Shown here: positions 1 through 64,000 of the stretch, one piece after another
Layout: each line of letters starts with the position of its first letter
How positions within the stretch are numbered: position 1 is the stretch's first letter
NCBI RefSeq assembly: GCF_988243305.1
Contig: NZ_OZ547136.1
Reading direction: 5' to 3' (one strand)
Length of the DNA stretch: 64,000 nt
Position numbers and translations under genes: made by a program
The notes under the pieces: model-generated
What the model saw: the letters and a program-made list of their open reading frames with translations, nothing else
The model's database searches: none
What the model was told of the DNA's origin: nothing

Positions 1-1
1 A

Positions 2-304
2 CGTCCTGACGTGCTGAAAATTGATAAGTCATTTACCGCAGCTATAGGTTCTGACGCGGTTAACTCGACGGTGACCGATATCATCATCGCACTGGGGCAA
101 AGACTGAATATTGAACTGGTGGCGGAGGGTGTGGAAACGCAAGAACAGGCGAAATATTTGCGCCGTCATGGCGTGCATATTTTGCAAGGGTATTTGTACG
201 CACAGCCAATGCCGCTACGTGATTTTCCCAAATGGCTGGCGGGCAGCCAACCGCCGCCCGCCCGGCATAATGGACATATCACACCCATTATGCCGTTACG
301 TTAA
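2..304 (+). CDS. pdeD: 3' end of an EAL-domain c-di-GMP phosphodiesterase gene; start lies upstream of the window
   Basis: Open frame runs in from the window edge; EAL-domain-like C-terminus (VAEGVETQEQ...LQGYLYAQP); convergent with yoaE as in K-12 (yoaD/pdeD, recalled). Confidence 0.6.
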   Translation, partial: RPDVLKIDKSFTAAIGSDAVNSTVTDIIIALGQRLNIELVAEGVETQEQAKYLRRHGVHILQGYLYAQPMPLRDFPKWLAGSQPPPARHNGHITPIMPLR

Positions 305-307
305 CGC

Positions 308-1864
308 TTACTCATCTTCATCGTGCACCGGTTGCTCTTTAACAATGCGAACCAGATCAACACGATAATCATTGGCTTCAATGATGGTGATATGCAGTGG
401 CCCTACATCAATCACATCGCCCACACGGGGAATGTGACCATTTGCCGAGATCACGAGGCCCGCGACCGTCGCGATATCATCGTCATCGGCAAGGTGCTCA
501 ACATCAAGCGCCTGCTGCAAGGCATGCAAATCTGTACCGCCTTTTACCAGCCAGCCGTCACCATCAGTAATGATTTCCGGCGTTTCGTCAGCGTCCGGGA
601 ATTCACCCGCAATGGCTTCCAGCACATCCAGCGGCGTGACCAAGCCTTGTACCACACCAAACTCGTTGGTCACGATAACAAAGCTCCCGCGAGCACGACG
701 CAGCACGCCCAGCAGGTTGATCGGATCGAGGGTTTCAGGGACGATAATCGCCGGAGACGCCGAAGCAATCGCCGCCACATCAACGCCCTCTTCCAGCGCC
801 ACCAGCAGTTCTTTAGCACGTACGATTCCGATGATTTCATCCAGTTCACCGCGACATACCGGGAACAGGCTGTGCGGTGAGGAGAGCAGCTGCTCGCGGA
901 TTTCATCGACCCCGAGATTAGCGTCAACCCAGCTTATTTCACCGCGCGGCGTCATGATCCCGCGCAGAGAACGCGACGCCAGCGTGAGTACGCCGTTAAT
1001 CATGTAACGTTCTTCTTCGGCAAACGCACCTTCCGGGATCGGCATCGGCATCGGGTTATCGGCATCGTGCTGAACATTGGCCTGACGTTTCCCGCCCATC
1101 AAACGCAGGATGGCATCGGCAGTACGCGCTCGCAGCGGCAAAGTCGACTGGTGACGAATAAAGTTGCGACGCGCAATCTGGTTAAACACTTCGATGATGA
1201 TCGAGAAGCCAATCGCGGCATACAGGTAACCTTTCGGAATGTGGAAACCGAAACCTTCTGCCACCAGACTCAGACCTATCATTAACAGGAAGCTCAGACA
1301 GAGCACCACCACCGTGGGATGCTGGTTAACAAATCGCGTCAGCGGTTTCGATGCCAGCAGCATAACCGCCATCGCAATCACTACCGCCGCCATCATCACT
1401 GGCAGATGGTTAACCATCCCTACTGCCGTAATTACCGCATCCAATGAGAAGACGGCGTCAAGGATGACAATCTGTGTGACGACCACCCAGAAACTGGCGT
1501 AGCCTTTACCGTGGCCGGAATCATGATCGCGGTTTTCCAGCCGTTCATGCAGTTCGGTTGTTGCTTTGAACAGCAAGAATATCCCCCCGAACAACATAAT
1601 CAGGTCGCGTCCGGAGAAGGAGAAATCCATGACGGTAAATAGCGGTTTGGTCAGCGTGACCATCCATGAAATCAGCGACAGCAGCCCCAGACGCATAATC
1701 AGCGCCAGTGATAATCCCAGCAAACGCGCTTTATCGCGTTGTTTTGGCGGCAGTTTGTCAGCAAGAATGGCGATGAAGACCAGGTTATCGATACCCAGCA
1801 CAATTTCGAGAACAACAAGCGTGAGTAGCCCCGCCCAAATTGAGGGGTCCATTAAGAATTCCAT
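308..1864 (-). CDS. yoaE: UPF0053 inner membrane protein (TerC-like transmembrane region plus CBS/CorC domains)
   Basis: 518-aa ORF with hydrophobic N-terminal half and CBS-pair/CorC-like C-terminal half; position upstream of manX matches K-12. Confidence 0.9.
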
Positions 1865-2130
1865 GACAAGCTCCTGCTTAAGGAATAGCTATTCGACGCC
1901 AGAAATAATGCAGGCGTAACGACAAAATGCAAACGAAAGGTGCGGCATAGAGTGCCAGAAAGGCAGGCGTTAAAAGGCCTGATGCTGAAATGACGTCGGT
2001 GACGATCCATACTGCGGGCTACTGCCCTATACTCCATGGTTGTTAAACGGGAGTTAAACATATCAGAGACGCCTCTGATTTGGCAAAGATTTACCTTCCT
2101 TTGCAAACGAATGTGACAAGGATATTTTAC

Positions 2131-2156
2131 CTTTCGAAATTTCTGCTAATCGAAAG
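2131..2156. promoter_or_regulatory. Palindromic operator (cTTTCGAAAtttctgctaaTCGAAAg) upstream of manX, candidate Mlc/NagC-type site
   Basis: Inverted repeat ctttcga...tcgaaag about 170 bp upstream of the manX start; manXYZ is a known Mlc target. Confidence 0.4.
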
Positions 2157-2326
2157 TTAAATTACGGATCTTCATCACATAAAATAATTTTTTCGATATC
2201 TAAAATAAATCGCGAAACGCAGGGGTTTTTGGTTGTAGCCCTTATCTGAATCGATTCGATTGTGGACGACGATTCAAAAATACATCTGGCACGTTGAGGT
2301 GTTAACGATAATAAAGGAGGTAGCAA

Positions 2327-3298
2327 GTGACCATTGCTATTGTTATAGGCACACATGGTTGGGCTGCAGAGCAGTTGCTTAAAACCGCAGAAATGCTGTT
2401 AGGCGAGCAGGAAAACGTCGGCTGGATCGATTTCGTTCCAGGTGAAAATGCCGAAACGCTGATTGAAAAGTACAACGCTCAGTTGGCAAAACTCGACACC
2501 ACTAAAGGCGTGCTGTTTCTCGTTGATACATGGGGAGGCAGCCCGTTCAATGCTGCCAGCCGCATTGTCGTCGACAAAGAGCATTATGAAGTCATTGCAG
2601 GCGTTAACATTCCAATGCTCGTGGAAACGTTAATGGCCCGTGATGATGACCCAAGCTTTGATGAACTGGTGGCGCTGGCAGTAGAAACAGGCCGTGAAGG
2701 CGTGAAAGCTCTGAAAGCCAAACCGGTTGAAAAAGCCGCGCCAGCACCCGCTGCCGCAGCACCAAAAGCGGCTCCAACTCCGGCAAAACCAATGGGACCA
2801 AACGACTACATGGTTATTGGCCTTGCGCGTATCGACGACCGTCTGATTCACGGTCAGGTCGCCACCCGCTGGACCAAAGAAACCAATGTCTCCCGTATTA
2901 TTGTTGTTAGTGATGAAGTGGCTGCGGATACCGTTCGTAAGACACTGCTCACCCAGGTTGCACCTCCGGGCGTAACAGCACACGTAGTTGATGTTGCCAA
3001 AATGATTCGCGTCTACAACAACCCGAAATATGCTGGCGAACGCGTAATGCTGTTATTTACCAACCCAACAGATGTAGAGCGTCTCGTTGAAGGCGGCGTG
3101 AAAATCACCTCTGTTAACGTCGGTGGTATGGCATTCCGTCAGGGTAAAACCCAGGTGAATAACGCGGTTTCGGTTGATGAAAAAGATATCGAGGCGTTCA
3201 AGAAACTGAATGCGCGCGGTATTGAGCTGGAAGTCCGTAAGGTTTCCACCGATCCGAAACTGAAAATGATGGATCTGATCAGCAAAATCGATAAGTAA
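2327..3298 (+). CDS. manX: PTS mannose-specific EIIAB component
   Basis: 323-aa ORF with GTG start preceded by AAGGAGG; Ala/Pro-rich linker between IIA and IIB domains; matches ManX. Confidence 0.97.
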   Translation: MTIAIVIGTHGWAAEQLLKTAEMLLGEQENVGWIDFVPGENAETLIEKYNAQLAKLDTTKGVLFLVDTWGGSPFNAASRIVVDKEHYEVIAGVNIPMLVETLMARDDDPSFDELVALAVETGREGVKALKAKPVEKAAPAPAAAAPKAAPTPAKPMGPNDYMVIGLARIDDRLIHGQVATRWTKETNVSRIIVVSDEVAADTVRKTLLTQVAPPGVTAHVVDVAKMIRVYNNPKYAGERVMLLFTNPTDVERLVEGGVKITSVNVGGMAFRQGKTQVNNAVSVDEKDIEAFKKLNARGIELEVRKVSTDPKLKMMDLISKIDK

Positions 3299-3360
3299 CG
3301 TATTGTGTTGATTATCACTCAGTTTTCACACTTTAGTCTTACGTAAACAGGAGAAGTACA

Positions 3361-4161
3361 ATGGAGATTACCACTCTTCAAATTGTGCTGGTATTTATCG
3401 TAGCCTGTATCGCAGGTATGGGATCAATCCTCGATGAATTTCAGTTTCACCGTCCGCTAATCGCGTGTACCCTGGTGGGTATCGTTCTTGGCGATATGAA
3501 AACCGGTATTATTATCGGTGGTACGCTGGAAATGATCGCGCTGGGCTGGATGAACATCGGTGCTGCAGTTGCGCCTGACGCCGCTCTGGCTTCCATCATT
3601 TCTACCATTCTGGTTATCGCAGGTCATCAGAGCATTGGTGCAGGTATTGCACTGGCAATCCCTCTGGCCGCTGCGGGCCAGGTACTGACCATCATCGTTC
3701 GTACTATTACCGTTGCTTTCCAGCACGCTGCGGATAAGGCTGCTGATAACGGCAACCTGACAGCGATTTCCTGGATCCACGTTTCTTCTCTGTTCCTGCA
3801 AGCAATGCGTGTGGCTATTCCGGCCGTCATCGTTGCGCTGTCTGTTGGTACCAGCGAAGTACAGAACATGCTGAACGCGATTCCGGAAGTGGTGACCAAT
3901 GGTCTGAATATCGCCGGTGGCATGATCGTGGTGGTTGGTTATGCGATGGTTATCAACATGATGCGTGCTGGCTACCTGATGCCGTTCTTCTACCTCGGCT
4001 TCGTAACCGCAGCATTCACCAACTTTAACCTGGTTGCTCTGGGTGTGATTGGTACTGTTATGGCAGTGCTCTACATCCAACTTAGCCCGAAATACAACCG
4101 CGTAGCCGGTGCGCCTGCTCAGGCAGCTGGTAACAACGATCTCGATAACGAACTGGACTAA
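3361..4161 (+). CDS. manY: PTS mannose-specific EIIC component
   Basis: 266-aa polytopic membrane protein directly downstream of manX. Confidence 0.97.
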   Translation: MEITTLQIVLVFIVACIAGMGSILDEFQFHRPLIACTLVGIVLGDMKTGIIIGGTLEMIALGWMNIGAAVAPDAALASIISTILVIAGHQSIGAGIALAIPLAAAGQVLTIIVRTITVAFQHAADKAADNGNLTAISWIHVSSLFLQAMRVAIPAVIVALSVGTSEVQNMLNAIPEVVTNGLNIAGGMIVVVGYAMVINMMRAGYLMPFFYLGFVTAAFTNFNLVALGVIGTVMAVLYIQLSPKYNRVAGAPAQAAGNNDLDNELD

Positions 4162-4164
4162 CAG

Positions 4165-5025
4165 GTGAGCGAAATGGTTGATACAACTCAAACTACCACC
4201 GAGAAAAAACTCACTCAAAGTGATATTCGTGGCGTCTTCCTGCGTTCTAACCTCTTCCAGGGTTCATGGAACTTCGAACGTATGCAGGCACTGGGTTTCT
4301 GCTTCTCTATGGTACCGGCAATTCGTCGACTCTACCCTGAGAACAACGAAGCTCGTAAACAAGCTATTCGCCGTCACCTGGAGTTCTTTAACACCCAGCC
4401 GTTCGTGGCTGCGCCGATTCTCGGCGTAACCCTGGCGCTGGAAGAACAGCGTGCTAATGGCGCAGAGATCGATGACGGTGCTATCAACGGTATCAAAGTC
4501 GGTTTGATGGGGCCGCTGGCTGGTGTAGGCGACCCGATCTTCTGGGGAACCGTACGTCCGGTATTTGCAGCGCTGGGTGCCGGTATCGCAATGAGCGGCA
4601 GCCTGTTAGGTCCGCTGCTGTTCTTCATCTTGTTTAACCTGGTGCGTCTGGCAACCCGTTACTACGGCGTAGCGTATGGTTACTCCAAAGGTATCGATAT
4701 CGTTAAAGATATGGGTGGTGGCTTCCTGCAAAAACTGACGGAAGGGGCGTCTATCCTCGGCCTGTTTGTCATGGGGGCATTAGTTAACAAGTGGACGCAT
4801 GTCAACATCCCGCTGGTTGTCTCTCGCATTACTGACCAGACGGGCAAAGAACACGTTACCACTGTCCAGACTATTCTGGACCAGTTAATGCCAGGCCTGG
4901 TACCACTGCTGCTGACCTTTGCTTGTATGTGGCTACTGCGCAAAAAAGTTAACCCGCTGTGGATCATCGTTGGCTTCTTCGTCATCGGTATCGCTGGTTA
5001 CGCTTGCGGCCTGCTGGGACTGTAA
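4165..5025 (+). CDS. manZ: PTS mannose-specific EIID component
   Basis: 286-aa ORF immediately after manY; operon order manXYZ. Confidence 0.97.
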   Translation: MSEMVDTTQTTTEKKLTQSDIRGVFLRSNLFQGSWNFERMQALGFCFSMVPAIRRLYPENNEARKQAIRRHLEFFNTQPFVAAPILGVTLALEEQRANGAEIDDGAINGIKVGLMGPLAGVGDPIFWGTVRPVFAALGAGIAMSGSLLGPLLFFILFNLVRLATRYYGVAYGYSKGIDIVKDMGGGFLQKLTEGASILGLFVMGALVNKWTHVNIPLVVSRITDQTGKEHVTTVQTILDQLMPGLVPLLLTFACMWLLRKKVNPLWIIVGFFVIGIAGYACGLLGL

Positions 5026-5040
5026 GACTGTTGTACACTA

Positions 5041-5067
5041 CCGGGGCCTTTTGGCCCCGTTTTTTTA
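5041..5067 (+). terminator. Rho-independent terminator of manXYZ
   Basis: Hairpin ccggggcc-tttt-ggccccg followed by a T-run right after the manZ stop. Confidence 0.75.
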
Positions 5068-5079
5068 TCTGGAGGATTA

Positions 5080-5538
5080 ATGACAATCACGGACCTGGTA
5101 CTGATTCTTTTCATCGCCGCACTCCTGGCCTTCGCGATCTACGATCAGTTCATCATGCCCCGCCGTAACGGCCCCACCCTGCTGGCAATTCCTTTGCTCC
5201 GGCGTGGTCGCATCGATAGCGTTATCTTCGTCGGATTGATTGTCATTCTTATCTATAACAACGTCACGAATCATGGCGCGCTAATAACAACATGGTTATT
5301 AAGTGCACTGGCTCTGATGGGTTTTTATATATTCTGGATCCGCGTTCCGAAGATCATCTTTAAACAAAAAGGTTTTTTCTTCGCCAATGTCTGGATTGAA
5401 TATAGCCGAATCAAAGCGATGAACTTGTCGGAAGATGGCGTGTTGGTGATGCAATTAGAACAGCGTCGGCTGTTAATCCGCGTTCGAAATATCGACGATC
5501 TGGAAAAAATTTATAAGCTTCTCGTTTCAAATCAATAA
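5080..5538 (+). CDS. yobD: UPF0266 inner membrane protein
   Basis: 152-aa hydrophobic ORF; position after manZ matches K-12. Confidence 0.9.
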
Positions 5539-5744
5539 GTTATCAATTTAGCCAAAGCTATGTTTAGTGTATTTTTAATAATCAGACATAGCTTAGGCTA
5601 TATTACCCCTTCCCTTATTTGTTATTTATTTTAACGTTTTATTGATATATAAATCTAAATGAAAATCGTTATCAATAAAGCAATGAAATAATATATTCCA
5701 ACAGTTGTTTTATATTCTCAAAATATGTTAAGGTTGCGCCCTCA

Positions 5745-5960
5745 TTTGGGGAGTAGCCGATTTCCAGATTCCGGAAATGTACGTGTCAACATACTCGTTG
5801 CAAAACGTGGCACGTACGGACTGAACACTTTCAGTCAGGCGAGACCATATGCACATCAATCGCTATGCCTGCATGAACGCGAAAACCATCGCGGTTTGTC
5901 GTTCATGTATGCATGTTTGCTGGGGGCGATGATGTGTTTTATGGATACCCCGGTCAGGAC
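5745..5960 (+). promoter_or_regulatory. mntP 5' leader with yybP-ykoY-type manganese riboswitch
   Basis: Long untranslated leader before mntP containing GGGGAGUAG (5747-5755) and CAGGCGAGACC-like conserved riboswitch elements; the 81-aa ORF in the track here is most likely not coding. Confidence 0.6.
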
Positions 5961-5966
5961 GTTGTC

Positions 5967-6533
5967 ATGAATATCACTGCTACTGTTCTTCTTGCGTTTG
6001 GTATGTCGATGGATGCATTTGCTGCATCAATCGGTAAAGGTGCCACCCTCCATAAACCGAAATTTTCTGAAGCGTTGCGAACCGGCCTTATTTTTGGTGC
6101 TGTCGAAACCCTGACGCCGCTGATCGGCTGGGGAATGGGCATGTTAGCCAGCCGGTTTGTCCTTGAATGGAACCACTGGATTGCGTTTGTGCTGCTGATA
6201 TTCCTCGGCGGGCGAATGATTATTGAGGGTTTTCGTGGCGCAGATGATGAAGATGAAGAGCCGCGCCGTCGACACGGTTTCTGGCTACTGGTAACCACCG
6301 CGATTGCCACCAGCCTGGATGCCATGGCTGTGGGTGTTGGTCTTGCTTTCCTGCAGGTCAACATTATCGCGACCGCATTGGCCATTGGTTGTGCAACCTT
6401 GATTATGTCGACATTAGGGATGATGGTTGGTCGCTTTATCGGCTCAATTATTGGGAAAAAAGCGGAAATTCTCGGCGGGCTGGTGCTGATCGGCATCGGC
6501 GTCCAGATCCTCTGGACGCACTTCCACGGTTAA
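5967..6533 (+). CDS. mntP: Manganese efflux pump MntP
   Basis: True start taken at internal ATG ([18 protein letters not shown]...), giving 188 aa; the track ORF extends upstream into the leader. Confidence 0.93.
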
Positions 6534-7339
6534 TAAGAACGCTGCCAGAGGTGAATATTAAAGTCCGTCTGGCAGTCGAACACTTCTTTTGCTGCCAGTG
6601 TTTGCCAGACTTCTGACTTCGCACGCCAGGCAAACGGCGTCATCTGCAATAATGCGACGGCTTCGTCACTGCGAAGACGCATCGGATAACACAACTCAGC
6701 ACTCTGCTGTAATGTAAAACCTTCCAGTTGTTCTGCATGAGGTGCATGAAGATGTACTTCATTGTAAATCAGCCCCTTCAGCTCCATCAAATGTCGCGGT
6801 CCCGGCGTGGCAGTAATGACCCAACCGCCAGGCTTCACTACTCGCGCTAATTCTTCTGCTTTACACGGCGCGTAAATACGTATTATGGCGTCCATACTGG
6901 TATCGGAAAACGGCAAACGGTGGCTGGAAGCAACACAAAAAGTGACCTGCGGATAGCGTTTCGCCGCCGCTTTTATCGCTACCTTCGAGACATCCAGGCC
7001 AAACGTGGTGATTTCGGGCAGCGCATCGGCAAATGCGTGTGTGTAATACCCTTCACCACAGCCAATATCCAGCACCGCTGTGGCCTTTTCATCAAGCCGT
7101 TCCCGCAGTTGGGCGACAATTGCATCACGCAGCGGCTGATAATGTCCGGCATCTAAGAATGCGCGGCGTGCTTGCATCATTTCCGCGCTGTCGCCCGGAT
7201 CACGAGACCGTTTATGCTGAACGGGCAGCAGATTGACATACCCTTCTTTCGCCATATCAAACTGATGTCGCTGGGGACAGATATAGCTGTTTTTTTCACG
7301 CGAAAGAGGCTGATGGCAAAGTGGACAGGAAAACGACAT
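6530..7339 (-). CDS. rlmA: 23S rRNA m1G745 methyltransferase
   Basis: 269-aa ORF with N-terminal Cys4 zinc-binding motif (CPLC...CPQRH) and a SAM-methyltransferase fold motif. Confidence 0.95.
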
Positions 7340-7504
7340 GACAACTCCGGCAGGATACTAAAGGCCGCAAGTGTAACGCGAATCACGCGGCGGGCAAATA
7401 TCCGAACGACTGGAGCGAAGATAAAGCAAAGTAAAAAGCCTCGCATTCGACGAGGCTTTATAGCGAGATTGAAGCGTATTCACACTTCAGATCAGTGGAT
7501 TCGA

Positions 7505-7714
7505 TCAGATAGCTGTTACGTTAACAGCTGCCGGACCTTTCTGACCGTCCTGAATTTCGAACTCAACGTTCTGACCTTCAGCCAGAGTTTTGAAACCATT
7601 ACCCTGGATAGCAGAGAAGTGTACGAACACGTCTTTGCTGCCATCAGCCGGAGTAATGAAGCCAAAACCTTTAGACTCGTTGAACCACTTAACCTGACCT
7701 TTAATCTTTGCCAT
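7505..7714 (-). CDS. cspC: Cold-shock-like protein CspC
   Basis: 69-aa ORF with canonical cold-shock domain (KGFGFI, VFVHF). Confidence 0.97.
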
Positions 7715-7726
7715 TTGAAAAATTCC

Positions 7727-7870
7727 TTAGATTGTTTTCTTCGCCCGCAGGCATAACATAGATAAAACTGACACATTACTGCATGAGGCACCAATATAAG
7801 GCTCGGCAGAGAAGCGGTATTCAACGTCAACGTGTTTACTCAGGACTTCTTTACTGAAAATGCCACACAT
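7727..7870 (-). CDS. yobF: Small protein YobF (47 aa), cotranscribed upstream of cspC
   Basis: Hand translation of the minus strand gives [47 protein letters not shown]; below the ORF-track size cutoff. Confidence 0.85.
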
Positions 7871-8539
7871 AAACAGAACTGTACCTCGTTTAACCCGAAA
7901 TCTGTTATCACATACAACGTTAATTATGGCAAGCCATTTTTAAACATGTCTCGATCAGACGCACAAATCTCGATACGTCTTCCACTTTTTTTGCACACTT
8001 ATGCAACGGAATACGCGCCGATATATCATTGTGCTTAACCTTGCCAGTTCAGGCAGATACTTAAACTGACGTATTTTCTAACATAGTTCAATAAGTTCAG
8101 TTGTTCCAGGCCAGTGGGAGAAGTTATTACATAGTGCGTGCAATATCACATTTTCTGCTATGCAATGAATAAAAAGTTATATCACTTTTTCTCATAAAAC
8201 AGTCAGTTAACGGCTATCGATCACCCCAAAGAGAAGTCAATCGCCAAAGGTATTGTAAATTTAAAATAAGAAAAATTGATGAATGCGCAAAAAAATCAAG
8301 AGAGAAACGTTTCGCTAATAAATAATACCACACTTAATCACAAATCCGATGTAAACATCCTAATAAATTAATGGGCTAAATATCTTTTTCTGATATCCCG
8401 TTACGCAAATAAATAATATGATAATTATTTGAAGTCAGACCAGAGTTTTAATTTGAAGCAGTTGCACCATGGCAGTGCGTATAATCAGGATGAATTGAGT
8501 AACCCTTCAACGACGGGGTTACTCAAGATTGAGGAAGGA

Positions 8540-8827
8540 TTATCGTTCGGCGACCAGACGAATAATATCTTCGTCTTCAACCGATTTTTGACTCTCAACG
8601 GTCTTTTTATCTGCTTTCTCAGGTTCGTTTGCTTCGCACAAACGACGTAACAGAGCATTTTGACGTTTTTGCTGATCCAGCAACGCCTCAAGCAGTTCAA
8701 TCTGTTCGTTAGTCCGTGAACTGGCACGATTGATAAAAAACCACAAGATAAGCCCGATAAAAAGAACCACCACCGATACAACCAAAGACGCAATGTTCAT
8801 CACGCCTGAATTTACAACTTCGTTCAT
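8540..8827 (-). CDS. yebO: Small membrane protein YebO
   Basis: 95-aa ORF with one N-terminal transmembrane helix; matches YebO. Confidence 0.9.
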   Translation of the reverse strand: MNEVVNSGVMNIASLVVSVVVLFIGLILWFFINRASSRTNEQIELLEALLDQQKRQNALLRRLCEANEPEKADKKTVESQKSVEDEDIIRLVAER

Positions 8828-8901
8828 TTCACCACCTCTGAGTAGAGGCGCTATTCTACCACTGCTGGAGAGGAAGAAAATCTAGTGCTGAAAAAATGAT
8901 A

Positions 8902-9045
8902 TCACCACGGGATAAACTGGTTAATGGCACAAATTCCGCTGAAAAATTGTACATCCTGATCGCACATCATGTTGAATACCTGCGCCCAAAGCAGCAAGCA
9001 AGCCAACACCACGACAACCAGAACGACCCATCGAAACTTTTTCAC
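8902..9045 (-). CDS. mgrB: PhoQ-inhibitory small membrane peptide MgrB (47 aa)
   Basis: Hand translation of the minus strand gives (V/M)[46 protein letters not shown] with apparent GTG start after GGAG. Confidence 0.85.
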
Positions 9046-9203
9046 TCCAATCTCCGTTTCACCTACCTTATGTCATTAAACTAGCATGCGTTAGTTAAAC
9101 AGCGCCTAACTATGTCGATATTCGTGCTTTTTCAGAATGAGTCGCTTGCTTCAGCGCATATTGCCGCTACGATTAAGCGAACATAAAAAGAGAAGAGGTT
9201 GTA

Positions 9204-9443
9204 ATGCGATTCATCATTCGCACAGTTATGCTGATAGCACTGGTATGGATAGGATTATTACTCAGCGGATATGGCGTTTTGATTGGAAGCAAAGAGAATG
9301 CCGCGGGATTAGGTTTGCAATGTACCTATCTGACCGCCAGAGGCACCAGCACGGTACAATACCTGCACACTAAAAGTGGTTTTCTGGGGATAACAGATTG
9401 CCCGTTGTTACGTAAAAGCAATATTGTGGTCGATAATGGTTAA
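9204..9443 (+). CDS. yobH: Small protein YobH
   Basis: 79-aa ORF with N-terminal hydrophobic segment; position matches K-12. Confidence 0.88.
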   Translation: MRFIIRTVMLIALVWIGLLLSGYGVLIGSKENAAGLGLQCTYLTARGTSTVQYLHTKSGFLGITDCPLLRKSNIVVDNG

Positions 9444-9586
9444 GGGTAATAAATAACCAGATTCTCACTCATGAGTAAAATATTCTTATCGCAAGTGCGT
9501 TTAATATAACGCCACCTTCAACTTTATTTTTCTCATGCTCAATAAAGAACCTGTCTGTTTGATATTCAGACAGGTTCTTACTCTCA

Positions 9587-10378
9587 TCAGAACGGATAGT
9601 CGTGATAACCCATTTGGGCAGAAATTTTGCGCGCCGCGGTATGCAACATTGCGACATATTCCTGTAAACGCTCTTCAGAGAAACGCAACGTCGGGAAGGA
9701 GATGCTAAGACCGGCAATGACCACGCCAAAGCGATCAAATACCGGAACCGCAATGCATCGCAGCCCTTCTTCCTGCTCTTCGTTATCTTCGCCATACCCC
9801 TGCTCACGCACCTGGTCCAGAACGGGTAATAACGCTTCTGTACTGGTGATGGTCCGCTCGGTACTGCGTTTATACTCCACGCCCTCAAGAATTTGCTTCA
9901 CTTCATCGCGATCGCGCCATGCCAGCAGTACCTTACCAATCGCGGTGCTGTACAGCGGATTACGACGCCCAATCCGTGAATACATGCGCAAATTGTACAT
10001 AGAGTCAATTTTGTGAATGTAAACAATACTGTCTTCGTCCAGTGCGCCGAGGTGGATAGTTTCTTTGGTCAGGCGGGAGATCTCACGCATCTGGATATCT
10101 GCGCTACGAATTAAATCGACGTTTTGTAACGCGCGAGCGCCCAGTTCAAACAATTTCAGGGTCAGGGAATATTTCTCCGACTCCCCTTCCTGCGCCACAT
10201 AACCTAAGGTTTTCATGGTCTGTAAAAAGCGATAAACGGTGCTTTTTGACATCATGACGCGCTGCGACAGCTCGGTTATCCCTATTTCGCGCTCTTCACC
10301 CAGCGCCTGCAAAATGCCAAAAACTTTCAGCACAGAAGATACAGAATCAGGCTGTTTATCCAGATCTGCGTTAGCCAT
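9587..10378 (-). CDS. kdgR: IclR-family transcriptional regulator KdgR
   Basis: 263-aa ORF with N-terminal HTH and IclR-type effector domain. Confidence 0.95.
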   Translation of the reverse strand: MANADLDKQPDSVSSVLKVFGILQALGEEREIGITELSQRVMMSKSTVYRFLQTMKTLGYVAQEGESEKYSLTLKLFELGARALQNVDLIRSADIQMREISRLTKETIHLGALDEDSIVYIHKIDSMYNLRMYSRIGRRNPLYSTAIGKVLLAWRDRDEVKQILEGVEYKRSTERTITSTEALLPVLDQVREQGYGEDNEEQEEGLRCIAVPVFDRFGVVIAGLSISFPTLRFSEERLQEYVAMLHTAARKISAQMGYHDYPF

Positions 10379-10554
10379 TTATCACCTCATTGCGAGTGTT
10401 TTATAAAAATCAGAACTGTTTTTTATTATAATTTCGCACCAGGGTGGTCGCAATCCATCTTTTGCCGGTTAGTTACAATTCTGCGACATCCACCGTGAAT
10501 ATCAGTGCTAGAATCATACCCCTGTTGATTATTCACCAAAGATATAAAATTCCT

Positions 10555-11928
10555 ATGCCAAAAGTTCAGGCCGACGGCCTGCCATTGCCCCAGCGATACG
10601 GTGCGATATTAACCATTGTGATTGGTATTTCGATGGCTGTCCTTGACGGCGCAATCGCCAACGTCGCCCTGCCAACAATCGCCACGGACCTTCATGCCAC
10701 GCCAGCCAGTTCCATCTGGGTAGTGAACGCCTATCAAATCGCCATTGTCATCTCCCTGCTCTCGTTTTCGTTTCTGGGCGATATGTTTGGCTATCGACGT
10801 ATTTATAAATGCGGTCTGGTCGTTTTTCTGTTGTCTTCACTGTTCTGCGCCCTTTCTGATTCGCTGCAAATGCTCACCCTTGCGCGTGTCATACAAGGTT
10901 TCGGCGGTGCAGCGTTGATGAGCGTTAATACCGCACTTATCCGCCTGATCTATCCACAACGTTTTCTGGGTAGAGGGATGGGCATAAACTCGTTTATTGT
11001 TGCCGTCTCTTCTGCTGCCGGGCCGACAATTGCTGCAGCAATCCTCTCCATCGCATCCTGGAAATGGTTATTTTTAATCAACGTACCGTTGGGTATTATC
11101 GCCCTGCTTCTGGCGATGCGTTTTCTGCCACCCAATGGTTCTCGCGCCAGTAAACCCCGTTTCGACCTGCCCAGCGCCGTGATGAACGCGTTAACCTTCG
11201 GCCTGCTTATCACTGCGTTGAGTGGTTTCGCTCAGGGGCAATCGCTGACATTGATTGGTGCGGAACTGGTGGTAATGGTTGTCGTTGGTATTTTCTTTAT
11301 TCGCCGCCAGCTTTCTCTTCCCGTACCGCTGCTACCGGTGGATTTACTGCGTATCCCGCTGTTTTCACTTTCTATTTGCACATCTGTTTGCTCTTTCTGC
11401 GCACAAATGCTGGCAATGGTTTCCCTGCCCTTTTACCTGCAAACCGTGCTCGGGCGTAGTGAAGTCGATACAGGTTTACTTCTGACACCGTGGCCGTTAG
11501 CAACAATGGTGATGGCTCCGCTGGCAGGCTATTTGATTGAACGCGTACATGCAGGATTGCTGGGTGCTTTAGGGTTGTTCATCATGGCTGCGGGGCTTTT
11601 TTCCCTGGTTCTGCTGCCCGCGTCACCTGCGGATATCAATATTATCTGGCCGATGATCTTATGTGGCGCTGGATTTGGCTTATTCCAGTCACCCAATAAC
11701 CACACCATTATAACCTCCGCTCCGCGCGAACGTAGCGGTGGGGCCAGTGGCATGTTAGGGACGGCTCGTCTATTGGGTCAAAGTAGTGGCGCGGCGCTGG
11801 TGGCGCTGATGCTAAATCAGTTTGGTGATAATGGTACGCACGTCTCGCTGATGGCTGCGGCTATTCTGGCAGTAATTGCTGCCTGTGTCAGTGGTTTACG
11901 TATCACTCAGCCAAGAGCCAGGGCATAA
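10555..11928 (+). CDS. yebQ: MFS transporter YebQ
   Basis: Multi-pass membrane protein; start placed at internal ATG (MPKVQADGLPLPQRYGAI...), not at the track ORF start. Confidence 0.9.
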   Translation: MPKVQADGLPLPQRYGAILTIVIGISMAVLDGAIANVALPTIATDLHATPASSIWVVNAYQIAIVISLLSFSFLGDMFGYRRIYKCGLVVFLLSSLFCALSDSLQMLTLARVIQGFGGAALMSVNTALIRLIYPQRFLGRGMGINSFIVAVSSAAGPTIAAAILSIASWKWLFLINVPLGIIALLLAMRFLPPNGSRASKPRFDLPSAVMNALTFGLLITALSGFAQGQSLTLIGAELVVMVVVGIFFIRRQLSLPVPLLPVDLLRIPLFSLSICTSVCSFCAQMLAMVSLPFYLQTVLGRSEVDTGLLLTPWPLATMVMAPLAGYLIERVHAGLLGALGLFIMAAGLFSLVLLPASPADINIIWPMILCGAGFGLFQSPNNHTIITSAPRERSGGASGMLGTARLLGQSSGAALVALMLNQFGDNGTHVSLMAAAILAVIAACVSGLRITQPRARA

Positions 11929-11973
11929 AAAAAGCGCGTCGTTCAGGACGCGCTTTTTAGTATTTACTTCATA

Positions 11974-12855
11974 TTACTTCAGGTATTCACCCGTACGCAG
12001 AGCTTCAATACGTTTATCCAGCGGCGGGTGAGTCATGAACAACTCACTGAGCGATTTCGACTTACCGTTAATACAGAAAGCCATCATGCTGGTTGCTTCT
12101 TGCGGTTCATAGCTGGTTTTCAGGCGCTGCAGCGCGGCAATCATTTTCTCGCGACCAACCAGTTTTGCCGAACCGGCATCAGCGTGGAATTCACGATGAC
12201 GCGAGAACCACATGGTGATAATGCTCGCCAGAATACCAAACACCAGTTCCAGAACCGTTGCAACCGCAAAGTAGATCAGCGGGTTGCCGTTGCTCTCTTC
12301 ACCTTCATCACGATTTCCGCCCATAAAACCCGCGGCAAGCTGCGCCAGAATACGGGAAATAAAGATAACGAAGGTGTTCACCACGCCCTGAATCAGCGTC
12401 ATGGTGACCATATCACCATTGGCGATGTGGCTGATTTCGTGAGCAATTACCGCCTCGGCTTCATCCGGGCTCATGTTCTGCAGCAAACCGGTGCTGACAG
12501 CAACCAGAGAGGCATCACGGCGCGCACCGGTTGCAAAAGCGTTGATGTCCGGCGCATGGTAGATAGCCACTTGCGGCATAGCGATCCCCGCCTGACGAGC
12601 CTGGGTTGCTACAGTATTGACCAGCCAACGTTCCCTTTCATTACGCGGTTGCTCGATCACTTCCCCGCCAACAGATCGTAATGCCATCCATTTGGACATC
12701 AGAAGCGAAACGAAGGAACCACCAAAACCGAACAGCAAGGCCATGATCATCAGCCCCTGAACGCTGCTCGACTGTATCCCTGTCAGGCTCAGTACCAGCC
12801 CGAAAACGACCATTACGGCCAGGTTCGTTAGCAGGAAGAGCGCGATTCGCATCAT
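11974..12855 (-). CDS. htpX: Membrane zinc metalloprotease HtpX
   Basis: 293-aa ORF with HEISH zinc-binding motif and transmembrane segments. Confidence 0.96.
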
Positions 12856-13046
12856 AATTTTCTTTTTACCTCAGTTTAACAAAACGCAATATGCGATACC
12901 CACATCGTATGGGTTACGCGACTATTTTCAAGTCTGGATAGTGCGTAAGTCACCAGAAAGACACAACTTTACATTTTGTAGCATCTGATTTACGGCATCT
13001 TGCCGCTGTTAAAAAATCAGGCACAATTTCTTGTGCCTGATTGATA

Positions 13047-15095
13047 TTACTTGACGGGAGCGGGTTGTTCCGCGGGTCTGGCTTTTTCAAGCTTTGCCAG
13101 ATCGAGTGCGATATTCACCGTCTCATCCAGATAAGGATCCGGCTCCTGGTAATCTTTCGGTAGATCATCCAGTTTCTTCAACTCCGGTTTACCTTCGCGT
13201 TTAAAGCGTTCGTTCAAACGCGCCAGACGCGTCGCATCATCTTCATTATTCTCTTTCTCACGCACAGCGTAATTCAGAGAAACGATATTGCGCTTGTCCT
13301 TCATGGCGTTGAAGCGCGCGATATCCTTCATGATGTTCTGGAACTCTGGATCTTTCGCGATACGCGCATTATGTTCCTTCAGCAGCTCCGGTCCAAAGGC
13401 CGTCAAATCTCCCGATTTCACATAGGTCGCGGCATCGATGCTATCCCACGGCAGCGCGTTATCTTCGAATTTCTCACCCGTTTCCGTTTCTTCATTACCC
13501 GTCGGCATGATTATGTCTGGCGTTACGCCTTTACGTTGCGTACTGCCGCCGTTAACGCGATAGAATTTCTGGATCGTGTACTGCACAGAACCCAGCGCTG
13601 GCCATTCAGGACGTAACATCTGATCGTAAATACGGTTCAATGAACGGTATTGCTGAACGGTGCCTTTACCAAACGTCGGTTCACCCACAACCAGCGCACG
13701 ACCGTAATCCTGCATTGCCGCGGCAAAGATTTCTGAAGCCGAAGCACTGAAGCGGTCAACCAGCACCACCAGCGGGCCTTTATAGAAAACCTGCCCATCG
13801 GTATCGCTGTCTTCACGAACTTTACCGTTGTTATCACGGACCTGAACAATCGGACCGGATGGAATGAACAGACCGGAGAGCGATACCGCTTCGGTCAACG
13901 CCCCACCGCCATTGCTACGCAGGTCGATGATGACACTGCTGACATTCTGTTTTTCCAGTTTCTGCAACTGCACTTTGACATCGTCTGTCAAACCCACATA
14001 GAAGCCCGGAATATCCAGCACGCCGACTTTTTCTTTACCGACGGTCTTCACCGACATTTTAACCGCGCGGTCTTCGAGGCGAATACGTTCACGGGTCAAC
14101 GTTACAGTACGGGTCTTGGTCCCTTTACCAGCAGGTAAAATTTCCAGACGAACTTTACTGCCCTTCGGCCCTTTAATTAAGGCAACCACATCATCAAGAC
14201 GCCAGCCAATCACGTCAACCATCGGCTTGCCTGTTTGACCAACACCGACAATTTTGTCACCAACGCTGATAGCTTTACTCTTCGCTGCCGGGCCACCTGC
14301 CACCATCGAATTGATAACGGTGTAGTCATCATCCATTTGCAGCACTGCGCCAATACCTTCCAGCGACAAACTCATTTCAGTGTTGAACTGTTCGGTATTA
14401 CGCGGGGAAAGATAGTTGGTATGCGGGTCGATTTCACGCGCAAACGCCGTCATTGCCAGCGAGAAAACATCTTCGCTGTTGGTTTGCGCCAGACGACGAA
14501 TGGCAAATTTGTAGCGGCGAGTCAGGGTTTCACGAATTTCTTTATCCGTTTTTCCTGCCAGCTTCAGGCTTAACTCGTCGAATTTGACTTTACTGTCCCA
14601 CAGCGCGTTCAACTCAGCCTCGTTTTTCGGCCATGGCGCTTTGCTGCGGTCAAGGTTATAAGTGTCGTTGCCGGTAAAATCCATCGGCTTTTCCAGTACC
14701 GACAAAGCGTACTGGTAACGCTCAAAACGGCGCTTTTGCGCCAGATTGTAGAGATCGTAGAAAACGTCGAGTTTTCCTGAACGCAGTTCATCACCTAACT
14801 CGGTTTTCTTTTTCGCGAACTGTTCAACATCGCTTGCCAGCAGCACGTTGTGGCTGTAATCGAGCAGATTCAGGTAGCGGTCAAAGATTTTGGCCGAAAA
14901 TGCCTGATCGAGGTCGAACTGGCGATAATGAGAACGGGTGAAGCGCGACGTTACGCGCTCACTTACCGTCGCATGCTGCGTCTCTTCCTTTAATACCGGA
15001 ATTTGATCAGCACGCGTGATATCTTCTACAGCGAAGGTCTGGCCTGCTATTGCAAGCAGGCCAGCTAACGCGGTAAGCCTAAAAAACATGTTCAT
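13047..15095 (-). CDS. prc: Tail-specific periplasmic protease Prc (Tsp)
   Basis: Start placed at MNMFFRLTALAGLL... (signal peptide), giving 682 aa; the track ORF has a 16-aa upstream extension. Confidence 0.95.
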   Translation of the reverse strand: MNMFFRLTALAGLLAIAGQTFAVEDITRADQIPVLKEETQHATVSERVTSRFTRSHYRQFDLDQAFSAKIFDRYLNLLDYSHNVLLASDVEQFAKKKTELGDELRSGKLDVFYDLYNLAQKRRFERYQYALSVLEKPMDFTGNDTYNLDRSKAPWPKNEAELNALWDSKVKFDELSLKLAGKTDKEIRETLTRRYKFAIRRLAQTNSEDVFSLAMTAFAREIDPHTNYLSPRNTEQFNTEMSLSLEGIGAVLQMDDDYTVINSMVAGGPAAKSKAISVGDKIVGVGQTGKPMVDVIGWRLDDVVALIKGPKGSKVRLEILPAGKGTKTRTVTLTRERIRLEDRAVKMSVKTVGKEKVGVLDIPGFYVGLTDDVKVQLQKLEKQNVSSVIIDLRSNGGGALTEAVSLSGLFIPSGPIVQVRDNNGKVREDSDTDGQVFYKGPLVVLVDRFSASASEIFAAAMQDYGRALVVGEPTFGKGTVQQYRSLNRIYDQMLRPEWPALGSVQYTIQKFYRVNGGSTQRKGVTPDIIMPTGNEETETGEKFEDNALPWDSIDAATYVKSGDLTAFGPELLKEHNARIAKDPEFQNIMKDIARFNAMKDKRNIVSLNYAVREKENNEDDATRLARLNERFKREGKPELKKLDDLPKDYQEPDPYLDETVNIALDLAKLEKARPAEQPAPVK

Positions 15096-15114
15096 GCCTG
15101 GCCCGGCCTCCGTT

Positions 15115-15813
15115 TCAGAACACCAGGTGTTCTGCGCGCACAATCAAAGACATACCCGAATTCAGCTGGACGCGGACGCCGTCTTTGGTGATTTCTAATA
15201 CGGTGGCATCCATCGCGTTTTGACCCGCTTTCACCTTCAGGGCTTGTCCGACAGTCAGAGCTGAAATGTCAGAAACCGGGGTGTGCTGTTCTTCGCGAGG
15301 TGCTTTTACTGTTTTTGGCGCTTTCTCTACCGGCTTTTGCGCACGAGGTTTACGTTCAGCGCCTTCTTTGCGGCGTGGCGTGGTCGGACGTGGCTTGCGT
15401 TCGCGTCGCGGTGCGTCTTCTTTCTCACCAGCAGCTGCGGCAGCTTCGCGTTTTTTCGCTTGCTGTTCAGCACGCTGTGCCTGAACACGCGCTTTCGCTT
15501 CTTCAAGCTGCTTGCGAGCATGCTCTACATGTTGCTCGTCCAGCTCACCGCATGGGTTGCCGTCAAGATCGACACGCGTTGCGCCGGGTTTAACACCGTA
15601 AAGATAACGCCAGCTCGAAGTGTAGAGACGTAAAGCGGATCGTAATTGCGTTTTGCTCAGGTTCATTTCCCCGGCAACACGATCGACCAAATCCTGAAAA
15701 ATACCGATTTTCAGCGGACGCGCTTCACCTTCCGCACTGAAACAGTGGGGAAAACGTTCGGCCAGAAACGCGATTACTTCTTTACTGCTATTCAACTTAG
15801 GTTGATTTTCCAT
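15115..15813 (-). CDS. proQ: RNA chaperone ProQ
   Basis: 232-aa ORF with FinO-like N-domain and basic Lys/Arg/Ala-rich linker; directly upstream of prc. Confidence 0.96.
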
Positions 15814-15909
15814 GAAATTTCCTGATTACAACGGACGTAGCCAACAAGCGCAGGCATGAACAGGCGTCATTATAATGACGCTATCAGTAAATGCTACGTT
15901 ATCCGTTGA

Positions 15910-16407
15910 TTATCCTGCGACGCTCGCAAAGAATTTTTTGTAATCCGTCGTTGCAAGCACCTTTTCAAGCTGTGCCACAAGCTGACGTAAGCCTTGCTCG
16001 TCCTCGTCTGTAAAGCGACCGAAGACGGTACTATCGATGTCGAGAACACCAATAATCTGATTTTTCACCACCAGCGGCAGAACAATTTCAGAATTACTCG
16101 TCGCATCACAGGCAATATGCCCGTCAAACGCATGAACATCCTCGATACGCTGCACTTGATTGCGGGCAACCGCAGTGCCGCACACGCCGCGCCCGACGGG
16201 TATCCGGACACAGGCAATTTTGCCCTGAAATGGTCCGAGCACCAGTGTATCGTCCTCAAGCAAATAAAAACCTGCCCAGTTTACGTCAGTGAGACGCTCA
16301 TATAACAACGCACTGGTGTTCGCAAGCGTTGCCAGAAAACTGGTTTCTCCTGCCATCAGCGCGTTAAAGTCGCGATTTAAATCCGCGTAAAATTCTGTTT
16401 TGTTCAT
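15910..16407 (-). CDS. msrC: Free methionine-(R)-sulfoxide reductase (GAF domain)
   Basis: Start at MNKTEFYADL..., giving 165 aa; the track ORF has an 18-aa upstream extension. Confidence 0.9.
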   Translation of the reverse strand: MNKTEFYADLNRDFNALMAGETSFLATLANTSALLYERLTDVNWAGFYLLEDDTLVLGPFQGKIACVRIPVGRGVCGTAVARNQVQRIEDVHAFDGHIACDATSNSEIVLPLVVKNQIIGVLDIDSTVFGRFTDEDEQGLRQLVAQLEKVLATTDYKKFFASVAG

Positions 16408-16536
16408 TATATAATCACTTGGTTGTCTTACCAGGAACTGCCAGCCTATTAAAATAAGCATTAAATGCGTTAATGCTCAAGATCATTCCCATCATGGGTT
16501 AAGATTAATGTTAATTCTTATTACATTTGGCACGTC

Positions 16537-17820
16537 ATGGCTCTTAACACACCACAAATTACGCCGACAAAAAAGATAACAGTGAGGGCTATCGGTGAGG
16601 AACTGCCGCGTGGTGATTACCAACGTTGCCCGCAATGTGACATGCTGTTTAGCCTGCCCGAGATAAATTCTCATCAAAGTGCCTATTGTCCGCGCTGTCA
16701 GGCAAAAATTCGTGACGGGCGCGACTGGTCGCTAACGCGCCTGGCGGCAATGGCCTTCACCATGCTGTTGCTTATGCCGTTTGCCTGGGGCGAACCGCTG
16801 TTGCATATCTGGCTGTTAGGCATTCGTATTGACGCCAACGTTATGCAAGGCATCTGGCAAATGACCAAACAGGGCGATGCGATAACGGGGTCGATGGTCT
16901 TTTTCTGCGTTATCGGTGCCCCCCTCATTCTGGTGACCTCCATAGCTTATTTATGGTTTGGTAACCGACTGGGAATGAATTTACGTCCGGTACTGCTGAT
17001 GTTTGAGCGACTTAAAGAGTGGGTAATGCTGGATATCTACCTGGTCGGCATTGGCGTTGCTTCTATAAAGGTACAGGATTATGCCCATATCCAGGCGGGT
17101 GTCGGCTTGTTCTCTTTTGTGGCGTTGGTGATTTTAACGACGGTGACGTTGTCACATCTCAATGTCGAAGAACTGTGGGAGCGATTTTATCCACAGCGCC
17201 CCGCTACGCGTAGAGACGAGAAACTCCGTGTCTGTCTTGGGTGCCATTTTACCGGCTATCCTGATCAGCGTGGTCGCTGCCCGCGTTGCCATATCCCGCT
17301 ACGCCTGCGTCGCCGTCATAGTCTGCAAAAATGCTGGGCGGCGCTGTTAGCGTCAATCGTTTTGTTGTTACCTGCCAACCTGTTGCCTATTTCTATCATT
17401 TATCTGAATGGTGGCCGGCAGGAAGATACAATTCTTTCCGGGATTATGTCGCTGGCAAGTAGCAACATTGCGGTCGCCGGAATCGTGTTTATCGCCAGTA
17501 TTCTGGTACCGTTTACTAAAGTGATCGTCATGTTCACTTTACTGTTGAGTATTCATTTTAAATGCCAGCAAGGTTTACGCACACGCATTCTGTTACTGCG
17601 GATGGTGACCTGGATTGGTCGCTGGTCGATGCTCGACCTGTTTGTCATATCTTTAACCATGTCGCTGATTAATCGCGATCAGATCCTCGCTTTTACTATG
17701 GGACCGGCTGCGTTTTATTTCGGCGCAGCGGTAATTTTGACTATTCTTGCTGTGGAATGGCTGGACAGCCGCTTACTTTGGGATGCACATGAGTCAGGAA
17801 ACGCCCGCTTCGACGACTGA
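16537..17820 (+). CDS. letA: PqiA-family inner membrane protein LetA (YebS)
   Basis: 427-aa ORF with two CxxC zinc-ribbon motifs and paired transmembrane modules. Confidence 0.93.
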
Positions 17821-20422
17821 AGCGCAGATTAAAAATAAACGCCGTATCTCACCTTTCTGGCTGCTGCCATTCATCGCGCTAATGATTGCCGGTTGGCTGA
17901 TTTGGGATAGTTATCAGGACCGGGGTAATACCGTCACCATCGACTTTATGTCGGCGGATGGTATTGTTCCAGGCCGTACGCCTGTTCGTTATCAGGGCGT
18001 TGAAGTCGGAACTGTGCAGGATATCAGCCTGAGCGACGATCTTCGTAAGATTGAAGTCAAGGTCAGCATCAAGTCCGATATGAAAGATGCGCTGCGCGAA
18101 GAGACACAGTTCTGGCTGGTGACGCCAAAGGCCTCGCTGGCAGGTGTCTCCGGGCTGGACGCCCTCGTCGGTGGTAACTATATCGGCATGATGCCAGGTA
18201 AAGGTAAAGAGCAGGATCACTTTGTCGCACTCGATACCCAACCGAAATATCGGCTGGACAATGGCGATCTGATGATCCACCTGCAAGCCCCCGATCTCGG
18301 TTCGCTGAACAGCGGTTCATTGGTCTATTTCCGCAAGATCCCGGTCGGAAAAGTCTACGACTATGCCATCAATCCCAACAAGCAAGGCGTGGTGATTGAT
18401 GTCCTGATCGAGCGGCGTTTTACCGATCTGGTGAAAAAAGGTAGCCGTTTCTGGAACGTTTCCGGCGTTGATGCCAACGTCAGTATCAGTGGCGCGAAGG
18501 TGAAACTGGAAAGCCTGGCGGCACTGGTTAACGGTGCGATTGCCTTCGATTCACCTGAAGAGTCGAAACCTGCCGAGGCGGAAGATACCTTTGGTCTGTA
18601 TGAAGACCTGGCCCATAGCCAGCGTGGCGTAATAATCAAACTGGAACTGCCGAGTGGGGCCGGATTAACCGCCGACTCGACGCCGTTAATGTATCAGGGG
18701 CTGGAAGTCGGACAGCTGACTAAACTGGATTTAAATCCTGGTGGTAAAGTCACTGGGGAAATGACCGTTGATCCCAGCGTCGTCACCCTGCTTCGTGAAA
18801 ATACCCGCATCGAATTACGTAATCCGAAATTATCCCTTAGCGATGCCAATCTCAGCGCCCTGCTGACCGGCAAAACCTTCGAGTTGGTGCCCGGCGATGG
18901 CGAGCCACGCAAAGAGTTCGTTGTTGTGCCAGGCGAAAAAGCCCTACTGCAAGAGCCGGATGTTCTGACACTGACCCTGACCGCGCCGGAAAGTTACGGT
19001 ATTGATGCTGGTCAGCCGCTCATTCTTCACGGCGTGCAGGTAGGCCAGGTTATTGATCGTAAACTCACCAGCAAAGGCGTCACCTTTACCGTCGCCATCG
19101 AGCCTCAGCATCGCGAACTGGTAAAAGGCGATAGCAAATTTGTCGTCAACAGCCGTGTCGACGTGAAGGTGGGGCTGGATGGCGTTGAGTTTCTCGGTGC
19201 CAGCGCCTCAGAATGGATTAACGGCGGGATACGTATTCTGCCAGGCGATAAAGGCGAGATGAAAGCCAGCTATCCACTGTATGCCAATCTGGAAAAAGCG
19301 CTGGAGAACAGCCTTAGCGATTTACCCACCACAACCGTGAGTTTGAGTGCAGAGACGCTGCCGGATGTGCAGGCAGGATCGGTAGTGCTGTACCGTAAAT
19401 TTGAAGTTGGTGAAGTTATTACCGTGCGTCCGCGAGCTAACGCGTTTGATATCGATCTGCATATTAAGCCGGAGTATCGCAACCTTCTGACCAGCAACAG
19501 CGTGTTCTGGGCAGAAGGTGGGGCGAAAGTTCAGCTGAATGGTAGTGGTCTGACTGTACAGGCATCCCCGCTCTCCAGAGCATTAAAGGGGGCTATTAGC
19601 TTCGATAACCTCAGCGGTGCCAGCGCCAGTCAGCGTAAAGGCGACAAGCGTATTCTGTATGCTTCCGAAACAGCAGCCCGTGCGGTTGGCGGGCAGATTA
19701 CGCTTCACGCTTTCGATGCCGGAAAACTGGCGGTCGGGATGCCAATTCGCTATCTCGGTATTGATATCGGGCAAATCCAGACGCTGGATCTGATTACCGC
19801 GCGCAATGAAGTACAGGCAAAGGCGGTGCTCTATCCGGAATATGTCCAGACCTTTGCTCGCGGTGGTACGCGCTTCTCAGTTGTCACACCGCAAATTTCG
19901 GCAGCTGGCGTTGAGCATCTTGATACTATCCTCCAGCCGTATATCAACGTCGAACCAGGACGGGGCAACCCTCGCCGCGACTTTGAATTACAAGAGGCCA
20001 CCATAACTGATTCGCGTTACCTGGATGGCTTAAGCATTATTGTTGAAGCGCCGGAAGCCGGTTCGTTAGGCATCGGTACGCCTGTGCTATTCCGTGGTCT
20101 GGAAGTCGGTACGGTTACCGGAATGACGCTGGGGACATTGTCAGATCGCGTGATGATTGCGATGCGCATCAGTAAACGCTATCAACACCTGGTGCGTAAC
20201 AATTCCGTCTTCTGGTTGGCATCGGGTTACAGTCTGGACTTTGGTCTGACGGGCGGCGTCGTGAAAACCGGCACCTTTAACCAGTTTATCCGTGGCGGCA
20301 TCGCCTTCGCTACGCCTCCGGGTACGCCGCTGGCACCGAAAGCCCAGGAAGGCAAGCACTTCCTGTTGCAGGAAAGTGAACCGAAAGAGTGGCGTGAATG
20401 GGGAACTGCGCTTCCCAAATAA
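17789..20422 (+). CDS. letB: Multi-MCE-domain lipophilic envelope-spanning tunnel protein LetB (YebT)
   Basis: Start at [28 protein letters not shown]..., giving 877 aa; overlaps the letA 3' end. Confidence 0.93.
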
Positions 20423-20501
20423 TGCCCACTGCTCCGGCGTGCCTGCGCCGGAGCGTTTATGCTAAACTGCGCGCCTGTTTTTTTGCCAGTGGTACATGCT
20501 C

Positions 20502-21941
20502 GTGGCCCAACACACCGTTTATTTCCCGGACGCCTTTCTGACACAAATGCGCGAAGCTATGCCTTCGACGCTCTCATTTGATGATTTTCTTGCCGCCTGT
20601 CAGCGCCCGTTGCGCCGCAGCATTCGCGTTAATACGCTGAAAATCTCTGTTGCTGATTTCCTGCAATTAACCGCTTCTTATGGCTGGACGCTTACGCCAA
20701 TTCCGTGGTGTGAAGAAGGTTTCTGGATTGAACGCGACGATGAAGATGCATTGCCGTTGGGTAGTACCGCCGAGCATTTAAGTGGCCTGTTTTATATTCA
20801 GGAAGCCAGTTCAATGTTGCCCGTCGCCGCCTTGTTTGCTGACGGTAATGCACCACAGCGGGTGATGGATGTCGCTGCCGCGCCCGGCTCCAAAACGACG
20901 CAAATTGCCGCGCGGATGAATAACGAAGGGGCGATCCTTGCCAATGAGTTTTCCGCCAGTCGGGTAAAAGTGTTACATGCCAATATCAGCCGCTGTGGCA
21001 TCCGTAATGTTGCGCTCACACATTTTGATGGCCGCGTGTTTGGTGCGGCGTTGCCAGAAATGTTCGATGCCATTTTGCTGGACGCTCCCTGCTCCGGCGA
21101 AGGCGTGGTGCGTAAAGATCCCGATGCGCTAAAAAACTGGTCACCAGAAAGCAATCAGGAAATCGCAGCTACCCAACGGGAACTGATCGACAGCGCCTTT
21201 CATGCATTATGCCCTGGCGGTACGCTGGTTTACTCGACCTGTACCTTAAACCAGGAAGAAAACGAAGCCGTTTGCCGGTGGCTGAAAGAGACTTACCCCG
21301 ACGCAGTAGAGTTTTTACCGCTTGGCGATCTCTTCCCTGGTGCAAACAAGGCGCTGACCGAGGAAGGCTTTTTGCATGTTTTCCCACAAATTTACGACTG
21401 CGAAGGCTTCTTCGTTGCTCGTCTGCGTAAAACTCAGGCGATTCCCGCCTTACCCGCCCCAAAATACAAAGTGGGCAATTTCCCGTTCAGCCCGGTGAAA
21501 GATCGCGAAGCTGGACAAATTCGTCAGGCGGCTTCAAGTGTTGGCTTAAACTGGGATGAAAACCTGCGACTCTGGCAACGCGACAAAGAACTGTGGTTGT
21601 TCCCGGTGGGCATTGAAGCCCTGATCGGTAAAGTCCGATTTTCTCGCCTGGGGATTAAACTTGCCGAAACGCACAACAAAGGTTATCGCTGGCAGCATGA
21701 AGCGGTTATTGCCCTTGCCTCCCCCGACAATGTGAACGCTTTTGAACTGACACCGCAGGAAGCGGAAGAGTGGTATCGCGGGCGCGATGTTTACCCGCAA
21801 GCCGCGCCAGTAGCGGATGATGTATTGGTTACTTTCCAGCATCAGCCGATTGGTTTAGCCAAACGAATTGGTTCGCGACTGAAAAACAGCTACCCGCGTG
21901 AATTGGTGCGAGACGGGAAACTTTTTACCGGTAACGCCTGA
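20502..21941 (+). CDS. rsmF: 16S rRNA m5C1407 methyltransferase RsmF
   Basis: Sun/NOL1-type RNA m5C methyltransferase; probable GTG start giving MAQHTVYF... (479 aa); start choice uncertain by 2 codons. Confidence 0.9.
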
Positions 21942-22058
21942 CAGCGCACAAAAAAAGCGCACTTTTTGACTGGCACATTCGGCTGCCTCAACTAGGCTGA
22001 AAAATGGTGCGATCGGACTGGTCGTACCACAACCGGCAGCTAAATGGAGAGCACGAAG

Positions 22059-22295
22059 ATGAAAACCAGTGTGCGCATAGGCGCTTTTGAAATCGACGAC
22101 GGCGAATTACACGGCGAATCGCCGGGTGATCGAACGTTAACCATTCCTTGTAAATCAGACCCCGATTTATGTATGCAACTGGATGCCTGGGATGCTGAAA
22201 CCAGTATTCCTGCCCTGCTAAATGGCGAACACTCTGTCCTTTACCGTACCCGTTACGATCAACAATCTGATGCCTGGATTATGCGTCTTGCCTAA
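22059..22295 (+). CDS. yebV: Small protein YebV
   Basis: Start at MKTSVRIGAFEIDD... (78 aa); synteny. Confidence 0.85.
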   Translation: MKTSVRIGAFEIDDGELHGESPGDRTLTIPCKSDPDLCMQLDAWDAETSIPALLNGEHSVLYRTRYDQQSDAWIMRLA

Positions 22296-22399
22296 TCCAA
22301 AAAGAACCCGTCGGCATGGCGGGTTATTTGTCCTGGTTATTCCCCCGTTGTAAAATCTCTCCTAAACTTAACGGTACGGCACCACACTTCGGGGATGAA

Positions 22400-22591
22400 A
22401 TGTTCGCGCTGGTACTTTTTGTTTGCTACCTGGATGGCGGTTGTGAAGATATTGTTGTGGATGTCTACAACACGGAACAGCAGTGTCTTTATTCTATGAG
22501 CGATCAACGGATCCGCCATGGCGGTTGTTTTCCGATTGAGGATTTTATAGATGGTTTCTGGCGACCTGCACAGGAGTACGGTGATTTTTAA
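22400..22591 (+). CDS. yebW: Small protein YebW
   Basis: Start at MFALVLFVCYLDGGCEDIVV... (63 aa); synteny. Confidence 0.8.
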   Translation: MFALVLFVCYLDGGCEDIVVDVYNTEQQCLYSMSDQRIRHGGCFPIEDFIDGFWRPAQEYGDF

Positions 22592-23248
22592 TTATTGCAA
22601 TTGCACAACAGTCAGTTCGCCCCCAAAGACAGCACCTGTATCAATATAATGCAGGTTGCCAATATCCACGCGATGGCGCAACGGTGTATGACCAAACCAG
22701 AAATGATCAGCACCTGTAATTCCCTGCCCTTTTTGGCGTTCACTTAATCGCGAGCGGCTCCACAAGACCTGATGCAAATCGACGTCCTTTTGCCATTCAT
22801 AAACATCATCCGGATAATCGGCATGGGCAATAACATGTTTGCCGGTGCGACTGTGTACTTCAAGAATAAAGGGCAAATACTGACATTTTTCCAGCGCCGT
22901 TTTCGCTTGTTTCTGTTGATTATCTGCCAGCGCAATAAACCAGTCGCCGCCATTCATCAACCACAAAGACATCTGCTGGGATGCCAGCGCATCCATCGCC
23001 ATCTGTTCATGATTGCCTCTTACCGCACGAACCCAATGTTGTTCCAGTAACTGCAGGCAACGTAAACTTTGCGGCCCACGATCGATAACGTCTCCCACTG
23101 AGATAAGTAAATCTCGCCACGGATCAAAACGACAATGCCATAATTTGCAGCGCAACTGCTCAAGACAACCGTGTATATCGCCTGAAAGCCAGATATGTCG
23201 CCATTGATGACCCGCAATTCTCTGATAAACGGGCGCAGGCTGTTTCAT
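22592..23248 (-). CDS. pphA: Serine/threonine protein phosphatase 1
   Basis: Calcineurin-like phosphoesterase motifs (GDIHG, GDVIDRG, GNHE); 218 aa from the second Met. Confidence 0.93.
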   Translation of the reverse strand: MKQPAPVYQRIAGHQWRHIWLSGDIHGCLEQLRCKLWHCRFDPWRDLLISVGDVIDRGPQSLRCLQLLEQHWVRAVRGNHEQMAMDALASQQMSLWLMNGGDWFIALADNQQKQAKTALEKCQYLPFILEVHSRTGKHVIAHADYPDDVYEWQKDVDLHQVLWSRSRLSERQKGQGITGADHFWFGHTPLRHRVDIGNLHYIDTGAVFGGELTVVQLQ

Positions 23249-23345
23249 CAATATTTTCCTCCCGCGCTAAAGATCACATAATCTTAACAAGAATGTTAAA
23301 AAACGCTGGACTCAGACAGTAGAGTGTGTGTTATGGTTGACTATA

Positions 23346-23612
23346 AAGTCAGCGAAGGGAATGCTTCTGGCTTTTAACAGATAAAAAGAGACCGAACACG
23401 ATTCCTGTATTCGGTCCAGGGAAATGGCTCTTGGGAGAGAGCCGTGCGCTAAAAGTTGGCATTAATGCAGGCTTAGTTGCCTTGCCCTTTAAGAATAGAT
23501 GACGACGCCAGGTTTTCCAGTTTGCGTGCAAAATGGTCAATAAAAAGCGCGGTGGTCATCAGCTTAAATGTTAAAAACCGCCCGTTCTGGTGAAAGAACT
23601 GAGGCGGTTTTT
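23346..23612 (+). ncRNA. ryeA: Antisense small RNA RyeA (SraC) overlapping SdsR; boundaries approximate
   Basis: Known antisense partner of SdsR in the pphA-yebY intergenic region; plus-strand hairpin and T-run at 23574-23612. Confidence 0.5.
23384..23485 (-). ncRNA. sdsR: Small regulatory RNA SdsR (RyeB)
   Basis: Minus strand reads GCAAGGCAACUAAGCCUGCAUUAAUGCC...GUGUUCGGUCUCUUUUU, matching the recalled SdsR sequence and its terminator. Confidence 0.8.
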
Positions 23613-23642
23613 TATTGGAAATCAAAAGGCTATTTTAGGTAA

Positions 23643-23984
23643 TTAACAGAGTTTTTCAGCTCGCTCTATAAACGGTGCCAGACTCATTTTTTCTCCTGGA
23701 TTGTTAGGATCATCAATCTGAATCACCGAAATGGGCTGGGCTTTAGTCTTCCCGCTGGCGACTTCCTTTTGTGCAATATCGTTTAACGGATACTGCACGA
23801 GGGTACTTGGGTTAATGACATACAAAGCATTACCCGGTCGGCAAGTCAGCATCACCTCTTCGCGGTTAAATGCCCATTTGTCTTTACCCACTTCAAAACG
23901 ACTGACGGTAATCACCTGCGGTGCCGCCAGCGCCGCTGCAGAACTGGTGAGTAACAGAAACGCCAGAATACTTTTTTTCATCAT
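23643..23984 (-). CDS. yebY: Periplasmic DUF2511 protein YebY
   Basis: 113-aa ORF with signal peptide; synteny with yebZ and yobA. Confidence 0.9.
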
Positions 23985-23996
23985 TTTCGTAATCCA

Positions 23997-24869
23997 TCAA
24001 AAAGGTTCGAGAGTCGCAAGCAGGCTGATGATCACCAGCACTACCGCACCTATCGCCCATTCGAGTTTAGTCATCCACACAAACCAGGGAGCCGCACGAT
24101 CTTCATCCTGCCTCATGCGCGGTACAAGAACATAACGATTAGCCAGCGCGATGACCACCATAATCATCACCAGGATGGCTTTGAGCAATAAGAGTTGGCC
24201 CCAGTAAGTCGTAAGCGTGGGGGGAAATCCGGTAATCAACAATGCATTAAGCACGCCGCTTGCCAGTACGCCGATCACCGCAAAATGCCCGCACCAGGAA
24301 AAACGCATCAGCGCCTGAATAGCCTGGTGTCGCCAACGGCCTTTGATGAGTTGCATACACCAGAGCACCGGCAGTAATCCCCCAAACCACGCCGCCGCAC
24401 AAATCAGGTGAATCGAGTGATTAGTCTGATGGATTTTCGCCGTTACCCCTTCATTCAGCGTCGCATGGCCGACTCCCGCCAGCAGAATAAATTGCGCGGT
24501 AGTGAGCATAAACAGCAAACGTGGCATATTCCGCGGTTGCATAAGGGCGACGATCAACGTTACGAGGGCGAGAACAATTTGCCATAACCAGACGCCACCA
24601 AACTGCGTTTGCAAAACAGCCTGCCAAATGTTTGGCGAAAATACATCTGTCCATCCCGTTCCCATCAACCCGCCCTGAACGGCGAGCATTGCCGTGGCAC
24701 TGATCAAACTCCAGACGGCAGCGTGTTGTTGTAAACGCAGAAAACGCTTCGTCAGCAAGCGACGAATCGTTAAGGGAGCCAGCCAGGCACCGTACATTGC
24801 GAAGCCAAAGACCAGCATCAGCGAGGTGAAATGGATAAATCGCAGCGCGATCCAGGTAAACGCCAGCAT
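23997..24869 (-). CDS. yebZ: CopD-family inner membrane protein
   Basis: 290-aa polytopic membrane protein. Confidence 0.9.
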   Translation of the reverse strand: MLAFTWIALRFIHFTSLMLVFGFAMYGAWLAPLTIRRLLTKRFLRLQQHAAVWSLISATAMLAVQGGLMGTGWTDVFSPNIWQAVLQTQFGGVWLWQIVLALVTLIVALMQPRNMPRLLFMLTTAQFILLAGVGHATLNEGVTAKIHQTNHSIHLICAAAWFGGLLPVLWCMQLIKGRWRHQAIQALMRFSWCGHFAVIGVLASGVLNALLITGFPPTLTTYWGQLLLLKAILVMIMVVIALANRYVLVPRMRQDEDRAAPWFVWMTKLEWAIGAVVLVIISLLATLEPF

Positions 24870-24872
24870 GAT

Positions 24873-25247
24873 TTATTTCACGCTAAAGGTGTAGTGTCCT
24901 TTCGTTTTATGCCCGTCCACCGAAACAACATGCCAGTCAACGGTGTAGGTTCCGGGTTTCAGCGAATCGGCCAGTGGAACAATCAGTTGCTTTGGGTCCT
25001 GCTCATTCCGCTTCGCCGGTAATGTTTTAATATTTTCGTTTTTTGGCCCCGTGATTTTTGCACCACTGAATCCTGTTTCAACGCCTTCCGAGAAGTTTAA
25101 AGTGATTGCCTGCGGGGCAGCTGTCACTTGCGCGTTTGCCGCAGGATACTGATGCGTTAAATGCGCATGTGCCCAGACGGAAGGTGTCACCAACGAAGTG
25201 GTCAGGATTGCCAGCGCGTAGCGAAGGGAGCGTGCAGTTGAAGCCAT
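24873..25247 (-). CDS. yobA: CopC-family periplasmic copper-binding protein
   Basis: 124-aa ORF with signal peptide and HAHL motif at the mature N-terminus. Confidence 0.9.
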   Translation of the reverse strand: MASTARSLRYALAILTTSLVTPSVWAHAHLTHQYPAANAQVTAAPQAITLNFSEGVETGFSGAKITGPKNENIKTLPAKRNEQDPKQLIVPLADSLKPGTYTVDWHVVSVDGHKTKGHYTFSVK

Positions 25248-25385
25248 ATTATCTATTCCTTTTTGTAATAACTTTTTTACAGAGCATAACCTTGTCTAAT
25301 GTCTGAGTCGAGGATCATCAATTCCGGCTTGCCATCCAGGCTCACTCTTAGTAACTTTTGCCCGCGAATGATGAGGAGATTAAGA

Positions 25386-25616
25386 ATGCTGAAGAATCTG
25401 GCTAAACTGGATCAAACAGAAATGGATAAAGTGAATGTCGATTTGGCGGCGGCCGGGGTGGCATTTAAAGAACGCTACAATATGCCGGTGATCGCTGAAG
25501 CGGTTGAACGTGAACAGCCTGAACATTTGCGCAGCTGGTTTCGCGAGCGGCTTATCGCCCACCGTTTGGCTTCGGTCAATCTGTCACGTTTACCTTACGA
25601 GCCCAAACTTAAATAA
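25386..25616 (+). CDS. holE: DNA polymerase III theta subunit
   Basis: Start at [31 protein letters not shown]... (76 aa); the track ORF is extended upstream. Confidence 0.93.
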
Positions 25617-25717
25617 AACTTATACAGAGTTACACTTTCTTACATAACGCCTGCTAAATTATGAGTATTTTCTAAACCGCACCCATAATTTGCAGTCATT
25701 TTGAAAAGGAAGTCATT

Positions 25718-26374
25718 ATGTCGTTCTGGAAAGTTGCAGCAGCGCAATATGAGCCTCGTAAAACCTCACTGACCGAACAGGTAGCTCATCATCTGGAGTT
25801 TGTGAGGGCCGCCGCCAGGCAACAATGTCAGCTGTTAGTTTTTCCATCGCTTTCTTTACTGGGGTGTGATTATTCGCGACGTGCCCTTCCTGCCCCACCC
25901 GATCTCTCGCTGTTAGACCCGCTTTGTTATGCTGCAACGACCTGGCGAATGACCATCATTGCCGGCCTTCCCGTTGAATATAACGATCGCTTTATTCGTG
26001 GAATTGCGGTGTTCGCACCGTGGCGAAAAACACCAGGGATCTACCATCAGAGTCATGGTGCATGTCTGGGCCGTCGTTCCAGAACCATCACGGTGGTCGA
26101 TGAACAACCGGAAGGTATGGATATGGATCCGACCTGTTCACTGTTTACGACAGGGCAATGTCTGGGGGAACCCGACCTACTGGCATCTACCCGCCGCTTA
26201 CAATTTTTTTCACATCAGTACTCAATTGCCGTGCTGATGGCAAATGCCCGTGGTAACAGTGCACTATGGGATGAACATGGTCGTCTCATCGTTCGCGCCG
26301 ATCGTGGTTCATTATTGTTAGTCGGTCAGCGTTCATCACAGGGTTGGCAAGGCGATATCATTCCATTACGCTAG
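25718..26374 (+). CDS. yobB: Carbon-nitrogen hydrolase family protein YobB
   Basis: 218-aa ORF; synteny. Confidence 0.88.
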   Translation: MSFWKVAAAQYEPRKTSLTEQVAHHLEFVRAAARQQCQLLVFPSLSLLGCDYSRRALPAPPDLSLLDPLCYAATTWRMTIIAGLPVEYNDRFIRGIAVFAPWRKTPGIYHQSHGACLGRRSRTITVVDEQPEGMDMDPTCSLFTTGQCLGEPDLLASTRRLQFFSHQYSIAVLMANARGNSALWDEHGRLIVRADRGSLLLVGQRSSQGWQGDIIPLR

Positions 26375-26397
26375 GCTTTTTCGGCCTGGAGCATGCC

Positions 26398-29144
<2,747 letters not shown>

Positions 29145-29272
29145 TTATAAGGGTGGCAAAACTCACCGGAGATGCAAGCGAAACAGGGTAGTCATTGCTT
29201 AGCGAAAACGCCGTAAACCCTCGCCCAATGCGGGCGGGGATATAAGGCGAAAAGCCCGCAGGGCTTTAAAGA

Positions 29273-29698
29273 TCAATCAGGTGTTGACTGACTCTGAACG
29301 TAGGCTCTGAGCGTTTCAATCGTTGCCTCTCCGGTGCTACAGACAAAGTACGATCTCGACCACAAAAGCCCCGTTTTACTCTGCATACGTAAATGCGCGT
29401 TCTGCTGGCGTAGCAAACGTGATGATACCGATTTTAAATTATTGACCATCACACTGACCGCCAGTTTTGGCGGGTAGGCAACCAGCAGGTGTACATGGTC
29501 TGGCTCCCCGTCCATCTCAATAATTTCGCATTCAAGCTTTGCCGCAGCGGAGCCAAAAGCCTCACGCAACTGAGCGATCATCTGACTGTCGAATAGTTTG
29601 CGTCGATACTTTGTCGTAAAAATAAGGTGCACAACCAGCTTACTGACACTGTGTCGTTTGCGGAGAAATCCCGCCAGTAAATCATCATGATTACTCAA
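29273..29698 (-). CDS. tnpA: IS200-type Y1 (HUH) transposase TnpA
   Basis: 141-aa ORF with HUH motif (HVHLLV) and catalytic Tyr region (SYFVCSTG). Confidence 0.93.
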   Translation of the reverse strand: MSNHDDLLAGFLRKRHSVSKLVVHLIFTTKYRRKLFDSQMIAQLREAFGSAAAKLECEIIEMDGEPDHVHLLVAYPPKLAVSVMVNNLKSVSSRLLRQQNAHLRMQSKTGLLWSRSYFVCSTGEATIETLRAYVQSQSTPD

Positions 29699-29754
29699 TT
29701 GATATATTTACCTAAAGTGTTAAAATAAAAGCATTATATCAATGAGCGCTGATT

Positions 29755-30924
29755 ATGTTAAGAGCAACAAAAGTACGCATCTACCCGACACCAGAACAGG
29801 CTGAATTTATCAACGCCCAGTTCGGTGCAGTGCGTTTTGCGTACAACAAAGCTCTGCATATCAAGAAACATTCTTACCAGCGGCACCGCGTAAATTTAAA
29901 CCCGCGTAAAGACCTCAAACCACTGCTTGCAGTGGCGAAGAAATCCCGCCGGTATGGATGGCTTAAAGAATATGATTCTATTGCGTTGCAGCAGGCGGTA
30001 ATTAACCTCGACGTGGCTTTTTCTAACTTTTTCAATCCGAAACTGAAAGCAGGTAAACCAACCTTTAAAAGTAAACACGGCAGACAATCGAGCTATCATT
30101 GTGTTGGCATAAAAGTCCTTGATGGTGCGATAAAAATACCGAAAATCTTGCCGATTGAAGCGCGTTTACATCGTGAAATTACGGGAATGCTGAAAAGTAT
30201 CACGTTGAGCCGCAGCGCAACCGGGAAATACTACGCGTCGTTACTCTGTGACGACGGGATGGAAGCGCCGGCAAAGCCCGCACTGATATCAAATGTGACA
30301 GGGCTGGATATGGGGCTGGCGCATTTTGTCATCAAATCGGACGGCAATAAAATTGCCAGTCCCCGCCACCTAATCAATGCAAGTCGCAACCTGCGCCGGA
30401 AGCAGAAAGCACTGTCCCGTAAGAAAAAAGGGAGCGCAAACAGGCACAAAGCCAGAATACAACTTGCAGCCGTTCACGAACGGGTAGCCAGTGCCCGTGC
30501 CGATTTCCAGCACAAGTTATCTCGCGCAATTGTTGACGAAAACCAAGCGGTAATTGTCGAGACATTGAAAACGGCAAATATGATGAAAAATCACCATCTG
30601 GCTCGTGCGATAGGCGATGCTGGATGGTCTGGATTCATCACAAAACTGGAATACAAAGCAACAGAGAAAGGTGTGCATCTGGTGAAACTGGATCAATGGT
30701 TCGCCAGTTCGAAGACCTGCCACTGCTGCGGTCACAAAATGTCGGAGATGCCATTACATAAGCGCATCTGGCAGTGTCCAGAGTGTGGAGTTGAACATGA
30801 CCGCGATATCAACGCGGCGCTCAACATCAAACGCAAGGGCATACTGGAATTACAAGCGGCGGGACTCGTCGTTTCTGCCCATGGAGGCCAGCGTAAATCC
30901 GTCACACAGACGGTTGCGGCTTAA
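29755..30924 (+). CDS. tnpB: TnpB (OrfB) RNA-guided endonuclease
   Basis: 389-aa ORF with split RuvC-like motifs (GLDMG, VIVE, DRDINAA) and C-terminal CxxC...CxxC zinc finger. Confidence 0.93.
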   Translation: MLRATKVRIYPTPEQAEFINAQFGAVRFAYNKALHIKKHSYQRHRVNLNPRKDLKPLLAVAKKSRRYGWLKEYDSIALQQAVINLDVAFSNFFNPKLKAGKPTFKSKHGRQSSYHCVGIKVLDGAIKIPKILPIEARLHREITGMLKSITLSRSATGKYYASLLCDDGMEAPAKPALISNVTGLDMGLAHFVIKSDGNKIASPRHLINASRNLRRKQKALSRKKKGSANRHKARIQLAAVHERVASARADFQHKLSRAIVDENQAVIVETLKTANMMKNHHLARAIGDAGWSGFITKLEYKATEKGVHLVKLDQWFASSKTCHCCGHKMSEMPLHKRIWQCPECGVEHDRDINAALNIKRKGILELQAAGLVVSAHGGQRKSVTQTVAA

Positions 30925-30980
30925 GAAGTGGGAAGCCTCGCCCGACAGGGCGGGGAGCAGTCACATGATGACAGGTAATG
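30800..30980 (+). ncRNA. Putative omega RNA (reRNA) from the tnpB 3' end and IS right end; boundaries inferred
   Basis: By analogy with characterised TnpB systems, the guide RNA overlaps the tnpB 3' end and right-end hairpin (30936-30955); no direct evidence of transcription. Confidence 0.3.
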
Positions 30981-31087
30981 GCGCGGATATCGAATGTTAT
31001 GCAGACAGAGAAAATCAGCCTGCTCAAATGGCTGTGCGGTTCTGGATAGCCCGAAATAGTCAACTTCAGGCTATCCAGAGAGCGGAA

Positions 31088-31747
31088 TTATTCCGCCAAA
31101 GTGCGTTTTTGTTGTTCGAGATCGCGTTCAATGCCTTCACGAACGTCCTGGGGGATTTTCAGCGCGTCACCCAGTGCATTCAGGTAACTGCGTTCCATAA
31201 AATGGTCAATATCAATAGCCGCGCAGCTCAGGAAATAGATTTCCAGCGCCTCTTCTTCATTGCGGATCCCGGTAGCCAGGCGTTGTGGATCCAGCGGTTG
31301 TTCGATTGCCTGCTCAATGAGTACACGCCCCTGTTCTTCCACACCGGCTTCACGCAATTGCTGATCGATTGCCGCACGTTCTTTGGCATCAATATGACCA
31401 TCACTTTTAGCGGCAAAGACCAGCGCAAGGATCAAACGTTCCGTACGCTCATCCAGCGGCGTACTTTGCGCGCCAAACTGCGGTTCGTCCTGATGCGCCG
31501 CGCGAATTTTATCTTTGTATTTATTCCACAGCACCGTACCCGCTACCGCTCCGCCGCCAACCAGTAACGCGTTGGTGCCATATTTCGTAAGAAGTTTACG
31601 TGCTGATTTATTTGCGACCAGCAGCCCAGCCAGTCCGCCTAATGCGCCTGGCACTAAAAGTTTGCCCAATCCCTGATCCGCAGACGAGGAGGCAGAAGAA
31701 CTGCTTTGCCCAAGCAAGGATTGCAGTTGATTTAACCAGTTAGCCAT
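31088..31747 (-). CDS. yebE: DUF533 inner membrane protein YebE
   Basis: 219-aa ORF; synteny. Confidence 0.9.
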
Positions 31748-31954
31748 ATTTGCTCCTCAATAACCATTTTTAGTGCCTGTAGCATAGCGGATGAGGATGT
31801 CAGAAAATGTATATCGAGACAAAAGATGCGAAAATAAGCGGGGCGGTAGACCGTTATTCAAAGAAATTCGCGCCAGGTAAGGTGTTTACTGTATATCAGG
31901 TGATAAGGGTATTTTAGGTGAAAGTAGTTTGACGTTTTGAGTGGCACTGTTTGA

Positions 31955-32062
31955 CGCTGATTGCCCGATGCGACGCTGTTGCGTCTTCTCAGGCCTACGA
32001 TTGTGGTGCGTTGTGGGGCGGACAAGGCATTCGCGCCGCATCCGCCGACGGTCAATCGAATT
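31955..32062. repeat. REP-like extragenic palindromic elements
   Basis: GC-rich imperfect palindromes (gcccgatgcgacgctg...cgtcttctcaggcctac; ggcgcggatgcgg-like) in the yebE-yebF intergenic region. Confidence 0.45.
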
Positions 32063-32073
32063 ATCAGAGGCCA

Positions 32074-32478
<405 letters not shown>

Positions 32479-32496
32479 TCAGGAGCGCAAGTTGCT

Positions 32497-32787
32497 TCAG
32501 GCCGCGTGTGAGGCATCTTCCTCTTCGGATTCAGCACCGACGACCTGTGGGGACGGTAATTTGCCGGTTTTCAGAATGGTGCTCAGCACATCTTTTTGTT
32601 CTGCCAGCCATAGCGAAAGGGCTTCACGTTGCTCGTCTTCCATTTGCACTGGAGAATTTGTCAGCCAGGTGTCAAGCAGATCCGCCGTATCAAGCATTTT
32701 GTCATAAGCATCGGCTTCCTTTTTGCTGGTAAACGACATTTTCTCTTCGCCCTCACGAATGACTACGTATTTAACTTCAACCGCCAT
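32497..32787 (-). CDS. yebG: DNA-damage-inducible protein YebG
   Basis: 96-aa ORF; LexA box immediately upstream. Confidence 0.93.
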   Translation of the reverse strand: MAVEVKYVVIREGEEKMSFTSKKEADAYDKMLDTADLLDTWLTNSPVQMEDEQREALSLWLAEQKDVLSTILKTGKLPSPQVVGAESEEEDASHAA

Positions 32788-32804
32788 TTGCAGCCTCTCA
32801 TAAT

Positions 32805-32824
32805 AACTGTGATTTTATACAGTA
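32805..32824 (-). promoter_or_regulatory. LexA (SOS) box of yebG
   Basis: Minus strand reads TACTGTATAAAATCACAGTT, a CTGT-N8-ACAG box. Confidence 0.85.
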
Positions 32825-32867
32825 TATTTCTTTTCGGTTGGGAAATCAACATCAGCAATAAAGACAC

Positions 32868-32883
32868 GCGCAAACGTTTTCGT
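32868..32883 (+). promoter_or_regulatory. PurR operator upstream of purT
   Basis: gCGCAAACGTTTTCGT, near-match to the PurR box consensus ACGCAAACGTTTTCNT. Confidence 0.7.
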
Positions 32884-32920
32884 TTATACTGCGCGCGGAA
32901 TTAATCAGGGGATATTCGTT

Positions 32921-34099
32921 ATGACGTTATTAGGCACTGCGCTGCGTCCGGCAGCAACTCGCGTGATGTTATTAGGCTCCGGTGAACTGGGTAAAGAAGT
33001 GGCAATCGAGTGTCAGCGTCTCGGCGTAGAAGTGATTGCCGTTGATCGCTATGCCGACGCACCAGCCATGCATGTCGCGCATCGCTCCCATGTCATTAAT
33101 ATGCTTGATGGTGATGCATTACGCCGTGTGGTTGAACTGGAAAAACCACATTATATCGTGCCGGAGATCGAAGCTATTGCCACCGATATGCTGATCCAAC
33201 TTGAAGAGGAAGGACTGAATGTTGTCCCCTGCGCGCGCGCAACGAAATTAACGATGAATCGCGAGGGTATCCGTCGCCTGGCGGCAGAAGAGCTGCAGCT
33301 GCCCACTTCCACTTATCGTTTTGCCGATAACGAAAACCTTTTCCGCAAGGCGGTTGCTGACATCGGCTATCCCTGCATTGTTAAACCGGTGATGAGTTCC
33401 TCCGGCAAGGGGCAGACGTTTATTCGTTCTGCAGAGCAACTTGCTCATGCATGGGAGTACGCTCAGCAAGGCGGTCGCGCCGGAGCGGGCCGCGTAATTG
33501 TTGAAGGCGTCGTTAAGTTTGACTTCGAAATTACCCTGCTAACCGTCAGCGCGGTGGATGGCGTCCATTTCTGTGCACCAGTAGGTCATCGCCAGGAAGA
33601 TGGCGACTACCGTGAATCCTGGCAACCACAGCAAATGAGCCAGCTTGCCCTTGAACGTGCGCAAGAGATTGCCCGTAAAGTGGTGCTGGCACTGGGCGGT
33701 TATGGTCTGTTTGGTGTCGAGCTGTTTGTCTGTGGTGATGAGGTGATTTTCAGTGAGGTCTCCCCTCGTCCACATGATACCGGGATGGTGACGTTAATTT
33801 CTCAGGATCTCTCAGAGTTTGCCCTGCATGTGCGAGCCTTTCTCGGACTTCCGGTTGGCGGGATCCGTCAGTATGGTCCTGCAGCTTCTGCCGTTATCCT
33901 GCCACAACTGACCAGTGAGAATGTCACGTTTGATAATGTGCAGAATGCCGTAGGCGCAGGTTTGCAGATTCGTTTATTTGGTAAGCCGGAAATTGATGGC
34001 AGCCGTCGTCTGGGGGTGGCACTGGCTACTGCAGAGAGTGTTGATGAAGCGATTGATCGCGCAAAGCACGCCGCAGCACAGATAAAAGTACAAGCTTAA
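32921..34099 (+). CDS. purT: Formate-dependent phosphoribosylglycinamide formyltransferase (GAR transformylase T)
   Basis: 392-aa ATP-grasp enzyme. Confidence 0.96.
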
Positions 34100-34119
34100 C
34101 CCCGGCGAAAAACGCTACC

Positions 34120-34150
34120 AAAATGCCCGATCGAGGATCGGGCATTTTGA
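34120..34150. terminator. Bidirectional hairpin terminator between purT and eda
   Basis: aaaatgcccgatc-gag-gatcgggcatttt perfect palindrome flanked by A/T runs. Confidence 0.7.
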
Positions 34151-34153
34151 CTT

Positions 34154-34795
34154 TTACAGCTTAGCGCCTTCTACAGCTTCACGCGCCAGCTTAGTAATGC
34201 GGTCGTAATCGCCCGCTTCCAGCGCATCTGCCGGAACCAGCCAGGAGCCACCGATGCACAGCACGCTTTTCAGCGCCAGGTAGTCACGGTAGTTAGCCGG
34301 AGAAATACCACCCGTCGGGCAGAAACGGACCTGGGAGAACGGACCCGCGATTGCCTGCAGGGCTTTCACGCCGCCGTTAGCTTCAGCCGGGAAGAATTTG
34401 AACTCTTTCAAACCGTAGTCCATACCCAGCATCAGTTCGGAAACAGTGCTGATCCCCGGAATCAGAGGAATAGTCCCTTCGGTAGCAGCCTTCAGCAGCG
34501 GCTCGGTCAGACCCGGGCTAATTGCGAACTGTGCACCCGCTTCGGTGACTTCTGCCAGCTGCTGTGGATTCAGCACCGTACCGGCACCCACAATCGCTTC
34601 AGGCACTTCTTTGGCGATAGCACGGATAGCGTCAACTGCACACTCGGTACGCAGAGTCACTTCCAGAACGCGCACCCCACCAGCAACCAACGCTTTTGCC
34701 ATCGGCACCGCGTGTTCCAGTTTTTTTACCACGATAACCGGTACAACCGGGCCGGTGGTCAGGATTGATTCTGCACTTGTTTTCCAGTTTTTCAT
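34154..34795 (-). CDS. eda: KHG/KDPG aldolase
   Basis: 213-aa ORF; Entner-Doudoroff operon edd-eda. Confidence 0.97.
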
Positions 34796-34831
34796 CAGAG
34801 TTTTCTCTCGCCTGATTACAAATTTGTCGTC

Positions 34832-36643
34832 TTAAAAAGTGATACAGGTTGCGCCCTGTTCGGCACCGGACAGTTTTTCACGCAAGGCGCTGAATAATTC
34901 ACGTCCTGTTCCCACGCGTGACGCGCTCAGGTCAGGAATGTGCGGTTCGCGAGCAGCCAGTTCCGCTTCGTCTACCAGCAGCGTCAGTTCGCCTGTCTGT
35001 CCATTCACACGAATGATGTCCCCGTCGCGCACTTTTGCCAGCAGCCCGCCATCGTAGGCTTCTGGTGTTACGTGGATAGCTGACGGCACTTTACCTGAAG
35101 CGCCGGAGAGTCGTCCATCGGTAACTAACGCAATTTTGAAACACCGGTCCAATAATACACCAAGTGGCGGCATGAGTTTATGTAATTCTGGCATTCCGTT
35201 CGCTTTTGGCCCCTGATGACGGACAACAATGACACAATCGCGGTCCAGCAAACCCGCTTCAAAGGCCGGCATAACGTCATGCTGGCTTTCAAAAACAACC
35301 GCAGGCGCTTCAATCACCTGGTTCTCTACCGGCACGGCAGAGGTTTTCATCACCGCTCGGCCCAGGTTACCGCTTAACACTTTTGTCCCACCATGATGAG
35401 AGAAAGGTTGTTCGAAGGAAGCGATCACATTGTTGTCGAGTGATTTTTCTGCCCCTTCCCGCCAGTCCAGTTCACCATTATTCAGCCATGGTTCAAGGGT
35501 ATAACGAGACAGACCAAAGCCTGCCACCGTATTGACATCTTCATGCAGCAGGCCTGCTTTGAGCAGTTCACGCACCAGAACCGGTACGCCACCTGCCGCC
35601 TGGAAGTGGTTAATATCGGCCGGACCGTTCGGGTAGAGACGTGCCATCAGCGGTACAACATCAGAAAGGTCAGAAAAGTCATCCCAGTTAATCTGAATAC
35701 CGGCCGCGCGTGCCATCGCCACCAGGTGCATGGTGTGGTTAGTGGAACCACCGGTCGCCAGCAGTGCAACGATACCGTTCACCACCACTTTCTCATCGAT
35801 CATCTTACCGATCGGCATCCATTCATTACCATTACCGGTCATGCGTGTAACCTGGCGCGCAGCGGCTGCGGTCAAAGCATCGCGCAGCGGAGAATCCGGA
35901 TGAACAAAAGAAGAGCCTGGCAACTGCATCCCCATAAACTCCACCACCATCTGGTTGGTGTTGGCAGTACCGTAGAAAGTACATGTTCCCGGCGCATGAT
36001 AAGACGCGGCTTCTGACTCCAGTAATGCCATGCGGTCCACTTTACCTTCGGCATAAAGCTGGCGAATACGCACTTTTTCTTTATTTGGCAAACCGCTTGC
36101 CATCGGTCCAGACGGCACAAACACCGCAGGCAAATGCCCAAACGACAGGGCTGCCATCGTCAGACCCGGGACAATCTTGTCGCACACACCGAGGAACAGA
36201 GCACCATCAAACATGTTATGGGACAGCCCCACCGCCGCAGACATCGCAATCACTTCGCGGCTTAACAGCGACAATTCCATTCCATCCTGCCCCTGGGTGA
36301 CACCATCACACATCGCCGGAACACCGCCTGCAACCTGACCAACCGCATTTGCTTCATGCAGGGCTTTACGAATGATTTCTGGATAGTGTTCATAAGGCTG
36401 GTGAGCGGAGAGCATGTCGTTATAGGAGGTGATGATGGCGATATTGTTACGCAACATGCTTTTCAATGAGGCTTTGTCTTCTGGCTGGCAGGCAGCGAAA
36501 CCGTGTGCCAGGTTACCGCATGCCAACTGCGAACGATGAACGGTCGAAGTTTTCGCTTGTTCTATCCGGGCGAGATAAGCAGAGCGAGTCTCGCGCGAAC
36601 GTTCAATGATTCGATTTGTTACGCGTAACAATTGTGGGTTCAT
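34832..36643 (-). CDS. edd: Phosphogluconate dehydratase
   Basis: 603-aa IlvD/Edd-family dehydratase. Confidence 0.97.
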
Positions 36644-36763
36644 AAAGGCTCCTGAAATTGAGTTGTCAGAGCAGGATGATTCACAACGCGTTTCATTCAG
36701 AGGATTTATGACTGAAACGCCTGTAACCGGAGCTCATAGGGCAAAAACGTTTCAGTCAGTGTA

Positions 36764-36800
36764 ATAAAAAAAGCCTCGTGGGTGAATCCGCACGAGGCCT
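36764..36800 (-). terminator. Rho-independent terminator of zwf
   Basis: Hairpin gcctcgtg-N10-cacgaggc followed by a T-run on the minus strand, downstream of the zwf stop. Confidence 0.7.
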
Positions 36801-36877
36801 GAAAGTGTAAAAATTGTTCTACAATCTGTGCAAGATCATGTTACCGGTAAAATAACCATAAAGGATGAGCGCAGATA

Positions 36878-38353
36878 TTACTCAAACTCATTCCAGGAAC
36901 GACCATCACGGGTAATCATTGCCACCGAGGCAACGGGTCCCCAGGTTCCGGCCTGATACGGTTTCGGCGCATCATTGTCCATCGCCCACGCCTCAGTAAT
37001 GGAGTCTACCCATTTCCAGGCTTCTTCCACTTCATCACGACGAACAAACAGTGCCTGAATACCACGCATGGTTTCCAGCAGCAGACGTTCATAGGCATCC
37101 GCCAGATGCGTCTGATTAAAGGTTTCTGAATAGCTCAGGTCCAGCTTGGTGATTTGCAGGTTATGTTTGTGGTCAAGGCCAGGAACTTTATTCAGTACCT
37201 GGATATCCACGCCTTCATCAGGTTGCAGACGGATAGTCAGTTTATTTTGCGGTAGATCCTGCCACGACTCTTTAAACAGATTCAGTTCAGGTGTTTTGAA
37301 ATAGACCACGACTTCAGAGCATTTGGTCGGCAGACGTTTACCAGTACGCAGGTAGAATGGCACACCGGCCCAGCGCCAGTTATCAATGTCGACGCGGATC
37401 GCCACGAAGGTTTCTGTATTGCTGCTCTTGTTCGCGCCCTCTTCTTCCAGATATCCCGGCACTTTTTTGCCCTGGGCGAAGCCCGCAGTATATTGCCCGC
37501 GTACGGTTTTTTCGCGTACGTTGGAGCGGTCAATACGGCGCAGAGACTTCAGTACTTTCACTTTTTCATCGCGGATGCTGTCTGCACTCAGGTCAGACGG
37601 CGGAGACATCGCAATCATGCAAAGAATTTGCAGCAGGTGGTTCTGGATCATGTCGCGCATCTGACCGGCTTTATCAAAATAGCCCCAGCGCCCTTCGATC
37701 CCCACTTCTTCTGCCACGGTAATCTCAACATGATCGATGGTGCGATTGTCCCAGTTATTCACAAACAGGGAGTTAGCAAAACGCAGCGCCAACAGGTTCA
37801 GCACCGTTTCTTTACCAAGATAGTGGTCGATACGGTAAACCTGGCACTCCTCGAAGTATTCGCCAACCTGATCATTGATTTCCTGCGAGGTCGCCAGCGA
37901 CGTCCCCAGCGGTTTCTCCATGACTACGCGTGCCGGTTTAGCATTCAGTTTTGCCTCACCAAGCCCTTTGCAAATTGCGCCAAAAGTGCTGGGCGGCATA
38001 GCAAAGTAGTTAATGGTGATACGATTTTTTTGATCCAGCATCGCGCCGAGACGGCTGAATGCAGCAGTGTCATTGACATCGAGATTACAAAAATCCAGAC
38101 GTGCACTCAGGGTGTCCCATAAACCTTCATCAATGGTTTCTTTCATGAAAGTTTCGAGCGCCTCGCGGACAACTTTGGTATAAGCCGCTTTATCCCAGTC
38201 AGCACGCCCTACGCCGATAATCCGGGTGTCCGGGTTGAGCTGACCGGCTTTTTCCAGTTGATACAGGGAAGGCAGCAATTTACGACGCGCAAGGTCGCCT
38301 TTCGCGCCGAAAATGACCAGGTCACAGGCCTGGGCTGTTTGCGTTACCGCCAT
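36878..38353 (-). CDS. zwf: Glucose-6-phosphate 1-dehydrogenase
   Basis: 491-aa ORF with G6PD signature (RIDHYLGKE). Confidence 0.97.
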
Positions 38354-38690
38354 GTCATTCTCCTTAAGTTAACTATCCCGGTACTTAAGCCAGGGTATAC
38401 TTGTAATTTTCTTACGGTGCACTGTACTGCTTTTACGAGCTTGCGAAAACTGTAAACGCTTATCCACCCGTGCGATTACGGTAAAAGCGCGCAAAGTGCG
38501 GCAAAACTGATAAAAAAATCATCGTTTTCCATTGGGTAAAAATCTGACACTGATCATGTTATGAAAAAAAATAACAACTTTTTTATCTGCTTTTGTCATT
38601 AACACAGCACACAGGCGTAATATCTGACAAAACTGCATTTCGATTTCTTTCAGTGCGGAAATCGTCATTACCCGTGAGTCTCTTTACATC

Positions 38691-39560
38691 ATGAATATGC
38701 TGGAAAAAATCCAGTCTCAGCTGGAACATTTGAGCAAATCAGAGCGCAAAGTTGCCGAGGTCATTCTGGCTTCGCCCGATAACGCGATCCATTCGAGTAT
38801 TGCTGCTCTGGCGCTGGAAGCCAATGTTAGCGAACCGACGGTGAATCGTTTCTGTCGCAGCATGGACACGCGCGGTTTTCCTGATTTTAAACTTCATCTG
38901 GCACAAAGTCTGGCGAATGGCACTCCCTATGTTAATCGCAACGTCAATGAAGATGACAGCGTTGAATCATACACGGGGAAAATATTTGAGTCCGCAATGG
39001 CAACGCTCGATCATGTCCGTCATTCACTGGATAAATCTGCCATCAACCGCGCCGTCGACTTGCTCACTCAGGCAAAAAAAATCGCCTTTTTCGGATTAGG
39101 CTCTTCAGCCGCCGTTGCCCACGATGCGATGAATAAGTTCTTTCGTTTTAATGTTCCGGTGGTGTACTCCGATGATATTGTGCTGCAACGCATGAGTTGT
39201 ATGAATTGTAGCGACGGAGACGTGGTGGTGCTGATATCTCACACTGGAAGAACAAAAAATCTGGTCGAGCTGGCGCAGCTGGCACGCGAAAACGACGCCA
39301 TGGTGATTGCCCTCACCTCTGCGGGTACCCCGCTCGCCCGGGAAGCAACGCTGGCAATTACCCTCGACGTACCGGAAGATACTGACATTTATATGCCCAT
39401 GGTTTCTCGACTTGCGCAGCTGACCGTGATAGATGTGCTGGCAACAGGATTTACTTTGCGACGCGGTGCAAAATTCAGAGATAACTTGAAGCGGGTCAAG
39501 GAAGCGCTGAAGGAATCGCGTTTTGATAAGCAGTTACTTAATTTAAGTGACGATCGCTAA
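38691..39560 (+). CDS. hexR: RpiR-family transcriptional regulator HexR (YebK)
   Basis: 289-aa ORF with N-terminal HTH and SIS domain. Confidence 0.93.
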
Positions 39561-39687
39561 AAACGACTGTCACTGTCCTAATCTTATACGACATCCGAAT
39601 GAGATTAATTTATCGCCATCGCGGCGTTATTTCATTCGGATTTCATGTTCAAGCAACACCTGGTTGTTTCAGTCAACGGAGTATTAC

Positions 39688-41130
39688 ATGTCCAGAAGGC
39701 TTCGCAGAACTAAAATCGTTACCACGTTAGGCCCAGCAACAGATCGCGATAATAACCTTGAAAAAGTTATCGCGGCGGGTGCCAACGTTGTACGTATGAA
39801 CTTTTCTCACGGCTCGCCTGAAGATCACAAAATGCGCGCGGATAAAGTTCGTGAGATTGCCGCAAAACTGGGGCGTCATGTGGCTATTCTGGGTGACCTC
39901 CAGGGGCCCAAAATCCGTGTATCCACCTTTAAAGAAGGCAAAGTTTTCCTCAACATTGGTGATAAATTCCTGCTCGACGCCAACCTGGGTAAAGGTGAAG
40001 GCGACAAAGAAAAAGTCGGTATCGACTACAAAGGCCTGCCTGCTGACGTCGTGCCTGGTGACATCCTGCTGCTGGACGATGGTCGCGTTCAGTTAAAAGT
40101 ACTGGAAGTTCAGGGCATGAAAGTGTTCACCGAAGTGACCGTCGGTGGTCCCCTCTCCAACAATAAAGGTATCAACAAACTTGGCGGCGGTTTGTCGGCT
40201 GAAGCGCTGACCGAAAAAGACAAAGCAGACATTAAGACTGCAGCGTTAATTGGCGTAGATTACCTGGCTGTCTCCTTCCCACGCTGCGGCGAAGATCTGA
40301 ACTATGCCCGTCGCCTGGCACGCGATGCAGGATGTGATGCGAAAATTGTTGCCAAGGTTGAACGTGCGGAAGCCGTTTGCAGCCAGGATGCAATGGATGA
40401 CATCATCCTCGCCTCTGACGTGGTAATGGTTGCTCGCGGCGACCTCGGTGTGGAAATTGGCGATCCGGAACTGGTCGGCATTCAGAAAGCGTTGATCCGT
40501 CGTGCACGTCAGCTAAACCGCGCGGTAATCACTGCGACCCAGATGATGGAGTCAATGATTACTAACCCGATGCCGACGCGTGCAGAAGTCATGGACGTAG
40601 CAAACGCCGTTCTGGATGGTACTGACGCTGTGATGCTGTCTGCAGAAACTGCTGCTGGTCAGTATCCTTCAGAAACTGTTGCAGCCATGGCGCGCGTTTG
40701 CCTGGGTGCGGAAAAAATCCCGAGCATCAACGTTTCTAAACACCGTCTGGACGTTCAGTTCGACAATGTGGAAGAAGCTATTGCCATGTCAGCAATGTAC
40801 GCAGCTAACCACCTGAAAGGCGTTACGGCGATCATTACCATGACCGAATCGGGTCGTACCGCGCTGATGACCTCCCGTATCAGCTCTGGTCTGCCGATTT
40901 TCGCCATGTCACGCCATGAACGTACGCTGAACCTGACTGCTCTCTATCGCGGCGTTACGCCGGTGCACTTCGATAGCGCTAATGACGGCGTAGCAGCTGC
41001 CAGCGAAGCGGTTAATCTGCTGCGCGATAAAGGTTACTTGATGTCTGGTGACCTGGTGATTGTCACCCAGGGCGACGTGATGAGTACCGTGGGTTCTACT
41101 AATACCACGCGTATTTTAACGGTAGAGTAA
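39688..41130 (+). CDS. pykA: Pyruvate kinase II
   Basis: Start at [19 protein letters not shown]... (480 aa); the track ORF has a 47-aa upstream extension. Confidence 0.96.
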
Positions 41131-41137
41131 GTACGTT

Positions 41138-41172
41138 GCCGGATGCGGCGAAAACGCCTCATCCGGCCTACA
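41138..41172. repeat. REP element
   Basis: gccggatgcggcgaaaacgcctcatccggcctaca, canonical E. coli REP palindrome. Confidence 0.8.
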
Positions 41173-41237
41173 GTTCAATGATAGTTCAACAGATTTCGAA
41201 TCTTCTGAAGCAAACTTGAACTTATCACAAGGCGGAA

Positions 41238-41265
41238 GCCTCTCCTCGCGAGAGGCTTTTTTTAT
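41238..41265 (+). terminator. Rho-independent terminator of pykA
   Basis: Hairpin gcctctc-ctcgc-gagaggc followed by a T-run. Confidence 0.75.
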
Positions 41266-42233
41266 TTGATGGGATAAAGATCTTTGCGCTTATACGGTTG
41301 GATTTCGCCCGGTTTGCGAGTTTTCAGCAATTTTAATATCCAGGTGTATTGTTCTGGTCGCGGACCAACAAAAATCTCGACTTCTTCATTCATCCGCCGC
41401 GCAATTGTATGATCATCCGCCTCTAACAGATCATCCATCGGTGGGCGCACCTGAATCGTCAGACGATGCGTCTTGCCATCATAAATCGGAAACAGCGGTA
41501 CAACGCGCGCACGACACACTTTCATCAAACGACCAATCGCGGGCAACGTCGCTTTATAGGTGGCAAAGAAATCAACAAATTCGCTGTGCTCTGGGCCATG
41601 ATCCTGATCGGGTAAATAATATCCCCAGTAGCCCTGACGTACCGACTGGATGAATGGTTTAATACCATCATTTCTCGCATGCAGACGACCGCCAAAACGA
41701 CGACGCACCGTGTTCCAGACATAATCAAAAACCGGGTTGCCCTGATTATGGAACATCGCTGCCATTTTCTGCCCTTGCGAGGCCATCAGCATGGCCGGGA
41801 TATCGACGGCCCAACCGTGCGGCACCAGAAAAATCACTTTCTCGTTATTACGCCGCATCTCTTCGATGATCTCCAGCCCTTGCCAGTCAACGCGCGGCTG
41901 AATTTTCTCCGGCCCGCGTATTGCCAACTCAGCCATCATTGCCATCGCTTGCGGCGCGGTGGCAAACATCTCATCAACAATCGCTTCGCGTTCAGCTTCA
42001 CTACGTTCTGGAAAGCAGAGCGATAAATTGATTAACGCACGACGGCGTGAGCTTTTTCCCAGGCGTCCGGCAAAACGTCCCAGCCGTGCCAGAATGGGGT
42101 CGCGAAACTTTGGCGGCGTTAAAGCAATACCCGCCATCGCTGCTACGCCCAGCCATGCTCCCCAGTAGCGCGGGTGGCGAAAGGATTTATCAAACTCAGG
42201 AATGTATTCGCTATTATTTTTTTTCGTTTCCAT
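41262..42233 (-). CDS. lpxM: Lipid A myristoyl acyltransferase LpxM (MsbB)
   Basis: 323-aa ORF with late acyltransferase HX4D-type region (VPHGWAVD). Confidence 0.95.
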
Positions 42234-42352
42234 GCTTTTCCAGTTTCGGATAAGGCAAAAATCAATCTGGTGATAGTGTAGCGGCGCAACTTGCCCCGCA
42301 CCAAATAAAAAAAGCCGGTACTGACTGCGTACCGGCTGCGAATGGATGTTAA

Positions 42353-43675
42353 TTAATCAAACCGTAGCTGCGGCACAATCTCTTTGGCCTGCGCCAGGAA
42401 TTCGCGACGATCGGAGCCGGTCAGCCCTTCGGTACGCGGCAGTTTTGCCGTCAGCGGGTTTACGGCCTGCTGGTTTATCCATACTTCATAGTGCAGATGC
42501 GGCCCGGTTGAACGTCCGGTATTACCGGAAAGCGCGATACGGTCGCCACGTTTCACCTTCTGTCCCGGTTTCACCAGAATCTTGCGCAAGTGCATATAAC
42601 GCGTGGTGTAGCTGCGACCATGACGAATAGCCACATAATAACCTGCTGCGCCACTGCGTTTGGCAACCACCACTTCACCGTCACCCACTGAAAGCACCGG
42701 CGTACCCTGTGGCATGGCGAAATCAACACCTCTGTGTGGCGCAACACGACCAGTCACCGGATTAGTACGACGCGGGTTAAAGTTAGACGAGATACGGAAC
42801 TGTTTCGCCGTCGGGAATCGCAAGAATCCTTTCGCCAGACCAGTACCGTTACGATCGTAGAATTTGCCATCTTCAGCGCGGATTGCGTAATAATCTTTAC
42901 CTTCTGAACGCAAACGTACGCCCAGCAGTTGGCTTTGCTCACGTTTACCATCAAGCATTTCTCGTGACATTAACACCGCAAATTCATCGCCTTTTTTCAG
43001 TTTGCGGAAATCCATTTGCCACTGCATGGCTTTAATCACTGCGCTCACTTCGGCGCTGGTTAAACCGGCGTTTCTGGCGCTGGCAACAAAGCTTCCCCCG
43101 ACGGTACCTTTCAGCAGATTGTTGACCCACTCTCCTTGCTGCATTTCGCTGGTCATTTTAAAACCGTTAGCGGCAGTACGGTCATAGGTTCGGGTTTCAC
43201 GACGAGACACTTCCCAGGTGAGGCGCTGCAGTTCGCCGTCCGCGGTTAATGTCCAGGAGAGTTGTTGACCGATTTTCAGGTTACGCAATTCTTTGTCGGC
43301 AGCAGCCAATTGGGTGATATCACCCATATCAATACCATACTGATTGAGAATGCTGCTTAGCGTATCGCCAGTGGAAACAACATATTCATGCACGCCCGCT
43401 TCACCGGCGATTTTGTCATCCAGTTCATCCTGGGGAATGGCTTCATCTTCTTGTGCAGCTTGATCAATCGGCTCACTGGCTTCAGGTAAGAGCGAACGAA
43501 TTTCGTTCTGTTCCAGCTCAATGGTTTTGACAATTGGCGTGGCATCGCGGTGATAAACATAGGGCCGCCAGACAGCGACGGCCAGAGTAAGAACGGTGAG
43601 CGACCCCAACATAACGCGGTGTGGTCGCGGTAAATTATTAAACGCCAGGGCGACAGAGCGGGCTATCTGTTGCAC
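42353..43675 (-). CDS. mepM: Murein DD-endopeptidase MepM (YebA), LysM plus M23/LytM domains
   Basis: 440-aa ORF with M23 peptidase motifs ([14 protein letters not shown]). Confidence 0.95.
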
Positions 43676-43690
43676 GTAATCACTTCCTCA

Positions 43691-44623
43691 TTAATCTCCT
43701 TTCAGGCAGCTCGCATACTGGTTGGCTAATTGATTCAGGAATTCTGAATAGCTTGTTTTACCCAGTTTGATATTCGTCCCCAGGGGATCCAACGTTCCCA
43801 TACGAACGGATGTCCCTCGTGCGACGCTCTCAACGACCGCTGGCCTGAACTGTGGCTCAGCAAAAACGCAGGTTGCTTTTTGCTCAACCAACTGTGTTCT
43901 TATTTCATGTAAACGCTGCGCGCCAGGTTGAATCTCAGGGTTAACGGTAAAATGACCAAGCGGTGTCAGTCCGAACTGTTTTTCGAAATAGCCGTAAGCA
44001 TCGTGAAAAACGAAATAACCTTTCCCCTTGAGCGGCGCGAGCTCGTTACCAACCTGCTTTTCGGTTGAGGCTAATTGTGCCTCAAAATCCTTCAGGTTGG
44101 CGTCAAGTTTGGCTCGACTTTGCGGCATAAGTTCCACTAATTTTCCATGGATTGCAACCGCTGTAGCCCGCGCTATCTCTGGGGAAAGCCAAAGATGCAT
44201 GTTGAAATCGCCGTGATGGTGATCTTCGTCACTTTTTTCCGCGTGGTCGTGATCATCATCATCGCCGTGAATACTTTTCATCAGCAGCGGTTTCACATTC
44301 TCTAGCTGCGCAATCGTTACCTGTTTCGCTTCAGGTAATTTACTTACCGGTTTTTGCATGAACGCTTCCATCTCCGGGCCAACCCAAACGACTAAGTCCG
44401 CGTTCTGTAAGCGTTTTACATCTGATGGACGCAGTGAATAATCATGTTCTGAAGCGCCGTCAGGTAGTAAAACCTCCGTTTCTGTTACCCCATCAGCAAT
44501 GGCAGAAGCGATGAACCCAACGGGTTTAAGCGAAGCGACAACGGCAGCATCTGCGGCCTGTGTTGCACCGCCCCAGAGAGCGGCGGATAATGCTGCGAAA
44601 AGAAGCGTTTTTTTATGTAACAT
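43691..44623 (-). CDS. znuA: Zinc ABC transporter periplasmic binding protein ZnuA
   Basis: Start at [23 protein letters not shown] (signal peptide), 310 aa; His/Asp-rich loop; the track ORF is extended upstream. Confidence 0.95.
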
Positions 44624-44645
44624 AATGCGACCAATCATCGTAATG

Positions 44646-44677
44646 AATATGAGAAGTGTGATATTATAACATTTCAT
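44646..44677. promoter_or_regulatory. Zur box in the divergent znuA / znuCB promoter region
   Basis: aatatgagaagtgtgatattataacatttcat is the reverse complement of the recalled Zur operator GAAATGTTATAATATCACACTTCTCATATT. Confidence 0.8.
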
Positions 44678-44701
44678 GACTACTGCAAGACTAAAATTAA
44701 C

Positions 44702-45457
44702 ATGACAAGTCTGGTTTCCCTGGAAAATGTCTCGGTTTCTTTTGGCCAACGCCGCGTCCTCTCTGATGTGTCGCTGGAACTTAAACCTGGAAAAATTTTG
44801 ACTTTACTTGGGCCAAATGGCGCAGGTAAGTCGACACTGGTACGGGTAGTGCTCGGGCTGGTAACACCCGATGAAGGGGTTATCAAGCGCAACGGAAAAC
44901 TGCGCATCGGCTATGTACCGCAGAAGCTGTATCTCGACACCACGTTGCCACTGACCGTAAACCGTTTTTTACGCTTACGCCCTGGCACACATAAAGAAGA
45001 TATTTTGCCTGCACTGAAACGTGTCCAGGCCGGGCATCTGATTAACGCACCGATGCAAAAGCTCTCGGGTGGCGAAACACAGCGTGTATTGTTAGCGCGA
45101 GCATTGTTAAATCGACCGCAATTATTAGTGCTGGATGAACCCACTCAGGGCGTGGATGTGAATGGTCAGGTGGCGTTATATGACCTTATTGACCAGTTGC
45201 GTCGCGAACTGGATTGTGGCGTTTTAATGGTCTCTCACGATCTGCATCTGGTAATGGCAAAAACCGATGAAGTGCTTTGCCTGAATCACCACATTTGTTG
45301 TTCCGGTACACCGGAAGTTGTTTCCCTGCATCCGGAGTTTATTTCTATGTTTGGTCCTCGTGGTGCTGAACAACTGGGTATCTATCGCCATCATCATAAT
45401 CATCGTCACGATTTACAGGGACGAATTGTTTTGCGTCGGGGAAATGATCGCTCATGA
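44702..45457 (+). CDS. znuC: Zinc ABC transporter ATPase ZnuC
   Basis: 251-aa ORF with Walker A (GPNGAGKST), signature LSGGE and Walker B. Confidence 0.96.
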
Positions 45458-46239
45458 TTGAATTATTATTTCCCGGTTGGTTAGCCGGGATCATGCTCGC
45501 CTGTGCCGCGGGTCCGCTGGGTTCGTTTGTGGTCTGGCGTCGTATGTCTTATTTCGGTGATACGCTGGCCCATGCCTCATTACTTGGTGTCGCGTTTGGT
45601 TTGTTGCTGGACGTGAATCCATTCTATGCGGTGATTGCAGTTACGCTGCTGCTGGCGGGCGGTCTGGTATGGCTGGAGAAGCGTCCACAGCTGGCGATCG
45701 ACACGTTATTAGGGATTATGGCGCACAGTGCCCTGTCGCTGGGCCTGGTGGTCGTTAGTCTGATGTCTAATATTCGTGTTGATTTGATGGCTTACCTGTT
45801 CGGTGATTTGCTGGCAGTGACGCCAGAAGATCTCATCTCTATTGCAATTGGCGTGGTCATCGTGGTGGCGATTTTGTTCTGGCAATGGCGCAATTTGCTG
45901 TCGATGACGATTAGCCCGGATCTGGCGTTTGTTGATGGTGTGAAATTACAGCGCGTGAAATTGTTGTTGATGCTGGTGACGGCATTGACGATTGGTGTAG
46001 CGATGAAATTTGTCGGCGCGTTGATTATTACTTCGCTGCTGATTATTCCTGCAGCTACAGCGCGTCGCTTTGCCCGCACGCCGGAACAGATGGCCGGTGT
46101 CGCTGTTTTGGTGGGAATGGTGGCAGTAACTGGCGGTTTAACCTTTTCCGCATTTTACGATACGCCGGCGGGTCCGTCGGTAGTGCTATGTGCGGCACTG
46201 TTATTTATTATCAGTATGATGAAAAAGCAGGCCAGTTAA
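45454..46239 (+). CDS. znuB: Zinc ABC transporter permease ZnuB
   Basis: 261-aa polytopic membrane protein overlapping the znuC stop. Confidence 0.96.
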
Positions 46240-46257
46240 TCTATCGCTGAACACATT

Positions 46258-47402
<1,145 letters not shown>

Positions 47403-47407
47403 TTACC

Positions 47408-48019
47408 TCATAACGCGGCGCGTAGGGCTTCGCGAATTAATGTTTCACTGCTGGCGTCAGGGCGAGCGATTTTGCTCACCATGCGGCTTGCTTCTTGTGG
47501 TTTATAGCCCAGCGCCACCAGCGCGGCAACCGCTTCCTGTTCAGCATCGTCGGTCACCGGGCTGGCAGGTGACGTGAGTACCAGGTCGGCAGCTGGCGTA
47601 AAGAGATCGCCATGCAAACCTTTAAATCGGTCTTTCATTTCAACAATCAAGCGTTCGGCGGTTTTTTTGCCAATACCCGGCAGTTTCACTAGTGCCCCCA
47701 CTTCTTCACGCTCAACGGCATTAACGAACTGCTGCGCTGACATTCCAGAGAGGATCGCCAGCGCCAACTTCGGGCCGACGCCGTTGGTTTTGATCAACTC
47801 TTTGAACAACGTGCGCTCTTGTTTATTGTTAAAACCGTACAGCAGTTGCGCGTCTTCACGCACCACAAAGTGGGTGAAAACGATCGCTTCCTGACCCGCT
47901 TCAGGGAGTTCATAAAAACAGGTCATCGGCATATGCACTTCATAGCCTACGCCGCCCACTTCAATTAACACCAGCGGGGGTTGTTTTTCAATGATGATGC
48001 CTCTGAGTCTGCCTATCAC
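47408..48019 (-). CDS. ruvA: Holliday junction DNA helicase subunit RuvA
   Basis: 203-aa ORF upstream of ruvB. Confidence 0.97.
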
Positions 48020-48067
48020 ATGACGCTCCTGCGTAATGAATCAAAGATAATGCTTATGATAAAAAAA

Positions 48068-48087
48068 TGCTGGATAGATATCCAGCG
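48068..48087 (-). promoter_or_regulatory. LexA (SOS) box of the ruvAB operon
   Basis: Minus strand reads CGCTGGATATCTATCCAGCA, the known CTGG-N8-CCAG variant box upstream of ruvA. Confidence 0.85.
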
Positions 48088-48292
48088 AAGGATGAAGAAA
48101 ACTTGCGAGGCGTCCCGATGTTCTGAAAAATGACGCAGTATAATTTTTTCTACAGGTTATATTGGAAGCAAATATTTAAATATTACATATTCAGTGAAAA
48201 AATGCGTAATAAAAATACACATTGCGCCTCCTGAAAAAATAAATTTTTTATGCTATTACGTATATTCATATCTATTTCAATGGAATGACAAC

Positions 48293-48841
48293 GTGAATAT
48301 TAATTATCCTGCTGAATATGAAATTGGTGATATCATCTTTACATGTATAGGTGCTGCCTTATTTGGTCAAATATCAGCTGCATCAAATTGCTGGAGTAAT
48401 CACGTCGGGATCATTATCGGTCATAACGGTGAAGACTTTCTGGTTGCAGAAAGCCGTGTTCCCCTCTCAACCATCACTACGCTATCCCGTTTTATTAAAC
48501 GCTCTGCTAATCAACGCTATGCTATAAAGCGATTAGACGCCGGGCTAACAGAACAACAAAAACAACGAATTGTTGAACAGGTTCCCTCCCGGCTACGCAA
48601 ACTTTACCACACCGGTTTTAAATACGAATCTTCGCGCCAGTTCTGTTCAAAATTTGTCTTTGATATTTATAAAGAGGCACTATGTATTCCGGTGGGTGAA
48701 ATAGAGACGTTTGGAGAACTGTTAAACAGCAATCCAAATGCAAAACTCACTTTCTGGAAATTCTGGTTCCTGGGTTCTATTCCGTGGGAGCGTAAAACCG
48801 TCACGCCAGCCAGTTTGTGGCATCATCCGCGTTTGGTGTAA
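48293..48841 (+). pseudogene. yebB: yebB with its 3' end interrupted by IS10
   Basis: Frame reads ...SLWHHPRLV then stops inside the IS; the same frame resumes after the IS at 50168 (LIHAEGVETPQPELTEAV*). Start placed at a probable GTG (MNINYPAEY...). Confidence 0.75.
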
Positions 48842-50167
48842 GGAGATCCCCTCATAATTTCCCCAAAGCGTAACCATGTGTGAATAAATTTTGAGCTAGT
48901 AGGGTTGCAGCCACGAGTAAGTCTTCCCTTGTTATTGTGTAGCCAGAATGCCGCAAAACTTCCATGCCTAAGCGAACTGTTGAGAGTACGTTTCGATTTC
49001 TGACTGTGTTAGCCTGGAAGTGCTTGTCCCAACCTTGTTTCTGAGCATGAACGCCCGCAAGCCAACATGTTAGTTGAAGCATCAGGGCGATTAGCAGCAT
49101 GATATCAAAACGCTCTGAGCTGCTCGTTCGGCTATGGCGTAGGCCTAGTCCGTAGGCAGGACTTTTCAAGTCTCGGAAGGTTTCTTCAATCTGCATTCGC
49201 TTCGAATAGATATTAACAAGTTGTTTGGGTGTTCGAATTTCAACAGGTAAGTTAGTTGCTAGAACCCATGGCTCCTTTGCCGACGCTGAGTAGATTTTAG
49301 GTGACGGGTGGTGACAATGAGTCCGTGTCGAGCGCTGATTTTTTCGGCCTTTAGAGCGAGATTTATACAATAGAATTTGGCATGAGATTGGATTGCTTTT
49401 AGTCAGCCTCTTATAGCCTAAAGTCTTTGAGTGACTAGATGACATATCATGTAAGTTGCTGATAGGTTTCCAGTTTTCCGCTCCTAGGTCTGCATATTGT
49501 ACTTTTCCTCTTACTCGACTTAACCAGTACCAACCCAGCTTCTCAACGGATTTATACCATGGCACTTTAAAGCCAGCATCACTGACAATGAGCGGTGTGG
49601 TGTTACTCGGTAGAATGCTCGCAAGGTCGGCTAGAAATTGGTCATGAGCTTTCTTTGAACATTGCTCTGAAAGCGGGAACGCTTTCTCATAAAGAGTAAC
49701 AGAACGACCGTGTAGTGCGACTGAAGCTCGCAATACCATAAGTCGTTTTTGCTCACGAATATCAGACCAGTCAACAAGTACAATGGGCATCGTATTGCCC
49801 GAACAGATAAAGCTAGCATGCCAACGGTATACAGCGAGTCGCTCTTTGTGGAGGTGACGATTACCTAACAATCGGTCGATTCGTTTGATGTTATGTTTTG
49901 TTCTCGCTTTGGTTGGCAGGTTACGGCCAAGTTCGGTAAGAGTGAGAGTTTTACAGTCAAGTAATGCGTGGCAAGCCAACGTTAAGCTGTTGAGTCGTTT
50001 TAAGTGTAATTCGGGGCAGAATTGGTAAAGAGAGTCGTGTAAAATATCGAGTTCGCACATCTTGTTGTCTGATTATTGATTTTTGGCGAAACCATTTGAT
50101 CATATGACAAGATGTGTATCTACCTTAACTTAATGATTTTTACCAAAATCATTAGGGGATTCATCAG
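48839..50167 (-). mobile_element. IS10 insertion sequence (1329 bp)
   Basis: 402-aa IS10 transposase ORF; outside end reads CTGATGAATCCCCTAATGATTTTGGTA at 50167; identical 9-bp direct repeats cgtttggtg at 48830-48838 and 50168-50176. Confidence 0.88.
48852..50060 (-). CDS. IS10 (IS4-family) transposase
   Basis: 402-aa ORF MCELDILHDSLYQFCPELHLKRLNSLTLACHALLDCKTLTL... matching the recalled Tn10/IS10 transposase. Confidence 0.95.
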   Translation of the reverse strand: MCELDILHDSLYQFCPELHLKRLNSLTLACHALLDCKTLTLTELGRNLPTKARTKHNIKRIDRLLGNRHLHKERLAVYRWHASFICSGNTMPIVLVDWSDIREQKRLMVLRASVALHGRSVTLYEKAFPLSEQCSKKAHDQFLADLASILPSNTTPLIVSDAGFKVPWYKSVEKLGWYWLSRVRGKVQYADLGAENWKPISNLHDMSSSHSKTLGYKRLTKSNPISCQILLYKSRSKGRKNQRSTRTHCHHPSPKIYSASAKEPWVLATNLPVEIRTPKQLVNIYSKRMQIEETFRDLKSPAYGLGLRHSRTSSSERFDIMLLIALMLQLTCWLAGVHAQKQGWDKHFQANTVRNRNVLSTVRLGMEVLRHSGYTITREDLLVAATLLAQNLFTHGYALGKL

Positions 50168-50234
50168 CGTTTGGTGTTGATTCATGCGGAGGGAGTGGAA
50201 ACGCCTCAGCCGGAACTGACCGAGGCGGTATAAC

Positions 50235-50756
50235 TTAACGCAGTCGCCCTCTCGCCAGGTTCAGCCGCGATTCGCTCATCTGCATCGCATTCTGACTGAC
50301 GTGACAATGGGTAATCGCGATAGCTAATGCATCGGCAGCATCCGCCTGTGGATTAGCGGGCAGTTTCAGCAAGGTGCGGACCATATGCTGCACCTGGCTT
50401 TTTTCAGCACTACCAATACCTACCACCGTTTGCTTTACCTGACGTGCCGCATATTCAAATACCGGCAATTCCTGATTCACCGCCGCCACAATCGCCACGC
50501 CGCGTGCCTGCCCCAGTTTCAGGGCTGAGTCAGCGTTCTTCGCCATAAAGACTTGTTCAATGGCGAAATAATCAGGCTGGAACTGGGTAATGATTTCCGT
50601 CACGCCCGCATAGATGAGCTTCAGACGAGACGGTAAATCATCCACTTTGGTGCGTATGCATCCGCTACCCAGGTAGGAGAGTTGCCTGCCTACCTGGCGG
50701 ATGACGCCATAGCCGGTCACGCGCGAACCCGGGTCAATACCGAGAATAATAGCCAT
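50235..50756 (-). CDS. ruvC: Holliday junction resolvase RuvC
   Basis: 173 aa from the second Met ([18 protein letters not shown]...). Confidence 0.96.
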
Positions 50757-50790
50757 CACGCGTCTCCGTTTTGCTGTTTAGCAGGCCTCA

Positions 50791-51531
50791 TCAGAGAGTC
50801 GCTGCAACCTCATCAGAGATTTCACCGTTATGGTAAACTTCCTGCACGTCGTCGCAATCTTCCAGCATATCGATCAGACGCATCAGTTTCGGTGCGGTTT
50901 CTGCATCCATATCAGCTTTGGTGGACGGGATCATGGAAACTTCCGCGCTGTCTGCTTTCAGACCTGCCGCTTCCAGAGCGTCGCGCACTTTACCCATTTC
51001 TTCCCATGCAGTGTAGACGTCAATCGCGCCGTCATCATAGGTCACAACGTCTTCAGCACCTGCTTCCAGAGCTGCTTCCATGATGGTGTCTTCATCGCCT
51101 TTCTCGAAGGAGATCACGCCTTTTTTGCTGAACAGGTAGGCTACGGAACCATCGGTACCGAGGTTACCGCCACATTTGCTGAATGCATGACGCACTTCAG
51201 CAACGGTACGGTTGCGGTTGTCAGACAGACATTCAATCATGATTGCCGTGCCGCCAGGACCGTAACCTTCGTAGATGATGGTTTCCATGTTTGCATCATC
51301 ATCACCGCCCACACCACGTGCAATTGCGCGGTTCAGAGTGTCACGGGTCATGTTGTTAGACAATGCTTTATCAATTGCTGCACGCAGACGCGGGTTAGCG
51401 TCCGGGTCACCACCGCCCAGCTTAGCCGCGGTTACCAGCTCACGAATGATTTTAGTGAAGATTTTACCGCGCTTAGCATCCTGCGCAGCTTTACGATGTC
51501 TGGTGTTGGCCCATTTACTATGACCTGCCAT
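50791..51531 (-). CDS. yebC: YebC/PmpR-family transcriptional regulatory protein
   Basis: 246-aa ORF; synteny ruvC-yebC-nudB. Confidence 0.93.
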
Positions 51532-51559
51532 AAAAATATCTCCAGATAGCCCTGCCTGT

Positions 51560-52012
51560 TCAGGCAGCGTTAATTACAAACTGTTCAATCGCCTGCCGGT
51601 TGCTCCAGGACTTAGTGAGCGCCGCCGCAGCAGGCGCATCAAGCCACTTGTAGGCCAGATGTTCAGTGAAGACGACCTGGCGTTCGTGCGGGAGCGCAAG
51701 ACAGAACCATGATTCCGTATTACGCGTCACGCCCGGCGCATAGCGATGACGTAAATGTGAAAAAATTTCAAATTCTACCGTGCGCTGACAGTCAATTAAG
51801 GTCAGTTGTTCAGCGACAACATCGATGGTGACCTCTTCCTTTACTTCGCGCATGGCAGCTTGCGGCGCGGTTTCACCCTCTTCCACGCTGCCGGTTACCG
51901 ACTGCCAGAAATCGGGATCGTCACGCCGCTGCAACATCAGCACCCGTTTCGTATCTTGTGCATAGATGACCACTAAGATCGAAACGGGACGCTTATACAC
52001 TTTATCCTTCAC
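51560..52012 (-). CDS. nudB: Dihydroneopterin triphosphate pyrophosphatase (Nudix)
   Basis: Start at GTG giving [15 protein letters not shown]... (150 aa); Nudix box [21 protein letters not shown]. Confidence 0.92.
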
Positions 52013-52129
52013 GCTGCCTCTTCGTTGACTGCCTTCGCTCATCCCATTCACATAGTTATCTATGCTCATGGGAGTTCACTCAGTTGCCGCCTCGATGCAA
52101 CGCGAATGATTTCGTGTATTTGAGTCATA

Positions 52130-53902
52130 TCAGTTATTCTCTGCCTTCTTCACAACCTGAATGCTCAGCTCAGCCAGTGCAGTCGGGTTAGCAAAGCTCG
52201 GTGCTTCAGTCATCAGACACGCTGCCGCCGTGGTTTTCGGGAAGGCGATAACGTCACGGATATTGTCGGTGCCGGTCAGCAGCATGGTCAAACGGTCAAG
52301 ACCGAATGCCAGGCCTGCGTGCGGCGGAGTACCGTATTTCAGGGCGTCGAGCAGGAAGCCGAATTTCTCGCGCTGTTCCTCTTCGTTGATACCCAGAATA
52401 CCAAACACCGTCTGCTGCATATCACCATTATGGATACGCACAGAACCACCGCCCACTTCGTAACCATTGATGACCATATCGTAAGCGTTCGCCACCGCAT
52501 TTTCCGGTGCAGCTTTCAGTTCTGCTGCCGTCATGTCTTTTGGTGAGGTGAACGGATGGTGCATTGCCGTCAGGCCGCCTTCACCGTCGTCTTCAAACAT
52601 CGGGAAGTCGATAACCCACAGCGGTGCCCATTTGCTTTCGTCGGTCAGACCAAGGTCTTTACCCACTTTCAGGCGCAGTGCACCCATCGCGTCGGCAACA
52701 ATTTTCTTGTTGTCGGCACCGAAGAAAATCATATCGCCATCTTGCGCGGCAGTACGATCCAGAATGGCTTCGATGATTTCTGCATTAAGGAACTTCGCTA
52801 CCGGGCTGTTGATACCTTCCAGACCTTTCGCGCGCTCGTTAACTTTAATGTAAGCCAGACCTTTCGCGCCGTAGATTTTAACGAAGTTACCGTATTCGTC
52901 GATCTGTTTACGGGTCAGCGATGCGCCGCCCGGAACGCGCAGAGCCGCTACGCGACCTTTCGGATCGTTCGCCGGACCTGCAAATACTGCAAATTCAACG
53001 GATTTCAGCAGATCGGCAACGTCGGTCAGTTCCATCGGGTTACGCAGATCCGGTTTATCAGAGCCGTAACGGCGTTCGGCTTCCGCAAAGGTCATTACCG
53101 GGAAATCGCCCAGATCCACGCCCTTCACTTCCAGCCACAGATGACGCACCAGCGCTTCCATCACTTCACGCACTTGCGGCGCGGTCATGAAAGAAGTTTC
53201 CACATCGATCTGAGTAAATTCAGGCTGACGATCAGCGCGCAGGTCTTCGTCACGGAAGCATTTAACGATCTGATAGTAACGGTCAAAACCGGACATCATC
53301 AGCAGCTGTTTGAACAACTGTGGGGATTGCGGCAGTGCGTAGAATTTACCTTTGTGCACACGAGAAGGCACCAGGTAGTCACGCGCGCCTTCCGGCGTGG
53401 CTTTGGTCAGCATCGGAGTTTCGATGTCGAGGAAGCCGTGGTCATCCATAAAACGGCGCACCAGGCTGGTGATTTTAGCGCGGGTTTTCAGGCGCTGAGC
53501 CATTTCCGGGCGACGCAGGTCGAGGTAGCGGTATTTCAGACGCGCTTCTTCGGTGTTGACGTGGTTAGAGTCAAGCGGCAGAACATCTGCGCGGTTGATG
53601 ATAGTCAGCGAGGACGCCAGCACTTCAATTTCGCCGGTCGCCATATCGCGGTTAATATTTTTTTCGTCACGCGCACGTACGGTGCCCGTGACCTGAATGC
53701 AGAACTCATTACGCAGTTCAGAGGCCAGCTTTAACGCGTCCGCACGATCCGGATCGAAAAATACCTGCACGATACCTTCGCGGTCGCGCATATCGATGAA
53801 GATCAGGCTACCAAGATCACGACGACGGTTGACCCAACCACACAGAGTCACCTGCTGCCCCACGTGGGACAAACGGAGCTGTCCACAATATTCTGTACGC
53901 AT
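52130..53902 (-). CDS. aspS: Aspartate--tRNA ligase
   Basis: 590-aa class II aminoacyl-tRNA synthetase. Confidence 0.97.
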
Positions 53903-54211
53903 GAGATATCCCTTAACTTAGCTGCCGGCGGATGCCCCCTGCTGCGCAGGTGACCAAGTCGCAGCGTTAGCTGTATGTCACAACTGAATGAAAAAAGGCG
54001 GCTATTATACTGGAAATTCTGCCGCACCGTAAGAGCCTGGCCCGCGCTGGAACACCTCGTTACCACTTTATATCGGGCCTGAAATCAGACTCTACGCCAG
54101 TTTGCTATAAAGGTGTTGCCCGAACTCATAAAAATTAACAAAATTTGTCGTTCCGCCATCGGCTAATCGCATTAAGGTGAGAGGCACTATTTTGTTTTGT
54201 CAGGAGTCATC

Positions 54212-54778
54212 ATGCTTGAACTTAATGCTAAAACCACTGCGCTGGTGGTGATTGATTTACAAGAAGGCATCTTACCTTTTGCCGGAGGTCCACATACTGC
54301 CGATGAGGTGGTTAATCGCGCCGGGAAGCTGGCGGCGAAATTTCGCGCGAGCGGTCAGCCCGTGTTTCTGGTGCGCGTTGGCTGGTCTGCCGATTATGCC
54401 GAAGCATTAAAACAGCTGGTTGATGTCCCCTCCCCCGCGAAAGTGTTACCCGAAAACTGGTGGCAACATCCTGCTGCATTAGGTGCAACCGACAGCGATA
54501 TCGAAATCATCAAACGTCAATGGGGTGCGTTTTACGGTACGGATCTGGAGTTGCAACTGCGCCGCCGGGGTATCGATACAATAGTATTATGTGGGATCTC
54601 GACCAATATCGGTGTTGAATCCACCGCCCGCAATGCCTGGGAACTCGGTTTTAATCTGGTGATTGCCGAAGACGCCTGCAGCGCCGCCAGCGCCGAGCAG
54701 CACAATAACAGCATCAACCATATCTACCCACGCATCGCCCGTGTGCGCAGTGTGGAAGAGATCCTCAACGCATTATGA
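54212..54778 (+). CDS. yecD: Isochorismatase-family hydrolase YecD
   Basis: Start at [20 protein letters not shown]... (188 aa). Confidence 0.93.
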
Positions 54779-54885
54779 TTTACATCGGTCTGCCGCAATG
54801 GTCGCATCCTAAATGGGTGCGGTTGGGGATCACCAGCCTTGAAGAGTATGCCCGCCACTTTAACTGCGTGATACGGAATTTTTAA
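54775..54885 (+). pseudogene. yecE: 5' fragment of yecE, interrupted by prophage integration
   Basis: ATG overlaps the yecD stop (ATGA) and encodes [32 protein letters not shown], matching recalled YecE for about 32 codons; the frame then diverges and stops after 4 codons (IRNF*). Confidence 0.8.
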
Positions 54886-54997
54886 AAATCACTAAAGAAC
54901 GCCCAAGAGCATGTTTTTTATTTAGAAGAATCAAAGCGTTGTATTTCCATGTCATATAAAAATCGGCAAAGTTCATATGTAACAAAGTGTCCCAATC

Positions 54998-55046
54998 ATG
55001 CCCCAAAATGCCCCACAACAAATATTTTTGCCCCATGCATGCCCCA
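54998..55046 (+). repeat. Four direct repeats of (A)TGCCCCA in the prophage arm
   Basis: atgcccca at 54998, 55008, 55039 and tgcccca at 55029. Confidence 0.6.
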
Positions 55047-55067
55047 AAAAATCACTTTCCTTCACCC

Positions 55068-55119
55068 TTGACACTGTTTATCCATACAGTTAAAAATGAT
55101 ACTGTATACAAACACAGTG
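55068..55119 (+). promoter_or_regulatory. Promoter with two tandem LexA boxes upstream of the dinI-like gene
   Basis: TTGACA at 55068-55073; CTGT-N8-ACAG boxes at 55072-55091 (cactgtttatccatacagtt) and 55100-55119 (tactgtatacaaacacagtg); RBS agaggg before the ATG. Confidence 0.75.
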
Positions 55120-55132
55120 TAGAGGGACTTTT

Positions 55133-55381
55133 ATGCGTATTGAAATCTGCATAGCCAAAGAAAAAATGACTAAAATGCCAACCGGTGCTGTGGATGCGTT
55201 AAAGGAAGAATTAACTCGGCGCATCAGTAAGCGTTATGACGATGTAGAAGTGATCGTAAAAGCCACCAGCAATGATGGGCTTTCTGTTACACGCACAGCA
55301 GATAAGGATTCTGCAAAAACATTTGTTCAGGAGACTCTGAAAGATACCTGGGAGTCTGCTGACGAGTGGTTTGTTCACTAA
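55133..55381 (+). CDS. DinI-family DNA-damage-inducible protein (prophage-encoded)
   Basis: 82-aa [12 protein letters not shown]...[11 protein letters not shown] resembling E. coli DinI (MRIEVTIAK...TWESADDWFV). Confidence 0.85.
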
Positions 55382-55449
55382 TAAACACGTAAAATCGGTA
55401 ACGGCTGGAAATCATTCAATACTCGCACTATCGAAAGTTCACCAGCCAA

Positions 55450-55495
55450 CCGCAGCACGTCCTGCATACGTCGTGTCTGCGGTTTTTCTTTTTCG
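55450..55495 (+). terminator. Hairpin and T-run downstream of the dinI-like gene
   Basis: ccgcagcacgtcctgcatacgtcgtgtctgcgg followed by tttttctttttcg. Confidence 0.55.
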
Positions 55496-55496
55496 C

Positions 55497-55766
55497 TTAC
55501 ATTGTGTCTGGTTCTTCCGGCCACTCAATATCAGGTGCAGTTGATGTATCAACACGGTTCAGCAACACCCGATATTTATTCCATGCCTCCAGCAACGATC
55601 TTTCTTCCTCCGTTGCGATTTCCAGATCTACAGCATCCTGCAGTGGCGCAATATACTCACTGAATTCCTGGATGTAGAACTGTGTGGTGACGGTCTTCCA
55701 GCCATTCGGCTCCTGCTGTATCGAAGCATACCAGGCTATTTCAATATCGCTATGCTGCGGCAGCAT
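55497..55766 (-). pseudogene. Tail fiber assembly protein remnant (C-terminal Tfa domain with unrelated N-terminus)
   Basis: C-terminal about 50 aa ([45 protein letters not shown]) near-identical to the full tfa at 56546-57130; about 150 bp of DNA is a direct repeat of the tfa 3' end. Confidence 0.7.
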
Positions 55767-55822
55767 TTAACCCCTTGTAATTCATCGCCATAATTGATTT
55801 AATTCACAAATAAAACTATAAC

Positions 55823-56491
55823 ATGGTGAAATCAATGAAAAAAAACACAGATGATGGGGCTAAAATTTACACACCACTTACCCTAAAGCTTTATGACTGG
55901 TGGGTTTTGGGAGTATCAAATCGGCTTGCATGGGGATGTCCTACAAAGGAACACCTTCTTCCACACTTTCTGGAACATTTAGGTAACAACCATCTGGATA
56001 TTGGTGTTGGAACTGGGTTTTATCTTACTCACGTACCTGAGAGTAGTCTGATATCTTTAATGGATTTGAACGAAGCTAGCCTGAACGCGGCATCTACAAG
56101 GGCTGGGGAATCAAAAATTAAACATAAAATTAGCCATGATGTTTTTGAACCTTATCCCGCGGCGTTACATGGTCAATTTGATTCCATTTCCATGTTTTAC
56201 CTTCTTCACTGCCTGCCTGGAAATATATCTACAAAAAGCTGTGTAATACGCAATGCGGCGCAGGCCTTAACTGACGATGGAACTCTATACGGAGCCACAA
56301 TTCTTGGCGATGGAGTTGTGCACAATAGCTTCGGTCAAAAACTGATGCGCATTTACAATCAGAAAGGCATCTTTTCAAACACAAAAGATTCCGAAGAAGG
56401 CTTAACACATATACTCTCAGAGCATTTCGAGAATGTTAAAACCAAGGTTCAAGGTACTGTAGTAATGTTTTCCGCTTCAGGGAAAAAATAG
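55823..56491 (+). CDS. Class I SAM-dependent methyltransferase of unknown specificity (prophage moron); start may be the ATG at 55835
   Basis: 222-aa ORF with Rossmann motif I (LDIGVGTGFY), acidic post-I residue (LMDLNE) and motif II-like FDSISMFYLLHCLP; no DNA-methyltransferase motifs (DPPY or PC dipeptide); local composition visibly AT-rich. Confidence 0.8.
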   Translation: MVKSMKKNTDDGAKIYTPLTLKLYDWWVLGVSNRLAWGCPTKEHLLPHFLEHLGNNHLDIGVGTGFYLTHVPESSLISLMDLNEASLNAASTRAGESKIKHKISHDVFEPYPAALHGQFDSISMFYLLHCLPGNISTKSCVIRNAAQALTDDGTLYGATILGDGVVHNSFGQKLMRIYNQKGIFSNTKDSEEGLTHILSEHFENVKTKVQGTVVMFSASGKK

Positions 56492-56499
56492 CATCCAAC

Positions 56500-56535
56500 C
56501 GCAGCACGTTCTTGCTTAAGACGTGCTGCGGCATA
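56500..56535 (-). terminator. Hairpin terminator downstream of tfa
   Basis: Perfect 11-bp stem ccgcagcacgt / acgtgctgcgg with a T-run on the minus strand. Confidence 0.6.
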
Positions 56536-56545
56536 ATCCCAATGA

Positions 56546-57130
56546 TTACTCACTGACAGGGTTCGTAGGCCACTCAATATCAGGTGCAGTTGATGTATCA
56601 ACACGGTTCAGCAACACCCGATACTTCTTCCAGGCTTCCAGCAACGAGTTTTCTTCCTCCGTTGCGATTTCCAGATCTGCAGCATCCTGAAGCGGCGCAA
56701 TATGCTCACTGGCTACCTGCATCAGGTTGTTTTTTGTTTCTTCCGCCTCCCGGATCCGGAACAGTTTTTCTGCTTCCGTATCCTTCACCCAGGCTGTGCC
56801 GTTCCACTTCTGAAACTCCCCTTCCGGCGATAACCAGGTAACATTTTCCGGTAACGGACCGAGTTCAGAAATAAATAACGCGTCGCCGGAAGCCACGTCA
56901 TAAACCGTTTTACCCCGATGGTCTTCAAAGAGATGCCACGATGACTCATCACTGTTGAAAACAGCCACGAAGCCAGCAGGAATATCTGGTGGTGCAATAT
57001 CGGTACTGTTTGCTGGCAGACCTGTATGAGGCGGAATATATGCGTCACCTTCACCAATAAATTCATTAGTTCCGGCCAGCAGATTATAAATTTTTATGGT
57101 CCGTGGTTGTTCACTCATTCTGAATGCCAT
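56546..57130 (-). CDS. tfa: Tail fiber assembly protein Tfa
   Basis: 194-aa ORF overlapping the stf stop by 1 nt; matches lambdoid Tfa. Confidence 0.92.
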
Positions 57131-59826
57131 TATGCAAGCCTCACAATGTAGTTAAATGCGATGTTTTTGACGGTGTTTTCCGCGTTACCCGCAGCGTTAA
57201 CGGTGATGGTATGTCCATGTGAACCAATCGCAACGGAGTGCGTATGAGCACCAATACCGACAGTATGCGCGTGTGCACCTGCAGATGCTGCTGTGCCGGA
57301 CAGTGAGTGGCTATGATTACCATCTGTACTGGTATTCGCTAACCACCCCGTAGACATACCTACTGAGCCTTGTACACCCCAGGTATTTTGACCTGAGCTT
57401 GTATAACCATATTGATAAGTATCTTTAAAAACACTGGGGTTAAATCGACGGCCATCTCTATGGCTGTGATTACCAGCTGCATTCGTGCTGCCACTTAAAC
57501 TATGGGTATGCGCACCAGTGTTATTCGTGGATTTAGTGCCGTAATCAAACGACGATGTGGTTTTCGTCCCCAAATCCGTACTGGATGCGCTGGCGCTGTG
57601 GGTGTGCGATTTAATGCCGTCCCGTTCCTGAGACAATACGGCACGACCACTGGCAGGTTTGCCCTTAATCGTCCAGCCACGCATATCAGGGATCACGCCT
57701 GACGGATAAGCGGCTGCAAGTTCCGGGTAGGCAGATTTGTCAAAAGTCTGCCCCTGCATCAGGGCATAACCAGACGGAACGGTATCCGATGGCCACGGGA
57801 TTGGTGCGCCAGGCGGATAAAACTGCTCTGATGGCGTATAGAGTGAATAAACTGTACCGTCCGTTAACCCTTCCGGCTTATTAGCAGAATATGCTGGTGA
57901 CGTATGAATCGTCACGCTGGCATTACTGGTATAATCCCATTGAATATTTACACCAGTCGCATAATTTCCGATTGCAACGTAAATATCGTAAGTATCACCA
58001 GATGTATTGACCCAGGCAAAATTTGTAAACCCTGTCGATGTGCGCTGCCATAAAGCACCAGTAATCCCCTTCGGATTACCATTACCTGCACGCAAAACAA
58101 GTTCAGATATACCTGCCTGTTGAGGTGAACCGACGTTAAATCCAGCGCCACCAATCAACGTAATTGAAACAACAGAACTCGCCTGTGGCATGGTTACCGT
58201 TGCTAATTTGAACCAACCAGCACCACCGCTGAATGACATTGTTGTTGAGTTAAGCGTACCAATATCTTTCGGCGTCAGTGTTATATCCTCCGAAAGCGCC
58301 TTACCATTCACCTTACGGTCAGAAGGTACCCGATCATTCGCATTGTCATTCGCTGCTTTAACTGCCTTCGGTGTCGCGGCAAGCGTTTCAGACGTACTGT
58401 TTGTCGCACTGCTGAGCTGTACTATCCCCTTTTTCGTCGTGCTCGCATCCTCAAGCGCCACGGCGGATGCAATATCCTCTGCCCGTTTTGCCGCTGTCTC
58501 AGCGCGCGTTGCTGCGGATTCTGCCGTACTTTTGCTCTGTGCTGCCGCTGTCGCACTGCCAGCAGCCTCTGTCGCCTTTGTGGATGCCGTCGTGGCGCTG
58601 CTCTTCGCTGCTGACGCCTGTCTGGTCGCCTCATCTTTTGAAGCAGACGCCGATGATGCCGATGACGCCGCCGAACTGGCGGACGATGCCGCTGCCGTTT
58701 TTGAGGATTCTGCGCTGGTTTCCGACGCTTTCGCGTTCGTTTCGGATGTCTTCGCTGAGGAAGCAGACCTCGCTGCTGCGCTGGCCTGTTCAGTGGCTTC
58801 GCCAGTCTTCGTTGTGGCTGTTGAAGCGGATGATGCGGCGCTTTCTGCCGATTTTCCGGCGGCGGTGGCACTGACTGAGGCCTGCCCGGCACTTGTTGAT
58901 GCGGCACTGGCGGACGACGCAGCCGCTGTTTTTGAATCTGCCGCAGCTGAGGCACTCTGTCCCGCTGCCGTTTCAGAAGACCTGGCGTTCGTCTCGGACG
59001 TTTTGGCCGCCTTCGCAGAATTTGCTGTCGCCGTTGCCGAGGAAGCTGCGCTGCTGGCGCTCGAGGCTGCGCTCGTTTCTGATGATTTTGCCGCCTCTTT
59101 TGAAGCCGACGCATCCCGGGCTGAGGTGGCAGCTTCTGACGCTTTCGTGGTCGCGGTGGATGCAGAAGTGGCTGCTGATTGTTGTGACGCTGCGGCATTC
59201 GTTTCTGACGTTTTCGCCGCAGCGGCACTGGTGGCCGCCGCGCTTTTTGAGGACTCTGCAGCGGCAGCACTTTTTTCCGCTTCAGTGGCCTTTGTTGATG
59301 CCGTTTCTGCGCTGGAAGACGCTGACTGAGCCGACGACGCGGCCTGTCCGGCTGACATGCTGGCTGCGCGTGCTGAGCCTGCAGCATCAGTCGCATGGGT
59401 TGCCGCCTCACGGGCTGATGTGCTGGCATCGCCGGCTGACTTCTTCGCGGCTGCCGTGTTCTGTGCCACTGCGGACGCGTTACGCTCCACCTCTTCCACC
59501 ATCACTTCAAAACGGCGCAGTGCCTCCGGTCGGACATCATCCTCCGTCATGGCACCGAGAAAATCATTCAGCGTACCTGGTCTGGAACCTTCATAGACGG
59601 TAATGGTCCCGGCATGTGAAGGCGGAAAACCTTCAACCAGCAGGGTGACGCTGTACTGACCATGCTCAACATCCATGCTGTAACGTCCGGCTTCATCCGG
59701 ATTTTCAGAGGCCACCGTGTTCACCACCACCGTGCTGCTGGTTCGTCTGGCCTTCAGCACAATGGTGCAGTTCTGTACTGGTTTTCCTGTGCCATCTTTA
59801 AGCACGCCAGAAATTTTTACTGTCAT
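57130..59826 (-). CDS. stf: Side tail fiber protein Stf
   Basis: 898-aa ORF with conserved N-terminus ([17 protein letters not shown]...), long Ser/Ala/Thr-rich repeat region, and C-terminal HxH-repeat region (HTHS, GAHTHS, GNHSHS, GSHGHT). Confidence 0.93.
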
Positions 59827-59837
59827 ACTTTTCCACC

Positions 59838-59875
59838 AATAAAAAAAGCCCGCAGCAGTGACGCCACGGGCTTCA
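59838..59875 (-). terminator. Hairpin and T-run between lom and stf
   Basis: Minus strand reads agcccgtggcgtcactgctgcgggc followed by ttttttt. Confidence 0.5.
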
Positions 59876-59977
59876 GGACAGTGTAACTTTACGTTTCCTC
59901 AAACGCAGTTCACCCCATAAGGTGGATGAACCTGCGTATCATAACAATATTTACAGAAGATAAATCGGCGTCTGTTG

Positions 59978-60577
59978 TCAGAAACGGTATCCGATACCAA
60001 CAATAAATGCATCCGTTCGCCAGTCGCCACTACCGGAACCTTCATAAGCAAGGTCAATGGTCACGGATTCGGTCGGGTTAAACTGCACGCCAGCCCCCCA
60101 CGCCAGAGACGTGTTGCTGTGGCGACCGTCATCACTTCCGGTCAGCACATCGTGCGTTTTCCCCTTGTTGTCAGTTACGCGGAGATAATCCCCGGAGAAA
60201 GTCGACACACGGCTGTAAGACACACCCGCCATCGCATACGCGCTGAACCATTCATTCACGCGCACAGACGGCCCCGCCATTACGCTGAACCAGCGGTTAC
60301 GAACGGAATCTTCATGCCAGCGGGTATCGCTGTAACGGGTCAGCTGGCGATTCTTGTCTCCTGCATAGCTGAATGACGTCACCAGCCCCAGTGTGTCCGT
60401 AAACTCATAACGGTATTTCACGTTAATCCCGTTCAGATCATCACTGCCGGGGACGTTCGTCGAGGCATGAAGATACCCCGCGCTCAGCGTGGACTGATGT
60501 TCAGACGCCCATGCAGGCGCACCGGATACGGCCAGACAAATGGCTGCGGACAAAATTGCTGCACAAACTTTACGCAT
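59978..60577 (-). CDS. lom: Outer membrane protein Lom (Ail/PagC/OmpX family)
   Basis: 199-aa ORF with signal peptide and beta-barrel ending in the aromatic residue typical of outer membrane proteins (GIGYRF); position between J and stf as in lambda. Confidence 0.92.
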   Translation of the reverse strand: MRKVCAAILSAAICLAVSGAPAWASEHQSTLSAGYLHASTNVPGSDDLNGINVKYRYEFTDTLGLVTSFSYAGDKNRQLTRYSDTRWHEDSVRNRWFSVMAGPSVRVNEWFSAYAMAGVSYSRVSTFSGDYLRVTDNKGKTHDVLTGSDDGRHSNTSLAWGAGVQFNPTESVTIDLAYEGSGSGDWRTDAFIVGIGYRF

Positions 60578-60599
60578 AATTACCTCTCGCTTTTCTGCA

Positions 60600-60635
60600 A
60601 TAAAAAAGGCGTCACTCCTGACGCCCTTTATTGGG
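60600..60635 (-). terminator. Hairpin and T-run between J and lom
   Basis: Minus strand reads aaagggcgtcaggagtgacgcc followed by ttttttatt. Confidence 0.5.
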
Positions 60636-60647
60636 GTTATAAATATT

Positions 60648-63600
60648 TCAACGAATACTGATGCCGGAAGCGGCTTTTTTGGTCACAATCACCGTACAGT
60701 CGGTGATATTGCCTGCCCCCTGATTGCCTTTCTGGAAAATCTTAAACTCCAGAGTGACGCTACCACCACCACTAGGCATATCAATAACTGCACTGTAACT
60801 ACCGGGAATGGCCCCTTTAGTTTCTCTGGATGCGATTAATACGCCGTTTTTGCGAACTTCAAAACCATAACCCGTGTATCGCGTGCCTCCTGGGTTATTT
60901 CCGCTCCCCGGATCGTCATACGCTATACCGTTAAAAATAATGGGCGGAATAATAATCTGGCGGTCAAAGTTATGATCATCGCTGATGGTGACTGTAACCG
61001 TACCGTTTGGTGTTTCCGTGTTACCCCACGTACCGACTTTTTTCGGGAAGGCTTTTGATACAGCTTTAACGAAATCCCCTCTGACCTGGGTCGCCTCCAG
61101 CATGCCCTTAATCGTACAGTTCTGGTTAATCTTGACATTGTTGAGCGTTCCTGAGTTCGCATTCACACTGCCACTGATATCCGCATTTTTAGCGGTCAGC
61201 TTTCCGTCTGATGTCAGGGAAAATACCGGAGGACTGCCACCGCTGGTAATGGTGGGGGCCGTCAGGCGCTTCAGGAACACGTCGTTCATGAATATCTGGT
61301 TGCCCTGCGCCACAAACATCGGCGTTTCATTCCCGTTTGCCGGGTCAATAAACGCGATACGGTTAGCGGCAACCAGAAACTGGCTCAGCTTGCCTTCCTC
61401 CGTGTCCTCCATGCTGAGGCCAATACCCGCGACATAATGTTTGCCGTCTTTGGTCTGCTCAATTTTGACGCCCCACATGGCATTCCATTTATCGTTAGCG
61501 TCCTTCCACTCTTTCGAAAACTCCTCCAGTCTGCTGGCGTTATCTTCCGTCAGCTCAAAGTTTTCCAGCAGTTCCTTGCCGAGATGCGTTTTATTGATCA
61601 ACCCTTTATAAAAATTCAGATAACCTTCCGCATCATCGCTCGCCCGACCGACGGCCTCCACAAATGCCGATTTACCAACGGTGTTCACGCTGCGGATATA
61701 AAAGTAATAATCATAACCTGGCTTAATATTGCTACTGGCGGCTATCCAGTACAGCGCCGTACCAAGATAACGCGCGCTGGTTTCAACCTGCCTGATATCG
61801 ATAATCCGCTTTTCCGAGAACCAGAACTCAAACTGCACCGTCGGGTCATATACAGCCAGTTTCGGGACCGCTGTTATCTGAAAATACCCTGGTATCAGTT
61901 CAATAGTGACAGGCGCTGCCGGTGCCGCAATCCGGAACGATACCGATGCCGGATCGCCCTGCTGCCCCCACGCATTTACCGCCCGGACCGTCAGCGTGTA
62001 ACGCCCCAGCGCCAGTTGCCTGAAGCGGTATGTGGTTTCCGCCGTCCGGGCCGTGCTGACCAGCCGCTCACTGCCGTCATCCGCTGTTACGGTCAGACGG
62101 AGCAGGAAGCTCACGCCCTTCACCACCTTCGGCGTGTCCCAGCGCGCCAGCACCTGGTATTCCCCGCTGTCTGCGGTGACTTCTGCGGTCAGGTGCTGCA
62201 CCGCTGGCGGCGTGACACCATTTACCGTGCCGCTCTGGTCGCCGTCAAAGTGCGCCCCGTTATCCACGATGGCCTCTTTTTCCGGTACATGCTGCACGGC
62301 GGTGATGGCATACGTGCCGTCGTCGTTCTCACGGATACTCACGCAGCGGAACAGGCGCTGGCGCAGCGTCGGCAGCTTCAGCCCCCATACGCTGTATTCA
62401 GCAACGCCGTCAGGAACACGGCTCACTTTCACCTTCACGCCGTCGGTGACGGACTGAACCTCCACGCTGACCGGACTCCCCTGCCCGTCAACCAGGCTTA
62501 TCAGCGTGGTGCCGGAAGATGGCAGCGTGATTTCACGGTCGAGCGTCAGCGTCCGGGTCTGGCTGTTTACCGCCAGCACGCGCCCGCCGGTGCGGATACC
62601 GGCATAGTCATCATCGCAGATTTCAATGACATCGCCCGGTACATGGCGAAGCCCTTCGGCACCCACGCTGAAGTCCACGGTCTGCGTTTCCAGCAGTTCT
62701 GTTTTAATCAGCCACAGCCCGGCGCGGTGTGCCTGCCCCCGGCTGGTACAGCCAAAAGCATCCATCTTCGTGACGTTACGACCGTAACGGGCAATGGCCT
62801 GCGTGTCCTCCACAAGCTCTGTCGCCGTCTCCCAGCCGTTATTCGGGTCAATCCAGTTCACCTCAACGGCATTATGGCGGTCCTTCAGGGCGCTGAAGCT
62901 GTAGCGGAACGGCGCGCCATCATCCGGCATCACCACATTACTGCGGTTATAGGTCCACACCTTATCCGACGGTCGGTCCTGCACGAACGTCAGCGTCTGC
63001 CCGTTCCATACCGGCATACAGCGCATCGCCGAGCAGAAATCACTGAGCACATCCCACGCCTTACGCTGTGTGGTCAGCCAGGCATTACAGGTGATGCGCG
63101 GCTCCGTGCCGCCAAAACCATTCGGTACCAACTGGTCGCAGTACTGGCCGATAACGTACAGCGCCCATTTGTCCACATCTGCCGCACCAAGACGTTTCCC
63201 CATGCCGTAGCGCGGGTGGGTCAGCATATCCCACAGACACCAGGCCATGTTGTTGCTGTATGCTGGCTTTAACGTTCCGTCCCAGATACCGCTGTATTGC
63301 CGCGTCTGCGGGTTATAGTTCGACGGCACCTGCAGAATACGCCCGCGAAGATGATAATTACGGCTCACCTGCTGGCTGCCGAACTGCTCCGAGTCCACCT
63401 GCACGCCGACCAGTGCCGTGTTCGGGTAGCACTGTTTCACATCGATGATTTCGGTGTATGACGACCAGAGCGTTTTGTTCTGCAGCTGGTCTGTGGTGCT
63501 GTCCGGCGTCATCCTGCGCATCCGGATATTAAACGGGCGCGGCGGCAGGCTACCCACCACCACCGAGGCCAGATACTGCGAGGTGGTTTTGCCCTTAATG

Positions 63601-64000
63601 GTGATGTCTTTTTCCGTCACCCAGCCACCGTTACGTTGTATCTGAACCAGCAGACGGACTTCCGACGGATTCCTGTCACCCTTTGAGGTGTTTTCCACCA
63701 GTGCCTGTACACCGAAGGTAAAGCGCAGACGGTCGATGTTTGCAGACGTAATGGTGCGGGTGATCGGCGTGTCATATTTCACTTCCGTACCCAGCACCGT
63801 CTCGGAGCCGGAGGATTCAAACCCCTCCGGCGGTGTCTGCTCCTGCTCACCGGCACGGAACACCACCGTGACACCGGAGATGTTGGTATTCCCCTCAGTG
63901 TCCAGCACCGGCGTACTGTTCAGCAGCACGCTTTTTAATCCATCCACCGGACCTTCAACCGGCCCTTCGCTGATGGCATCGATCACACTCAGCAACTGCG
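60648..64000 (-). CDS. J: Tail tip host-specificity protein J; 5' end lies beyond the window
   Basis: At least 1115 aa closely resembling lambda J from [11 protein letters not shown] onward; lambda J has about 20 further N-terminal residues, so the true start is outside the window. Confidence 0.93.

Follow-up and report, generated by a model that had tools for sequence, protein, structure and literature searches.

The 82-aa DinI-like protein encoded in the 64-kb stretch of DNA analysed here (the window) is most probably the product of a self-contained, SOS-inducible accessory cassette, a moron, located at the tail-fibre/att end of a lambdoid prophage in yecE. We put the probability of this reading, which draws on the sequence of the window and on comparisons with homologues, at roughly 85%. 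The coordinates of the cassette features and of two reference LexA sites are listed in Table 1.

Table 1. Features of the DinI-like cassette and reference LexA sites in the window (HI, heterology index on the scale used in this study)
Feature	Position	Strand	Basis and remarks
Prophage/chromosome junction	~54870		Homology with uninterrupted yecE ends
-35 hexamer, TTGACA	55068-55073	+	Consensus; promoter scan
LexA box 1, CACTGTTTATCCATACAGTT	55072-55091		Predicted; HI 6.3
-10 hexamer, AAAAAT	55092-55097	+	18-nt spacer; promoter scan
LexA box 2, TACTGTATACAAACACAGTG	55100-55119		Predicted; HI 6.6
Shine-Dalgarno sequence, GAGGG	55122-55126	+	6 nt 5' of the ATG; read from the sequence; conserved in homologues
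DinI-like coding sequence	55133-55381	+	ATG to stop; 82 aa plus stop
Two-hairpin 3' UTR element	55388-55489	+	Fold z = -3.4; covariance model R1, 114 bits
Intrinsic terminator	55448-55495	+	Hairpin 2, then UUUUUCUUUUU (55485-55495); RNA folding
yebG box	32805-32824		HI 6.6
ruvA box	48068-48087		HI 7.3

Chromosomal E. coli DNA with ruvAB, ruvC, nudB, aspS and yecD makes up the left 54.8 kb of the window, and the position at which the homology with yecE ends places the cassette about 200 bp inside the prophage end. The genes to the right of the cassette are phage-like and include a fragment of a tail-fibre-assembly gene, a methyltransferase gene, a full-length tfa gene and a gene for an 898-aa tail fibre. 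Lom and J genes are also found among the phage genes beyond the cassette, and these genes together with the junction in yecE bear out the original description of the DinI-like gene as a prophage gene. It is convergent with the late tail-fibre genes and tfa, and repeated TG(C/T)CCCA motifs adjoin the cassette near the att junction. In strain AR_0372, a 471-bp stretch spanning the junction has 100% identity with the window, and the same DinI-like protein is encoded. The element in that genome is a lambdoid prophage of about 48 kb in yecE. It has an S24 repressor of the CI type ('LexA family'), Q, lambda-like head and tail genes and an integrase at the far end. The immunity region of the prophage studied here lies outside the window.

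The promoter scan paired the consensus -35 hexamer with a weak -10 hexamer, a combination that has 10 of 12 matches. With this pairing over 18 nt, box 1 takes up the whole spacer and reaches into the final two bases of the -35, and box 2 is situated downstream of the -10, ahead of the Shine-Dalgarno sequence and over the expected transcription start near 55104. The CTGT-N8-ACAG cores of the boxes are CTGTTTATCCATACAG (55074-55089) and CTGTATACAAACACAG (55102-55117). The boxes are separated by 28 bp centre-to-centre and are 41 nt (box 1) and 13 nt (box 2) from the ATG. The consensus -35, the two tandem boxes and the overlap of one box with the promoter spacer were thus all found where the original prediction had put them. 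Being in register with the 10/12 promoter, the two predicted operators are placed to occlude it. The operator region also forms an imperfect 26-nt palindrome, and its opposite strand contains a weak promoter-like match that is not conserved.

A scoring of both boxes with a LexA matrix had been proposed along with the prediction. Using 18 published LexA sites of E. coli, listed in PMC3009722, we derived a matrix for the heterology index (HI); it differs from the Lewis 1994 matrix, and its absolute values should not be set against HI values from the literature. The sites of yebG and ruvA belong to the training set, boxes 1 and 2 do not. Both boxes nevertheless scored level with these sites and within the range of the 18 known sites when each was left out in turn (mean HI of 7.5), whereas the next-best LexA-like site in a scan of the whole window had an HI of 12.7. 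No site with HI <=8 was obtained in 300 simulated first-order-Markov windows with the same dinucleotide make-up, and sites with HI <=10 occurred at a frequency of 0.05 per simulated window. The pattern CTGT-N8-ACAG is present three times in the 64-kb window against an expectation of 0.70, the match other than boxes 1 and 2 being the operator of the proven SOS gene yebG. Given these scores and the precedent of the Gifsy dinI homologues, the cassette gene is probably SOS-induced. LexA-repressed genes show basal and heterogeneous expression, and the original wording, which had the gene silent in the lysogen, is too strong in this respect.

We also examined the conservation of the operators among homologues, using 34 distinct upstream regions out of 78 loci, which could be aligned without difficulty. 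Two sites with HI <=10.5 were present in 30 of these regions and one site in the remaining four, and none of the 34 was without a site. No variation was seen in the TT of the -35, in the CTG and CA of box 1, in the AAA and last T of the -10 (of the form AAANAT) or in the CAG of box 2, whereas the box interiors and the segment between the boxes are variable. The boxes keep the same placement with respect to the -35, the -10 and the ATG. Modules in Salmonella, Enterobacter and Citrobacter, with amino acid identities of 67-76%, keep the order TTGACA, box, TAAANAT, box and Shine-Dalgarno sequence; the sequences of their boxes differ (e.g. CTGTATAAATAACCAG and CTGTATATCCAACCAG) but the boxes are found at the same positions, 27-28 bp apart. 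In a minority of lineages from E. coli and Citrobacter (L084, L090 and L099), box 2 has decayed. Two LexA boxes were also found in a clade of MsgA-like homologues, while Gifsy-2, a Gifsy-like Klebsiella phage, Klebsiella phage P12620-1 and chromosomal dinI have a single box only.

The cassette protein corresponds to WP_001217553.1 in RefSeq, a 'DinI-like family protein'. The original prediction had described it as an 82-aa DinI homologue and depended on its alignment with the DinI family, and this family (Pfam PF06183) was matched end to end (E = 1.4e-19, model positions 1-63 of 63). A phmmer search against the PDB retrieved the solved DinI structures 1GHH and 7YWA over the full length (E = 3.7e-13), and PHROG 189, 'RecA filament binding protein DinI', was matched with E = 5.7e-31 at positions 71-149 of 151, which is the DinI half of the profile. 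The AlphaFold model (pLDDT 78) has a beta-alpha-beta-beta-alpha order, and the only significant Foldseek matches of the model in the PDB were again 1GHH and 7YWA, with a TM score of 0.77. The predicted structure is thus of the alpha/beta type, about 80 aa long and with an acidic helix at the C-terminus, as in the solved DinI. The identity to K-12 DinI is 47%, and the score of 73 bits against the equivalog model NF007893 of NCBIfam is below the cut-off of 111 bits. Judged by these values the protein is a DinI paralogue ('DinI-like') and not an equivalog of the chromosomal DinI, and the activity of this 82-aa paralogue on RecA could differ from that of DinI.

The residues of DinI that face RecA have been located by cryo-EM, with L13, L21, W71, W77 and F78 forming the pocket for RecA F203 and E24, E69 and D76 forming an acidic patch toward RecA, and mutations of pocket or patch residues impair filament stabilisation (PMC9926225). 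The pocket residues align to M15, L23, W73, W79 and F80 of the cassette protein and the residues of the patch to E26, D71 and E78, such that all eight positions are kept or conservatively replaced. The conservation of the contact residues of 7YWA suggests that the 82-aa protein binds the RecA filament. One diverged homologue, JLK-2012, has an arginine in place of the pocket tryptophan W73, and not all copies need therefore bind RecA.

The cassette is shared as a unit among otherwise different contexts. Its homology with other phages starts at the -35, or a few bases upstream of it, whatever precedes, and extends through the gene in mEp460, cdtI, 2H10, CP-1639, VT1-Sakai and many Stx1 and Stx2 phages. 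In mEp460, where the promoter has been annotated, the cassette promoter abuts the stop codon of the integrase gene, and other copies are located at prophage ends beside prfC, a yehU-type kinase gene, ssrA or yecD. In HK106 the 3' element is found at the same place without dinI, and lambda is without the gene at the equivalent place. Facing the tail-fibre genes and ending at a terminator of its own, the cassette is a classic moron, and its own promoter and its presence or absence among related phages are also those of a moron. We found it in 1,824 of 5,426 complete E. coli genomes, or about a third, at 3,423 places in total and in up to seven copies per genome. The open reading frame is intact, with evident protein-level conservation, in thousands of genomes.

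The predicted terminator starts 67 nt past the stop codon and was missed by a simple scanner because of a bulge in its stem. Its hairpin belongs to a two-hairpin element of roughly 100 nt. Hairpin 1 has a stem formed by positions 55403-55408 and 55442-55447 and an invariant apical sequence, CAUUCAAUACUCGCACUAUCGAA, while hairpin 2 (55448-55484) has the loop UUCUUGCAUACGAC. The apex CAUUCAAUACUCGCACUAUCGAA and the loop UUCUUGCAUACGAC recur in the modules of Salmonella, Enterobacter and Citrobacter, in which the stems change in a compensatory way. The covariance model R1 matched downstream of the DinI-like genes in the window, mEp460, CFT073, Stx2_14040 and the loci of Salmonella, Enterobacter and Citrobacter, but gave no match after other DinI-like variants of E. 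coli, after the genes of Gifsy-2 and K-12 dinI, or after the examined homologues in Klebsiella and Yersinia phages. A degenerate copy of the element is located at 56481-56538 of the window.

To obtain a larger sample of the element, we used a pattern scan of viral contigs, which yielded at least 120 stretches; 80 listed loci were analysed and the DinI-family ORFs upstream of them were classified by HMM. The element was found at a fixed distance after a DinI-family ORF in 55 of the 80 listed copies, with an offset of 34 nt after members of the 82-aa clade and of 53 nt after the stop codon of an 80-aa MsgA-like clade. About 20 of the 80 listed copies have no DinI ORF upstream, including those of lambda, between ea31 and ea47, and HK106, between attP and tfa. 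In an alignment of 68 distinct sequences, 96% of the cells were paired and 76 cells were double changes, as compared to 26 in shuffles; none of 500 shuffles reached as high a number and slid controls gave far lower values. The search pattern dictated the apical sequence but left the covarying stems free. The element is more conserved than the coding sequences that precede it. Its occurrences among species-representative genomes are confined to Enterobacteriaceae, probable contaminants aside, and the representative genome of S. enterica does not contain the exact motif. We considered an association of the element with tfa rather than with dinI and rejected it, since a tfa gene like that of the window is located within 1.5 kb in only 24 of 78 listed copies.

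A scan against Rfam (E <=1) identified nothing in the promoter, coding sequence or 3' UTR of the cassette. The sole Rfam match near the cassette, to IS009 with 115.4 bits and just under the threshold, is inside the neighbouring tfa fragment. The same scan of eight other loci with the element recovered no IsrC. It gave a sub-threshold match to CssrB on the opposite strand beside one Citrobacter copy, which we take as a lead and not as an identification. The invariant 23-mer of the element was found in no paper of the searchable literature, whether searched for as DNA, RNA or reverse complement.

An element of this kind could mean that the main product of the cassette is an RNA and that the protein is secondary, with the 3' element acting either as a small RNA or by pairing with convergent or antisense transcripts. 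[quoted passage not shown] The covariation, a conservation that exceeds that of the coding sequences, the fixed distance after two divergent DinI-family clades and the weak CssrB match would all agree with such a role. Yet about a quarter of the listed copies, those of lambda and HK106 among them, are not preceded by a DinI ORF, and a U/T-rich tail is present in only 25 of 78 listed copies. Pairing with the ftsZ leader of E. coli was no better than for dinucleotide shuffles (fraction at least as good 0.65-0.78). The signals for the strand are in conflict: the excess of G.U over A.C pairs (54 versus 23) favours the dinI-sense strand, whereas the more stable folding of the opposite strand in 62 of the 68 sequences favours that strand. 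Together with the intact and conserved reading frame, this makes an RNA as the main product quite unlikely.

A role for the element alongside the protein is a separate matter. That it is a functional RNA of enterobacterial prophages, switched on by LexA cleavage and located after both this gene and the MsgA-like DinI-family genes, is a tentative and rather doubtful proposal. It might be a 3' UTR-derived small RNA, or else a target with which the convergent late transcripts form duplexes. If this is true, the cassette would deliver an RNA regulator as well as a RecA modulator during the SOS response, and, with up to seven copies per genome, the amount of both would depend on the prophage load. 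If any part of the cassette is new biology, it would be this conserved 3' element, which, as a side observation, may merit a closer look of its own.

Another possibility is that the cassette belongs to a LexA-controlled antirepressor module, such as dinI-gfoA/gftA-irsA of the Gifsy phages or Tum of coliphage 186, with a role in switching the prophage on. Tum is a fusion of an antirepressor with DinI (PMC3121763), and PHROG 189 groups the cassette protein with longer members of 151 positions. The cassette protein has only 82 aa and covers the DinI half of that profile alone, and a fusion of the Tum type was rejected for this reason. An operon of the Gifsy type was likewise rejected, as there is no credible ORF before the terminator, which follows so soon after the stop codon that the only downstream ORF on the same strand, of 57 codons and with a TTG start, runs through it. 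The DinI protein of Gifsy-2 is 42.5% identical to the cassette protein and its gene is located near the replication genes rather than at the att end. Moreover, the repressor of the related prophage in AR_0372 is of the cleavable S24 type, so that no antirepressor is needed. We consider it very unlikely that the cassette is part of such a module.

It is hardly credible that the LexA boxes are relics, or serve another target such as a leftward promoter or the integration and excision at att, with the gene itself being constitutive or dead: the palindrome with its weak opposite-strand promoter-like match, the proximity of the att junction and the TG(C/T)CCCA repeats, and the decay of box 2 in some lineages could be read in this way, but the boxes travel with the gene and not with the att site (as in the copies next to the mEp460 integrase stop codon, prfC, the yehU-type gene and ssrA), they stay in a fixed register with the promoter hexamers and the ATG, and the opposite-strand site is not conserved.

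The SOS-inducible moron that we favour would be expected to function as follows. In an undamaged cell, two LexA dimers bound to the operators, one in the spacer and the other over the transcription start, would block RNA polymerase, as suggested by the sequence and its conservation. Upon DNA damage, RecA filaments would promote the self-cleavage of LexA, and the promoter would fire independently of the prophage repressor to give a short monocistronic mRNA that ends at the predicted terminator, for which the Gifsy genes provide the precedent. The 82-aa product would, to judge from the conserved contact residues, bind in the groove of the RecA filament, where it would, like DinI, stabilise the filament and compete with the groove clients UmuD, LexA and CI-type S24 repressors. 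Each prophage of this type would add to the SOS-induced DinI dose of the cell. The net effect that is most consistent with the biochemistry of DinI is that late RecA-dependent cleavage, of UmuD and the prophage repressor, may be damped or delayed. DinI has opposite effects at low and high concentrations, and the direction of any effect on induction is therefore not predictable. When the Gifsy dinI homologues were removed by non-polar deletion, prophage induction did not change measurably (PMC3121763).

If the operators function as predicted, a very common E. coli prophage cassette, present in about one in three complete genomes and carried by Stx1 and Stx2 phages among others, would belong to the host SOS regulon. 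SOS-inducing antibiotics would then raise DinI-type activity in proportion to the prophage load. DinI-type proteins occupy the surface of RecA that drives the cleavage of LexA, UmuD and phage repressors. Because this surface is shared, the cassette could influence mutagenesis and the threshold for induction of Shiga-toxin phages. Taken as it stands, the cassette adds a well-documented but unremarkable example to a known class, and little changes from the finding as given.

The closest chromosomal counterpart is K-12 dinI (b1061), which resembles the cassette gene in the fold, length and RecA-contact residues of its product and, like it, is LexA-controlled and monocistronic with its own terminator. 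The K-12 gene has one LexA box, which overlaps the -10 and is located 19 nt from the ATG, whereas the cassette has two boxes that flank the -10. The cassette differs furthermore in being prophage-borne and multi-copy and in having a longer 3' UTR with the two-hairpin element, which is absent from K-12. A dinI-like gene of CFT073, c0943, which may not be this cassette, was grouped with sulA, umuD and recN in an array study (PMC2817434). In the literature that we could search, which is incomplete, we found no account of LexA control or of a double operator for the E. coli cassette. The same cassette, with proteins that are 93-100% identical, is represented by H0001 of VT1-Sakai, mEp460_021, gp30 of cdtI and genes named 'dinI' in Stx1 and Stx2 phages.

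[quoted passage not shown] 2021, PMC8072944). Their products are about 42% identical to the cassette protein. The Gifsy dinI is preceded by a single box 19 nt from the ATG and is the first gene of an operon with the antirepressor and irsA near the replication genes, whereas the cassette is monocistronic, located at the att/tail-fibre end, provided with two boxes and without a downstream antirepressor. In phages of the PhiKO2/N15 type and in Serratia OS31, dinI-like genes are situated beside tail-fibre genes with a LexA box about 14 nt before the start codon (PMC7556043). The PhiKO2 and OS31 genes share the placement of the cassette and its orientation opposite to the tail-fibre gene, but a single box has been reported for them, and in OS31 translation of the gene is coupled to that of a second ORF. 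The DinI-like homologues that we examined in Klebsiella and Yersinia phages also differ from the cassette in being without the 3' element.

The prophage copies of the MsgA-like clade, in contrast, share both the two LexA boxes and the 3' element with the cassette, although their protein sequences are distant from that of the cassette protein. Salmonella msgA is induced by DNA damage and has a LexA box (PMC8072944). The parallel to DinR lies in a LexA-controlled dinI mRNA with an extended, lineage-specific 3' region of regulatory potential, while the chance-level pairing with ftsZ and the occurrence of the element outside dinI transcripts set the two apart. With the published LexA-controlled dinI homologues of Gifsy-1/2/3, PhiKO2 and Serratia OS31, the kind to which the cassette belongs is already known. 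Relative to the published members, the cassette differs in its second operator, in the lack of an antirepressor partner and in its placement at the att end; the double operator is a modest variation.

The entire promoter-operator of the dinI-like gene, which encodes an 82-aa DinI-like protein behind two LexA boxes, forms an imperfect 26-nt palindrome with arms at 55065-55090 and 55101-55126 and its centre at the -10 element. In the outer arms, the CCCT located 5' of the -35 element pairs with the AGAGGG of the ribosome-binding site, and the opposite strand of the promoter-operator contains a weak promoter-like match. Between this promoter and the junction with yecE, the motif TG(C/T)CCCA is repeated five times, and it also occurs near attR in the JLK-2012, Stx2_14040 and Citrobacter loci. 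These repeats probably represent integrase arm-type binding sites.

The stop codon of the dinI-like gene is directly followed by a conserved element of two hairpins in which covariation is present and for which no counterpart was found in Rfam. The same element is located 3' of MsgA-like genes, a distant clade of the DinI family, and is present in lambda and HK106 without any DinI gene. At a locus in Citrobacter sedlakii (L236), a copy of the element is adjoined on the opposite strand by a sub-threshold match to the Rfam family CssrB, a Shigella small RNA (3374-3453, minus strand; 40.8 bits, E = 5e-5).

Features in the dinI-like region and control LexA operators
Feature	Position	Strand	Remark
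yebG LexA operator	32805-32824		Known; internal positive control in LexA-site scan
ruvAB LexA operator	48068-48087		Known; internal positive control in LexA-site scan
Five TG(C/T)CCCA repeats	54988-55049
Two-hairpin element	55388-55489	+	About 100 nt
Rfam IS009 match	55540-55743	-	115.4 bits, slightly under gathering score of 117
Methyltransferase ORF	55823-56491	+	Class-I SAM; PHROG 2132
Degenerate two-hairpin copy	56481-56538

Further downstream, the methyltransferase ORF sits between a 3' fragment of the tail-fibre-assembly gene (tfa) and a full tfa, and is flanked by direct repeats of 155 nt that are 91% identical (55519-55673 and 56568-56722). This ORF is a second moron, i.e. an autonomous accessory phage cassette, because it is lacking in related prophages. 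The IS009 match falls within the tfa fragment, and the "RNA family" thus overlaps coding sequence here.

In the closely related yecE prophage of E. coli AR_0372, a third strong LexA box (heterology index 4.8, low values denoting good sites) is located at the beginning of a phage DNA methyltransferase gene (31083-31102 in that locus); the matching region falls beyond the window.

The neighbours of the cassette were also recorded at homologous loci. At three Salmonella loci (L093-L095), the DinI-like cassette at 1501-1749 is followed about 370 nt further on, on the same strand, by a gene for a cloacin/pyocin-S-type bacteriocin that extends from 2116 onward and has a LexA-like box of its own (heterology index 8.7 at L093:2063). 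At three Citrobacter loci (L099-L101), the cassette occupies the same yecD/yecE site and is followed by genes for a fljA-like flagellin repressor and flagellin rather than by tail-fibre genes.

Follow-up and report, generated by a model that had tools for sequence, protein, structure and literature searches.

A methyltransferase gene near the tail-fibre end of a prophage is enclosed by two copies of the 3' end of a tail fibre assembly gene (tfa), each followed by a hairpin. How did a second tfa end come to lie on the far side of the methyltransferase, and is the small open reading frame (ORF) that it closes a gene or a remnant? We addressed these questions in a 64,000-nucleotide stretch of contig NZ_OZ547136.1 (assembly GCF_988243305.1), referred to below as the window. 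The locus is probably an ordinary recombination scar, explained by the 3' ends of two tfa alleles and by homologous crossovers.

Organization of the locus

With good confidence, the region is the zone for cargo genes ('morons') that adjoins the tail-fibre genes of a lambda-like prophage lying between yecD and yecE. Read along the minus strand, the direction of the late operon, it contains stf, tfa, hairpin B, the methyltransferase gene (convergent), a divergent promoter spacer, a short ORF here called tfa', hairpin A, and dinI (convergent). Of these, stf (57130-59826, minus strand) is the side tail fibre gene, an ORF of 898 aa that encodes the client of Tfa; PGAP names its homologues 'prophage tail fiber N-terminal domain-containing protein'. 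At 57130 the start of tfa overlaps the stop of stf, which places tfa directly downstream of its fibre gene, and homologous loci are alike. The intact tfa (56546-57130, minus strand) encodes a 194-aa tail fibre assembly protein with a full-length match to the Pfam family Caudo_TAP (PF02413, positions 1-130 of 131, E 5e-44) and a match to phrog_105 (E 2e-99). In the model of Tfa as summarized in PMC9608196, citing North et al. 2019, a variable N-domain binds the fibre and a conserved C-domain trimerises.

At the opposite end, the dinI-like gene (55133-55381, plus strand, 82 aa) is the left neighbour of the first repeat copy and the outermost gene of the prophage towards yecD. Its product matches NCBIfam NF007893 (DinI) with E 2e-20 and 73 bits, below the curated cut-off of 111, and phrog_189 with E 6e-31. 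Its homologues in related prophages (L001 and L009-L011) are named 'DinI-like family protein' (WP_001217553.1) by PGAP. Two CTGT-N8-ACAG boxes, at 55074-55089 and 55102-55117, lie beside the gene.

The cargo gene itself is a class I SAM-dependent methyltransferase of the YbcY family (55823-56491, plus strand). The ORF from 55823 has 222 aa, and the true start is probably the ATG at 55835 (218 aa). The product matches Pfam Methyltransf_12 (E 6e-9) as well as Methyltransf_23, 25, 11 and 31, and its residues 5-222 correspond to phrog_2132 (E 8e-157). It is 99% identical to a common E. coli protein, and homologues of 218-224 aa occur across Enterobacterales. In Enterobacter and Yersinia chromosomes, distant homologues with 56-67% identity are solitary genes, and none of these has a tfa' beside it. 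The G+C content of the gene is 38-44%, compared to about 50% in tfa. Searches for a substrate gave NCBIfam matches far below the cut-offs, and comparison with PDB sequences gave only weak matches to UbiG and to juvenile hormone acid methyltransferase (E about 1e-3). The PADLOC defence models, applied to the products of tfa', the methyltransferase gene and dinI, gave only a chance-level match of mad2 to the methyltransferase (E 0.003, 14 bits). The YbcY-type methyltransferase is found in about 70% of E. coli genomes.

The AT-rich spacer between the divergent tfa' and methyltransferase genes (55767-55834) holds the sequence TTGATT-17-TATAAC at 55794-55822. The corresponding spacer between ybcY and tfaX of K-12 has identical hexamers, which PMC3946193 lists as a site of sigma-70 RNA polymerase together with H-NS. 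Conservation of the spacer is 94-100% (median 98.5%) in 78 of 80 viral loci.

Two tfa ends in direct orientation

Repeat copy A (55443-55673) and repeat copy B (56492-56722) are offset by 1049 nt. Each consists of a hairpin left arm, a 55-nt allele-specific patch and a 155-nt tfa C-domain block. The C-domain blocks (55519-55673 and 56568-56722) are direct repeats with 91% identity (BLAST E 3e-58), a homology far beyond short chance similarity, and BLAST detected no third copy in the window. The hairpin left arms (55443-55463 and 56492-56512) are repeated at the same offset with 90% identity. The patches between arm and block (55464-55518 and 56513-56567), which comprise the end of the tfa coding sequence and the right arm of the hairpin, represent different alleles with an identity of about 40%. 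The original prediction of a direct repeat of about 230 bp is therefore accurate for the C-domain block and the hairpin arm, but not for the diverged patch, and the full 231-nt unit is 77% identical in register. In the sister prophages L001 and L011, the entire 231 nt are repeated at 89-90%. The repeat codes for the conserved C-terminal (helical) domain of Tfa and includes the hairpin 3' of it. As predicted, each copy holds a tfa 3' end and a hairpin with a common core, and the two copies bracket the methyltransferase gene; copy B closes the intact 194-aa tfa and copy A closes the 89-aa ORF.

The hairpin core AACCGCAGCACGT occurs exactly twice in the 64 kb, against 0.14 occurrences expected. 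Hairpin A (55448-55484, plus strand) folds with -19 kcal/mol (z -3.5) and sits 13 nt beyond the tfa' stop on the minus strand. Hairpin B (56499-56531, minus strand) has a perfect 11-bp stem, folds with -23.9 kcal/mol on the plus strand and -28.5 kcal/mol on the minus strand (z -5 to -5.7), and sits 15 nt beyond the tfa stop on the minus strand. On the plus strand, hairpin A is directly followed by TTTTTCTTTTT, the U-run reading UUUUUCUUUUU; this is the sole combination of hairpin and strand with an adjacent T-run, and hairpin A is likely the intrinsic terminator of dinI. Hairpin B lacks a U-run on the plus (methyltransferase) strand, and the one on the minus strand is distant. The term 'terminator hairpin' used in the original prediction is justified only in part, as hairpin B has no T-run beside it on the strand of the methyltransferase. 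A consensus terminator scan called neither hairpin. Hairpin B is identical to the 3'-terminal hairpin of CssrB, an unrelated Shigella sRNA model in Rfam, and its position at the 3' end of that model fits a transcription terminator.

The 89-aa ORF as a truncated tfa

The tfa' ORF (55497-55766, minus strand, 89 aa) had been described as a remnant with an unrelated N-terminus, and the comparisons agree. When it was aligned with the 194-aa Tfa by BLASTP, only the last 60 residues matched (47/60 identical, E 2e-30). Caudo_TAP covers residues 31-86 only, which are model positions 75-130 of 131, so that by Pfam the fibre-binding N-domain is absent and the conserved C-domain is present. Residues 1-30 have no Pfam match and no detectable relative in Tfa, and a search of 5.8 billion sequences found no longer protein that shares these first 30 codons outside the remnant family. 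A DNA match annotated as 'tail fibre' (H140), considered as a source of this N-part, turned out to be a deletion variant. In LF82-type loci, homology ends 15 nt into tfa', and the comparison does not tell which state is older.

The tfa' genes form a conserved family that travels with the methyltransferase. The ORF matches positions 1-86 of 88 of phrog_2341 (E 6e-60), its K-12 homologue is tfaX (b0563), and the frame is intact even in an 83%-identical copy of a P2-like prophage. This conservation raises the alternative, which we regard as unlikely, that tfa' is an independent working gene for a C-domain-only mini-Tfa. This protein might help in general, or might interfere as a dominant-negative partner with the fibre assembly of competing phages. 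The similarity to tfa would then be domain conservation, and the 'repeat' a by-product of two adjacent related genes. The PHROG family of its own, the name 'protein TfaX' in MG1655, and the open frame with an overall dN/dS of 0.28 relative to the P2-like copy are consistent with such a gene. So are the plausible Shine-Dalgarno sequence of most copies (AAGGGG 5 nt before the ATG), the polymerase-bound K-12 spacer as a promoter candidate towards tfaX, and the retention of exactly the putative trimerisation domain.

Several features argue against it. The 3' end of tfa' exists in at least six different forms, and among 90 copies about one in four is broken by Q29*, a frameshift or a truncation at the junction; tfaX of the K-12 strain ER1709 is annotated with an internal stop. 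The unique N-part has 13 nonsynonymous and 7 synonymous events (P 0.07), not significantly off neutral, and neither this polymorphism count over the 90 copies nor the pairwise dN/dS against the P2-like copy gave significant selection on the unique part. The low dN/dS of the C-part is confounded, because it can be inherited from working tfa alleles through exchange by recombination. The domain that would bind a fibre is missing, and the distant methyltransferase homologues do without an adjoining tfa'. The family is thus conserved as an entity (phrog_2341, TfaX), but its variable ends, its disruptions and the lack of clear selection speak against an independent gene. We infer that tfa' is a 5'-truncated tfa remnant, a passenger rather than a working gene. 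A related idea, that a TfaX-type protein joins the Tfa or fibre assemblies of other phages and either poisons them, as a superinfection defence, or rescues them, seems quite improbable; if true, TfaX activity would explain the retention of tfa' beside a cargo gene in most E. coli genomes.

Prophages with and without the insert

A search for related prophages that lack the insert, as proposed with the original prediction, found them at the same chromosomal site. Among the prophages at yecD/yecE, L009 and L010/L098 are empty, and L001, L011/L099 and the window are filled. The dinI, tfa and stf genes of both sets are colinear with the product of an in-silico deletion between the repeats. This deletion removes 1049 bp and leaves an intact 194-aa tfa. 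Among the 40 best-matching genomes listed, 34 are colinear with its product in one uninterrupted alignment, and 103 genomes cover at least 80% of it, some of these being filled loci in which two pieces were joined. The empty L098 and the filled L099 have the integrase in common and are 99.27% identical over 16 kb of tail genes; their flank alignments overlap by a single 220-nt repeat copy, and the empty prophage has one copy. Such pairs represent a presence/absence polymorphism in which the direction, gain or loss, is not readable from the sequences. The expectation that the repeats offer a site for future loss is compatible with the existing insert-free prophages and the intact tfa that a deletion would leave.

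The single copy in L010 is B-like almost to the hairpin left arm, and the switch to the dinI flank lies inside that arm. If L010 derives from an L011-like prophage that lost the unit by deletion, no more than about 17-40 nt of homology were available to the crossover.

Copy A of the window looks chimeric when the alleles are compared. Its hairpin and 55-nt patch are the allele of the empty site L009, and from 55575 onward it carries the tfa' allele of the cassette. Other tfa' copies that share the EEPDTM end change allele near codon 37. At the diagnostic sites 55557, 55562 and 55566, the divergent P2-like tfa' has the state of the window; these three shared states may be ancestral, which weakens the argument for a chimera.

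Distribution and breakpoints

The core of the unit, defined as the 5' part of tfa', the spacer, the methyltransferase gene and hairpin B, occurs, at a minimum identity of 95%, in 3796 of 5426 complete E. coli genomes (about 70%), with up to four copies per genome. The core is 98-100% identical in every context, the flanking C-domains 87-98%. The methyltransferase gene and the hairpin B arm are constant in all of 80 viral contigs, and the constant N-part of tfa' adjoins the methyltransferase gene in 77 of them. Colinearity in these viral loci ends at 55426, 55518-55542, 56531-56537 and 56643-56691; the breaks fall mostly inside the tfa C-domains or at hairpin edges, and the flanks vary. A matching architecture is found in the lambdoid phage genomes PhiR26_1, PhiR68_2 and 2G7b and in O157:H7. 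A P2-like prophage remnant near smpB has a 92% identical module that extends from the stf 3' end through dinI. Judged from the identical tfa' allele and N-part in dozens of unrelated flanks, tfa' with its N-part appears to have a single origin elsewhere.

These comparisons bear on the claim of a direct duplication, which does not hold: the copies are two tfa alleles, 9% apart, rather than a local duplication. This divergence resembles that between the lambda tfa/stf region and the window (92.5-92.7% identity). A tandem duplication of tfa within this prophage, followed by insertion of the methyltransferase gene and decay of the distal copy, would account for the direct orientation and for the matching register, hairpin included. 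It is, however, highly unlikely, as the identity between copies at matching positions of different genomes is 97-100%, the tfa' allele stays constant, together with its unrelated N-part, in all those unrelated contexts, and the two 55-nt patches of the window are different alleles that both occur as natural ends of full-length tfa genes.

The conserved hairpin could instead be a recombination site similar to the integron attC, with the hairpin-to-hairpin unit moved site-specifically. Many breaks do lie at the outer hairpin edges (55426 in 33 of the 80 loci, 56531-56537 in 12), and the single copy of L010 passes from the dinI flank into B-type sequence within the hairpin left arm. We consider such a site extremely unlikely. 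Equally many breaks lie within the C-domain coding sequence, the boundaries are found throughout the 231-nt repeat, the stem has no more than 11-12 bp, and there is no recombinase ORF between yecD and lom; the same hairpin at the 3' end of the CssrB model fits a terminator. With no recombinase nearby and no fixed boundary site, the unit does not resemble an integron-type or other site-specific cassette. That the second tfa end is a relic of a Pin/Gin/Cin-type invertible segment with alternative fibre tips and chaperones is barely credible: a Pin-type serine recombinase lies between tfa and the methyltransferase gene in PhiR68_2 and in phages Kati and Turner, but the copies here are direct and not inverted, the window has neither an invertase nor an alternative fibre tip, and the PhiR68_2 invertase is extra cargo between the two direct tfa ends. 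Both tandem duplication and an invertible segment were already disfavoured.

A proposed history

Homology, architecture, presence/absence polymorphism at one site and breakpoint clustering are the observations that a history of the locus has to accommodate; that the crossovers were homologous-recombination events, and the order in which things happened, we infer. In a first step, one old illegitimate join would have put the 3' third of a tfa at the promoter side of a free-standing methyltransferase gene, producing a tfa'-methyltransferase unit. The tfa' allele and its own N-part accompany the methyltransferase gene through many phages, which suggests that the truncated tfa' arose once. In a second step, homologous crossovers would have spread the unit between lambdoid and P2-like prophages; their sites would be the conserved sequences of the tfa C-domain and the hairpin, which nearly every phage of these kinds carries. 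A crossover in the right copy would swap the tail fibre and the Tfa N-domain, and one in the left copy would swap the downstream content, here dinI. A crossover between the copies would lose the 1049-bp unit and restore one intact tfa.

The earlier interpretation is largely supported, with qualifications. Entry of the cassette by recombination between tfa homologues is favoured by the empty sites and by the breaks within the repeats, but the local duplication once attached to it is absent and the 89-aa ORF is conserved. The locus is a concrete case of a short conserved coding segment that, with its terminator, can serve as a shared crossover site. Unrelated phages, lambda-like and P2-like, can exchange tail-fibre specificity to one side of it and cargo genes to the other side, and prophages can gain or lose a cargo gene without damage to tfa. 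Presence or absence of the 1049-bp unit is a predictable polymorphism, and one that is likely to confuse assembly and annotation.

Relation to known systems

Lambdoid phages are mosaic, and tail-fibre segments are exchanged horizontally between P2-, Mu- and lambda-like phages. The closest counterpart is tfaD (b0561)-ybcY (b0562)-tfaX (b0563) in the cryptic K-12 prophage DLP12. It has the gene order and orientation of the window, tfa 3' ends on both sides of the methyltransferase gene, and a core that is 98-99% identical at the nucleotide level. In DLP12, however, ybcY is a frameshifted pseudogene, tfaD is fused or 5'-truncated, tfaX has 61 aa and the left neighbour is appY/ompT, whereas in the window the methyltransferase gene and tfa are intact, tfa' encodes 89 aa, and the gene on the left is dinI, at the junction of yecD and yecE. 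Lambda (stf-tfa, orf-314/orf-194) has a Tfa that is colinear with the 194-aa protein, with about 92.5% nucleotide identity over tfa. The lambda matches start only at window position 55519 and hence include no hairpin, and neither a methyltransferase gene nor a second tfa end is reported in lambda. Like the modular Tfa chaperones of lambda, Mu (U) and P2 (G), the Tfa of the window has a variable N-domain and a conserved C-domain.

The cargo gene resembles phage morons in being a low-G+C, self-promoted gene downstream of tail fibre genes. As in other mosaic joints, the junctions coincide with a short conserved coding segment, and the module is common to lambda-like and P2-like elements. A literature search on morons beside tail fibre assembly genes gave no results. 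The locus is a particularly clean and very widespread example of a moron and mosaic joint, from which nothing essential differs; the arrangement is ordinary and already annotated, and it leaves current understanding unchanged.

The Rfam model RF02111 ('IS009') matches both copies on the tfa strand, with 224.2 bits at 56589-56787 and 115.4 bits at 55540-55743. The gathering threshold is 117 bits, so that copy B is above it and copy A just below. The model also matches within K-12 tfaD. As evidence for an sRNA these matches were rejected, since they lie inside the tfa coding sequence on the coding strand, and we take IS009 as a label for the conserved tfa segment. Assignment of the locus to a known RNA family (IS009 or a partial CssrB) was likewise set aside, the matches being explained by tfa coding sequence and the shared terminator hairpin. 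Annotation of this region also includes small 'capsid' and 'nucleocapsid' ORFs that PGAP calls across the hairpins, beside the tfa segment that Rfam labels as the 'gene' IS009.

Direct repeats around the methyltransferase gene

The E. coli chromosomal genes nudB, aspS and yecD extend to about 54.8 kb, after which the right end of a lambda-like prophage, inserted in yecE, begins. There, a dinI-like gene (55133-55381, + strand) is followed by hairpin A (55448-55484), an 89-aa ORF designated tfa' (55497-55766, -), an AT-rich spacer of 56 nt, a class I SAM-dependent methyltransferase gene of 222 codons (55823-56491, +), hairpin B (56499-56531), the intact 194-aa tail fibre assembly gene tfa (56546-57130, -), the 898-aa side tail fibre gene stf (57130-59826, -) and lom (59978-60577, -). 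A repeat finder and BLAST agree on a direct repeat of 155 nt at 55519-55673 (copy A) and 56568-56722 (copy B), with 91% identity (E 3e-58), and neither found a third copy across the whole 64-kb window. The left hairpin arm is duplicated in register at 55443-55463 and 56492-56512 (offset 1049), and its core, AACCGCAGCACGT, occurs exactly twice in the window against 0.14 expected. The 55 nt separating arm from block, which hold the end of tfa (its final five or six codons) together with the right hairpin arm, are dissimilar between the copies, so the 231-nt unit is only 77% identical overall. Similarity between the 89-aa ORF and the 194-aa Tfa is confined to the final 60 residues, 47 of them identical. 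Residues 31-86 of the short ORF align with positions 75-130 of the 131-position Pfam model Caudo_TAP, of which the full Tfa covers positions 1-130. On these comparisons, the original description was accurate to a few bases and needs a single amendment: the proposed length of about 230 bp includes the diverged inner patch.

The 155-nt block codes for the conserved C-terminal domain of Tfa. In the account of these chaperones in PMC9608196 (citing North et al. 2019), a variable N-terminal domain binds the tip of the cognate fibre, and the conserved C-terminal helical domain is thought to drive trimerisation. A 2.6-kb query from the window matched at 30386 places, spread over 5425 of the 5426 complete E. 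coli genomes, and the block is among the most widely shared pieces of E. coli phage DNA. The Rfam 'gene' family IS009 (RF02111) scores 224 bits at 56589-56787 (-) and 115 bits at 55540-55743 (-), and also matches within K-12 tfaD (L002 4068-4266, -). IS009 appears to be a conserved tfa coding segment on the coding strand rather than an sRNA.

Both hairpins fold far better than shuffled controls. Only hairpin A is followed by a T-run, on the + strand, and a simple terminator scan called neither. Hairpin B, in the stretch 56500-56556 (-), is base for base the 3'-terminal hairpin of Rfam CssrB, a Shigella chromosomal sRNA, with a model match of 33 bits that is below threshold and covers the hairpin portion only. 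The same terminator-like hairpin has apparently been reused among unrelated transcripts. PGAP annotates small ORFs of 35-51 aa across both hairpins (55378-55524 and 56449-56604, both -), with equivalents in strain 774 (L001 3579-3686 and 4637-4774) and K-12 (L002 3915-4052). They bear the names 'capsid protein', 'hypothetical protein' or 'nucleocapsid protein', lie out of frame with the tfa 3' ends that they overlap, and are probably spurious.

A known arrangement in many genomes

The arrangement matches tfaD (b0561)-ybcY (b0562)-tfaX (b0563) of the cryptic prophage DLP12 in K-12, in which ybcY is a pseudogene. Of 5426 complete genomes, 3796 carry the core of the cassette, defined as the 5' part of tfa', the spacer, the methyltransferase gene and hairpin B (55674-56567), with 95% identity or more and a coverage of at least 80%; single genomes have as many as four copies. 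The core is also found in the lambdoid phage genomes PhiR26_1, PhiR68_2 and 2G7b and in O157:H7. The feature is an ordinary mosaic joint of E. coli prophages that is already annotated. In other strains, the interval between tfa and the methyltransferase unit serves as a cargo dump: that of O157:H7 SS17 (L008 3845-8230) holds a manganese catalase gene, two ferritin-like genes and a stress protein gene, and that of PhiR68_2 (L004 2562-5833) holds a Pin-type invertase gene and a ynaE-like gene. ISEc8 adjoins tfa' in O157:H7.

The module is not confined to lambda-like prophages. A P2-like prophage remnant near smpB (L014-L017, about 2600-4640) carries a fibre tip, tfa, the methyltransferase gene, an 89-aa tfa' and dinI, in an arrangement colinear with 55066-57267 and 92% identical to it. 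For the single genes, identity is 98.8% in the methyltransferase gene, 90% in tfa and 86% in tfa'. Myovirus-type and lambda-type elements thus have the whole module in common.

Empty and filled sites

Deleting the 1049-bp cassette between the repeats in silico joins dinI, hairpin A and the copy A C-domain to the 5' part of tfa, and the 194-aa ORF is retained. Of the 40 best-matching genomes listed, 34 contain this empty form colinearly and unbroken. At least 80% of it is covered in 103 genomes, some of which are filled loci joined from two pieces, and several matches have the same yecD/yecE site and an identical DinI-like protein. At that site, L009 and L010 are empty, while strain 774, strain 09-02E (L011) and the window are filled. 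A near-isogenic pair, AR_0372 (L098, empty) and 09-02E (L099, filled), shares the same integrase and Stf accession and is 99.27% identical across 16 kb of the tail region; the left and right alignments overlap by 220 nt in the empty genome, which is one repeat copy. The filled arrangement covers at least 80% of the 2.6-kb query in 10 genomes. Among prophages with the dinI-tfa junction, empty sites are therefore commoner than filled ones (most of 103 versus 10 genomes), an excess that fits acquisition in this lineage. The direction of change, gain or loss, cannot be read from the sequences in any given pair.

A constant core with variable flanks

Measured against the window in 17 annotated loci, the core shows 98-100% identity and the two C-domains 87-100%. 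In methyltransferase-bearing viral contigs (the best 80 of 110 confirmed relatives that came from a peptide-pattern scan), colinearity with the window extends to the N-part of tfa' in 77 and to the hairpin B arm in all 80, but to the complete right-hand C-domain in only 32. Colinearity ends on the left at 55426 (n=33), 55518-55519 (n=18) or 55542 (n=12), and on the right at 56531-56537 (n=12), 56643-56691 (n=36) or about 57331 (n=21). The breaks thus coincide with the edges of the hairpins, the interior of the C-domains or the tip of stf.

The 55-nt patches are of two kinds: the T-type ends EEPDTM and its hairpin is followed by a T-run, and the C-type ends TNPVSE or ANPVRE. Both are found as natural ends of full-length tfa. 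Copy A of the window is T-type, as is the single copy in the empty site of L009, and copy B is C-type; both copies are C-type in the sister prophages L001 and L011. Copies A and B are different tfa alleles. The hairpin and patch of copy A match L009, and from 55575 onward it matches the cassette tfa' allele; in other tfa' copies ending EEPDTM, the allele switch occurs much further 5', near codon 37. Three sites place the window switch at 55566-55575, but since the divergent P2-like tfa' has the same state at these sites, the switch may lie anywhere from the patch to 55575. The two copies of L011 (4290-4570 and 5340-5620) have the patch GGATTTGCA in common in the last tfa codons, whereas those of L001 differ there, a pattern suggestive of gene conversion from one direct repeat to the other.

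The methyltransferase gene

The methyltransferase belongs to phrog_2132. The K-12 spacer between ybcY and tfaX has been mapped as a binding site of sigma-70 RNA polymerase, with H-NS (PMC3946193), and its ybcY-side hexamers, TTGATT-17-TATAAC, are also present in the window at 55794-55822. The -10 hexamer ends at 55822 and so touches the called ATG (55823). Four codons further on, at 55835, lies another ATG, preceded by GGTGA, where the PHROG profile begins and where most homologues, which are 218 aa long, also start; the called start is therefore probably four codons too early, and the real product would be 218 aa. The G+C content of the gene is 38-44%, against about 50% in tfa. In Enterobacter (L100-L102) and Yersinia (L106-L108), distant homologues (56-67% identical) are chromosomal genes that stand alone. 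The Salmonella homologue (L103-L105) lies in a prophage end beside an integrase gene, with a Ricin-B lectin gene nearby and a DUF4376 gene in L103. The family is widespread in Enterobacterales, and tfa' does not stand beside the homologue in any of these Enterobacter, Yersinia and Salmonella loci.

Is tfa' a gene?

That tfa' encodes a working mini-Tfa is improbable, even though it constitutes its own PHROG family (phrog_2341), is annotated as the protein TfaX in K-12, has a plausible ribosome-binding site and an overall dN/dS of 0.28, and keeps an open frame in the 83%-identical P2-like copy. The evidence against function is stronger than that from conservation. Across 90 copies, tfa' has at least six different 3' ends, and nonsense codons, frameshifts or junctions truncate about a quarter of the copies; for that in ER1709 (K-12), the annotation gives an internal stop. 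The 31 codons absent from tfa carry 13 nonsynonymous and 7 synonymous changes, with no significant departure from neutrality (P 0.07), and the C-part can owe its low dN/dS to recombination with working tfa genes. By Pfam coverage, the fibre-binding domain is missing, and the distant methyltransferase homologues have no tfa' beside them. Our conclusion is that tfa' is a remnant carried along as a passenger, attached to the methyltransferase gene on its promoter side. The 89-aa ORF had been described as a remnant; this holds, although as a conserved family it is a hitch-hiker and not a random remnant.

Proposed origin and movement of the cassette

We infer a history in which a free-standing methyltransferase gene would have been captured downstream of tfa; its low G+C content and its own promoter fit this. 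A single illegitimate join would then have set the 3' third of another tfa beside the promoter side of the gene. Afterwards, ordinary homologous recombination within the conserved sequence of C-domain and hairpin could have moved the unit among phages, swapped its neighbours, and added or removed it. To fill an empty site would take two single crossovers, one after the other, between phages resident in the same cell, with a viable genome after each; to empty a filled site, one crossover between the direct repeats would suffice. Empty sites, the near-isogenic pair, the constant core with variable flanks, the two alleles, the switch points inside the C-domain and the sharing across phage types all speak for the repeats being recombination joints. 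The proposal that the cassette entered by recombination between tfa homologues was largely right, but the supposed duplication consists of two tfa alleles, one of them truncated. Tandem duplication of tfa in situ is disfavoured, since the copies diverge by 9% and the tfa' allele has a single origin. A site-specific mechanism directed by the hairpins is likewise disfavoured, with no recombinase nearby and breakpoints spread across the repeat. The direct orientation of the repeats disfavours descent from an invertible fibre segment, and the Pin-type invertase gene of PhiR68_2 is an added cargo gene flanked by the same pair of direct ends.

Other features of the prophage end

The dinI-like gene is preceded by a promoter-like site, TTGACA-18-AAAAAT (55068-55117 region), overlapped and then trailed by LexA-box-like CTGT-N8-ACAG motifs at 55074-55089 and 55102-55117, and is likely under SOS control. 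Just on the prophage side of the chromosome junction, beside the truncated yecE, TGCCCCA occurs four times (54999, 55009, 55029 and 55040) inside a 21-nt imperfect direct repeat at 54988-55049; these may be arm-type integrase binding sites. The middle of stf is long, repetitive and rich in Ala, Ser and Thr, with 84-90% identity to related prophages against 97-99% at the ends, and spurious ORFs of considerable length arise from it, both on the opposite strand and in other frames (58190-59329, +; 58422-59429, -).

What the first reader, a model, noticed from the sequence alone, without database searches (positions are those of the whole stretch)
55823..56491. AT-rich orphan SAM-dependent methyltransferase inserted as a moron between tail-fiber assembly gene copies
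A 222-aa class I SAM-dependent methyltransferase sits on the strand opposite to the late tail genes, between the intact tfa and a second, partial tfa copy. Its DNA is visibly more AT-rich than the flanking E. coli and lambda-like sequence (roughly 40% versus about 50% GC by eye, not computed), which suggests independent horizontal acquisition. It has a clear SAM-binding motif (LDIGVGTG) but none of the DNA-methyltransferase motifs, so the substrate is probably a small molecule, protein or RNA. I could not assign it to a characterised family from sequence alone. Cargo at this position in lambdoid prophages is typically lysogenic-conversion, defence or counter-defence functions, so this is the best candidate here for an undescribed accessory function.
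Basis: partly seen in the sequence, partly recalled or inferred. Interest (0 to 1): 0.7.

Follow-up and report, generated by a model that had tools for sequence, protein, structure and literature searches.

The report
Common prophage cargo methyltransferase (ybcY family)
This is an intact copy of a methyltransferase gene carried as an add-on by lambda-like prophages in about 70% of E. coli genomes (the K-12 copy is the broken gene ybcY); its closest studied relative methylates small polyketide lactones, but what it does in E. coli is still unknown.

Summary
A 222-aa ORF at 55823-56491 (+) encodes a class I SAM methyltransferase with the LDIGVGTG motif. It is 40.8% GC against 50.4% for the window. 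It lies opposite to the tail genes, between an intact tfa and a 3' tfa remnant.

It is not an orphan. The same gene (at least 95% identical) is in 3797 of 5426 complete E. coli genomes, and the frameshifted K-12 copy is DLP12 ybcY. It matches PHROG 2132. It belongs to a large family of stand-alone ~220-aa enzymes in Proteobacteria and fungi.

A sister prophage at the same yecD site lacks exactly 1049 bp, bounded by a 231-bp direct repeat of the tfa 3' end. The gene is therefore a true presence/absence cargo cassette. dN/dS is 0.1-0.2, and all 27 family-invariant residues are kept.

The closest characterised relative found is JerF of Sorangium (37% identity, full length, hhalign probability 100%). 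JerF is an O-methyltransferase of 4-hydroxy-dihydropyrone enols.

The most likely role is methylation of a small enolic or acidic metabolite in the lysogen. The substrate and the benefit are unknown. No link to known defence systems or to a conserved partner gene was found. The gene is already annotated and its type is ordinary; interest is moderate to low.

The parts
55823..56491 (+). Methyltransferase ORF (222 aa; probable true start ATG 55835, 218 aa). Homologue of K-12 ybcY; matches PHROG 2132; JerF-like class I SAM O-methyltransferase.
55994..56017 (+). Codons for SAM-binding motif I, LDIGVGTG (residues 58-65).
   Evidence: G61, G63 and G65 are invariant in the family.
55767..55822 (+). 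56-bp divergent spacer between the tfa' ATG and the methyltransferase ORF. It holds two sigma-70-like candidates: TTAACC-16-CATAAT (55767-55794) and TTGATT-17-TATAAC (55794-55822).
   Evidence: scan; not above the shuffle expectation; sequence. For the 98.8%-identical K-12 copy, Shimada et al. 2014 list a constitutive RpoD promoter TTGATT-17-TATAAC in the ybcY/tfaX spacer, flagged as H-NS bound.
56499..56531 (.). G+C-rich hairpin between the converging stop codons of the methyltransferase gene and tfa.
   Evidence: -23 kcal/mol on the + strand and -28.5 on the - strand (z -4.8 and -6.1). There is no U-run on the + strand.
56546..57130 (-). Intact tail fibre assembly gene tfa (194 aa).
   Evidence: Caudo_TAP, E=4e-44.
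55497..55766 (-). tfa' remnant ORF (89 aa). Its C-terminal ~56 aa are Tfa. Its N-terminal ~37 aa match another phage family (phrog_3893). The whole ORF matches phrog_2341. It is the counterpart of K-12 tfaX.
55443..55673 (.). Left copy of the 231-bp direct repeat (hairpin element plus tfa 3' end).
56492..56722 (.). Right copy of the 231-bp direct repeat. The core 153 nt are 91% identical to the left copy, with start-to-start spacing of 1049.
55674..56722 (.). The 1049-bp segment present here and absent from the sister prophage at the same site (strain S1-ISR-02-A). The unique part is 55674-56491 (818 bp, 41.1% GC).
55133..55381 (+). DinI-like gene, the last prophage gene before the host junction. 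It is followed by an intrinsic terminator (hairpin 55448-55484 plus a U-run).
57130..59826 (-). Side tail fibre gene stf (898 aa), upstream of tfa in the late operon.
   Evidence: annotation of homologous loci.
54775..54870 (+). Host-prophage junction. A host ORF that overlaps the yecD stop is truncated after 32 codons.
   Evidence: PGAP: 'incomplete, missing C-terminus'.

Best explanation
The ORF is an intact copy of the ybcY-family cargo gene of E. coli lambdoid prophages.

Shown:

- It sits in a 1049-bp AT-rich cassette. Homologous recombination between two direct copies of the tfa 3' end can add it to or remove it from the end of the tail-fibre operon.
- It is oriented against the late genes, behind its own short promoter region, and is separated from tfa by a strong hairpin.

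Inferred from the homologues:

- The product is a soluble, single-domain class I SAM-dependent methyltransferase that needs no partner protein.
- It belongs to a large family of ~220-aa enzymes whose one characterised member found here is JerF. JerF transfers a methyl group from SAM to the enol oxygen of a 4-hydroxy-5,6-dihydro-2-pyrone.
- In the lysogen's cytoplasm the enzyme therefore most likely O-methylates an acidic enol, hydroxyl or carboxyl group of a small cyclic or beta-dicarbonyl-type metabolite or xenobiotic.

Inferred from published data on the 98.8%-identical K-12 copy: expression is from a sigma-70 promoter and is probably damped by H-NS.

Speculative: the benefit to the host is detoxification or alteration of a foreign small molecule or signal.
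For: Anatomy and presence/absence:

- ORF, strand and flanks are as described.
- The 231-bp repeat maps to a single copy in the sister prophage at the same yecD site, which lacks exactly 1049 bp.
- 75 genomes have the stf-tfa-dinI empty arrangement.
- The same cassette occurs in other prophages at other sites: pot locus, DLP12 next to appY/ompT, phage ev243.

Foreign composition: 40.8% GC, in the lowest 3% of windows.

Selection and integrity:

- dN/dS is 0.1-0.2 against the Citrobacter, Salmonella and Enterobacter copies.
- All 27 columns invariant across a family alignment that includes JerF are retained.
- A cluster of 6589 sequences at 99% identity has a full-length (222 aa) representative.

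Enzyme class:

- AF2 model with pLDDT 86.6 and a Rossmann-type beta sheet.
- A homologue fused to a cytochrome P450.

Family link:

- JerF sequence taken from PMC6273487.
- BLASTP gives 37% identity over 214 aa, E=1e-47.
- hhalign gives probability 100%, E=2e-63, over the full length.
- JerF is confirmed in the protein database as UniRef A1YBT9.

Stand-alone action: no conserved neighbour across 86 loci.

Expression: an RpoD promoter and an H-NS flag in the ybcY/tfaX spacer of K-12.
Against: - No activity has been measured for this protein or for any enterobacterial homologue.
- 37% identity to JerF does not fix the substrate or even the atom that is methylated.
- JerF sits in a different subclade, whose nearest relatives are also unnamed stand-alone genes.
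- There is no polyketide cluster here. From my own knowledge, not checked here, E. coli is not known to make pyrones.
- The K-12 copy is frameshifted without known consequence. A ybcY deletion showed no effect in the one phenotype test found.
- H-NS binding may mean the gene is largely silent.
- The promoter predictions are no better than expected from shuffles.
- In the JerF paper, E. coli BL21 extract without jerF did not methylate the JerF substrate. I did not check whether BL21 has an intact, expressed copy.
Confidence: 0.5

Rival explanations
1. Largely functionless passenger. The gene persists because it is physically embedded between recombining tfa segments and in old prophage remnants such as DLP12, is silenced by H-NS, and gives the lysogen no benefit.
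For: - The K-12 copy is frameshifted.
- H-NS is flagged at the K-12 locus.
- No phenotype was seen for the ybcY mutant in the one test found.
- All E. coli copies are at least 95% identical, so high prevalence could reflect linkage and recent spread.
- Truncated variants exist, e.g. a 161-aa cluster with 445 members.
Against: - dN/dS is 0.1-0.2 between genera.
- All 27 family-invariant residues are kept.
- The main cluster has a full-length representative.
- The gene is retained in inducible phages.
Confidence: 0.15
2. RNA or protein methyltransferase. The enzyme modifies a tRNA, rRNA or protein of the host or of a competing phage and so alters translation, induction or superinfection.
For: - A different STEC prophage methyltransferase was shown to act on 16S rRNA (PMC10810198).
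Against: - That STEC enzyme is MT-A70 family, lies in the early region and needs a nucleic-acid-binding subunit.
- Here there is no nucleic-acid-binding domain or partner.
- There is full-length homology to a small-molecule O-methyltransferase.
- Homologues are stand-alone genes in fungi and soil bacteria.
Confidence: 0.1
3. Defence or counter-defence gene. It methylates a phage-related or immune-signalling small molecule, as expected for cargo at a prophage end.
For: - It sits at the tail-fibre end of the prophage, where this window and related loci carry other cargo: a DinI-like gene here, stress genes in O157, a macro-domain gene in another strain.
- It is presence/absence polymorphic.
Against: - PADLOC gives only a weak generic hit (mad2, E=0.003).
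- There is no partner gene.
- Close homologues are ordinary chromosomal genes in Enterobacter, Salmonella (STM1638), Erwinia and Pseudomonas, and in fungi.
Confidence: 0.1
4. Phospholipid N-methyltransferase (PmtA-like) that would convert phosphatidylethanolamine towards phosphatidylcholine in the lysogen's membrane.
For: - The top Foldseek PDB hit is R. thermophilum PmtA (8ys9, E=4e-12, TM 0.61-0.67).
- There is a weak NCBIfam PmtA hit (E=0.01).
- The general layout is similar, with an N-terminal Tyr and a His after strand 4.
Against: - The NCBIfam score is 15.6 against a cut-off of 390.
- Identity is only 15-16%.
- JerF is a far closer relative.
- From my own knowledge, not checked here, E. 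coli is regarded as lacking methylated PE/PC although most strains carry this gene.
Confidence: 0.05

Closest known systems
E. coli K-12 ybcY (DLP12 prophage, putative SAM-dependent methyltransferase, pseudogene) with flanking tfaD/tfaX
   Same: The DNA is 98.8% identical over gene and flanks. The arrangement is the same: tfa fragment, methyltransferase on the opposite strand, tfa' remnant.
   Different: The K-12 copy is frameshifted and its tfa is truncated, whereas the window copy is intact. It sits in a different prophage, at the yecD site rather than next to appY/ompT.
JerF, jerangolid O-methyltransferase of Sorangium cellulosum (PMC6273487)
   Same: It is a full-length homologue: 37% identity, E=1e-47, hhalign probability 100%. 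It has the same size and single-domain build, and shares all family-invariant residues (Y16, Y24, D25, W37, C39, H57, the GxGxG motif, D81, D120, S121, H129, C130, K138 and others).
   Different: JerF is a tailoring enzyme inside a polyketide gene cluster with a known substrate (4-hydroxy-5,6-dihydro-2-pyrone enol). The prophage gene has no biosynthetic neighbours and no known substrate, and it belongs to another subclade (53% identical to a Pseudomonas homologue, 36% to JerF).
AurI and EncK pyrone O-methyltransferases (aureothin, enterocin)
   Same: The JerF paper groups them with JerF as the only characterised enzymes that form O-methylated pyrones.
   Different: Their sequence relationship to this protein was not tested here because no sequence was available. 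From memory they are homologous to JerF; that is a lead, not a result.
Salmonella STM1638 and chromosomal homologues in Enterobacter, Erwinia, Yersinia, Pseudomonas
   Same: They are 51-65% identical and of the same length, and are also stand-alone genes of unknown function.
   Different: They are chromosomal, not in tfa-flanked cassettes, and their neighbours vary.
Classical lambdoid morons (e.g. lambda bor and lom, HK97 gp15)
   Same: It is an extra gene in the late region, with deviating composition, its own promoter region and hairpin, and presence/absence among related phages.
   Different: The known examples encode envelope or exclusion proteins. This one encodes a cytoplasmic enzyme, and expression in the lysogen has not been shown for this copy.
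Rt-PmtA (PDB 8ys9) and other small-molecule class I methyltransferases (JHAMT, CouO/NovO, BelI, Rv0560c)
   Same: They share the fold, and most are of similar size with an N-terminal helical lid.
   Different: Identity is only 11-21%. No sequence-level family membership holds.

Membership tests
Class I (Rossmann-fold) SAM-dependent methyltransferases | Motif I GxGxG after strand 1 and an acidic residue at the end of strand 2 | tested here: met
   LDIGVGTG at residues 58-65. D81 is invariant. Pfam Methyltransf_12/23/25/11 score above their cut-offs.
Class I (Rossmann-fold) SAM-dependent methyltransferases | Alternating beta/alpha fold with a seven-stranded sheet | tested here: met
   [not shown]
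JerF-like enol O-methyltransferases | Full-length sequence homology to JerF | tested here: met
   37% identity over 214 aa, E=1e-47. hhalign probability 100%, 224 aligned columns.
JerF-like enol O-methyltransferases | Retention of the residues invariant across the family | tested here: met
   All 27 invariant columns of alignment A3 (24 sequences, JerF included) are present in the window protein.
JerF-like enol O-methyltransferases | Location in a polyketide or other biosynthetic gene cluster | tested here: not met
   The neighbours are tfa, tfa', dinI-like and stf. No conserved neighbours were found in 86 homologous loci.
JerF-like enol O-methyltransferases | O-methylation of a 4-hydroxy-pyrone or beta-ketolactone enol | not testable with these tools
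   This needs an enzyme assay.
DNA methyltransferases (N6A/N4C/C5) | Catalytic motif IV, (D/N/S)PP(Y/F/W) or PCQ, and a target recognition domain | tested here: not met
   A regex search finds neither motif. No DNA methyltransferase appears among the listed structural neighbours.
Phospholipid N-methyltransferase PmtA | Score above the NCBIfam equivalog cut-off | tested here: not met
   NF045882 scores 15.6 bits against a cut-off of 390.
Quinone methyltransferases (UbiE/UbiG/RquA) | Family-level sequence match | tested here: not met
   RquA scores 16.9 bits against 175. UbiG chains give E about 1e-3 over the core only.
Phage moron | Present or absent between otherwise collinear related prophages | tested here: met
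   Strain S1-ISR-02-A has the same site and 94-98% identical flanks, and lacks the 1049 bp. 75 genomes carry the empty form.
Phage moron | Composition different from the flanks | tested here: met
   40.8% GC against 48-54% in the flanking phage genes.
Phage moron | Own promoter and terminator, expressed from the prophage | tested here: inconclusive
   Promoter-like hexamers are not above chance. A hairpin without a U-run follows the gene. Published RNA polymerase binding data exist for the K-12 copy only.
Known anti-phage defence systems (PADLOC 2.0) | Match to a defence-system protein model | tested here: not met
   Only mad2 at E=0.003, 14 bits, over the generic methyltransferase core.

The most novel reading that the evidence does not exclude
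The enzyme methylates a foreign enolic heterocycle, for example a pyrone-, tetronate/tetramate-, furanone- or quinolone-type toxin or signal made by competitors, diet or host. It would thereby protect the lysogen or blind it to that signal. This would be lysogenic conversion by small-molecule methylation, carried by most E. coli.
Probability: 0.15. Interest if true: 0.65.

Novelty: already known. Interest (0 to 1): 0.3.

Why it matters
The gene is one of the commonest prophage cargo genes in E. coli: 70% of complete genomes carry it, with up to four copies each. It is under purifying selection. Yet no function has been reported for it or for its whole family of stand-alone enzymes in Proteobacteria and fungi, and no structure has been solved.

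The link to JerF gives a concrete, testable chemistry (O-methylation of acidic enols). The natural with/without pair at the same integration site gives a ready genetic comparison.

If the substrate turned out to be a competitor's toxin or signal, it would add a new kind of benefit that prophages give their hosts. If not, this is simply a well-conserved enzyme of unknown substrate.

Tried and rejected
1. Guilt by association.
- I fetched 80 homologous loci from species-representative genomes plus six others and clustered all neighbouring ORFs.
- Only generic families recurred (SDR, LysR, chemoreceptors, ABC), along with lineage-specific synteny (DUF6388-MT-enoyl-CoA hydratase in Pseudomonas).
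- There is no conserved partner gene.

2. A link to the yciGFE-katN general-stress genes.
- It is seen in the O157:H7 version of the cassette and in the P. cichorii group.
- A targeted search found it nowhere else, so I treat it as a weak lead at most.

3. Solved structures.
- Sequence and profile searches gave only weak core-domain hits (ToxA, JHAMT, UbiG).
- The viral structure library gave nothing specific.
- The AlphaFold database library was unavailable.

4. PmtA membership was rejected on the NCBIfam cut-off.

5. Defence systems: PADLOC was negative.

6. Literature.
- The ybcY, STM1638 and tfaX searches gave only passing mentions.
- The STEC prophage rRNA methyltransferase is a different, MT-A70 gene.

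7. From memory I suspected relatives among aklanonic acid methyltransferases (DnrC) and fungal meroterpenoid methyltransferases (AusD, Trt5). I could not obtain those sequences, so this remains untested.

Full report
**Observation**

- It carries LDIGVGTG at residues 58-65 and lacks the catalytic motifs of DNA methyltransferases. It has no transmembrane segment.
- Pfam recognises only the generic Methyltransf_12/23/25/11 domains. No NCBIfam model comes near its cut-off.
- The ORF is 40.8% GC (GC3 35%). The window is 50.4%, tfa 48%, stf 54% and the host gene yecD 53%. Only 3% of 669-nt windows in the 64 kb are as AT-rich.
- To its right lies an intact tfa (56546..57130, minus strand). To its left lies an 89-codon ORF (55497..55766, minus strand) whose last ~56 residues are the C-terminus of a Tfa protein.

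The likely real start is ATG 55835 (Met5).
- Homologues and the PHROG profile begin there.
- It is preceded by GGTGA, unlike 55823.

**Anatomy of the insert**

Two direct repeats, 55443-55673 and 56492-56722, lie 1049 bp apart. Their core 153 nt are 91% identical. Each consists of a hairpin element plus the 3' end of tfa.

Strain S1-ISR-02-A carries a prophage at the same host site.
- Its gene order is yecD, a truncated host ORF, dinI-like, tfa, stf, lom.
- Its flanks are 94-98% identical to the window, and there is no methyltransferase.
- Both repeats of the window map onto one 231-bp stretch of that strain, so the window equals that locus plus 1049 bp.
- A synthetic 'empty site' query found the uninterrupted dinI-tfa arrangement in 75 genomes.

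The unique part of the insert is 55674-56491 (41% GC). It holds the first 93 nt of the remnant ORF, a 56-bp spacer and the methyltransferase gene.
- The N-terminal 37 residues of the remnant match a different phage family (phrog_3893).
- The whole remnant matches phrog_2341. It is therefore a fused leftover that is itself widely copied.

The methyltransferase gene converges on tfa across a strong hairpin at 56499-56531 (-23 and -28.5 kcal/mol). The spacer holds two sigma-70-like candidates, but the scan is not above chance. For the K-12 copy, Shimada et al. list a constitutive RpoD promoter (TTGATT-17-TATAAC, also present here at 55794-55822) in the ybcY/tfaX spacer, and they flag H-NS there.

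**Distribution**

The gene is far from an orphan.
- The gene-specific segment occurs at 95% identity or more in 3797 of 5426 complete E. coli genomes. There are 4880 places in all and up to four per genome.
- In K-12 derivatives it is the frameshifted DLP12 gene between tfa fragments next to appY and ompT, which is ybcY.
- It is present in 14 sequenced lambdoid phages such as ev243 and 2G7b.
- It occurs in prophages at other sites, for example at the pot locus.
- It matches PHROG 2132, function unknown.

Homologues at 51-90% identity occur in Citrobacter, Salmonella, Enterobacter, Klebsiella, Yersinia, Erwinia, Providencia and Proteus.
- Several are ordinary chromosomal genes, for example Salmonella STM1638 next to rydC/cybB.
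- At 40-53% identity the family extends to Pseudomonas, Dyella, Lysobacter, Agrobacterium, Acidobacteria and many fungi.
- The 50%-identity representative library has 1322 clusters at E<=1e-3, of which 197 are at E<=1e-30.

**Is it a working gene?**

- Between genera dN/dS is 0.19 (Citrobacter), 0.11 (Salmonella island copy) and 0.11 (Enterobacter).
- The window protein keeps every one of the 27 columns that are invariant across 24 diverse family members.
- The AlphaFold model is confident (pLDDT 86.6) and has the class I fold.

**What kind of enzyme?**

- Fold searches return a flat list made up mainly of small-molecule O-, N- and C-methyltransferases at 11-21% identity: PmtA, JHAMT, SgvM, CouO/NovO, BelI, RebM, Coq5, Rv0560c. 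A few tRNA enzymes and no DNA enzymes appear among the listed matches.
- No solved structure belongs to the family at sequence level.
- One homologue is fused to a cytochrome P450.

The informative result came from searching paper texts for family motifs. The printed sequence of JerF from Sorangium cellulosum contains them.
- JerF aligns with the window protein over its full length: 37% identity, E=1e-47, hhalign probability 100%.
- JerF is catalogued as UniRef A1YBT9.
- JerF was shown to methylate the 4-enol oxygen of 4-hydroxy-5,6-dihydro-2-pyrones with broad substrate tolerance. Its authors group it with the pyrone O-methyltransferases AurI and EncK.
- JerF's own nearest relatives are again unnamed ~219-aa stand-alone genes in Azotobacter, Methylocystis and Sorangium. 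The biosynthetic role is therefore probably a recruitment from a broader family of unknown physiological role.

**Context gives no substrate**

- Across 86 loci no neighbouring gene family is conserved.
- In O157:H7 the cassette is longer. The methyltransferase gene is followed on the same strand by con-10/YciG-like, YciE, YciF and Mn-catalase genes before tfa.
- In the P. cichorii group the homologue follows DUF892, Mn catalase and DUF6388.
- This recurrence is intriguing but was found in only these two lineages.

**Most likely mechanism**

- Shown: the gene is a mobile, AT-rich, selectively maintained cargo cassette at the end of the tail operon. It encodes an intact class I SAM enzyme homologous to JerF.
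- Inferred: it acts alone in the cytoplasm and O-methylates an acidic enol, hydroxyl or carboxyl group of a small molecule. It is transcribed from its own sigma-70 promoter and damped by H-NS.
- Speculative: the target is a foreign toxin or signal.
- Rivals are a functionless passenger, an RNA or protein methyltransferase, a defence or counter-defence role (PADLOC negative) and a PmtA-like lipid methyltransferase (fails the NCBIfam cut-off).

**Verdict**

- The moron reading is supported. The 'orphan, unassignable' reading is not.
- The gene is already annotated everywhere and is named in K-12. Its kind is ordinary, and its substrate is unknown.
- Interest is moderate to low. It is raised somewhat by the gene's prevalence, by the absence of any functional or structural study of the family, and by the testable chemistry that the JerF link suggests.

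Noticed in passing
L018 (E. coli O157:H7 380-94) 6124-10204: In O157:H7 the same cassette is longer. The methyltransferase gene is followed on the same strand by con-10/YciG-like, YciE/YciF, ferritin-like and Mn-catalase (KatN-like) genes before tfa. This is a second copy of a general-stress cluster carried as prophage cargo. A Pseudomonas cichorii-group homologue also follows DUF892 and Mn catalase (L003).
   Followed up: partly
window 56589-56787 (-) and 55540-55743 (-): Rfam family IS009 (RF02111, a candidate E. coli sRNA) matches inside the tfa coding sequence at 224 bits, above its gathering score of 117. It matches inside the tfa' remnant at 115 bits, just below. The 'RNA family' coincides with the repeated tfa 3' segment, so it may simply be tfa sequence.
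   Followed up: no
window 54775-54873: A host ORF overlapping the yecD stop ([32 protein letters not shown]...) is cut off after 32 codons at the prophage junction. From memory of the K-12 gene order this is yecE, so the prophage is integrated in yecE. The 354-bp junction region (40% GC) also has two 21-nt direct repeats (54988 and 55029).
   Followed up: partly
[not shown]
   Followed up: no
window 55497-55766 (-): The tfa' remnant is a chimera. Residues 3-37 match the N-terminus of phrog_3893 (unknown function) and residues 31-86 match Tfa. The whole 89-aa ORF is conserved enough to match its own PHROG (2341).
   Followed up: partly
plasmid collection hit H91 (HM037272.1, Bacillus thuringiensis CT-43 plasmid) 53375-54097: A record labelled as a Bacillus thuringiensis plasmid contains this E. 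coli prophage gene at 98.9% identity. This is most likely contamination or misassembly in that record.
   Followed up: no
L013 (Enterobacter hormaechei) 5001-5657: The chromosomal Enterobacter homologue is also AT-rich (39% GC), lower than I would expect for an Enterobacter chromosome (from memory, not computed here). The Erwinia and Pseudomonas copies are 56-57% GC. The gene therefore looks foreign in several Enterobacteriaceae, not only in the phage.
   Followed up: partly
window 58190-59429, both strands: The central part of stf encodes a long Ala/Ser/Thr-rich repetitive region (61% GC, strong AT skew). It produces long spurious ORFs in other frames and on the opposite strand (379, 335 and 236 aa).
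   Followed up: no
protein P0242 (719 aa, from a public sequencing-run assembly): A family member is fused to a C-terminal cytochrome P450 domain. This could be a real fusion or a gene-calling artefact in a eukaryotic contig.
   Followed up: no

Follow-up and report, generated by a model that had tools for sequence, protein, structure and literature searches.

The locus examined here raises the question of what the serine-, alanine- and threonine-rich shaft of a predicted side tail fiber represents: an expanded repeat encoded by repeat-prone DNA, as had been proposed from the letters of the sequence, or a structured element of the fiber. Our analysis indicates that this seemingly low-complexity stretch is better read as a phase-perfect coiled coil than as an unstable repeat. 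The value of this result lies mainly in correct annotation; the architecture of the family was published for Ur-lambda in 2025.

The stf gene, its neighbours and its N-terminal domain

The stf gene occupies positions 57130 to 59826 on the minus strand of the window, by which we mean the whole 64,000-nt stretch of DNA that was analysed, and encodes 898 aa followed by a stop codon; the open reading frame list reproduces exactly the coordinates and length originally given. The accompanying call of a side tail fiber is supported by the phage_tail_N domain (PF08400, E=4e-70 across the full-length profile), by a match to PDB entries 9e7m/9mgh, and by the position of the gene. As is typical of lambdoid side tail fibers, stf is located downstream of J and lom and immediately upstream of tfa, and the same J-lom-stf-tfa order is found in other prophages, with stfR-tfaR likewise adjacent in this order in K-12 Rac. 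Besides phage_tail_N, the Pfam profile search identified the Collar and Phage_fiber domains, and sequence matches to PDB entries fall at both ends of the product and in its middle.

On its 3' side, the stf stop codon is overlapped by the start codon of tfa (56546-57130, minus strand; 194 aa), whose product belongs to the Caudo_TAP family (PF02413, E=3.7e-44) and is predicted to be a tail fiber assembly chaperone, so that a putative chaperone directly adjoins the fiber gene. Upstream, lom (59978-60577, minus strand) encodes an Ail/Lom outer-membrane protein (Pfam Ail_Lom, E=3.7e-122), and is preceded by the C-terminal part of a gpJ-type central tail fiber (60648-63995, minus strand, from the open reading frame list); the frame as listed starts at an internal TTG, the window ends at position 64000, and of the prophage it covers no more than the final ~9 kb. 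At the equivalent position, the relatives L001 and L004 are annotated with a 'host specificity protein J'. No NCBIfam model matched Stf, Tfa or the neighbouring methyltransferase.

A database protein from E. coli (P0003), which differs from the stf product at one residue, is present on 44 contigs. Compared to K-12 stfR, the substitutions in stf are distributed over codon positions 1, 2 and 3 as 9, 11 and 39; of the codons affected, 36 are changed synonymously and 19 non-synonymously, a pattern consistent with purifying selection on this frame. We are confident that stf is intact and that its product is a side tail fiber of the StfR/lambda-Stf type, belonging to a lambdoid prophage that is inserted beside yecD-aspS in E. 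coli. Side tail fiber genes of this kind are ordinary and already well known from E. coli prophages.

The N-terminal attachment domain (StfN) comprises aa 1-94 (59545-59826, minus strand) and was delimited by the Pfam and PDB matches, the latter being to the tail fiber chain of 9e7m/9mgh (E=3e-47), which is presumably the Ur-lambda side fiber; its attachment role is taken from the work on that phage (PMC12617516). There, Stf was described as consisting of StfN (1-91), a linker (92-101), a trimeric proximal coiled coil (102-393), a hinge and a receptor-binding domain of the gp37 kind with OmpC as its ligand, and the side fibers, four per virion, are homotrimers anchored by a dodecameric collar (PMC12617516). 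In the present protein, the heptad layout assigns aa 95-113 (59488-59544, minus strand) to the linker and the start of the helical rod, ahead of the Ala/Ser heptad consensus, and the single-chain AF2 model is helical from aa 95 onward.

The Ser/Ala/Thr region as a heptad rod

The original prediction described short imperfect tandem units over about 57900-59500, with AAKTSETNA appearing three times. A repetitive array does exist, but its true period is seven residues and it is confined to 58459-59487 (minus strand; aa 114-456), while 57900-58458 holds the 44-aa module and the beta-rich domain described below in place of heptads; similarly, the 9-mer occurs only twice, and it is the 8-mer AKTSETNA that is found three times, at residues 204, 274 and 358. 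Within aa 114-456, an array detector identified 49 units, uninterrupted and without any register shift, with the consensus A-[TS]-S-A-[TS]-[AS]-A. The columns of the tabulated heptads are strongly biased, with Ala at position 7 in 46 of 48, Ser at position 3 in 37 of 48 and Ala at position 4 in 33 of 48. Residue autocorrelation gave z values of 5-10 at all multiples of 7 up to a lag of 147, whereas the remaining lags were without signal. In the AF2 model of a single chain covering aa 93-500 (mean pLDDT 73), residues 95-499 are helical save for one short break at a modelled hairpin. This model was used for secondary structure only, as folding of the single-chain rod into a hairpin is an artefact, and the same artefact has been reported for full-length lambda Stf (PMC12617516).

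The heptad phase and the predicted helicity are what would be expected of the long proximal helical rod that follows a short linker in lambdoid Stf proteins, a likeness that is drawn from sequence and AF2. Taken together with the homology to lambda, they indicate that the Ser/Ala/Thr region is the counterpart of the trimeric coiled coil in the proximal part of Ur-lambda Stf and that, by analogy, this rod would be trimeric as well. At ~0.148 nm per residue, the rod would measure ~50-53 nm, some 15 nm more than the 34-heptad rod of lambda, which comes to about 38 nm in Ur-lambda. An Ala/Ser core is atypical for coiled coils, and for this reason the packing geometry is taken from lambda only. The heptad consensus itself did not come up in our literature searches, which yielded only the coiled-coil assignment in lambda (PMC12617516) and a remark on StfR, which was singled out as a low-complexity outlier (PMC12695832).

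That remark and the extreme composition of the region (Ala 36%, Ser 24%, Thr 12%), along with the poor hydrophobic packing of Ala/Ser core positions, might favor an intrinsically disordered low-complexity spacer, or a linker of the glycosylation type, over a structured coiled coil. However, such a spacer would have no reason to keep a strict seven-residue phase without an indel over 343 residues, nor would it confine indels to multiples of seven as described below; in addition, AF2 predicts a continuous helix, and the homologous region of lambda forms a rigid trimeric bundle as determined by cryo-EM and cryo-ET (PMC12617516). We therefore consider a disordered spacer highly improbable and regard the region as a helical rod.

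DNA repeats, fiber length and nested reading frames

If the shaft were repeat-prone, slippage or recombination of repetitive DNA would readily shift the number of units between isolates and thereby tune the length of the fiber. Some observations point in this direction. Across the wider family, arrays comprise 4 to 49 heptads, most commonly 33/34 or 48/49, and lambda Stf has 34, exactly 15 fewer than the 49 found here. In a global alignment, residues 1-307 of the query correspond to lambda 1-307 (84% identity) and residues 413-500 to lambda 308-395 (80%), leaving a block of 15 heptads (aa 308-412, 105 aa, 315 bp; 58591-58905, minus strand) which also occurs in StfR and is absent from lambda Stf, although the repeats leave its exact placement ambiguous. 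Between proteins that are otherwise 92-98% identical, indels come in exact multiples of seven residues (7 and 105); relative to the query, two stretches of 7 aa and 105 aa are missing from P0124. Finally, the DNA displays a weak 21-nt periodicity above codon-shuffled controls (z 2.5-6.5), and repeat spacings are mostly multiples of 21.

The DNA itself, however, does not bear out the proposed repeat-proneness. At the lowest score threshold, Tandem Repeats Finder returned no array between 56500 and 60500 but only two trivial 9-bp matches, and the idea of a DNA tandem repeat was dropped accordingly. The 49 units of 21 nt share a mean identity of 43% (46% for adjacent units, with a maximum of 86%), the longest exact direct repeat is 12 nt, and identical peptides are encoded by different synonymous codons. 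The near-identical head-to-tail DNA repeats by which contingency-type loci are recognized are therefore absent from the rod, and copy-number polymorphism among close alleles, a further hallmark of such loci, was observed not for the heptads but only for a separate 44-aa module. Nor does the length of the rod vary among close alleles: from matches present in ~3,576 of 5,426 complete E. coli genomes, 48 full-length ones were sampled (88-99.8% nt identity, K-12 stfR included), and not one displayed a net change in rod length; those genomes contain ~17,400 stf places in total. In line with this, of the 120 database proteins closest to the query, almost every one has this 343-aa array, with its end at residue 456. 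The length differences between isolates map to the 44-aa module and to distal modules instead, and instability of the rod by slippage or recombination appears improbable. The suggestion that changes in repeat number could alter fiber length between isolates thus stands only in part: heptad number does differ family-wide and isolate length does vary, the latter in other modules, while the length of the rod showed no net change in the 48 sampled matches.

The 44-aa module is present here in a single copy (aa 463-506; 58309-58440, minus strand) and was delimited from relatives and from a match to tail fiber S of phage Mu (PDB 5yvq/8ju3), in which aa 440-505, including the module, correspond to residues 90-156 (E about 5e-10). 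Two copies occur in P0034, three in L001 and four in L005; copies 1 and 2 of L001 are 94% identical at the nucleotide level and share an exact run of 86 nt. The module is followed by a beta-rich distal shaft domain (aa 507-668; 57823-58308, minus strand), for which no sequence match was obtained in Pfam or PDB and which is defined by strands predicted by AF2: a model of aa 457-672 from a shallow alignment of 8 sequences contained ~10 beta strands at a mean pLDDT of 51.7. Foldseek with this model against PDB gave nothing at E<=0.001 (TM<=0.34). In relatives of 1092-1172 aa the beta-rich domain is present in two copies. The length differences between isolates come from the 44-aa module (1-4 copies), from duplicated distal modules and from a hypervariable insert in the tip; accordingly, length differences between alleles are to be sought in the 44-aa and distal modules and not in the rod.

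The same region leaves long open frames on both strands, which had been regarded as spurious, and our analysis agrees: they arise from codon composition, since codon-shuffled controls are similarly open in most frames. According to the open reading frame list, frames of 379 aa (plus strand), 335 aa (minus strand, in another frame than stf), 236 aa (plus strand) and 135 aa (plus strand) are nested within stf. The antisense frame of 379 aa (58190-59329, plus strand), rich in Ala, Asp, Glu and Val, is a by-product of GCN/TCN/ACN codons, and codon-shuffled controls are equally open (P=0.30). The 335-aa frame (58422-59429, minus strand), rich in Arg, Gln and Pro, lies in the +1 frame of stf. A first codon shuffle had made the +1 frame appear unusually open (P=0.002), which turned out to be an artefact of the Val/Leu/Met-rich flanks, as shuffling within the array alone gave P=0.74.

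Two further antisense frames, 58467-58874 and 58893-59603, lie in one frame (58467-59603, plus strand) and offer the best candidate for a real gene overlapping the heptad region: only 1 stop was observed where 8.3-8.6 are expected under synonymous shuffles (P<=0.0003), and in K-12 stfR and lambda stf the frame is open to a similar extent, although these are homologs and hence not independent tests. The frame is open because T-to-A codon junctions are strongly avoided, being almost absent with a TA odds ratio of 0.10. Such avoidance also occurs in distal stf, where NCT junctions followed by A number 3 against 10.5 expected even though no antisense frame is open there, and an overlapping gene was therefore rejected as an explanation of the stop depletion. 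Moreover, the antisense frame is interrupted in the present allele, its product would be a Leu/Pro/Arg/Trp-rich mirror of Ala/Ser/Thr codons, and the other open frames match the codon-shuffled expectation (P 0.28-0.74). We thus give almost no credence to an overlapping gene, and gene callers should disregard long open frames nested in the rod region.

It might be speculated that the rod serves as a length ruler that is held at few discrete sizes (34 versus 49 heptads, with a quantum of 15), and that the divergent synonymous codons and the scarcity of T-to-A junctions could have been selected as a safeguard of this long repeat against recombinational collapse or RNA cleavage, as opposed to neutral decay of old duplications. 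At present, we consider this idea unlikely, if conceivable.

The receptor-binding tip and comparison with known systems

The C-terminal part of the protein (aa 656-898; 57133-57861, minus strand) is, as had been proposed, a tip of the T4 gp37 type; it comprises a collar domain, an HxH needle and a head insert. A phmmer search against PDB aligned query residues 656-898 to residues 15-242 of the chain of 2xgf, the T4 gp37 tip, with E=1.3e-84, and Pfam placed Collar (PF07484, E=5e-12) at aa 673-720 and Phage_fiber (PF03335) at 768-781. Where at least seven HxH motifs had been noted, exactly seven were counted, at aa 741, 773, 787, 838, 852, 861 and 870 (57211-57606, minus strand), and all seven align to HxH motifs of gp37. 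Across 43 distinct related tips, these positions hardly vary. In T4, seven iron ions are held by the HxH pairs of gp37 (PMC11705849), with octahedral coordination by histidines from three chains (2xgf; PMC11705849). Judging by the conservation of the motifs, they are predicted to form a metal-coordinating needle core here as well. The alignment of the 43 tips is near-invariant throughout except for a hypervariable insert at ~aa 776-838 (57313-57501, minus strand), located between HxH motifs 2-3 and motif 4 in what corresponds to the head region of gp37. P0036, P0039, P0018 and L004 are identical elsewhere and differ in this insert, which is thus likely to be the determinant of receptor specificity; host-range differences between alleles are to be sought there.

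By homology to Ur-lambda and T4, the following architecture may be proposed. Each fiber would consist of three chains, whose N-terminal domains (aa 1-94) would dock on the tail tip and lead via a flexible linker into a long alpha-helical coiled-coil rod, whose 49 heptads run without interruption around a core of small Ala and Ser residues. The single 44-aa module, common to the Mu gpS tail fiber, would come after the rod, and the beta-rich domain would form the distal shaft. The C-terminal 243 aa would make up the gp37-type tip, in which seven HxH pairs per chain, stacked on the trimer axis, may coordinate metal (iron in T4), and the hypervariable insert would present the receptor-binding surface. 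The adjacent Tfa would act as folding chaperone of the tip, and the fiber as a whole might speed reversible adsorption to a surface receptor. The receptor of the lambda and T4 fibers is OmpC. What the analysis shows directly is the homology of the domains, the heptad period, the helicity as predicted, the constancy of length and the variation in modules, whereas trimerization, the binding of metal, the length of the rod and the role in receptor recognition are drawn from analogy to these systems.

Among known systems, K-12 Rac StfR (1120 aa), whose alleles bear the database name 'prophage tail fiber N-terminal domain-containing protein', shares the N-terminal domain, the very same 49-heptad array, with 94.4% nt identity and no difference in length, a single 44-aa module, the gp37-type tip with seven HxH motifs and a downstream tfa. 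Compared to StfR, the present allele, with 898 aa, is minimal in its distal part, having one beta-rich domain and no 'ATKL' repeats, and it differs in the head insert, of which it possesses a variant of its own, and in YPELAAAYP, where a rare Glu stands in place of the Lys of the retrieved relatives. Ur-lambda Stf (774 aa; PDB 9e7m/9mgh; PMC12617516), for which record LC730321 served as reference, P0155 (774 aa) having proved to be a different protein, likewise has StfN, a linker, an Ala/Ser-rich proximal coiled coil, a shared module, a gp37-like HxH tip and a Tfa chaperone. It differs in having 34 heptads, so that the present rod is 105 aa longer, in a distal shaft whose sequence is unrelated to the beta-rich domain, in its 8 HxH motifs as opposed to 7, and in the head insert. 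With T4 gp37 (PDB 2xgf), the likeness extends over the whole crystallised tip, which aligns to the C-terminal 243 aa with collar, needle and the seven HxH positions conserved, but is confined to it: beyond the tip, gp37 bears no relation to the present protein, the head-region stretch that separates HxH 3 from HxH 4 has another sequence and another length, and the neighbouring gene here is a Tfa of the lambda type (Pfam Caudo_TAP). In Mu tail fiber protein S (PDB 5yvq/8ju3), only the counterpart of aa 440-505 with the 44-aa module is alike, while the N-terminal domain, rod and tip are different.

Prophage setting of the side tail fiber gene

The stf gene occupies exactly the coordinates of the original prediction, 57130-59826 on the minus strand, where the ORF list contains a real reading frame of 898 aa. 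Upstream of it, on the same strand, lie lom (59978-60577) and a gpJ-type central fiber gene (60648-63995) which reaches the end of the window, and the tail fiber assembly gene tfa (56546-57130) has its start codon on the stf stop codon. Positions 1-54800 appear chromosomal, based on ORF layout and on the neighbours aspS and yecD (52130-54778), and thus, of the lambdoid prophage, only the terminal ~9 kb fall within the window. The insertion site is given by the prophage end adjoining yecD and aspS (54197-55381), a region that includes yecD, encoding an isochorismatase-family hydrolase (NCBIfam PRK11440, E=2e-114); the final phage-side gene before yecD is DinI-like (55133-55381). A database protein differing from the product at a single residue, P0003, is found on 44 E. 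coli contigs and is annotated as 'prophage tail fiber N-terminal domain-containing protein'.

A 163-nt stretch from the 3' part of tfa (56560-56722) is repeated with ~90% identity (147/163) at 55510-55673, within an 89-aa ORF representing a Tfa C-terminal remnant (55497-55766, minus strand). Between both copies, on the opposite (plus) strand, resides a class I SAM-methyltransferase gene (55823-56491; 222 aa, GC 41%), and the segment looks like a cargo ('moron') cassette put into tfa by recombination. A sister prophage sharing the yecD-aspS insertion site (L004, NZ_AP022298.1, 5719-9862), the proximal stf rod DNA of which is 99.8% identical, carries a serine acetyltransferase in place of the methyltransferase and a macro-domain protein gene between stf and tfa; its Stf of 889 aa has a different tip with 5 HxH motifs within the last 260 aa. 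In the partial genome of Escherichia phage vB_EcoS-569R4 (ON470598.1, 3001-3962), the stf N-terminus is 100% identical to aa 1-103, and the locus is disrupted: upstream stand pieces of lom and a tail fiber fragment in inverted orientation, and the gene is truncated by the record end.

A rod of in-phase heptads

The shaft had been described as repeat-prone and as built from units such as AAKTSETNA in three copies at 57900-59500. This view needed correction: the peptide occurs twice (its 8-mer AKTSETNA three times), repeated peptides are spaced by multiples of 7 without exception, and aa 114-456 (58459-59487) form 49 heptads with zero register shifts. Residue autocorrelation across aa 106-455 yielded z = 5-10 at all lags divisible by 7, as far as 147, with no signal at any other lag. 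The consensus is A-[TS]-S-A-[TS]-[AS]-A, with Ala at position 7 in 46, Ser at position 3 in 37 and Ala at position 4 in 33 of the 48 heptads tabulated. A single-chain AF2 model predicted helix at aa 95-499 with one short break (mean pLDDT 73), bent into a hairpin that is a modelling artefact. In lambda Stf, StfN (residues 1-91) is described as joined by a flexible linker (92-101) to a coiled coil (PMC12617516); phase, predicted helix and this architecture together identify the shaft as a coiled-coil rod. The sole non-heptad rod indel among close relatives is a 4-aa 'TSAS' duplication at aa ~222-225 of the related P0059 (1055 aa), where a coiled-coil stutter would be expected.

The underlying DNA is not repeat-prone. 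Tandem Repeats Finder reported no array, the longest exact direct repeat is 12 nt, and the 49 units of 21 nt share a mean identity of 43% (maximum 86%; adjacent units 46%). A 21-nt periodicity is detectable above codon-shuffled controls (z 2.5-6.5). Synonymous codons differ among the three AKTSETNA copies and likewise between two copies of an 11-residue peptide.

Long open frames on both strands (379 aa, plus; 335 aa, minus; 236 and 135 aa, plus) are present as predicted. Their designation as spurious holds for the +1 frame and one antisense frame, which are equally open upon codon shuffling within the array (P=0.74 and P=0.30); the unusual openness hinted at by a first shuffle test arose because the flanks had been included. 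A further antisense frame is stop-depleted, with 1 stop observed versus 8.3-8.6 expected from synonymous shuffles (P<=0.0003), which stems from codon junctions being almost free of T|A: in the array, NCT|A is absent (28 NCT codons; 8.0 expected), any xxT|A occurs 3 times versus 14 expected, and the TA odds ratio is 0.10 versus 0.72 in the chromosomal part of the window. An overlapping antisense gene was considered and rejected, since distal stf, where the antisense frames are closed, is likewise poor in NCT|A (3 versus 10.5 expected); the open frame is thus not read as an overlapping gene. Substitutions relative to K-12 stfR number 9/11/39 at codon positions 1/2/3, which fits selection acting in the stf frame. 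The same T|A avoidance occurs in K-12 stfR and lambda stf.

Length variation among relatives

Variation in repeat number had been proposed to alter fiber length between isolates. Length does vary, but the differences between isolates stem from parts other than the heptads. Megablast with the rod DNA alone against 5,426 complete E. coli genomes, counting matches to at least 80% of the rod, found it in 3,576. When the ranked matches were sampled at even intervals, each of the 48 full-length ones (99.8% to 88% identity) was in one piece with zero net length change, among them K-12 Rac stfR at 94.4% identity; heptad number in this lineage is thus not detectably variable between isolates. Similarly, the best 120 database homologs (820-1188 aa) have equal array lengths wherever the N-terminus is complete, the sole exception being a protein with a 4-aa insertion in the array.

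Relatives differ in steps of 132 bp, which reflect the copy number of a 44-aa module: one in the present protein, two in P0034, three in L001 and four in L005. Two copies in L001 are 94% identical at the nucleotide level and have an 86-nt exact run in common, marking the module, by its sequence, as a true recombination-prone repeat. Longer alleles also have a duplicated beta-rich domain and additional ~40-aa 'ATKL' repeats; the present protein represents the minimal architecture within the lineage.

At the family level, 50%-identity cluster representatives having the N-terminal domain contain 4 to 49 units (modes 33/34 and 48/49). Genuine lambda Stf (774 aa) is 84% and 80% identical in the two parts flanking a 105-aa gap and therefore has exactly 15 heptads fewer, and in P0124, segments of 7 aa and 105 aa are missing between flanks 92-98% identical; these indels preserve heptad phase. 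At the textbook rise of ~0.148 nm per residue, 15 extra heptads would lengthen the rod by ~15 nm.

Domain anatomy and relation to known fibers

The assignment as a side tail fiber proved right: the N-terminal attachment domain (aa 1-94; Pfam domain 1-134) matches phage_tail_N (E=4e-70) and the tail fiber chain of PDB 9e7m/9mgh (E=3e-47). Further matches are a module common to phage Mu tail fiber S (aa 440-505; PDB 5yvq, E about 5e-10), a Collar domain (aa 673-720; Pfam, E=5e-12) and a GxHxH 'Phage tail fibre repeat' (aa 768-781; PF03335). For aa 507-668, AF2 pLDDT was 51.7 and Foldseek returned no significant match for the fold. A single rare substitution, Glu702 (~57721-57723, 'YPELAAAYP'), lies within the otherwise invariant collar domain; the residue is Lys in P0003, in all relatives retrieved in full and in no fewer than 95% of the 43 distinct tips aligned.

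As predicted, the tip (aa 656-898) is of the T4 gp37 type, PDB 2xgf being matched over the entire crystallised tip (E=1.3e-84). At least seven HxH motifs had been noted, and there are exactly seven (aa 741, 773, 787, 838, 852, 861 and 870), all opposite a gp37 HxH. Alignment of the 43 tips revealed near-invariance except at aa ~776-838, the head region from HxH 2-3 to HxH 4, where P0036, P0039, P0018 and L004 differ among alleles identical elsewhere.

Taken together, the original observation is partly confirmed and its interpretation partly supported. In T4 gp37, a row of seven iron ions on the trimer axis is described as being coordinated by HxH pairs (PDB 2xgf; PMC11705849), and homology between this tip and that of lambda Stf is long established (PMC12617516; refs 71-72 of PMC3945230). 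The Ser/Ala/Thr shaft is likewise a known structural element, a coiled-coil rod with a small-residue core, and this stf belongs to a known type, with almost its exact sequence known as well.

Follow-up and report, generated by a model that had tools for sequence, protein, structure and literature searches.

The question raised by this locus is to whom the terminators around lom belong, and whether their presence makes lom an independently transcribed unit of the lysogen. A preliminary description of the window (the whole 64,000-nt stretch analyzed here, from contig NZ_OZ547136.1 of assembly GCF_988243305.1) had proposed that lom is flanked by its own terminators within the late tail-gene block. 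The window was found to contain the last genes of a late tail operon of the lambda type, and the placement of lom within the tail-gene block was confirmed; Pfam identified the products of J, stf, and tfa. The minus-strand order is J, hairpin A with its T-run, lom, a spacer, hairpin B with its T-run, stf, and tfa, as listed below with the evidence for each feature.

60648 to 63995, minus strand: J, 3′ part (tail tip/host specificity); open reading frame, with Pfam Phage-tail_3, Ig_J, FNIII-A_GpJ, Phage_Tail_Tip, and Ig_GpJ_C.
60599 to 60629, minus strand: hairpin A and T-run, predicted intrinsic terminator of J; terminator scan, folding, lom-less junctions, and compensatory changes.
60578 to 60598, minus strand: left end of the lom cassette, GCAGAAAAGCGAGAGGTAATT, with the Shine-Dalgarno sequence GAGAGG; invariance among about 80 loci, locus L076, and empty sites.
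59978 to 60577, minus strand: lom, encoding a 199-aa precursor of an Ail/Lom-family outer-membrane beta-barrel; open reading frame, Pfam, and matches to solved chains.
59938 to 59964, minus strand: conserved block TTTATCTTCTGTAAATATTGtTATGAT, an extended −10-like promoter motif; alignment of spacer variants.
59838 to 59932, minus strand: element of about 95 nt, a candidate small RNA or else a structured 3′ region of lom; folding and conservation.
59838 to 59874, minus strand: hairpin B and T-run, predicted terminator travelling with lom; terminator scan, folding, and absence from lom-less junctions.
57130 to 59826, minus strand: stf, side tail fibre, 898 aa; open reading frame, with Pfam phage_tail_N, Collar, and Phage_fiber.
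56546 to 57130, minus strand: tfa, tail fibre assembly, the last gene of the block; open reading frame, with Pfam Caudo_TAP.

J starts beyond the window end and stops at 60650-60648, and the ribosome-binding site of stf (GGTGGA) directly follows the T-run of terminator B. Parts of the J-lom-stf region are present in 4691 of 5426 complete E. coli genomes; the closest E. coli match to the window region is 96% identical over 84% of 10 kb.

The product of lom was assigned to the Ail/PagC family of outer-membrane proteins, as the preliminary description had stated. Pfam PF06316 (Ail_Lom), a profile of 199 positions, was matched over the full length of the protein (residues 1-199 of 199; E = 3.7e-122; 405.9 bits against a cut-off of 23). 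Comparison with solved chains revealed homology to lambda Lom (9wso_C, E = 7.7e-49) and to the eight-stranded outer-membrane barrels OmpX (1orm/1qj8, E = 1.3e-18) and Ail (3qra, E = 6.7e-18). The matches to the solved barrels begin at residue 25-29, behind a hydrophobic N-terminus (MRKVCAAILSAAICLAVSGAPAWA) of the kind expected of a signal sequence. An adhesion or serum-resistance phenotype is known only for lambda Lom, from published work (Vica Pacheco 1997, as cited in PMC3594210). Judged by its sequence, lom is a classical lambdoid "moron" for an Ail/OmpX-type outer-membrane barrel. Its arrangement with a terminator on each side is already known, the same layout being present in phage lambda; this much of the preliminary description is textbook lambda biology, and lom is annotated in thousands of E. 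coli genomes.

A hairpin with a T-run was present on both sides of lom, essentially at the positions first reported (59838-59875 and 60600-60635). Hairpin A follows the J stop codon at a distance of 18 nt and precedes the lom ATG (60577). Its stem, GGCGTCA ggag TGACGCC (60625 to 60608), has seven G+C-rich pairs and a GGAG loop, and is followed by the T-run TTTTTTATT (60607 to 60599), which reads U6-A-UU in the transcript. Hairpin A folds with a ΔG of −17.5 kcal/mol (z = −4.1), and none of 200 dinucleotide shuffles was as stable. Hairpin B, GAAGCCCGTGGC gtcact GCTGCGGGCTTT, has a stem of 12-13 pairs (59874 to 59845) and a 6-nt loop, and its T-run (T7 + ATT; U7-A-UU in the transcript) extends to 59838, ending 11 nt before the stf ATG (59826); again, none of 200 dinucleotide shuffles was as stable (z = −3.65). 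Both therefore have the G+C-rich stem-loop and the adjoining U-run on the transcribed strand that define an intrinsic terminator, and terminator action is predicted for each. Hairpin A also folds on the plus strand, and it was on this strand only that the generic terminator scan reported it; its reading on the minus strand, where the T-run immediately adjoins the stem on the 3′ side, comes from sequence and folding.

Hairpins A and B were the two top-ranked sites of that scan, whose total was no higher than chance (7 sites, compared with 5.2 ± 2.4 in shuffles). The reality of the hairpins consequently rests on their conservation in about 180 related loci and on the compensatory changes in hairpin A. 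The scan total would be expected if the hairpins were chance inverted repeats beside T-rich sequence, yet each of them outperforms all of its shuffles, their positions are kept in lambda as well as in the related loci, and hairpin A carries three compensatory pairs. At least four versions of its stem were found (GGCGTCA/TGACGCC, GGCGCCA/TGGCGCC, GGCACCA/TGGTGCC, and GGTGCCA/TGGCACC). Across 12 distinct variants, 84 of 84 cells were paired, and three of the seven pairs were changed on both sides with none broken. When the partner columns were slid, pairing fell to 24-56%. The covariation score was reached by none of 500 shuffles, a figure that is not a probability because the variants are interrelated. 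These changes provide good evidence for selection on the structure of hairpin A; those in hairpin B are confined to one-sided G-U changes. A chance origin of the hairpins is refuted by the covariation and comparative data, and almost no likelihood is left to it.

The ownership of the two hairpins was established by comparing occupied and empty sites in two sets, namely 80 viral contigs retrieved with the Lom protein and 80 loci retrieved with the Stf N-terminal domain. All 80 Lom-retrieved loci share one layout, in which J is followed by hairpin A, the invariant sequence TTTTTTATTGCAGAAAAGCGAGAGGTAATTATG, lom, hairpin B, and stf. In two of the 80 Stf-retrieved loci (L133 and L146), lom is missing and J is followed directly by stf. 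The empty junction consists of the J stop codon TGA, 18 nt, GGGTGCCAgaaaTGGCACC, TTTTTTATT, TGTGGAACGAAT, and the stf ATG, and the same junction was found in 52 complete E. coli genomes, in which an annotated gpJ stands beside a tail fibre gene. The retention of hairpin A at lom-less junctions assigns it to J: it is the putative J terminator, pre-existing without lom, and not a terminator of lom.

The opposite holds for hairpin B, which is absent from the lom-less junctions of L133 and L146. The left end of the cassette, GCAGAAAAGCGAGAGGTAATT, is likewise absent from these empty sites, and is invariant among about 80 loci. Alignment of occupied with empty sites revealed that the insertion starts right behind the T-run of A (GCAG AAAAGCGAGAGG...), 21 nt before the lom ATG, and that its far end is hairpin B with its T-run, ahead of the stf ribosome-binding site. 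In L076, where lom lies in another context, homology with the remaining loci begins only at GAAAAGCGAGAGG. The lom gene of the podovirus Phi24B, also in a different genomic context, has a CCCGC...GCGGG hairpin followed by TTTTTTATTG right behind the gene, and an AGCCCG...CGGGCT hairpin equivalent to B is shared by lambda and about 70 spacers of the lambda type. Since the insertion starts after A and ends with B, and in view of the limit of homology in L076 and the similar hairpin behind the Phi24B gene, hairpin B is the predicted terminator of lom, and A is not. The proposal that lom is flanked by its own terminators thus holds for the downstream hairpin, which is absent from empty sites, but not for the upstream one, which persists without lom.

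These comparisons suggest that a lom moron cassette, comprising a ribosome-binding site, the gene, the spacer, and terminator B, was inserted behind the J terminator of a lambda-like late operon, an account that we consider probable. The insertion would have occurred exactly behind the T-run of the pre-existing hairpin A and ahead of the stf ribosome-binding site, and lom would have a hairpin and T-run on each side for this reason. Two marks of a moron were found, namely extra DNA between genes that are adjacent in related phages (L133, L146, and the 52 E. coli genomes), and a factor-independent terminator of its own downstream (hairpin B with U7). Base composition did not mark lom as foreign relative to its flanks: the G+C fraction of lom is 0.54-0.57, compared with 0.44-0.47 for the 3′ end of J, 0.54-0.63 for the 5′ part of stf, and 0.44-0.60 for the flanks overall. 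The tails of the terminators are alike (GCCTTTTTTATT-GCAGAAAAG versus GCTTTTTTTATTGGTGGAAAAG), and 3-9 of 1000 shuffles score as well. This likeness may have been left by recombination at a T-run during the insertion, and is given little weight in sequence of such low complexity.

On the cassette account, lambda biology suggests how the locus would operate. In lytic growth, RNA polymerase that started at pR′ and was modified by Q is predicted to ignore both A and B, so that lom, stf, and tfa would be transcribed with the late genes; the window does not reach the Q gene and pR′ of this prophage, and the steps that involve them are taken from lambda. In the lysogen, hairpin A would halt stray transcription leaving J, and hairpin B would keep transcription of lom or of the spacer out of stf and tfa. 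Because the cassette has no recognizable promoter, any expression of the window lom in the lysogen would have to come from weak initiation overlapping the end of J and hairpin A, or from leakage through A.

The preliminary description had read the flanking hairpins as consistent with an independently transcribed lysogenic-conversion unit. In its full form, this reading makes lom autonomous, with a promoter of its own and insulating terminators of its own on both sides, and has it transcribed in the repressed prophage. The hairpins are real by shuffling and covariation, and the definition of a moron includes a promoter together with a terminator (PMC3594210). However, terminators on both sides fit a cassette within a Q-antiterminated late operon equally well, and alone give no indication of an independent unit; hairpin A, moreover, is kept where lom is missing. 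Only 21 nt separate the T-run of A from the lom ATG, all of them ribosome-binding region, and, because the cassette starts there, directly behind the T-run, it has no room for a promoter. A consensus scan of positions 58000-62500 found no promoter-like site upstream of lom on the minus strand. Promoter prediction had been suggested as a check of the autonomous unit, and a position weight matrix (PWM) scan of 61100 to 59800 gave nothing above shuffle level on this strand: the best upstream score was 9.3, inside J and with a poor −10, compared with a mean of 9.6 ± 1.4 for the best scores of shuffles. Both scans were crude, and covered the sigma-70 consensus only. Within these bounds, the upstream promoter of its own that is expected of a moron was not found. 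The −10-like TATTAT in the T-run tail of lambda is not conserved in the window, where the sequence reads TTTATTGCAG.

Published expression data are mixed. As the preliminary description had stated, lambda lom has been reported to be expressed in lysogens (PMC7067206, PMC1151598), and lom is described as a moron expressed from the lambda prophage (PMC3594210, PMC7067206, PMC1151598), although it was undetected in one array study of lambda lysogens (PMC2147009). The lom gene of Phi24B is expressed equally in lysogenic and induced cells (PMC3342100). The reported expression of lambda lom in lysogens implies that a promoter exists in lambda at least; according to the literature, little is known about it, and a literature search for the lom promoter matched only PMC2147009. 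The nearest relative of the window allele with expression values is the module in prophage PP6 of EPEC E2348/69 (NC_011601, 1469900-1470800), which is 96% identical over 900 nt, with identical leader and spacer. In this strain, the RNA-seq DESeq2 base means for lom (E2348C_1438) were 2.0 and 0.34 in two conditions, compared with 15 and 6.7 for J, 7.0 and 5.3 for stf, and tens to hundreds for housekeeping genes (PMC8550237, table S2). These counts cover two culture conditions only, and multi-mapping among similar prophage copies could lower them. Autonomous transcription of lom in the lysogen is documented for lambda, and not for the window allele. With its 21-nt leader, the lack of a sigma-70-like site above shuffle level, and an almost silent EPEC counterpart, an independently transcribed unit at this locus seems unlikely, and the insertion of a cassette behind the J terminator is the reading retained here. 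The boundaries of the cassette sharpen the old question of lom transcription in the lysogen, which bears on whether the many lom copies in pathogenic E. coli have any part in adhesion.

The cassette contains a further element between lom and stf. The spacer of the window is 151 nt long, its last part being hairpin B, and most loci have a 70-nt spacer of the lambda type in its place. The 151-nt type was found in three of the 82 sequences of the Lom set (the window, L002, and L012), in 37 loci of the Stf set, and in five phage records. It is also present in 1649 of 5426 E. coli genomes, in 1562 of them at an identity of at least 99% and essentially always beside lom; roughly 30% of complete E. 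coli genomes thus carry it, EPEC E2348/69 and O157:H7 strains among them. Among the viral instances, 100 of 102 lie between lom and stf, while the identity of the neighbouring Lom to that of the window ranges from 47% to 99%. In a search of one representative genome per species, the sole match to the spacer core was a probably mis-binned MAG contig, and nothing was found outside Escherichia.

Alignment of the spacer variants revealed an alternation of variable and conserved segments. The first 13 nt behind the lom stop codon are variable, and are followed by the conserved block TTTATCTTCTGTAAATATTG-n-TAT(A/G)AT, in which n is T, G, or C and which has the form of an extended −10 motif. The next 6 nt are again variable, and lead to an 86-nt body that runs into terminator B. 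In the window, the TG lies at 59946-59945 and the hexamer at 59943-59938 reads TATGAT, which is not consensus; other variants have TGTTATAAT, TGGTATAAT, or TGCTATAAT, and most of the divergent ones have a perfect TATAAT. When the window is compared with P-EibA- or L085-type modules, identity in the body (59931 to 59845, about 86-87 nt) is 93-95%, but it drops to 60-73% over the final 300 nt of lom and to 62-65% over the initial 300 nt of stf. That a noncoding element appears more conserved than lom and stf around it is the new point of this analysis. The predicted RNA (about 95 nt; fold z = −3.86) opens with a 5′ hairpin, continues through a single-stranded stretch that is invariant (AAAGUUACACUGUCCU), and closes with terminator B and its U7.

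One explanation is that the spacer encodes an uncharacterized small RNA of about 95 nt (approximately 59932-59838, minus strand), which would start from the conserved extended −10, end at B, and act on host or phage transcripts. Terminator B would then be as much, or more, part of a separate trans-acting small-RNA gene driven from 59946-59938 as it is part of lom. The conservation of TGnTATAAT/TGnTATGAT in all spacer variants but one, while n and the adjoining stretches vary, points in this direction, as do the identity of the body where lom and stf have diverged, a typical layout ending in a strong terminator, and the wide distribution of nearly identical copies in E. coli. Against this, the −10 is degraded in one variant, the −35 is weak, the −10 of the window departs from consensus, and in a single-sequence PWM scan the site ranked second and was not exceptional. 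No compensatory pair changes were found in the predicted RNA, at a diversity too low for covariation. In Rfam, the spacer and hairpin A matched no family, the best match scoring 22.8 bits against a gathering score of 46. The accessible part of the EPEC Hfq RIL-seq tables has no entry for lom or its intergenic region. Absence from the EHEC Hfq-CRAC catalogue is uninformative because sense peaks within 100 nt of coding regions were left out of it (PMC4104026). The element is also not among the EcOnc, Pas, or 24B_1 RNAs. On balance, the small RNA is put forward as a tentative candidate, with odds somewhat short of even; if it is real, it would be a very common addition to the prophage-encoded riboregulators of E. 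coli.

Several described RNAs and other origins of the spacer were considered and set aside. PasB, the flanks of which are reported with IS009 and isrG matches like those of the window, lies by its E2348/69 coordinates in the I-J gap, in antisense orientation. EcOnc22-24 of Sakai map to the same gap and not to the lom-stf spacer, and EcOnc33 of Sakai Sp6 lies near esterase and lysis genes. The microRNA-size RNA 24B_1 downstream of Phi24B lom has no similarity to the window beyond chance matches (E ≥ 3.3). The spacer shares CGTAAAGTT with the start of lom, and a remnant of another lom 5′ end was considered as its origin; the best local alignment with the lom 5′ region comprised the T-run tail only. 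The "Lom x2" annotation of PhiR49_1, a possible second lom, proved to be one frameshifted gene. A small open reading frame in the spacer (ATG ATA CGC ... TGA, 10 codons) loses its ATG in the TATAAT variants.

Alternatives to a small RNA include a structured lom 3′ UTR, a recombination linker, or a leader of stf. The spacer could serve as a "linker" or boundary sequence that favours the exchange of lom/stf modules among co-resident lambdoid prophages, as would suit its nearly constant position between the two genes, the mosaic flanking genes with homology breakpoints clustered at the end of lom and the start of stf, and the short lambda-type spacer that fills the same position in most loci. The same observations could be accommodated by a structured 3′ UTR that stabilizes lom mRNA. 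However, a promoter-like TGnTATAAT with a free n position is unexpected in a linker, and stabilization by a 3′ UTR needs structure, not 95% identity in single-stranded parts. A linker or stabilizing 3′ UTR is accordingly regarded as doubtful.

The spacer element resembles the Hfq-binding small RNAs of prophages (PasB/EcOnc22-24, AgvB/AsxR, and 24B_1) in general layout. The prophage small RNAs of pathogenic E. coli are short, have intrinsic terminators, and occupy conserved intergenic positions in lambdoid prophages (PMC4104026, PMC8550237, PMC4426718). These positions are the I-J gap, in antisense, for PasB/EcOnc22-24, the pR′ moron site for AgvB/AsxR, and the region behind Phi24B lom for 24B_1, whereas the spacer element lies in the lom-stf gap on the sense strand, and has no sequence similarity to 24B_1. 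At the protein level, the full-length profile match and the likeness to OmpX (1qj8), Y. pestis Ail (3qra), and lambda Lom (9wso_C) place the window Lom in the Ail/PagC/OmpX/Rck family (PF06316, PF13505), with the difference that Lom is here encoded on a phage.

The closest known counterpart of the locus is the J-lom-stf region of lambda (J02459, 18903-19650), which has the same gene order, with a hairpin and a T-run in both gaps. Homology extends to the sequence before the lom ATG (TTTTATT...A(A)AA..GAGAGGT.A..ATG), and the AGCCCG...CGGGCT terminator ahead of stf is found in both. The differences from lambda are also clear. Lambda Lom has 206 aa compared with 199 aa in the window, and DNA identity in the region is about 75% on average. 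Hairpin A is weak in lambda (z = −0.5) and strong in the window. Terminators downstream of lambda J were reportedly the subject of work by Luk and Szybalski in 1983. The lom-stf spacer of lambda, at 64 nt, is without the body of about 87 nt, and in lambda PaPa stf is divided between orf-401 and orf-314, whereas the stf of the window is intact (898 aa).

With other lambdoid morons (a concept of Juhala et al. 2000; for example HK97 gene 15; PMC3594210), the window cassette shares the character of extra DNA, a terminator of its own, and a surface protein beneficial to the host. It differs from them in that no promoter was detected inside the cassette or at its edge, in that its base composition is not clearly distinctive, and in that it sits directly behind a pre-existing terminator. 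The boundaries of this moron are now mapped to the base, and delimit a cassette that carries its terminator, has no visible promoter, and lies immediately behind the terminator of J.

Among species-representative genomes, the spacer core (the conserved, candidate small-RNA-like body in the spacer between lom and the side tail fibre gene, stf) found a sole match, on a 4.3-kb contig of a 'Collinsella sp.' MAG (JAIJJM010000250.1; L292), probably E. coli prophage DNA that was assigned to the wrong bin. At a further related locus, L102, the last 11 nt of lom are fused to a capsid-like gene (at ~1838), and both the spacer element and stf are intact. A defective prophage seems here to have undergone a large deletion that spared the spacer.

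The 3′ tails of the terminators of J and lom (terminators A and B, respectively) resemble each other, GCCTTTTTTATT-GCAGAAAAG (60599-60610) in A versus GCTTTTTTTATTGGTGGAAAAG (59838-59850) in B. The similarity is possibly a trace of insertion of the lom cassette, or mere low-complexity sequence. In two viral contigs, L103 (1367-1876) and L137 (upstream of stf), the T-run of terminator B is interrupted by an IS200-family transposase element, which in both separates the spacer from the ribosome-binding site of stf.

Directly after lom of Phi24B (HM208303; ~1575-1605 of locus L291) lies CCCGCtgtgatgGCGGG followed by TTTTTTATTG, which looks like an intrinsic terminator; ARNold was reported to detect no terminator in the region downstream of this lom (PMC4426718). 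In a solved structure entry, PDB 9wso, chain C bears the name 'Outer membrane protein lom' and, at 206 aa, is as long as lambda Lom.

In stf, the repeat part rich in Ala and Ser (58190-59430) has a GC content of ~0.61 and contains long spurious ORFs, one of 379 aa on the plus strand and one of 335 aa on the minus strand, as well as weak isrG-like Rfam matches on the plus strand, far below gathering. Beyond stf, the Rfam 'RNA family' IS009 (RF02111) falls in the conserved 3′ part of tail fibre assembly (tfa) genes, and the stretch from tfa to the host gene aspS contains the following features:

56589-56787, minus strand, IS009 match in tfa (224 bits, above gathering)
55823-56491, plus strand, class I SAM-methyltransferase gene, between tfa and the tfa fragment
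55540-55743, minus strand, IS009 match in the C-terminal tfa fragment (115 bits, just below gathering)
55497-55766, minus strand, tfa fragment
55133-55381, plus strand, DinI-like gene, next after the methyltransferase gene and tfa fragment, before aspS
52130-53902, minus strand, aspS, a host gene, beyond the DinI-like gene

Since the host gene aspS comes next after the DinI-like gene at the prophage end (52130-56491), the prophage abuts aspS.

At the opposite end of the window, the I-J gap lies just outside it (>64000). In such prophages, this gap carries the antisense PasB/EcOnc22-24 (L087, 2757-2996; L088, 1992-2231), a known small RNA distinct from the spacer element, and, because the gap lies so close to the window, the source genome may also contain a PasB/EcOnc22-24 copy.

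Follow-up and report, generated by a model that had tools for sequence, protein, structure and literature searches.

Does the J gene of a lambdoid prophage, whose product otherwise follows that of phage lambda closely, end in a receptor-binding module of another type, and if so, which module is it and which receptor would it address? The question arises from a window of 64,000 nucleotides (the whole stretch analysed; contig NZ_OZ547136.1, assembly GCF_988243305.1), at one end of which J lies. An original prediction held that most of J is lambda-like, that its last about 150 residues are not, and that this reflects a swapped receptor-recognition module and likely a different outer-membrane receptor. 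We used lambda (NC_001416; J, NP_040600.1) and phage 434 (OL657226; J, UMO75286.1) as references, and aligned the three J proteins. The reading that we consider highly probable is of a lambdoid prophage in yecE with a mosaic J, in which about 973 lambda-like codons precede about 164 codons for a 434-type receptor-binding domain (RBD), presumably directed at OmpC.

Prophage context

Positions 1..54870 of the window are E. coli-like chromosome, collinear with K-12 at 96.6-97.5% identity. Collinearity stops at 54870/54871, which corresponds to a point about 95 nt inside yecE (K-12 position 1951490), indicating that the prophage is inserted in this gene; only its right ~9 kb lies within the window. 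Among complete E. coli genomes, the best match to 52000..64000 has 96.5% identity over 87% of the segment, and none combines high identity with full coverage. Among the phages matched in our searches, two carry yecE in their names, Stx2_12E129_yecE, with an identical RBD, and PPyecE_EH1910, with an RBD of another class. Within the chromosomal part, we additionally noted an insertion of ~1.3 kb relative to K-12 (48840..50160), between yebB and ruvC; this presumed IS element contains an ORF for a DDE transposase of 402 aa (48852..50060; Pfam DDE_Tnp_1).

The prophage end contains a DinI-like gene (55133..55381), a second C-terminal fragment of tfa (55497..55766), 77% identical to residues 132-191 of lambda Tfa, an ORF for a class I SAM methyltransferase (55823..56491) on the opposite strand to tfa, tfa itself (56546..57130; Caudo_TAP domain, 94% to lambda Tfa) and an intact side tail fibre gene, stf (57130..59826, minus strand; 898 aa, phage_tail_N and Collar domains). 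The stf product is 71% identical to lambda orf-401 at its N-terminus and 71% identical to lambda orf-314 at its His-rich tip, and the gene is longer than the combined span of these two frameshift-split lambda frames. Its centre is long and Ala/Ser-rich, with a G+C content of ~0.61 and a strong AT skew, and Tandem Repeats Finder found no tandem repeats in it. No stx gene is visible within the window, unlike the Stx2 phages that carry an identical RBD.

Gene J, the tail tip attachment or central tail fibre protein, occupies 60648..64000 on the minus strand. Its ORF was called at 60648..63995, and the reading frame remains open to the window end. The first 13 visible residues correspond to lambda J from residue 22 onward, and the first 21 codons thus lie beyond the window end. 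The 1116 visible codons and stop contain no frameshift or internal stop, and the inferred length of 1137 aa equals that of 434 J. Over its whole visible length, the gene is 95% identical in DNA to the J genes of phage 434 and lambda h434 imm21. The product shows the Pfam domain series of the lambda gpJ family, in the order FNIII-A_GpJ, Phage-tail_3, Ig_J, Ig_J_second, Phage_Tail_Tip and Ig_GpJ_C, all above curated cut-offs and ending in the C-terminal receptor-binding domain. Downstream of J, the genes follow in the family's order J-lom-stf-tfa on one strand.

A sharp junction between a lambda-like body and a divergent end

The lambda-like character of most of J was borne out by the alignment: residues 22-973 are 92-100% identical to lambda in each 50-residue block, with one block at 84%. 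Between 42 and 50 of every 50 alignment columns are identical up to column 950, and the count then falls to 37/50, 21/50, 14/50 and 13/43, while the same final blocks match 434 J at 49/50, 49/50, 50/50 and 34/37. The divergent stretch is ~160 residues long (lambda 974-1132; 164 residues here) and about 40% identical to lambda, in good agreement with the predicted 150, and a C-terminus conserved with lambda J, which would have spoken against the original prediction, is not what the full-length alignment shows. The 61-residue peptide quoted there to mark the divergent region occurs verbatim in the minus-strand J ORF.

At the DNA level, identity to lambda per 100 nt is 80-99% (mostly at least 89%) down to 61162, 67% in 61161..61062, and 41-57% from 61062 to the J stop codon, where identity to 434 is 95-100%. 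Mismatches to lambda are few along J down to 61209, zero in 61208..61153 and dense from 61152, which places the junction in 61153..61208, within the codons for a conserved 14-residue segment; the predicted start of divergence, 61150, was essentially exact. The contrast between the lambda-like body and the divergent end is far beyond chance. It is accompanied by a difference in base composition, with a G+C content of 0.478 in the divergent end and 0.576 in the rest of J, against 0.545 and 0.575 in the lambda counterparts.

Three parts of J can thus be delimited on the minus strand. The lambda-like body (61209..64000, by protein and DNA identity) includes the hub domains, two FNIII/Ig domains, the helical shaft and most of the beta-prism fibre. 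The junction (61153..61208) comprises 56 nt identical to lambda and encodes part of the 14-residue segment; the junction peptide is conserved in all ten J C-termini that we aligned, and the segment is a conserved anchor at which allele classes join. The 434-type RBD (60651..61152; residues ~974-1137 in full-length numbering) was delimited by identity, Pfam and fold. It ends in a conserved J 3' end of about 13 codons plus the stop (60648..60689), recognised from phage matches and the alignment, where all RBD classes aligned share the motif D--V-V-KK---GI; this 3' end is the downstream anchor of the RBD cassette.

Family and fold of the divergent end

Profile, sequence and model comparisons show the divergent end to be a diverged member of the gpJ C-terminal domain family, PF12421 (Tip attachment protein J, C-terminal receptor binding domain). 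Residues 980-1115 of the J fragment align with positions 1-134 of the 135 in the PF12421 profile (Ig_GpJ_C) and score 88.3 bits, where the cut-off is 26.2. The last 164 residues alone, compared with PDB sequences, matched the lambda J RBD over its whole length (8xcj, E=1.4e-23; 8iyk, residues 975-1131), and gave their top match to 'A8 gpJ 713' (9wca, E=1.2e-32). An AlphaFold2 model of the RBD, monomeric and of moderate confidence only (mean pLDDT 73.9, core blocks 85-96), is an all-beta sandwich, for which the four best Foldseek matches in the PDB were the lambda and A8 fibre tips (8xck, 9wcb, 9wca and 8xcj; E~1e-14, TM 0.66), the match ranked after these being ten orders of magnitude worse. 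An unrelated foreign domain at the J C-terminus was also considered, and was ruled out by PF12421, the PDB sequence hits and the fold search.

The ten aligned J C-termini consist of a conserved framework interspersed with variable segments. Fifty-six positions are invariant, including GD-VK, FP, GT-TV, DD--F-RQ, NG--I, DMP-G-G and KK---GI. Relative to lambda, the class of the window and 434 has two additional residues in one segment (ten residues long here) and six in another (14 residues), and its last loop is shorter. By alignment and model, loops are predicted where these indels sit, at residues 52-57, 93-100 and 154-163 of the model. Receptor-contact loops L1-L4 have been described in the lambda J RBD (PMC11101478), and indels confined to predicted loops are the pattern expected of a loop-built receptor-contact surface of this kind. 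The RBD would accordingly retain the Ig-like beta-sandwich framework of lambda, with altered surface loops.

The divergent end as a 434-type allele

By its sequence, the divergent end is the classical phage 434 ('h434') allele of the J RBD, which is already known from textbook phage genetics. It is 97% identical to the 434 RBD over its full length, with no indels, and identity to lambda drops in the same 60-100 nt intervals in the window as in 434, so that the two share their junction with lambda-like sequence. A lambda-type, LamB-binding domain is not what we found, identity to lambda J 975-1132 being ~40%, with indels in the loops. The last 561 nt depart from 434 at seven nucleotides, and five of these changes alter the protein; written window to 434, the substitutions across the final 164 residues are K977T, N1019D, I1108V, Q1110H and G1115R, four of which lie in or beside predicted variable loops.

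We compared the last 148 J residues with a phage collection by tblastn. Identity was 100% in ASU11, mEp460_ev081, Stx2_112808, Stx2_12E129_yecE, Stx2_12E129_PPompW, Stx2_EH1846, Stx2_EH2201 and Stx2a_WGPS6, and 99.3% in phage 2851, ev243, mEp332 and others; phage 434 follows at 96.6-97.3% (97.3% over 148/148 by tblastn) and lambda h434 imm21 at 96.6%. Of 241 phage records with any RBD match, 74 reach at least 90% identity to the window domain, the other 167 stay below 60%, and the range between is empty; the 434-type RBD is a discrete class.

The wider distribution bears on the sense in which the module was swapped. Of 5426 complete E. coli genomes, 2112 (about 39%) carry a match to the 503-nt divergent segment, in up to seven copies per genome, with 527 E. 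coli records at 99% identity or more and 880 at 90-95%. Lambda's own last 495 nt were found in 98 of the same 5426 genomes; every megablast match was at least 99% identical and none was of the 434 type, and among the matches listed, the five carriers of the lambda tip are strains kept in laboratories, DE3 lysogens for instance. The window-type tip is thus common in nature, and the LamB-binding tip of lambda is the rarity. The claim of a swapped receptor-recognition module therefore stands relative to lambda, with 97% identity to the 434 RBD against 40% to the lambda RBD, but does not hold for natural populations, in which the window allele is the common one.

Cassette exchange and the neighbouring gene lom

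The non-lambda, 434-like block extends past the J stop codon, through the intergenic region (60578..60647) and lom, to about 60000. The lom gene (59978..60577, minus strand) encodes an outer-membrane beta-barrel of the Ail/Lom family (Pfam Ail_Lom, E=3.7e-122) and is of the 434 type: its product shares 94% identity with Lom of 434 and 43% with that of lambda, and the DNA of the region, down to about 60064, is 92-100% identical to 434 and 32-72% to lambda. Beyond it, the lom-stf intergenic region (59826..60003) is only 18-38% identical to both lambda and 434, although these two agree with one another at 89-100% over the interval; it is a small replacement specific to the window.

The exclusion genes cor and llp adjoin receptor-binding genes, and by analogy we considered whether lom is functionally tied to the RBD. 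This idea was rejected, as lom type and RBD class are separable. We identified 67 phage records with both the window-type lom and a 434-type RBD, and about 110 that combine the window-type lom with another RBD class, in which the match starts at query position 465 (about 60686). In the other direction, a few phages, HannyBb and ev207 at least, carry a 434-type RBD without the window-type lom.

There are at least four RBD classes, represented by lambda; by 434; by Stx2a_1447, PhiR55_1, PPompW and PhiR40_1; and by Chlobot, PhiR30_1 and A8. These are 40-47% identical in pairwise comparisons, with the exception of the last two, which are ~65% identical to one another. The RBD of A8 gpJ 713 (9wca/9wcb) is 100% identical to those of Chlobot and PhiR30_1, and PhiR30_1 carries this same domain on a lambda-like J body, Chlobot on another one. 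The occurrence of one RBD on two J bodies, together with the separability of lom and RBD, indicates that the RBD acts as a homologously recombined cassette. The window allele would have come by homologous recombination between conserved flanks, of which the upstream one would be the 14-residue segment at the junction and the downstream one either the end of J, with its KKxxxGISx motif, or lom.

Receptor

The prediction of a different outer-membrane receptor is supported by the 97% identity to the 434 RBD taken together with the published genetics of 434, which point to OmpC. The specificity of J is set by its C-terminus, and lambda in which the 434 tail-fibre gene replaces J binds OmpC, as does phage 434 (PMC3509688, PMC11101478); work from 2025 also regards the central fibre of 434 as directed at OmpC (PMC12502783). 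Our own comparison of the hybrid lambda h434 imm21 locates the determinant further. At sites that differ between lambda and 434, the hybrid has the lambda base at all 80 as far as nt 17619 and the 434 base at 292 of 293 from nt 17637, and the switch at this point places the h434 host-range determinant after J residue ~705. Almost all of the differences between lambda and 434 after this residue fall in the last ~500 nt. Near-identity to 434 in this domain argues strongly that the window allele would use OmpC and not LamB.

OmpC is a frequent target of J-type tips, being used by 434, by phi330, which has a further RBD class (PMC12502783), and by A8, for which the link to OmpC comes solely from the title of PDB entry 9wcb. 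In the window phage, as in lambda, the central fibre would present three RBD copies at its tip, which would engage a porin trimer in the outer membrane, and on the precedent of phage 434 and the lambda h434 hybrid, this porin would be OmpC and not LamB. Lambda Stf binds OmpC, and for this reason both fibres of the window phage may target the same porin.

Alternative explanations

The divergent end could in principle be a lambda-type domain that changed in place, through a raised rate of point mutation in an arms race, with no recombinational replacement. The 56 invariant framework positions do point to an ancestor shared by the RBD classes, but DNA identity to lambda changes abruptly, from 93-100% to 43-52% within about 120 nt, and the G+C content falls at the same place. 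Furthermore, the non-lambda block runs on through lom, identical RBD cassettes sit on unrelated J bodies, and the 241 phage records include no intermediates at 60-90%; this explanation is already effectively refuted. More probable than in-place mutation, albeit unlikely, is that the prophage is defective, with J a relic whose RBD no longer functions. Only the right end of the prophage can be seen, and the tfa fragment at 55497..55766 speaks for some decay and rearrangement there. Against this, the reading frames of lom, stf and tfa are intact, as is that of J over its 1116 visible codons, and laboratory lambda itself lacks an intact stf. In the main reading, the prophage would make infectious particles.

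A third explanation accepts the class assignment to 434 but questions the receptor. It holds that the five substitutions shift the fine specificity of the domain, for example towards particular polymorphic OmpC variants or another porin, such that the phage would not behave like 434 on K-12. Consistent with this, five of the seven nucleotide differences in the last 561 nt change the protein, three of the substitutions cluster at 1108-1115, at or beside a variable loop, the 434-type class is internally diverse (the 880 E. coli records at 90-95%), and in the lambda RBD a few point changes open the use of OmpF (PMC11101478). On the other side, the domain is 97% identical to that of 434 without a single indel, and many phages that were grown on ordinary E. 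coli, or come from it, have exactly the window allele, while seven nucleotide differences are too few for a test of selection. We consider such a shift improbable, somewhat more so than a non-functional relic; were it true, the prevalence and diversity of the class would reflect an ongoing arms race with the surface loops of OmpC. We therefore retain the reading of a mosaic J with a 434-type RBD that would recognise OmpC.

Significance

As a discovery, this has little value, since the difference in host range between lambda and 434 J is textbook knowledge and the allele is annotated in thousands of genomes. Its value is for annotation: particles of this prophage are predicted to need OmpC and not LamB, with consequences for host range, superinfection and transduction. 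The LamB-binding tip of laboratory lambda is an unusual allele among natural E. coli prophages.

Comparison with known phages

Phage 434 is one of the closest known counterparts of the window prophage in this region, with the junction to lambda-like sequence at the same place in J and a lom product 94% identical, although its side tail fibre and chaperone are unlike the lambda-like ones of the window. The hybrid lambda h434 imm21 (OM418627) also carries the h434 host-range allele. Lambda J has the same domain architecture, RBD family and fold as the window J (8XCK, 8XCJ, 8IYK), but its RBD is about 40% identical to that of the window, with indels in three or four loops. Stx2_12E129_yecE, with its identical RBD, integrates in yecE by its name, like the window prophage. 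Some phages of this group have a different J body, relatives such as ev243 and phiSTEC1575 matching in two pieces at 92% coverage. Finally, 'A8 gpJ 713' (9WCA; 9WCB, with OmpC of E. coli EDL933) shares the fold and family of the window RBD but is only 46-48% identical to it, and constitutes a separate class, so that the contacts of A8 with OmpC are not transferable to the window allele.
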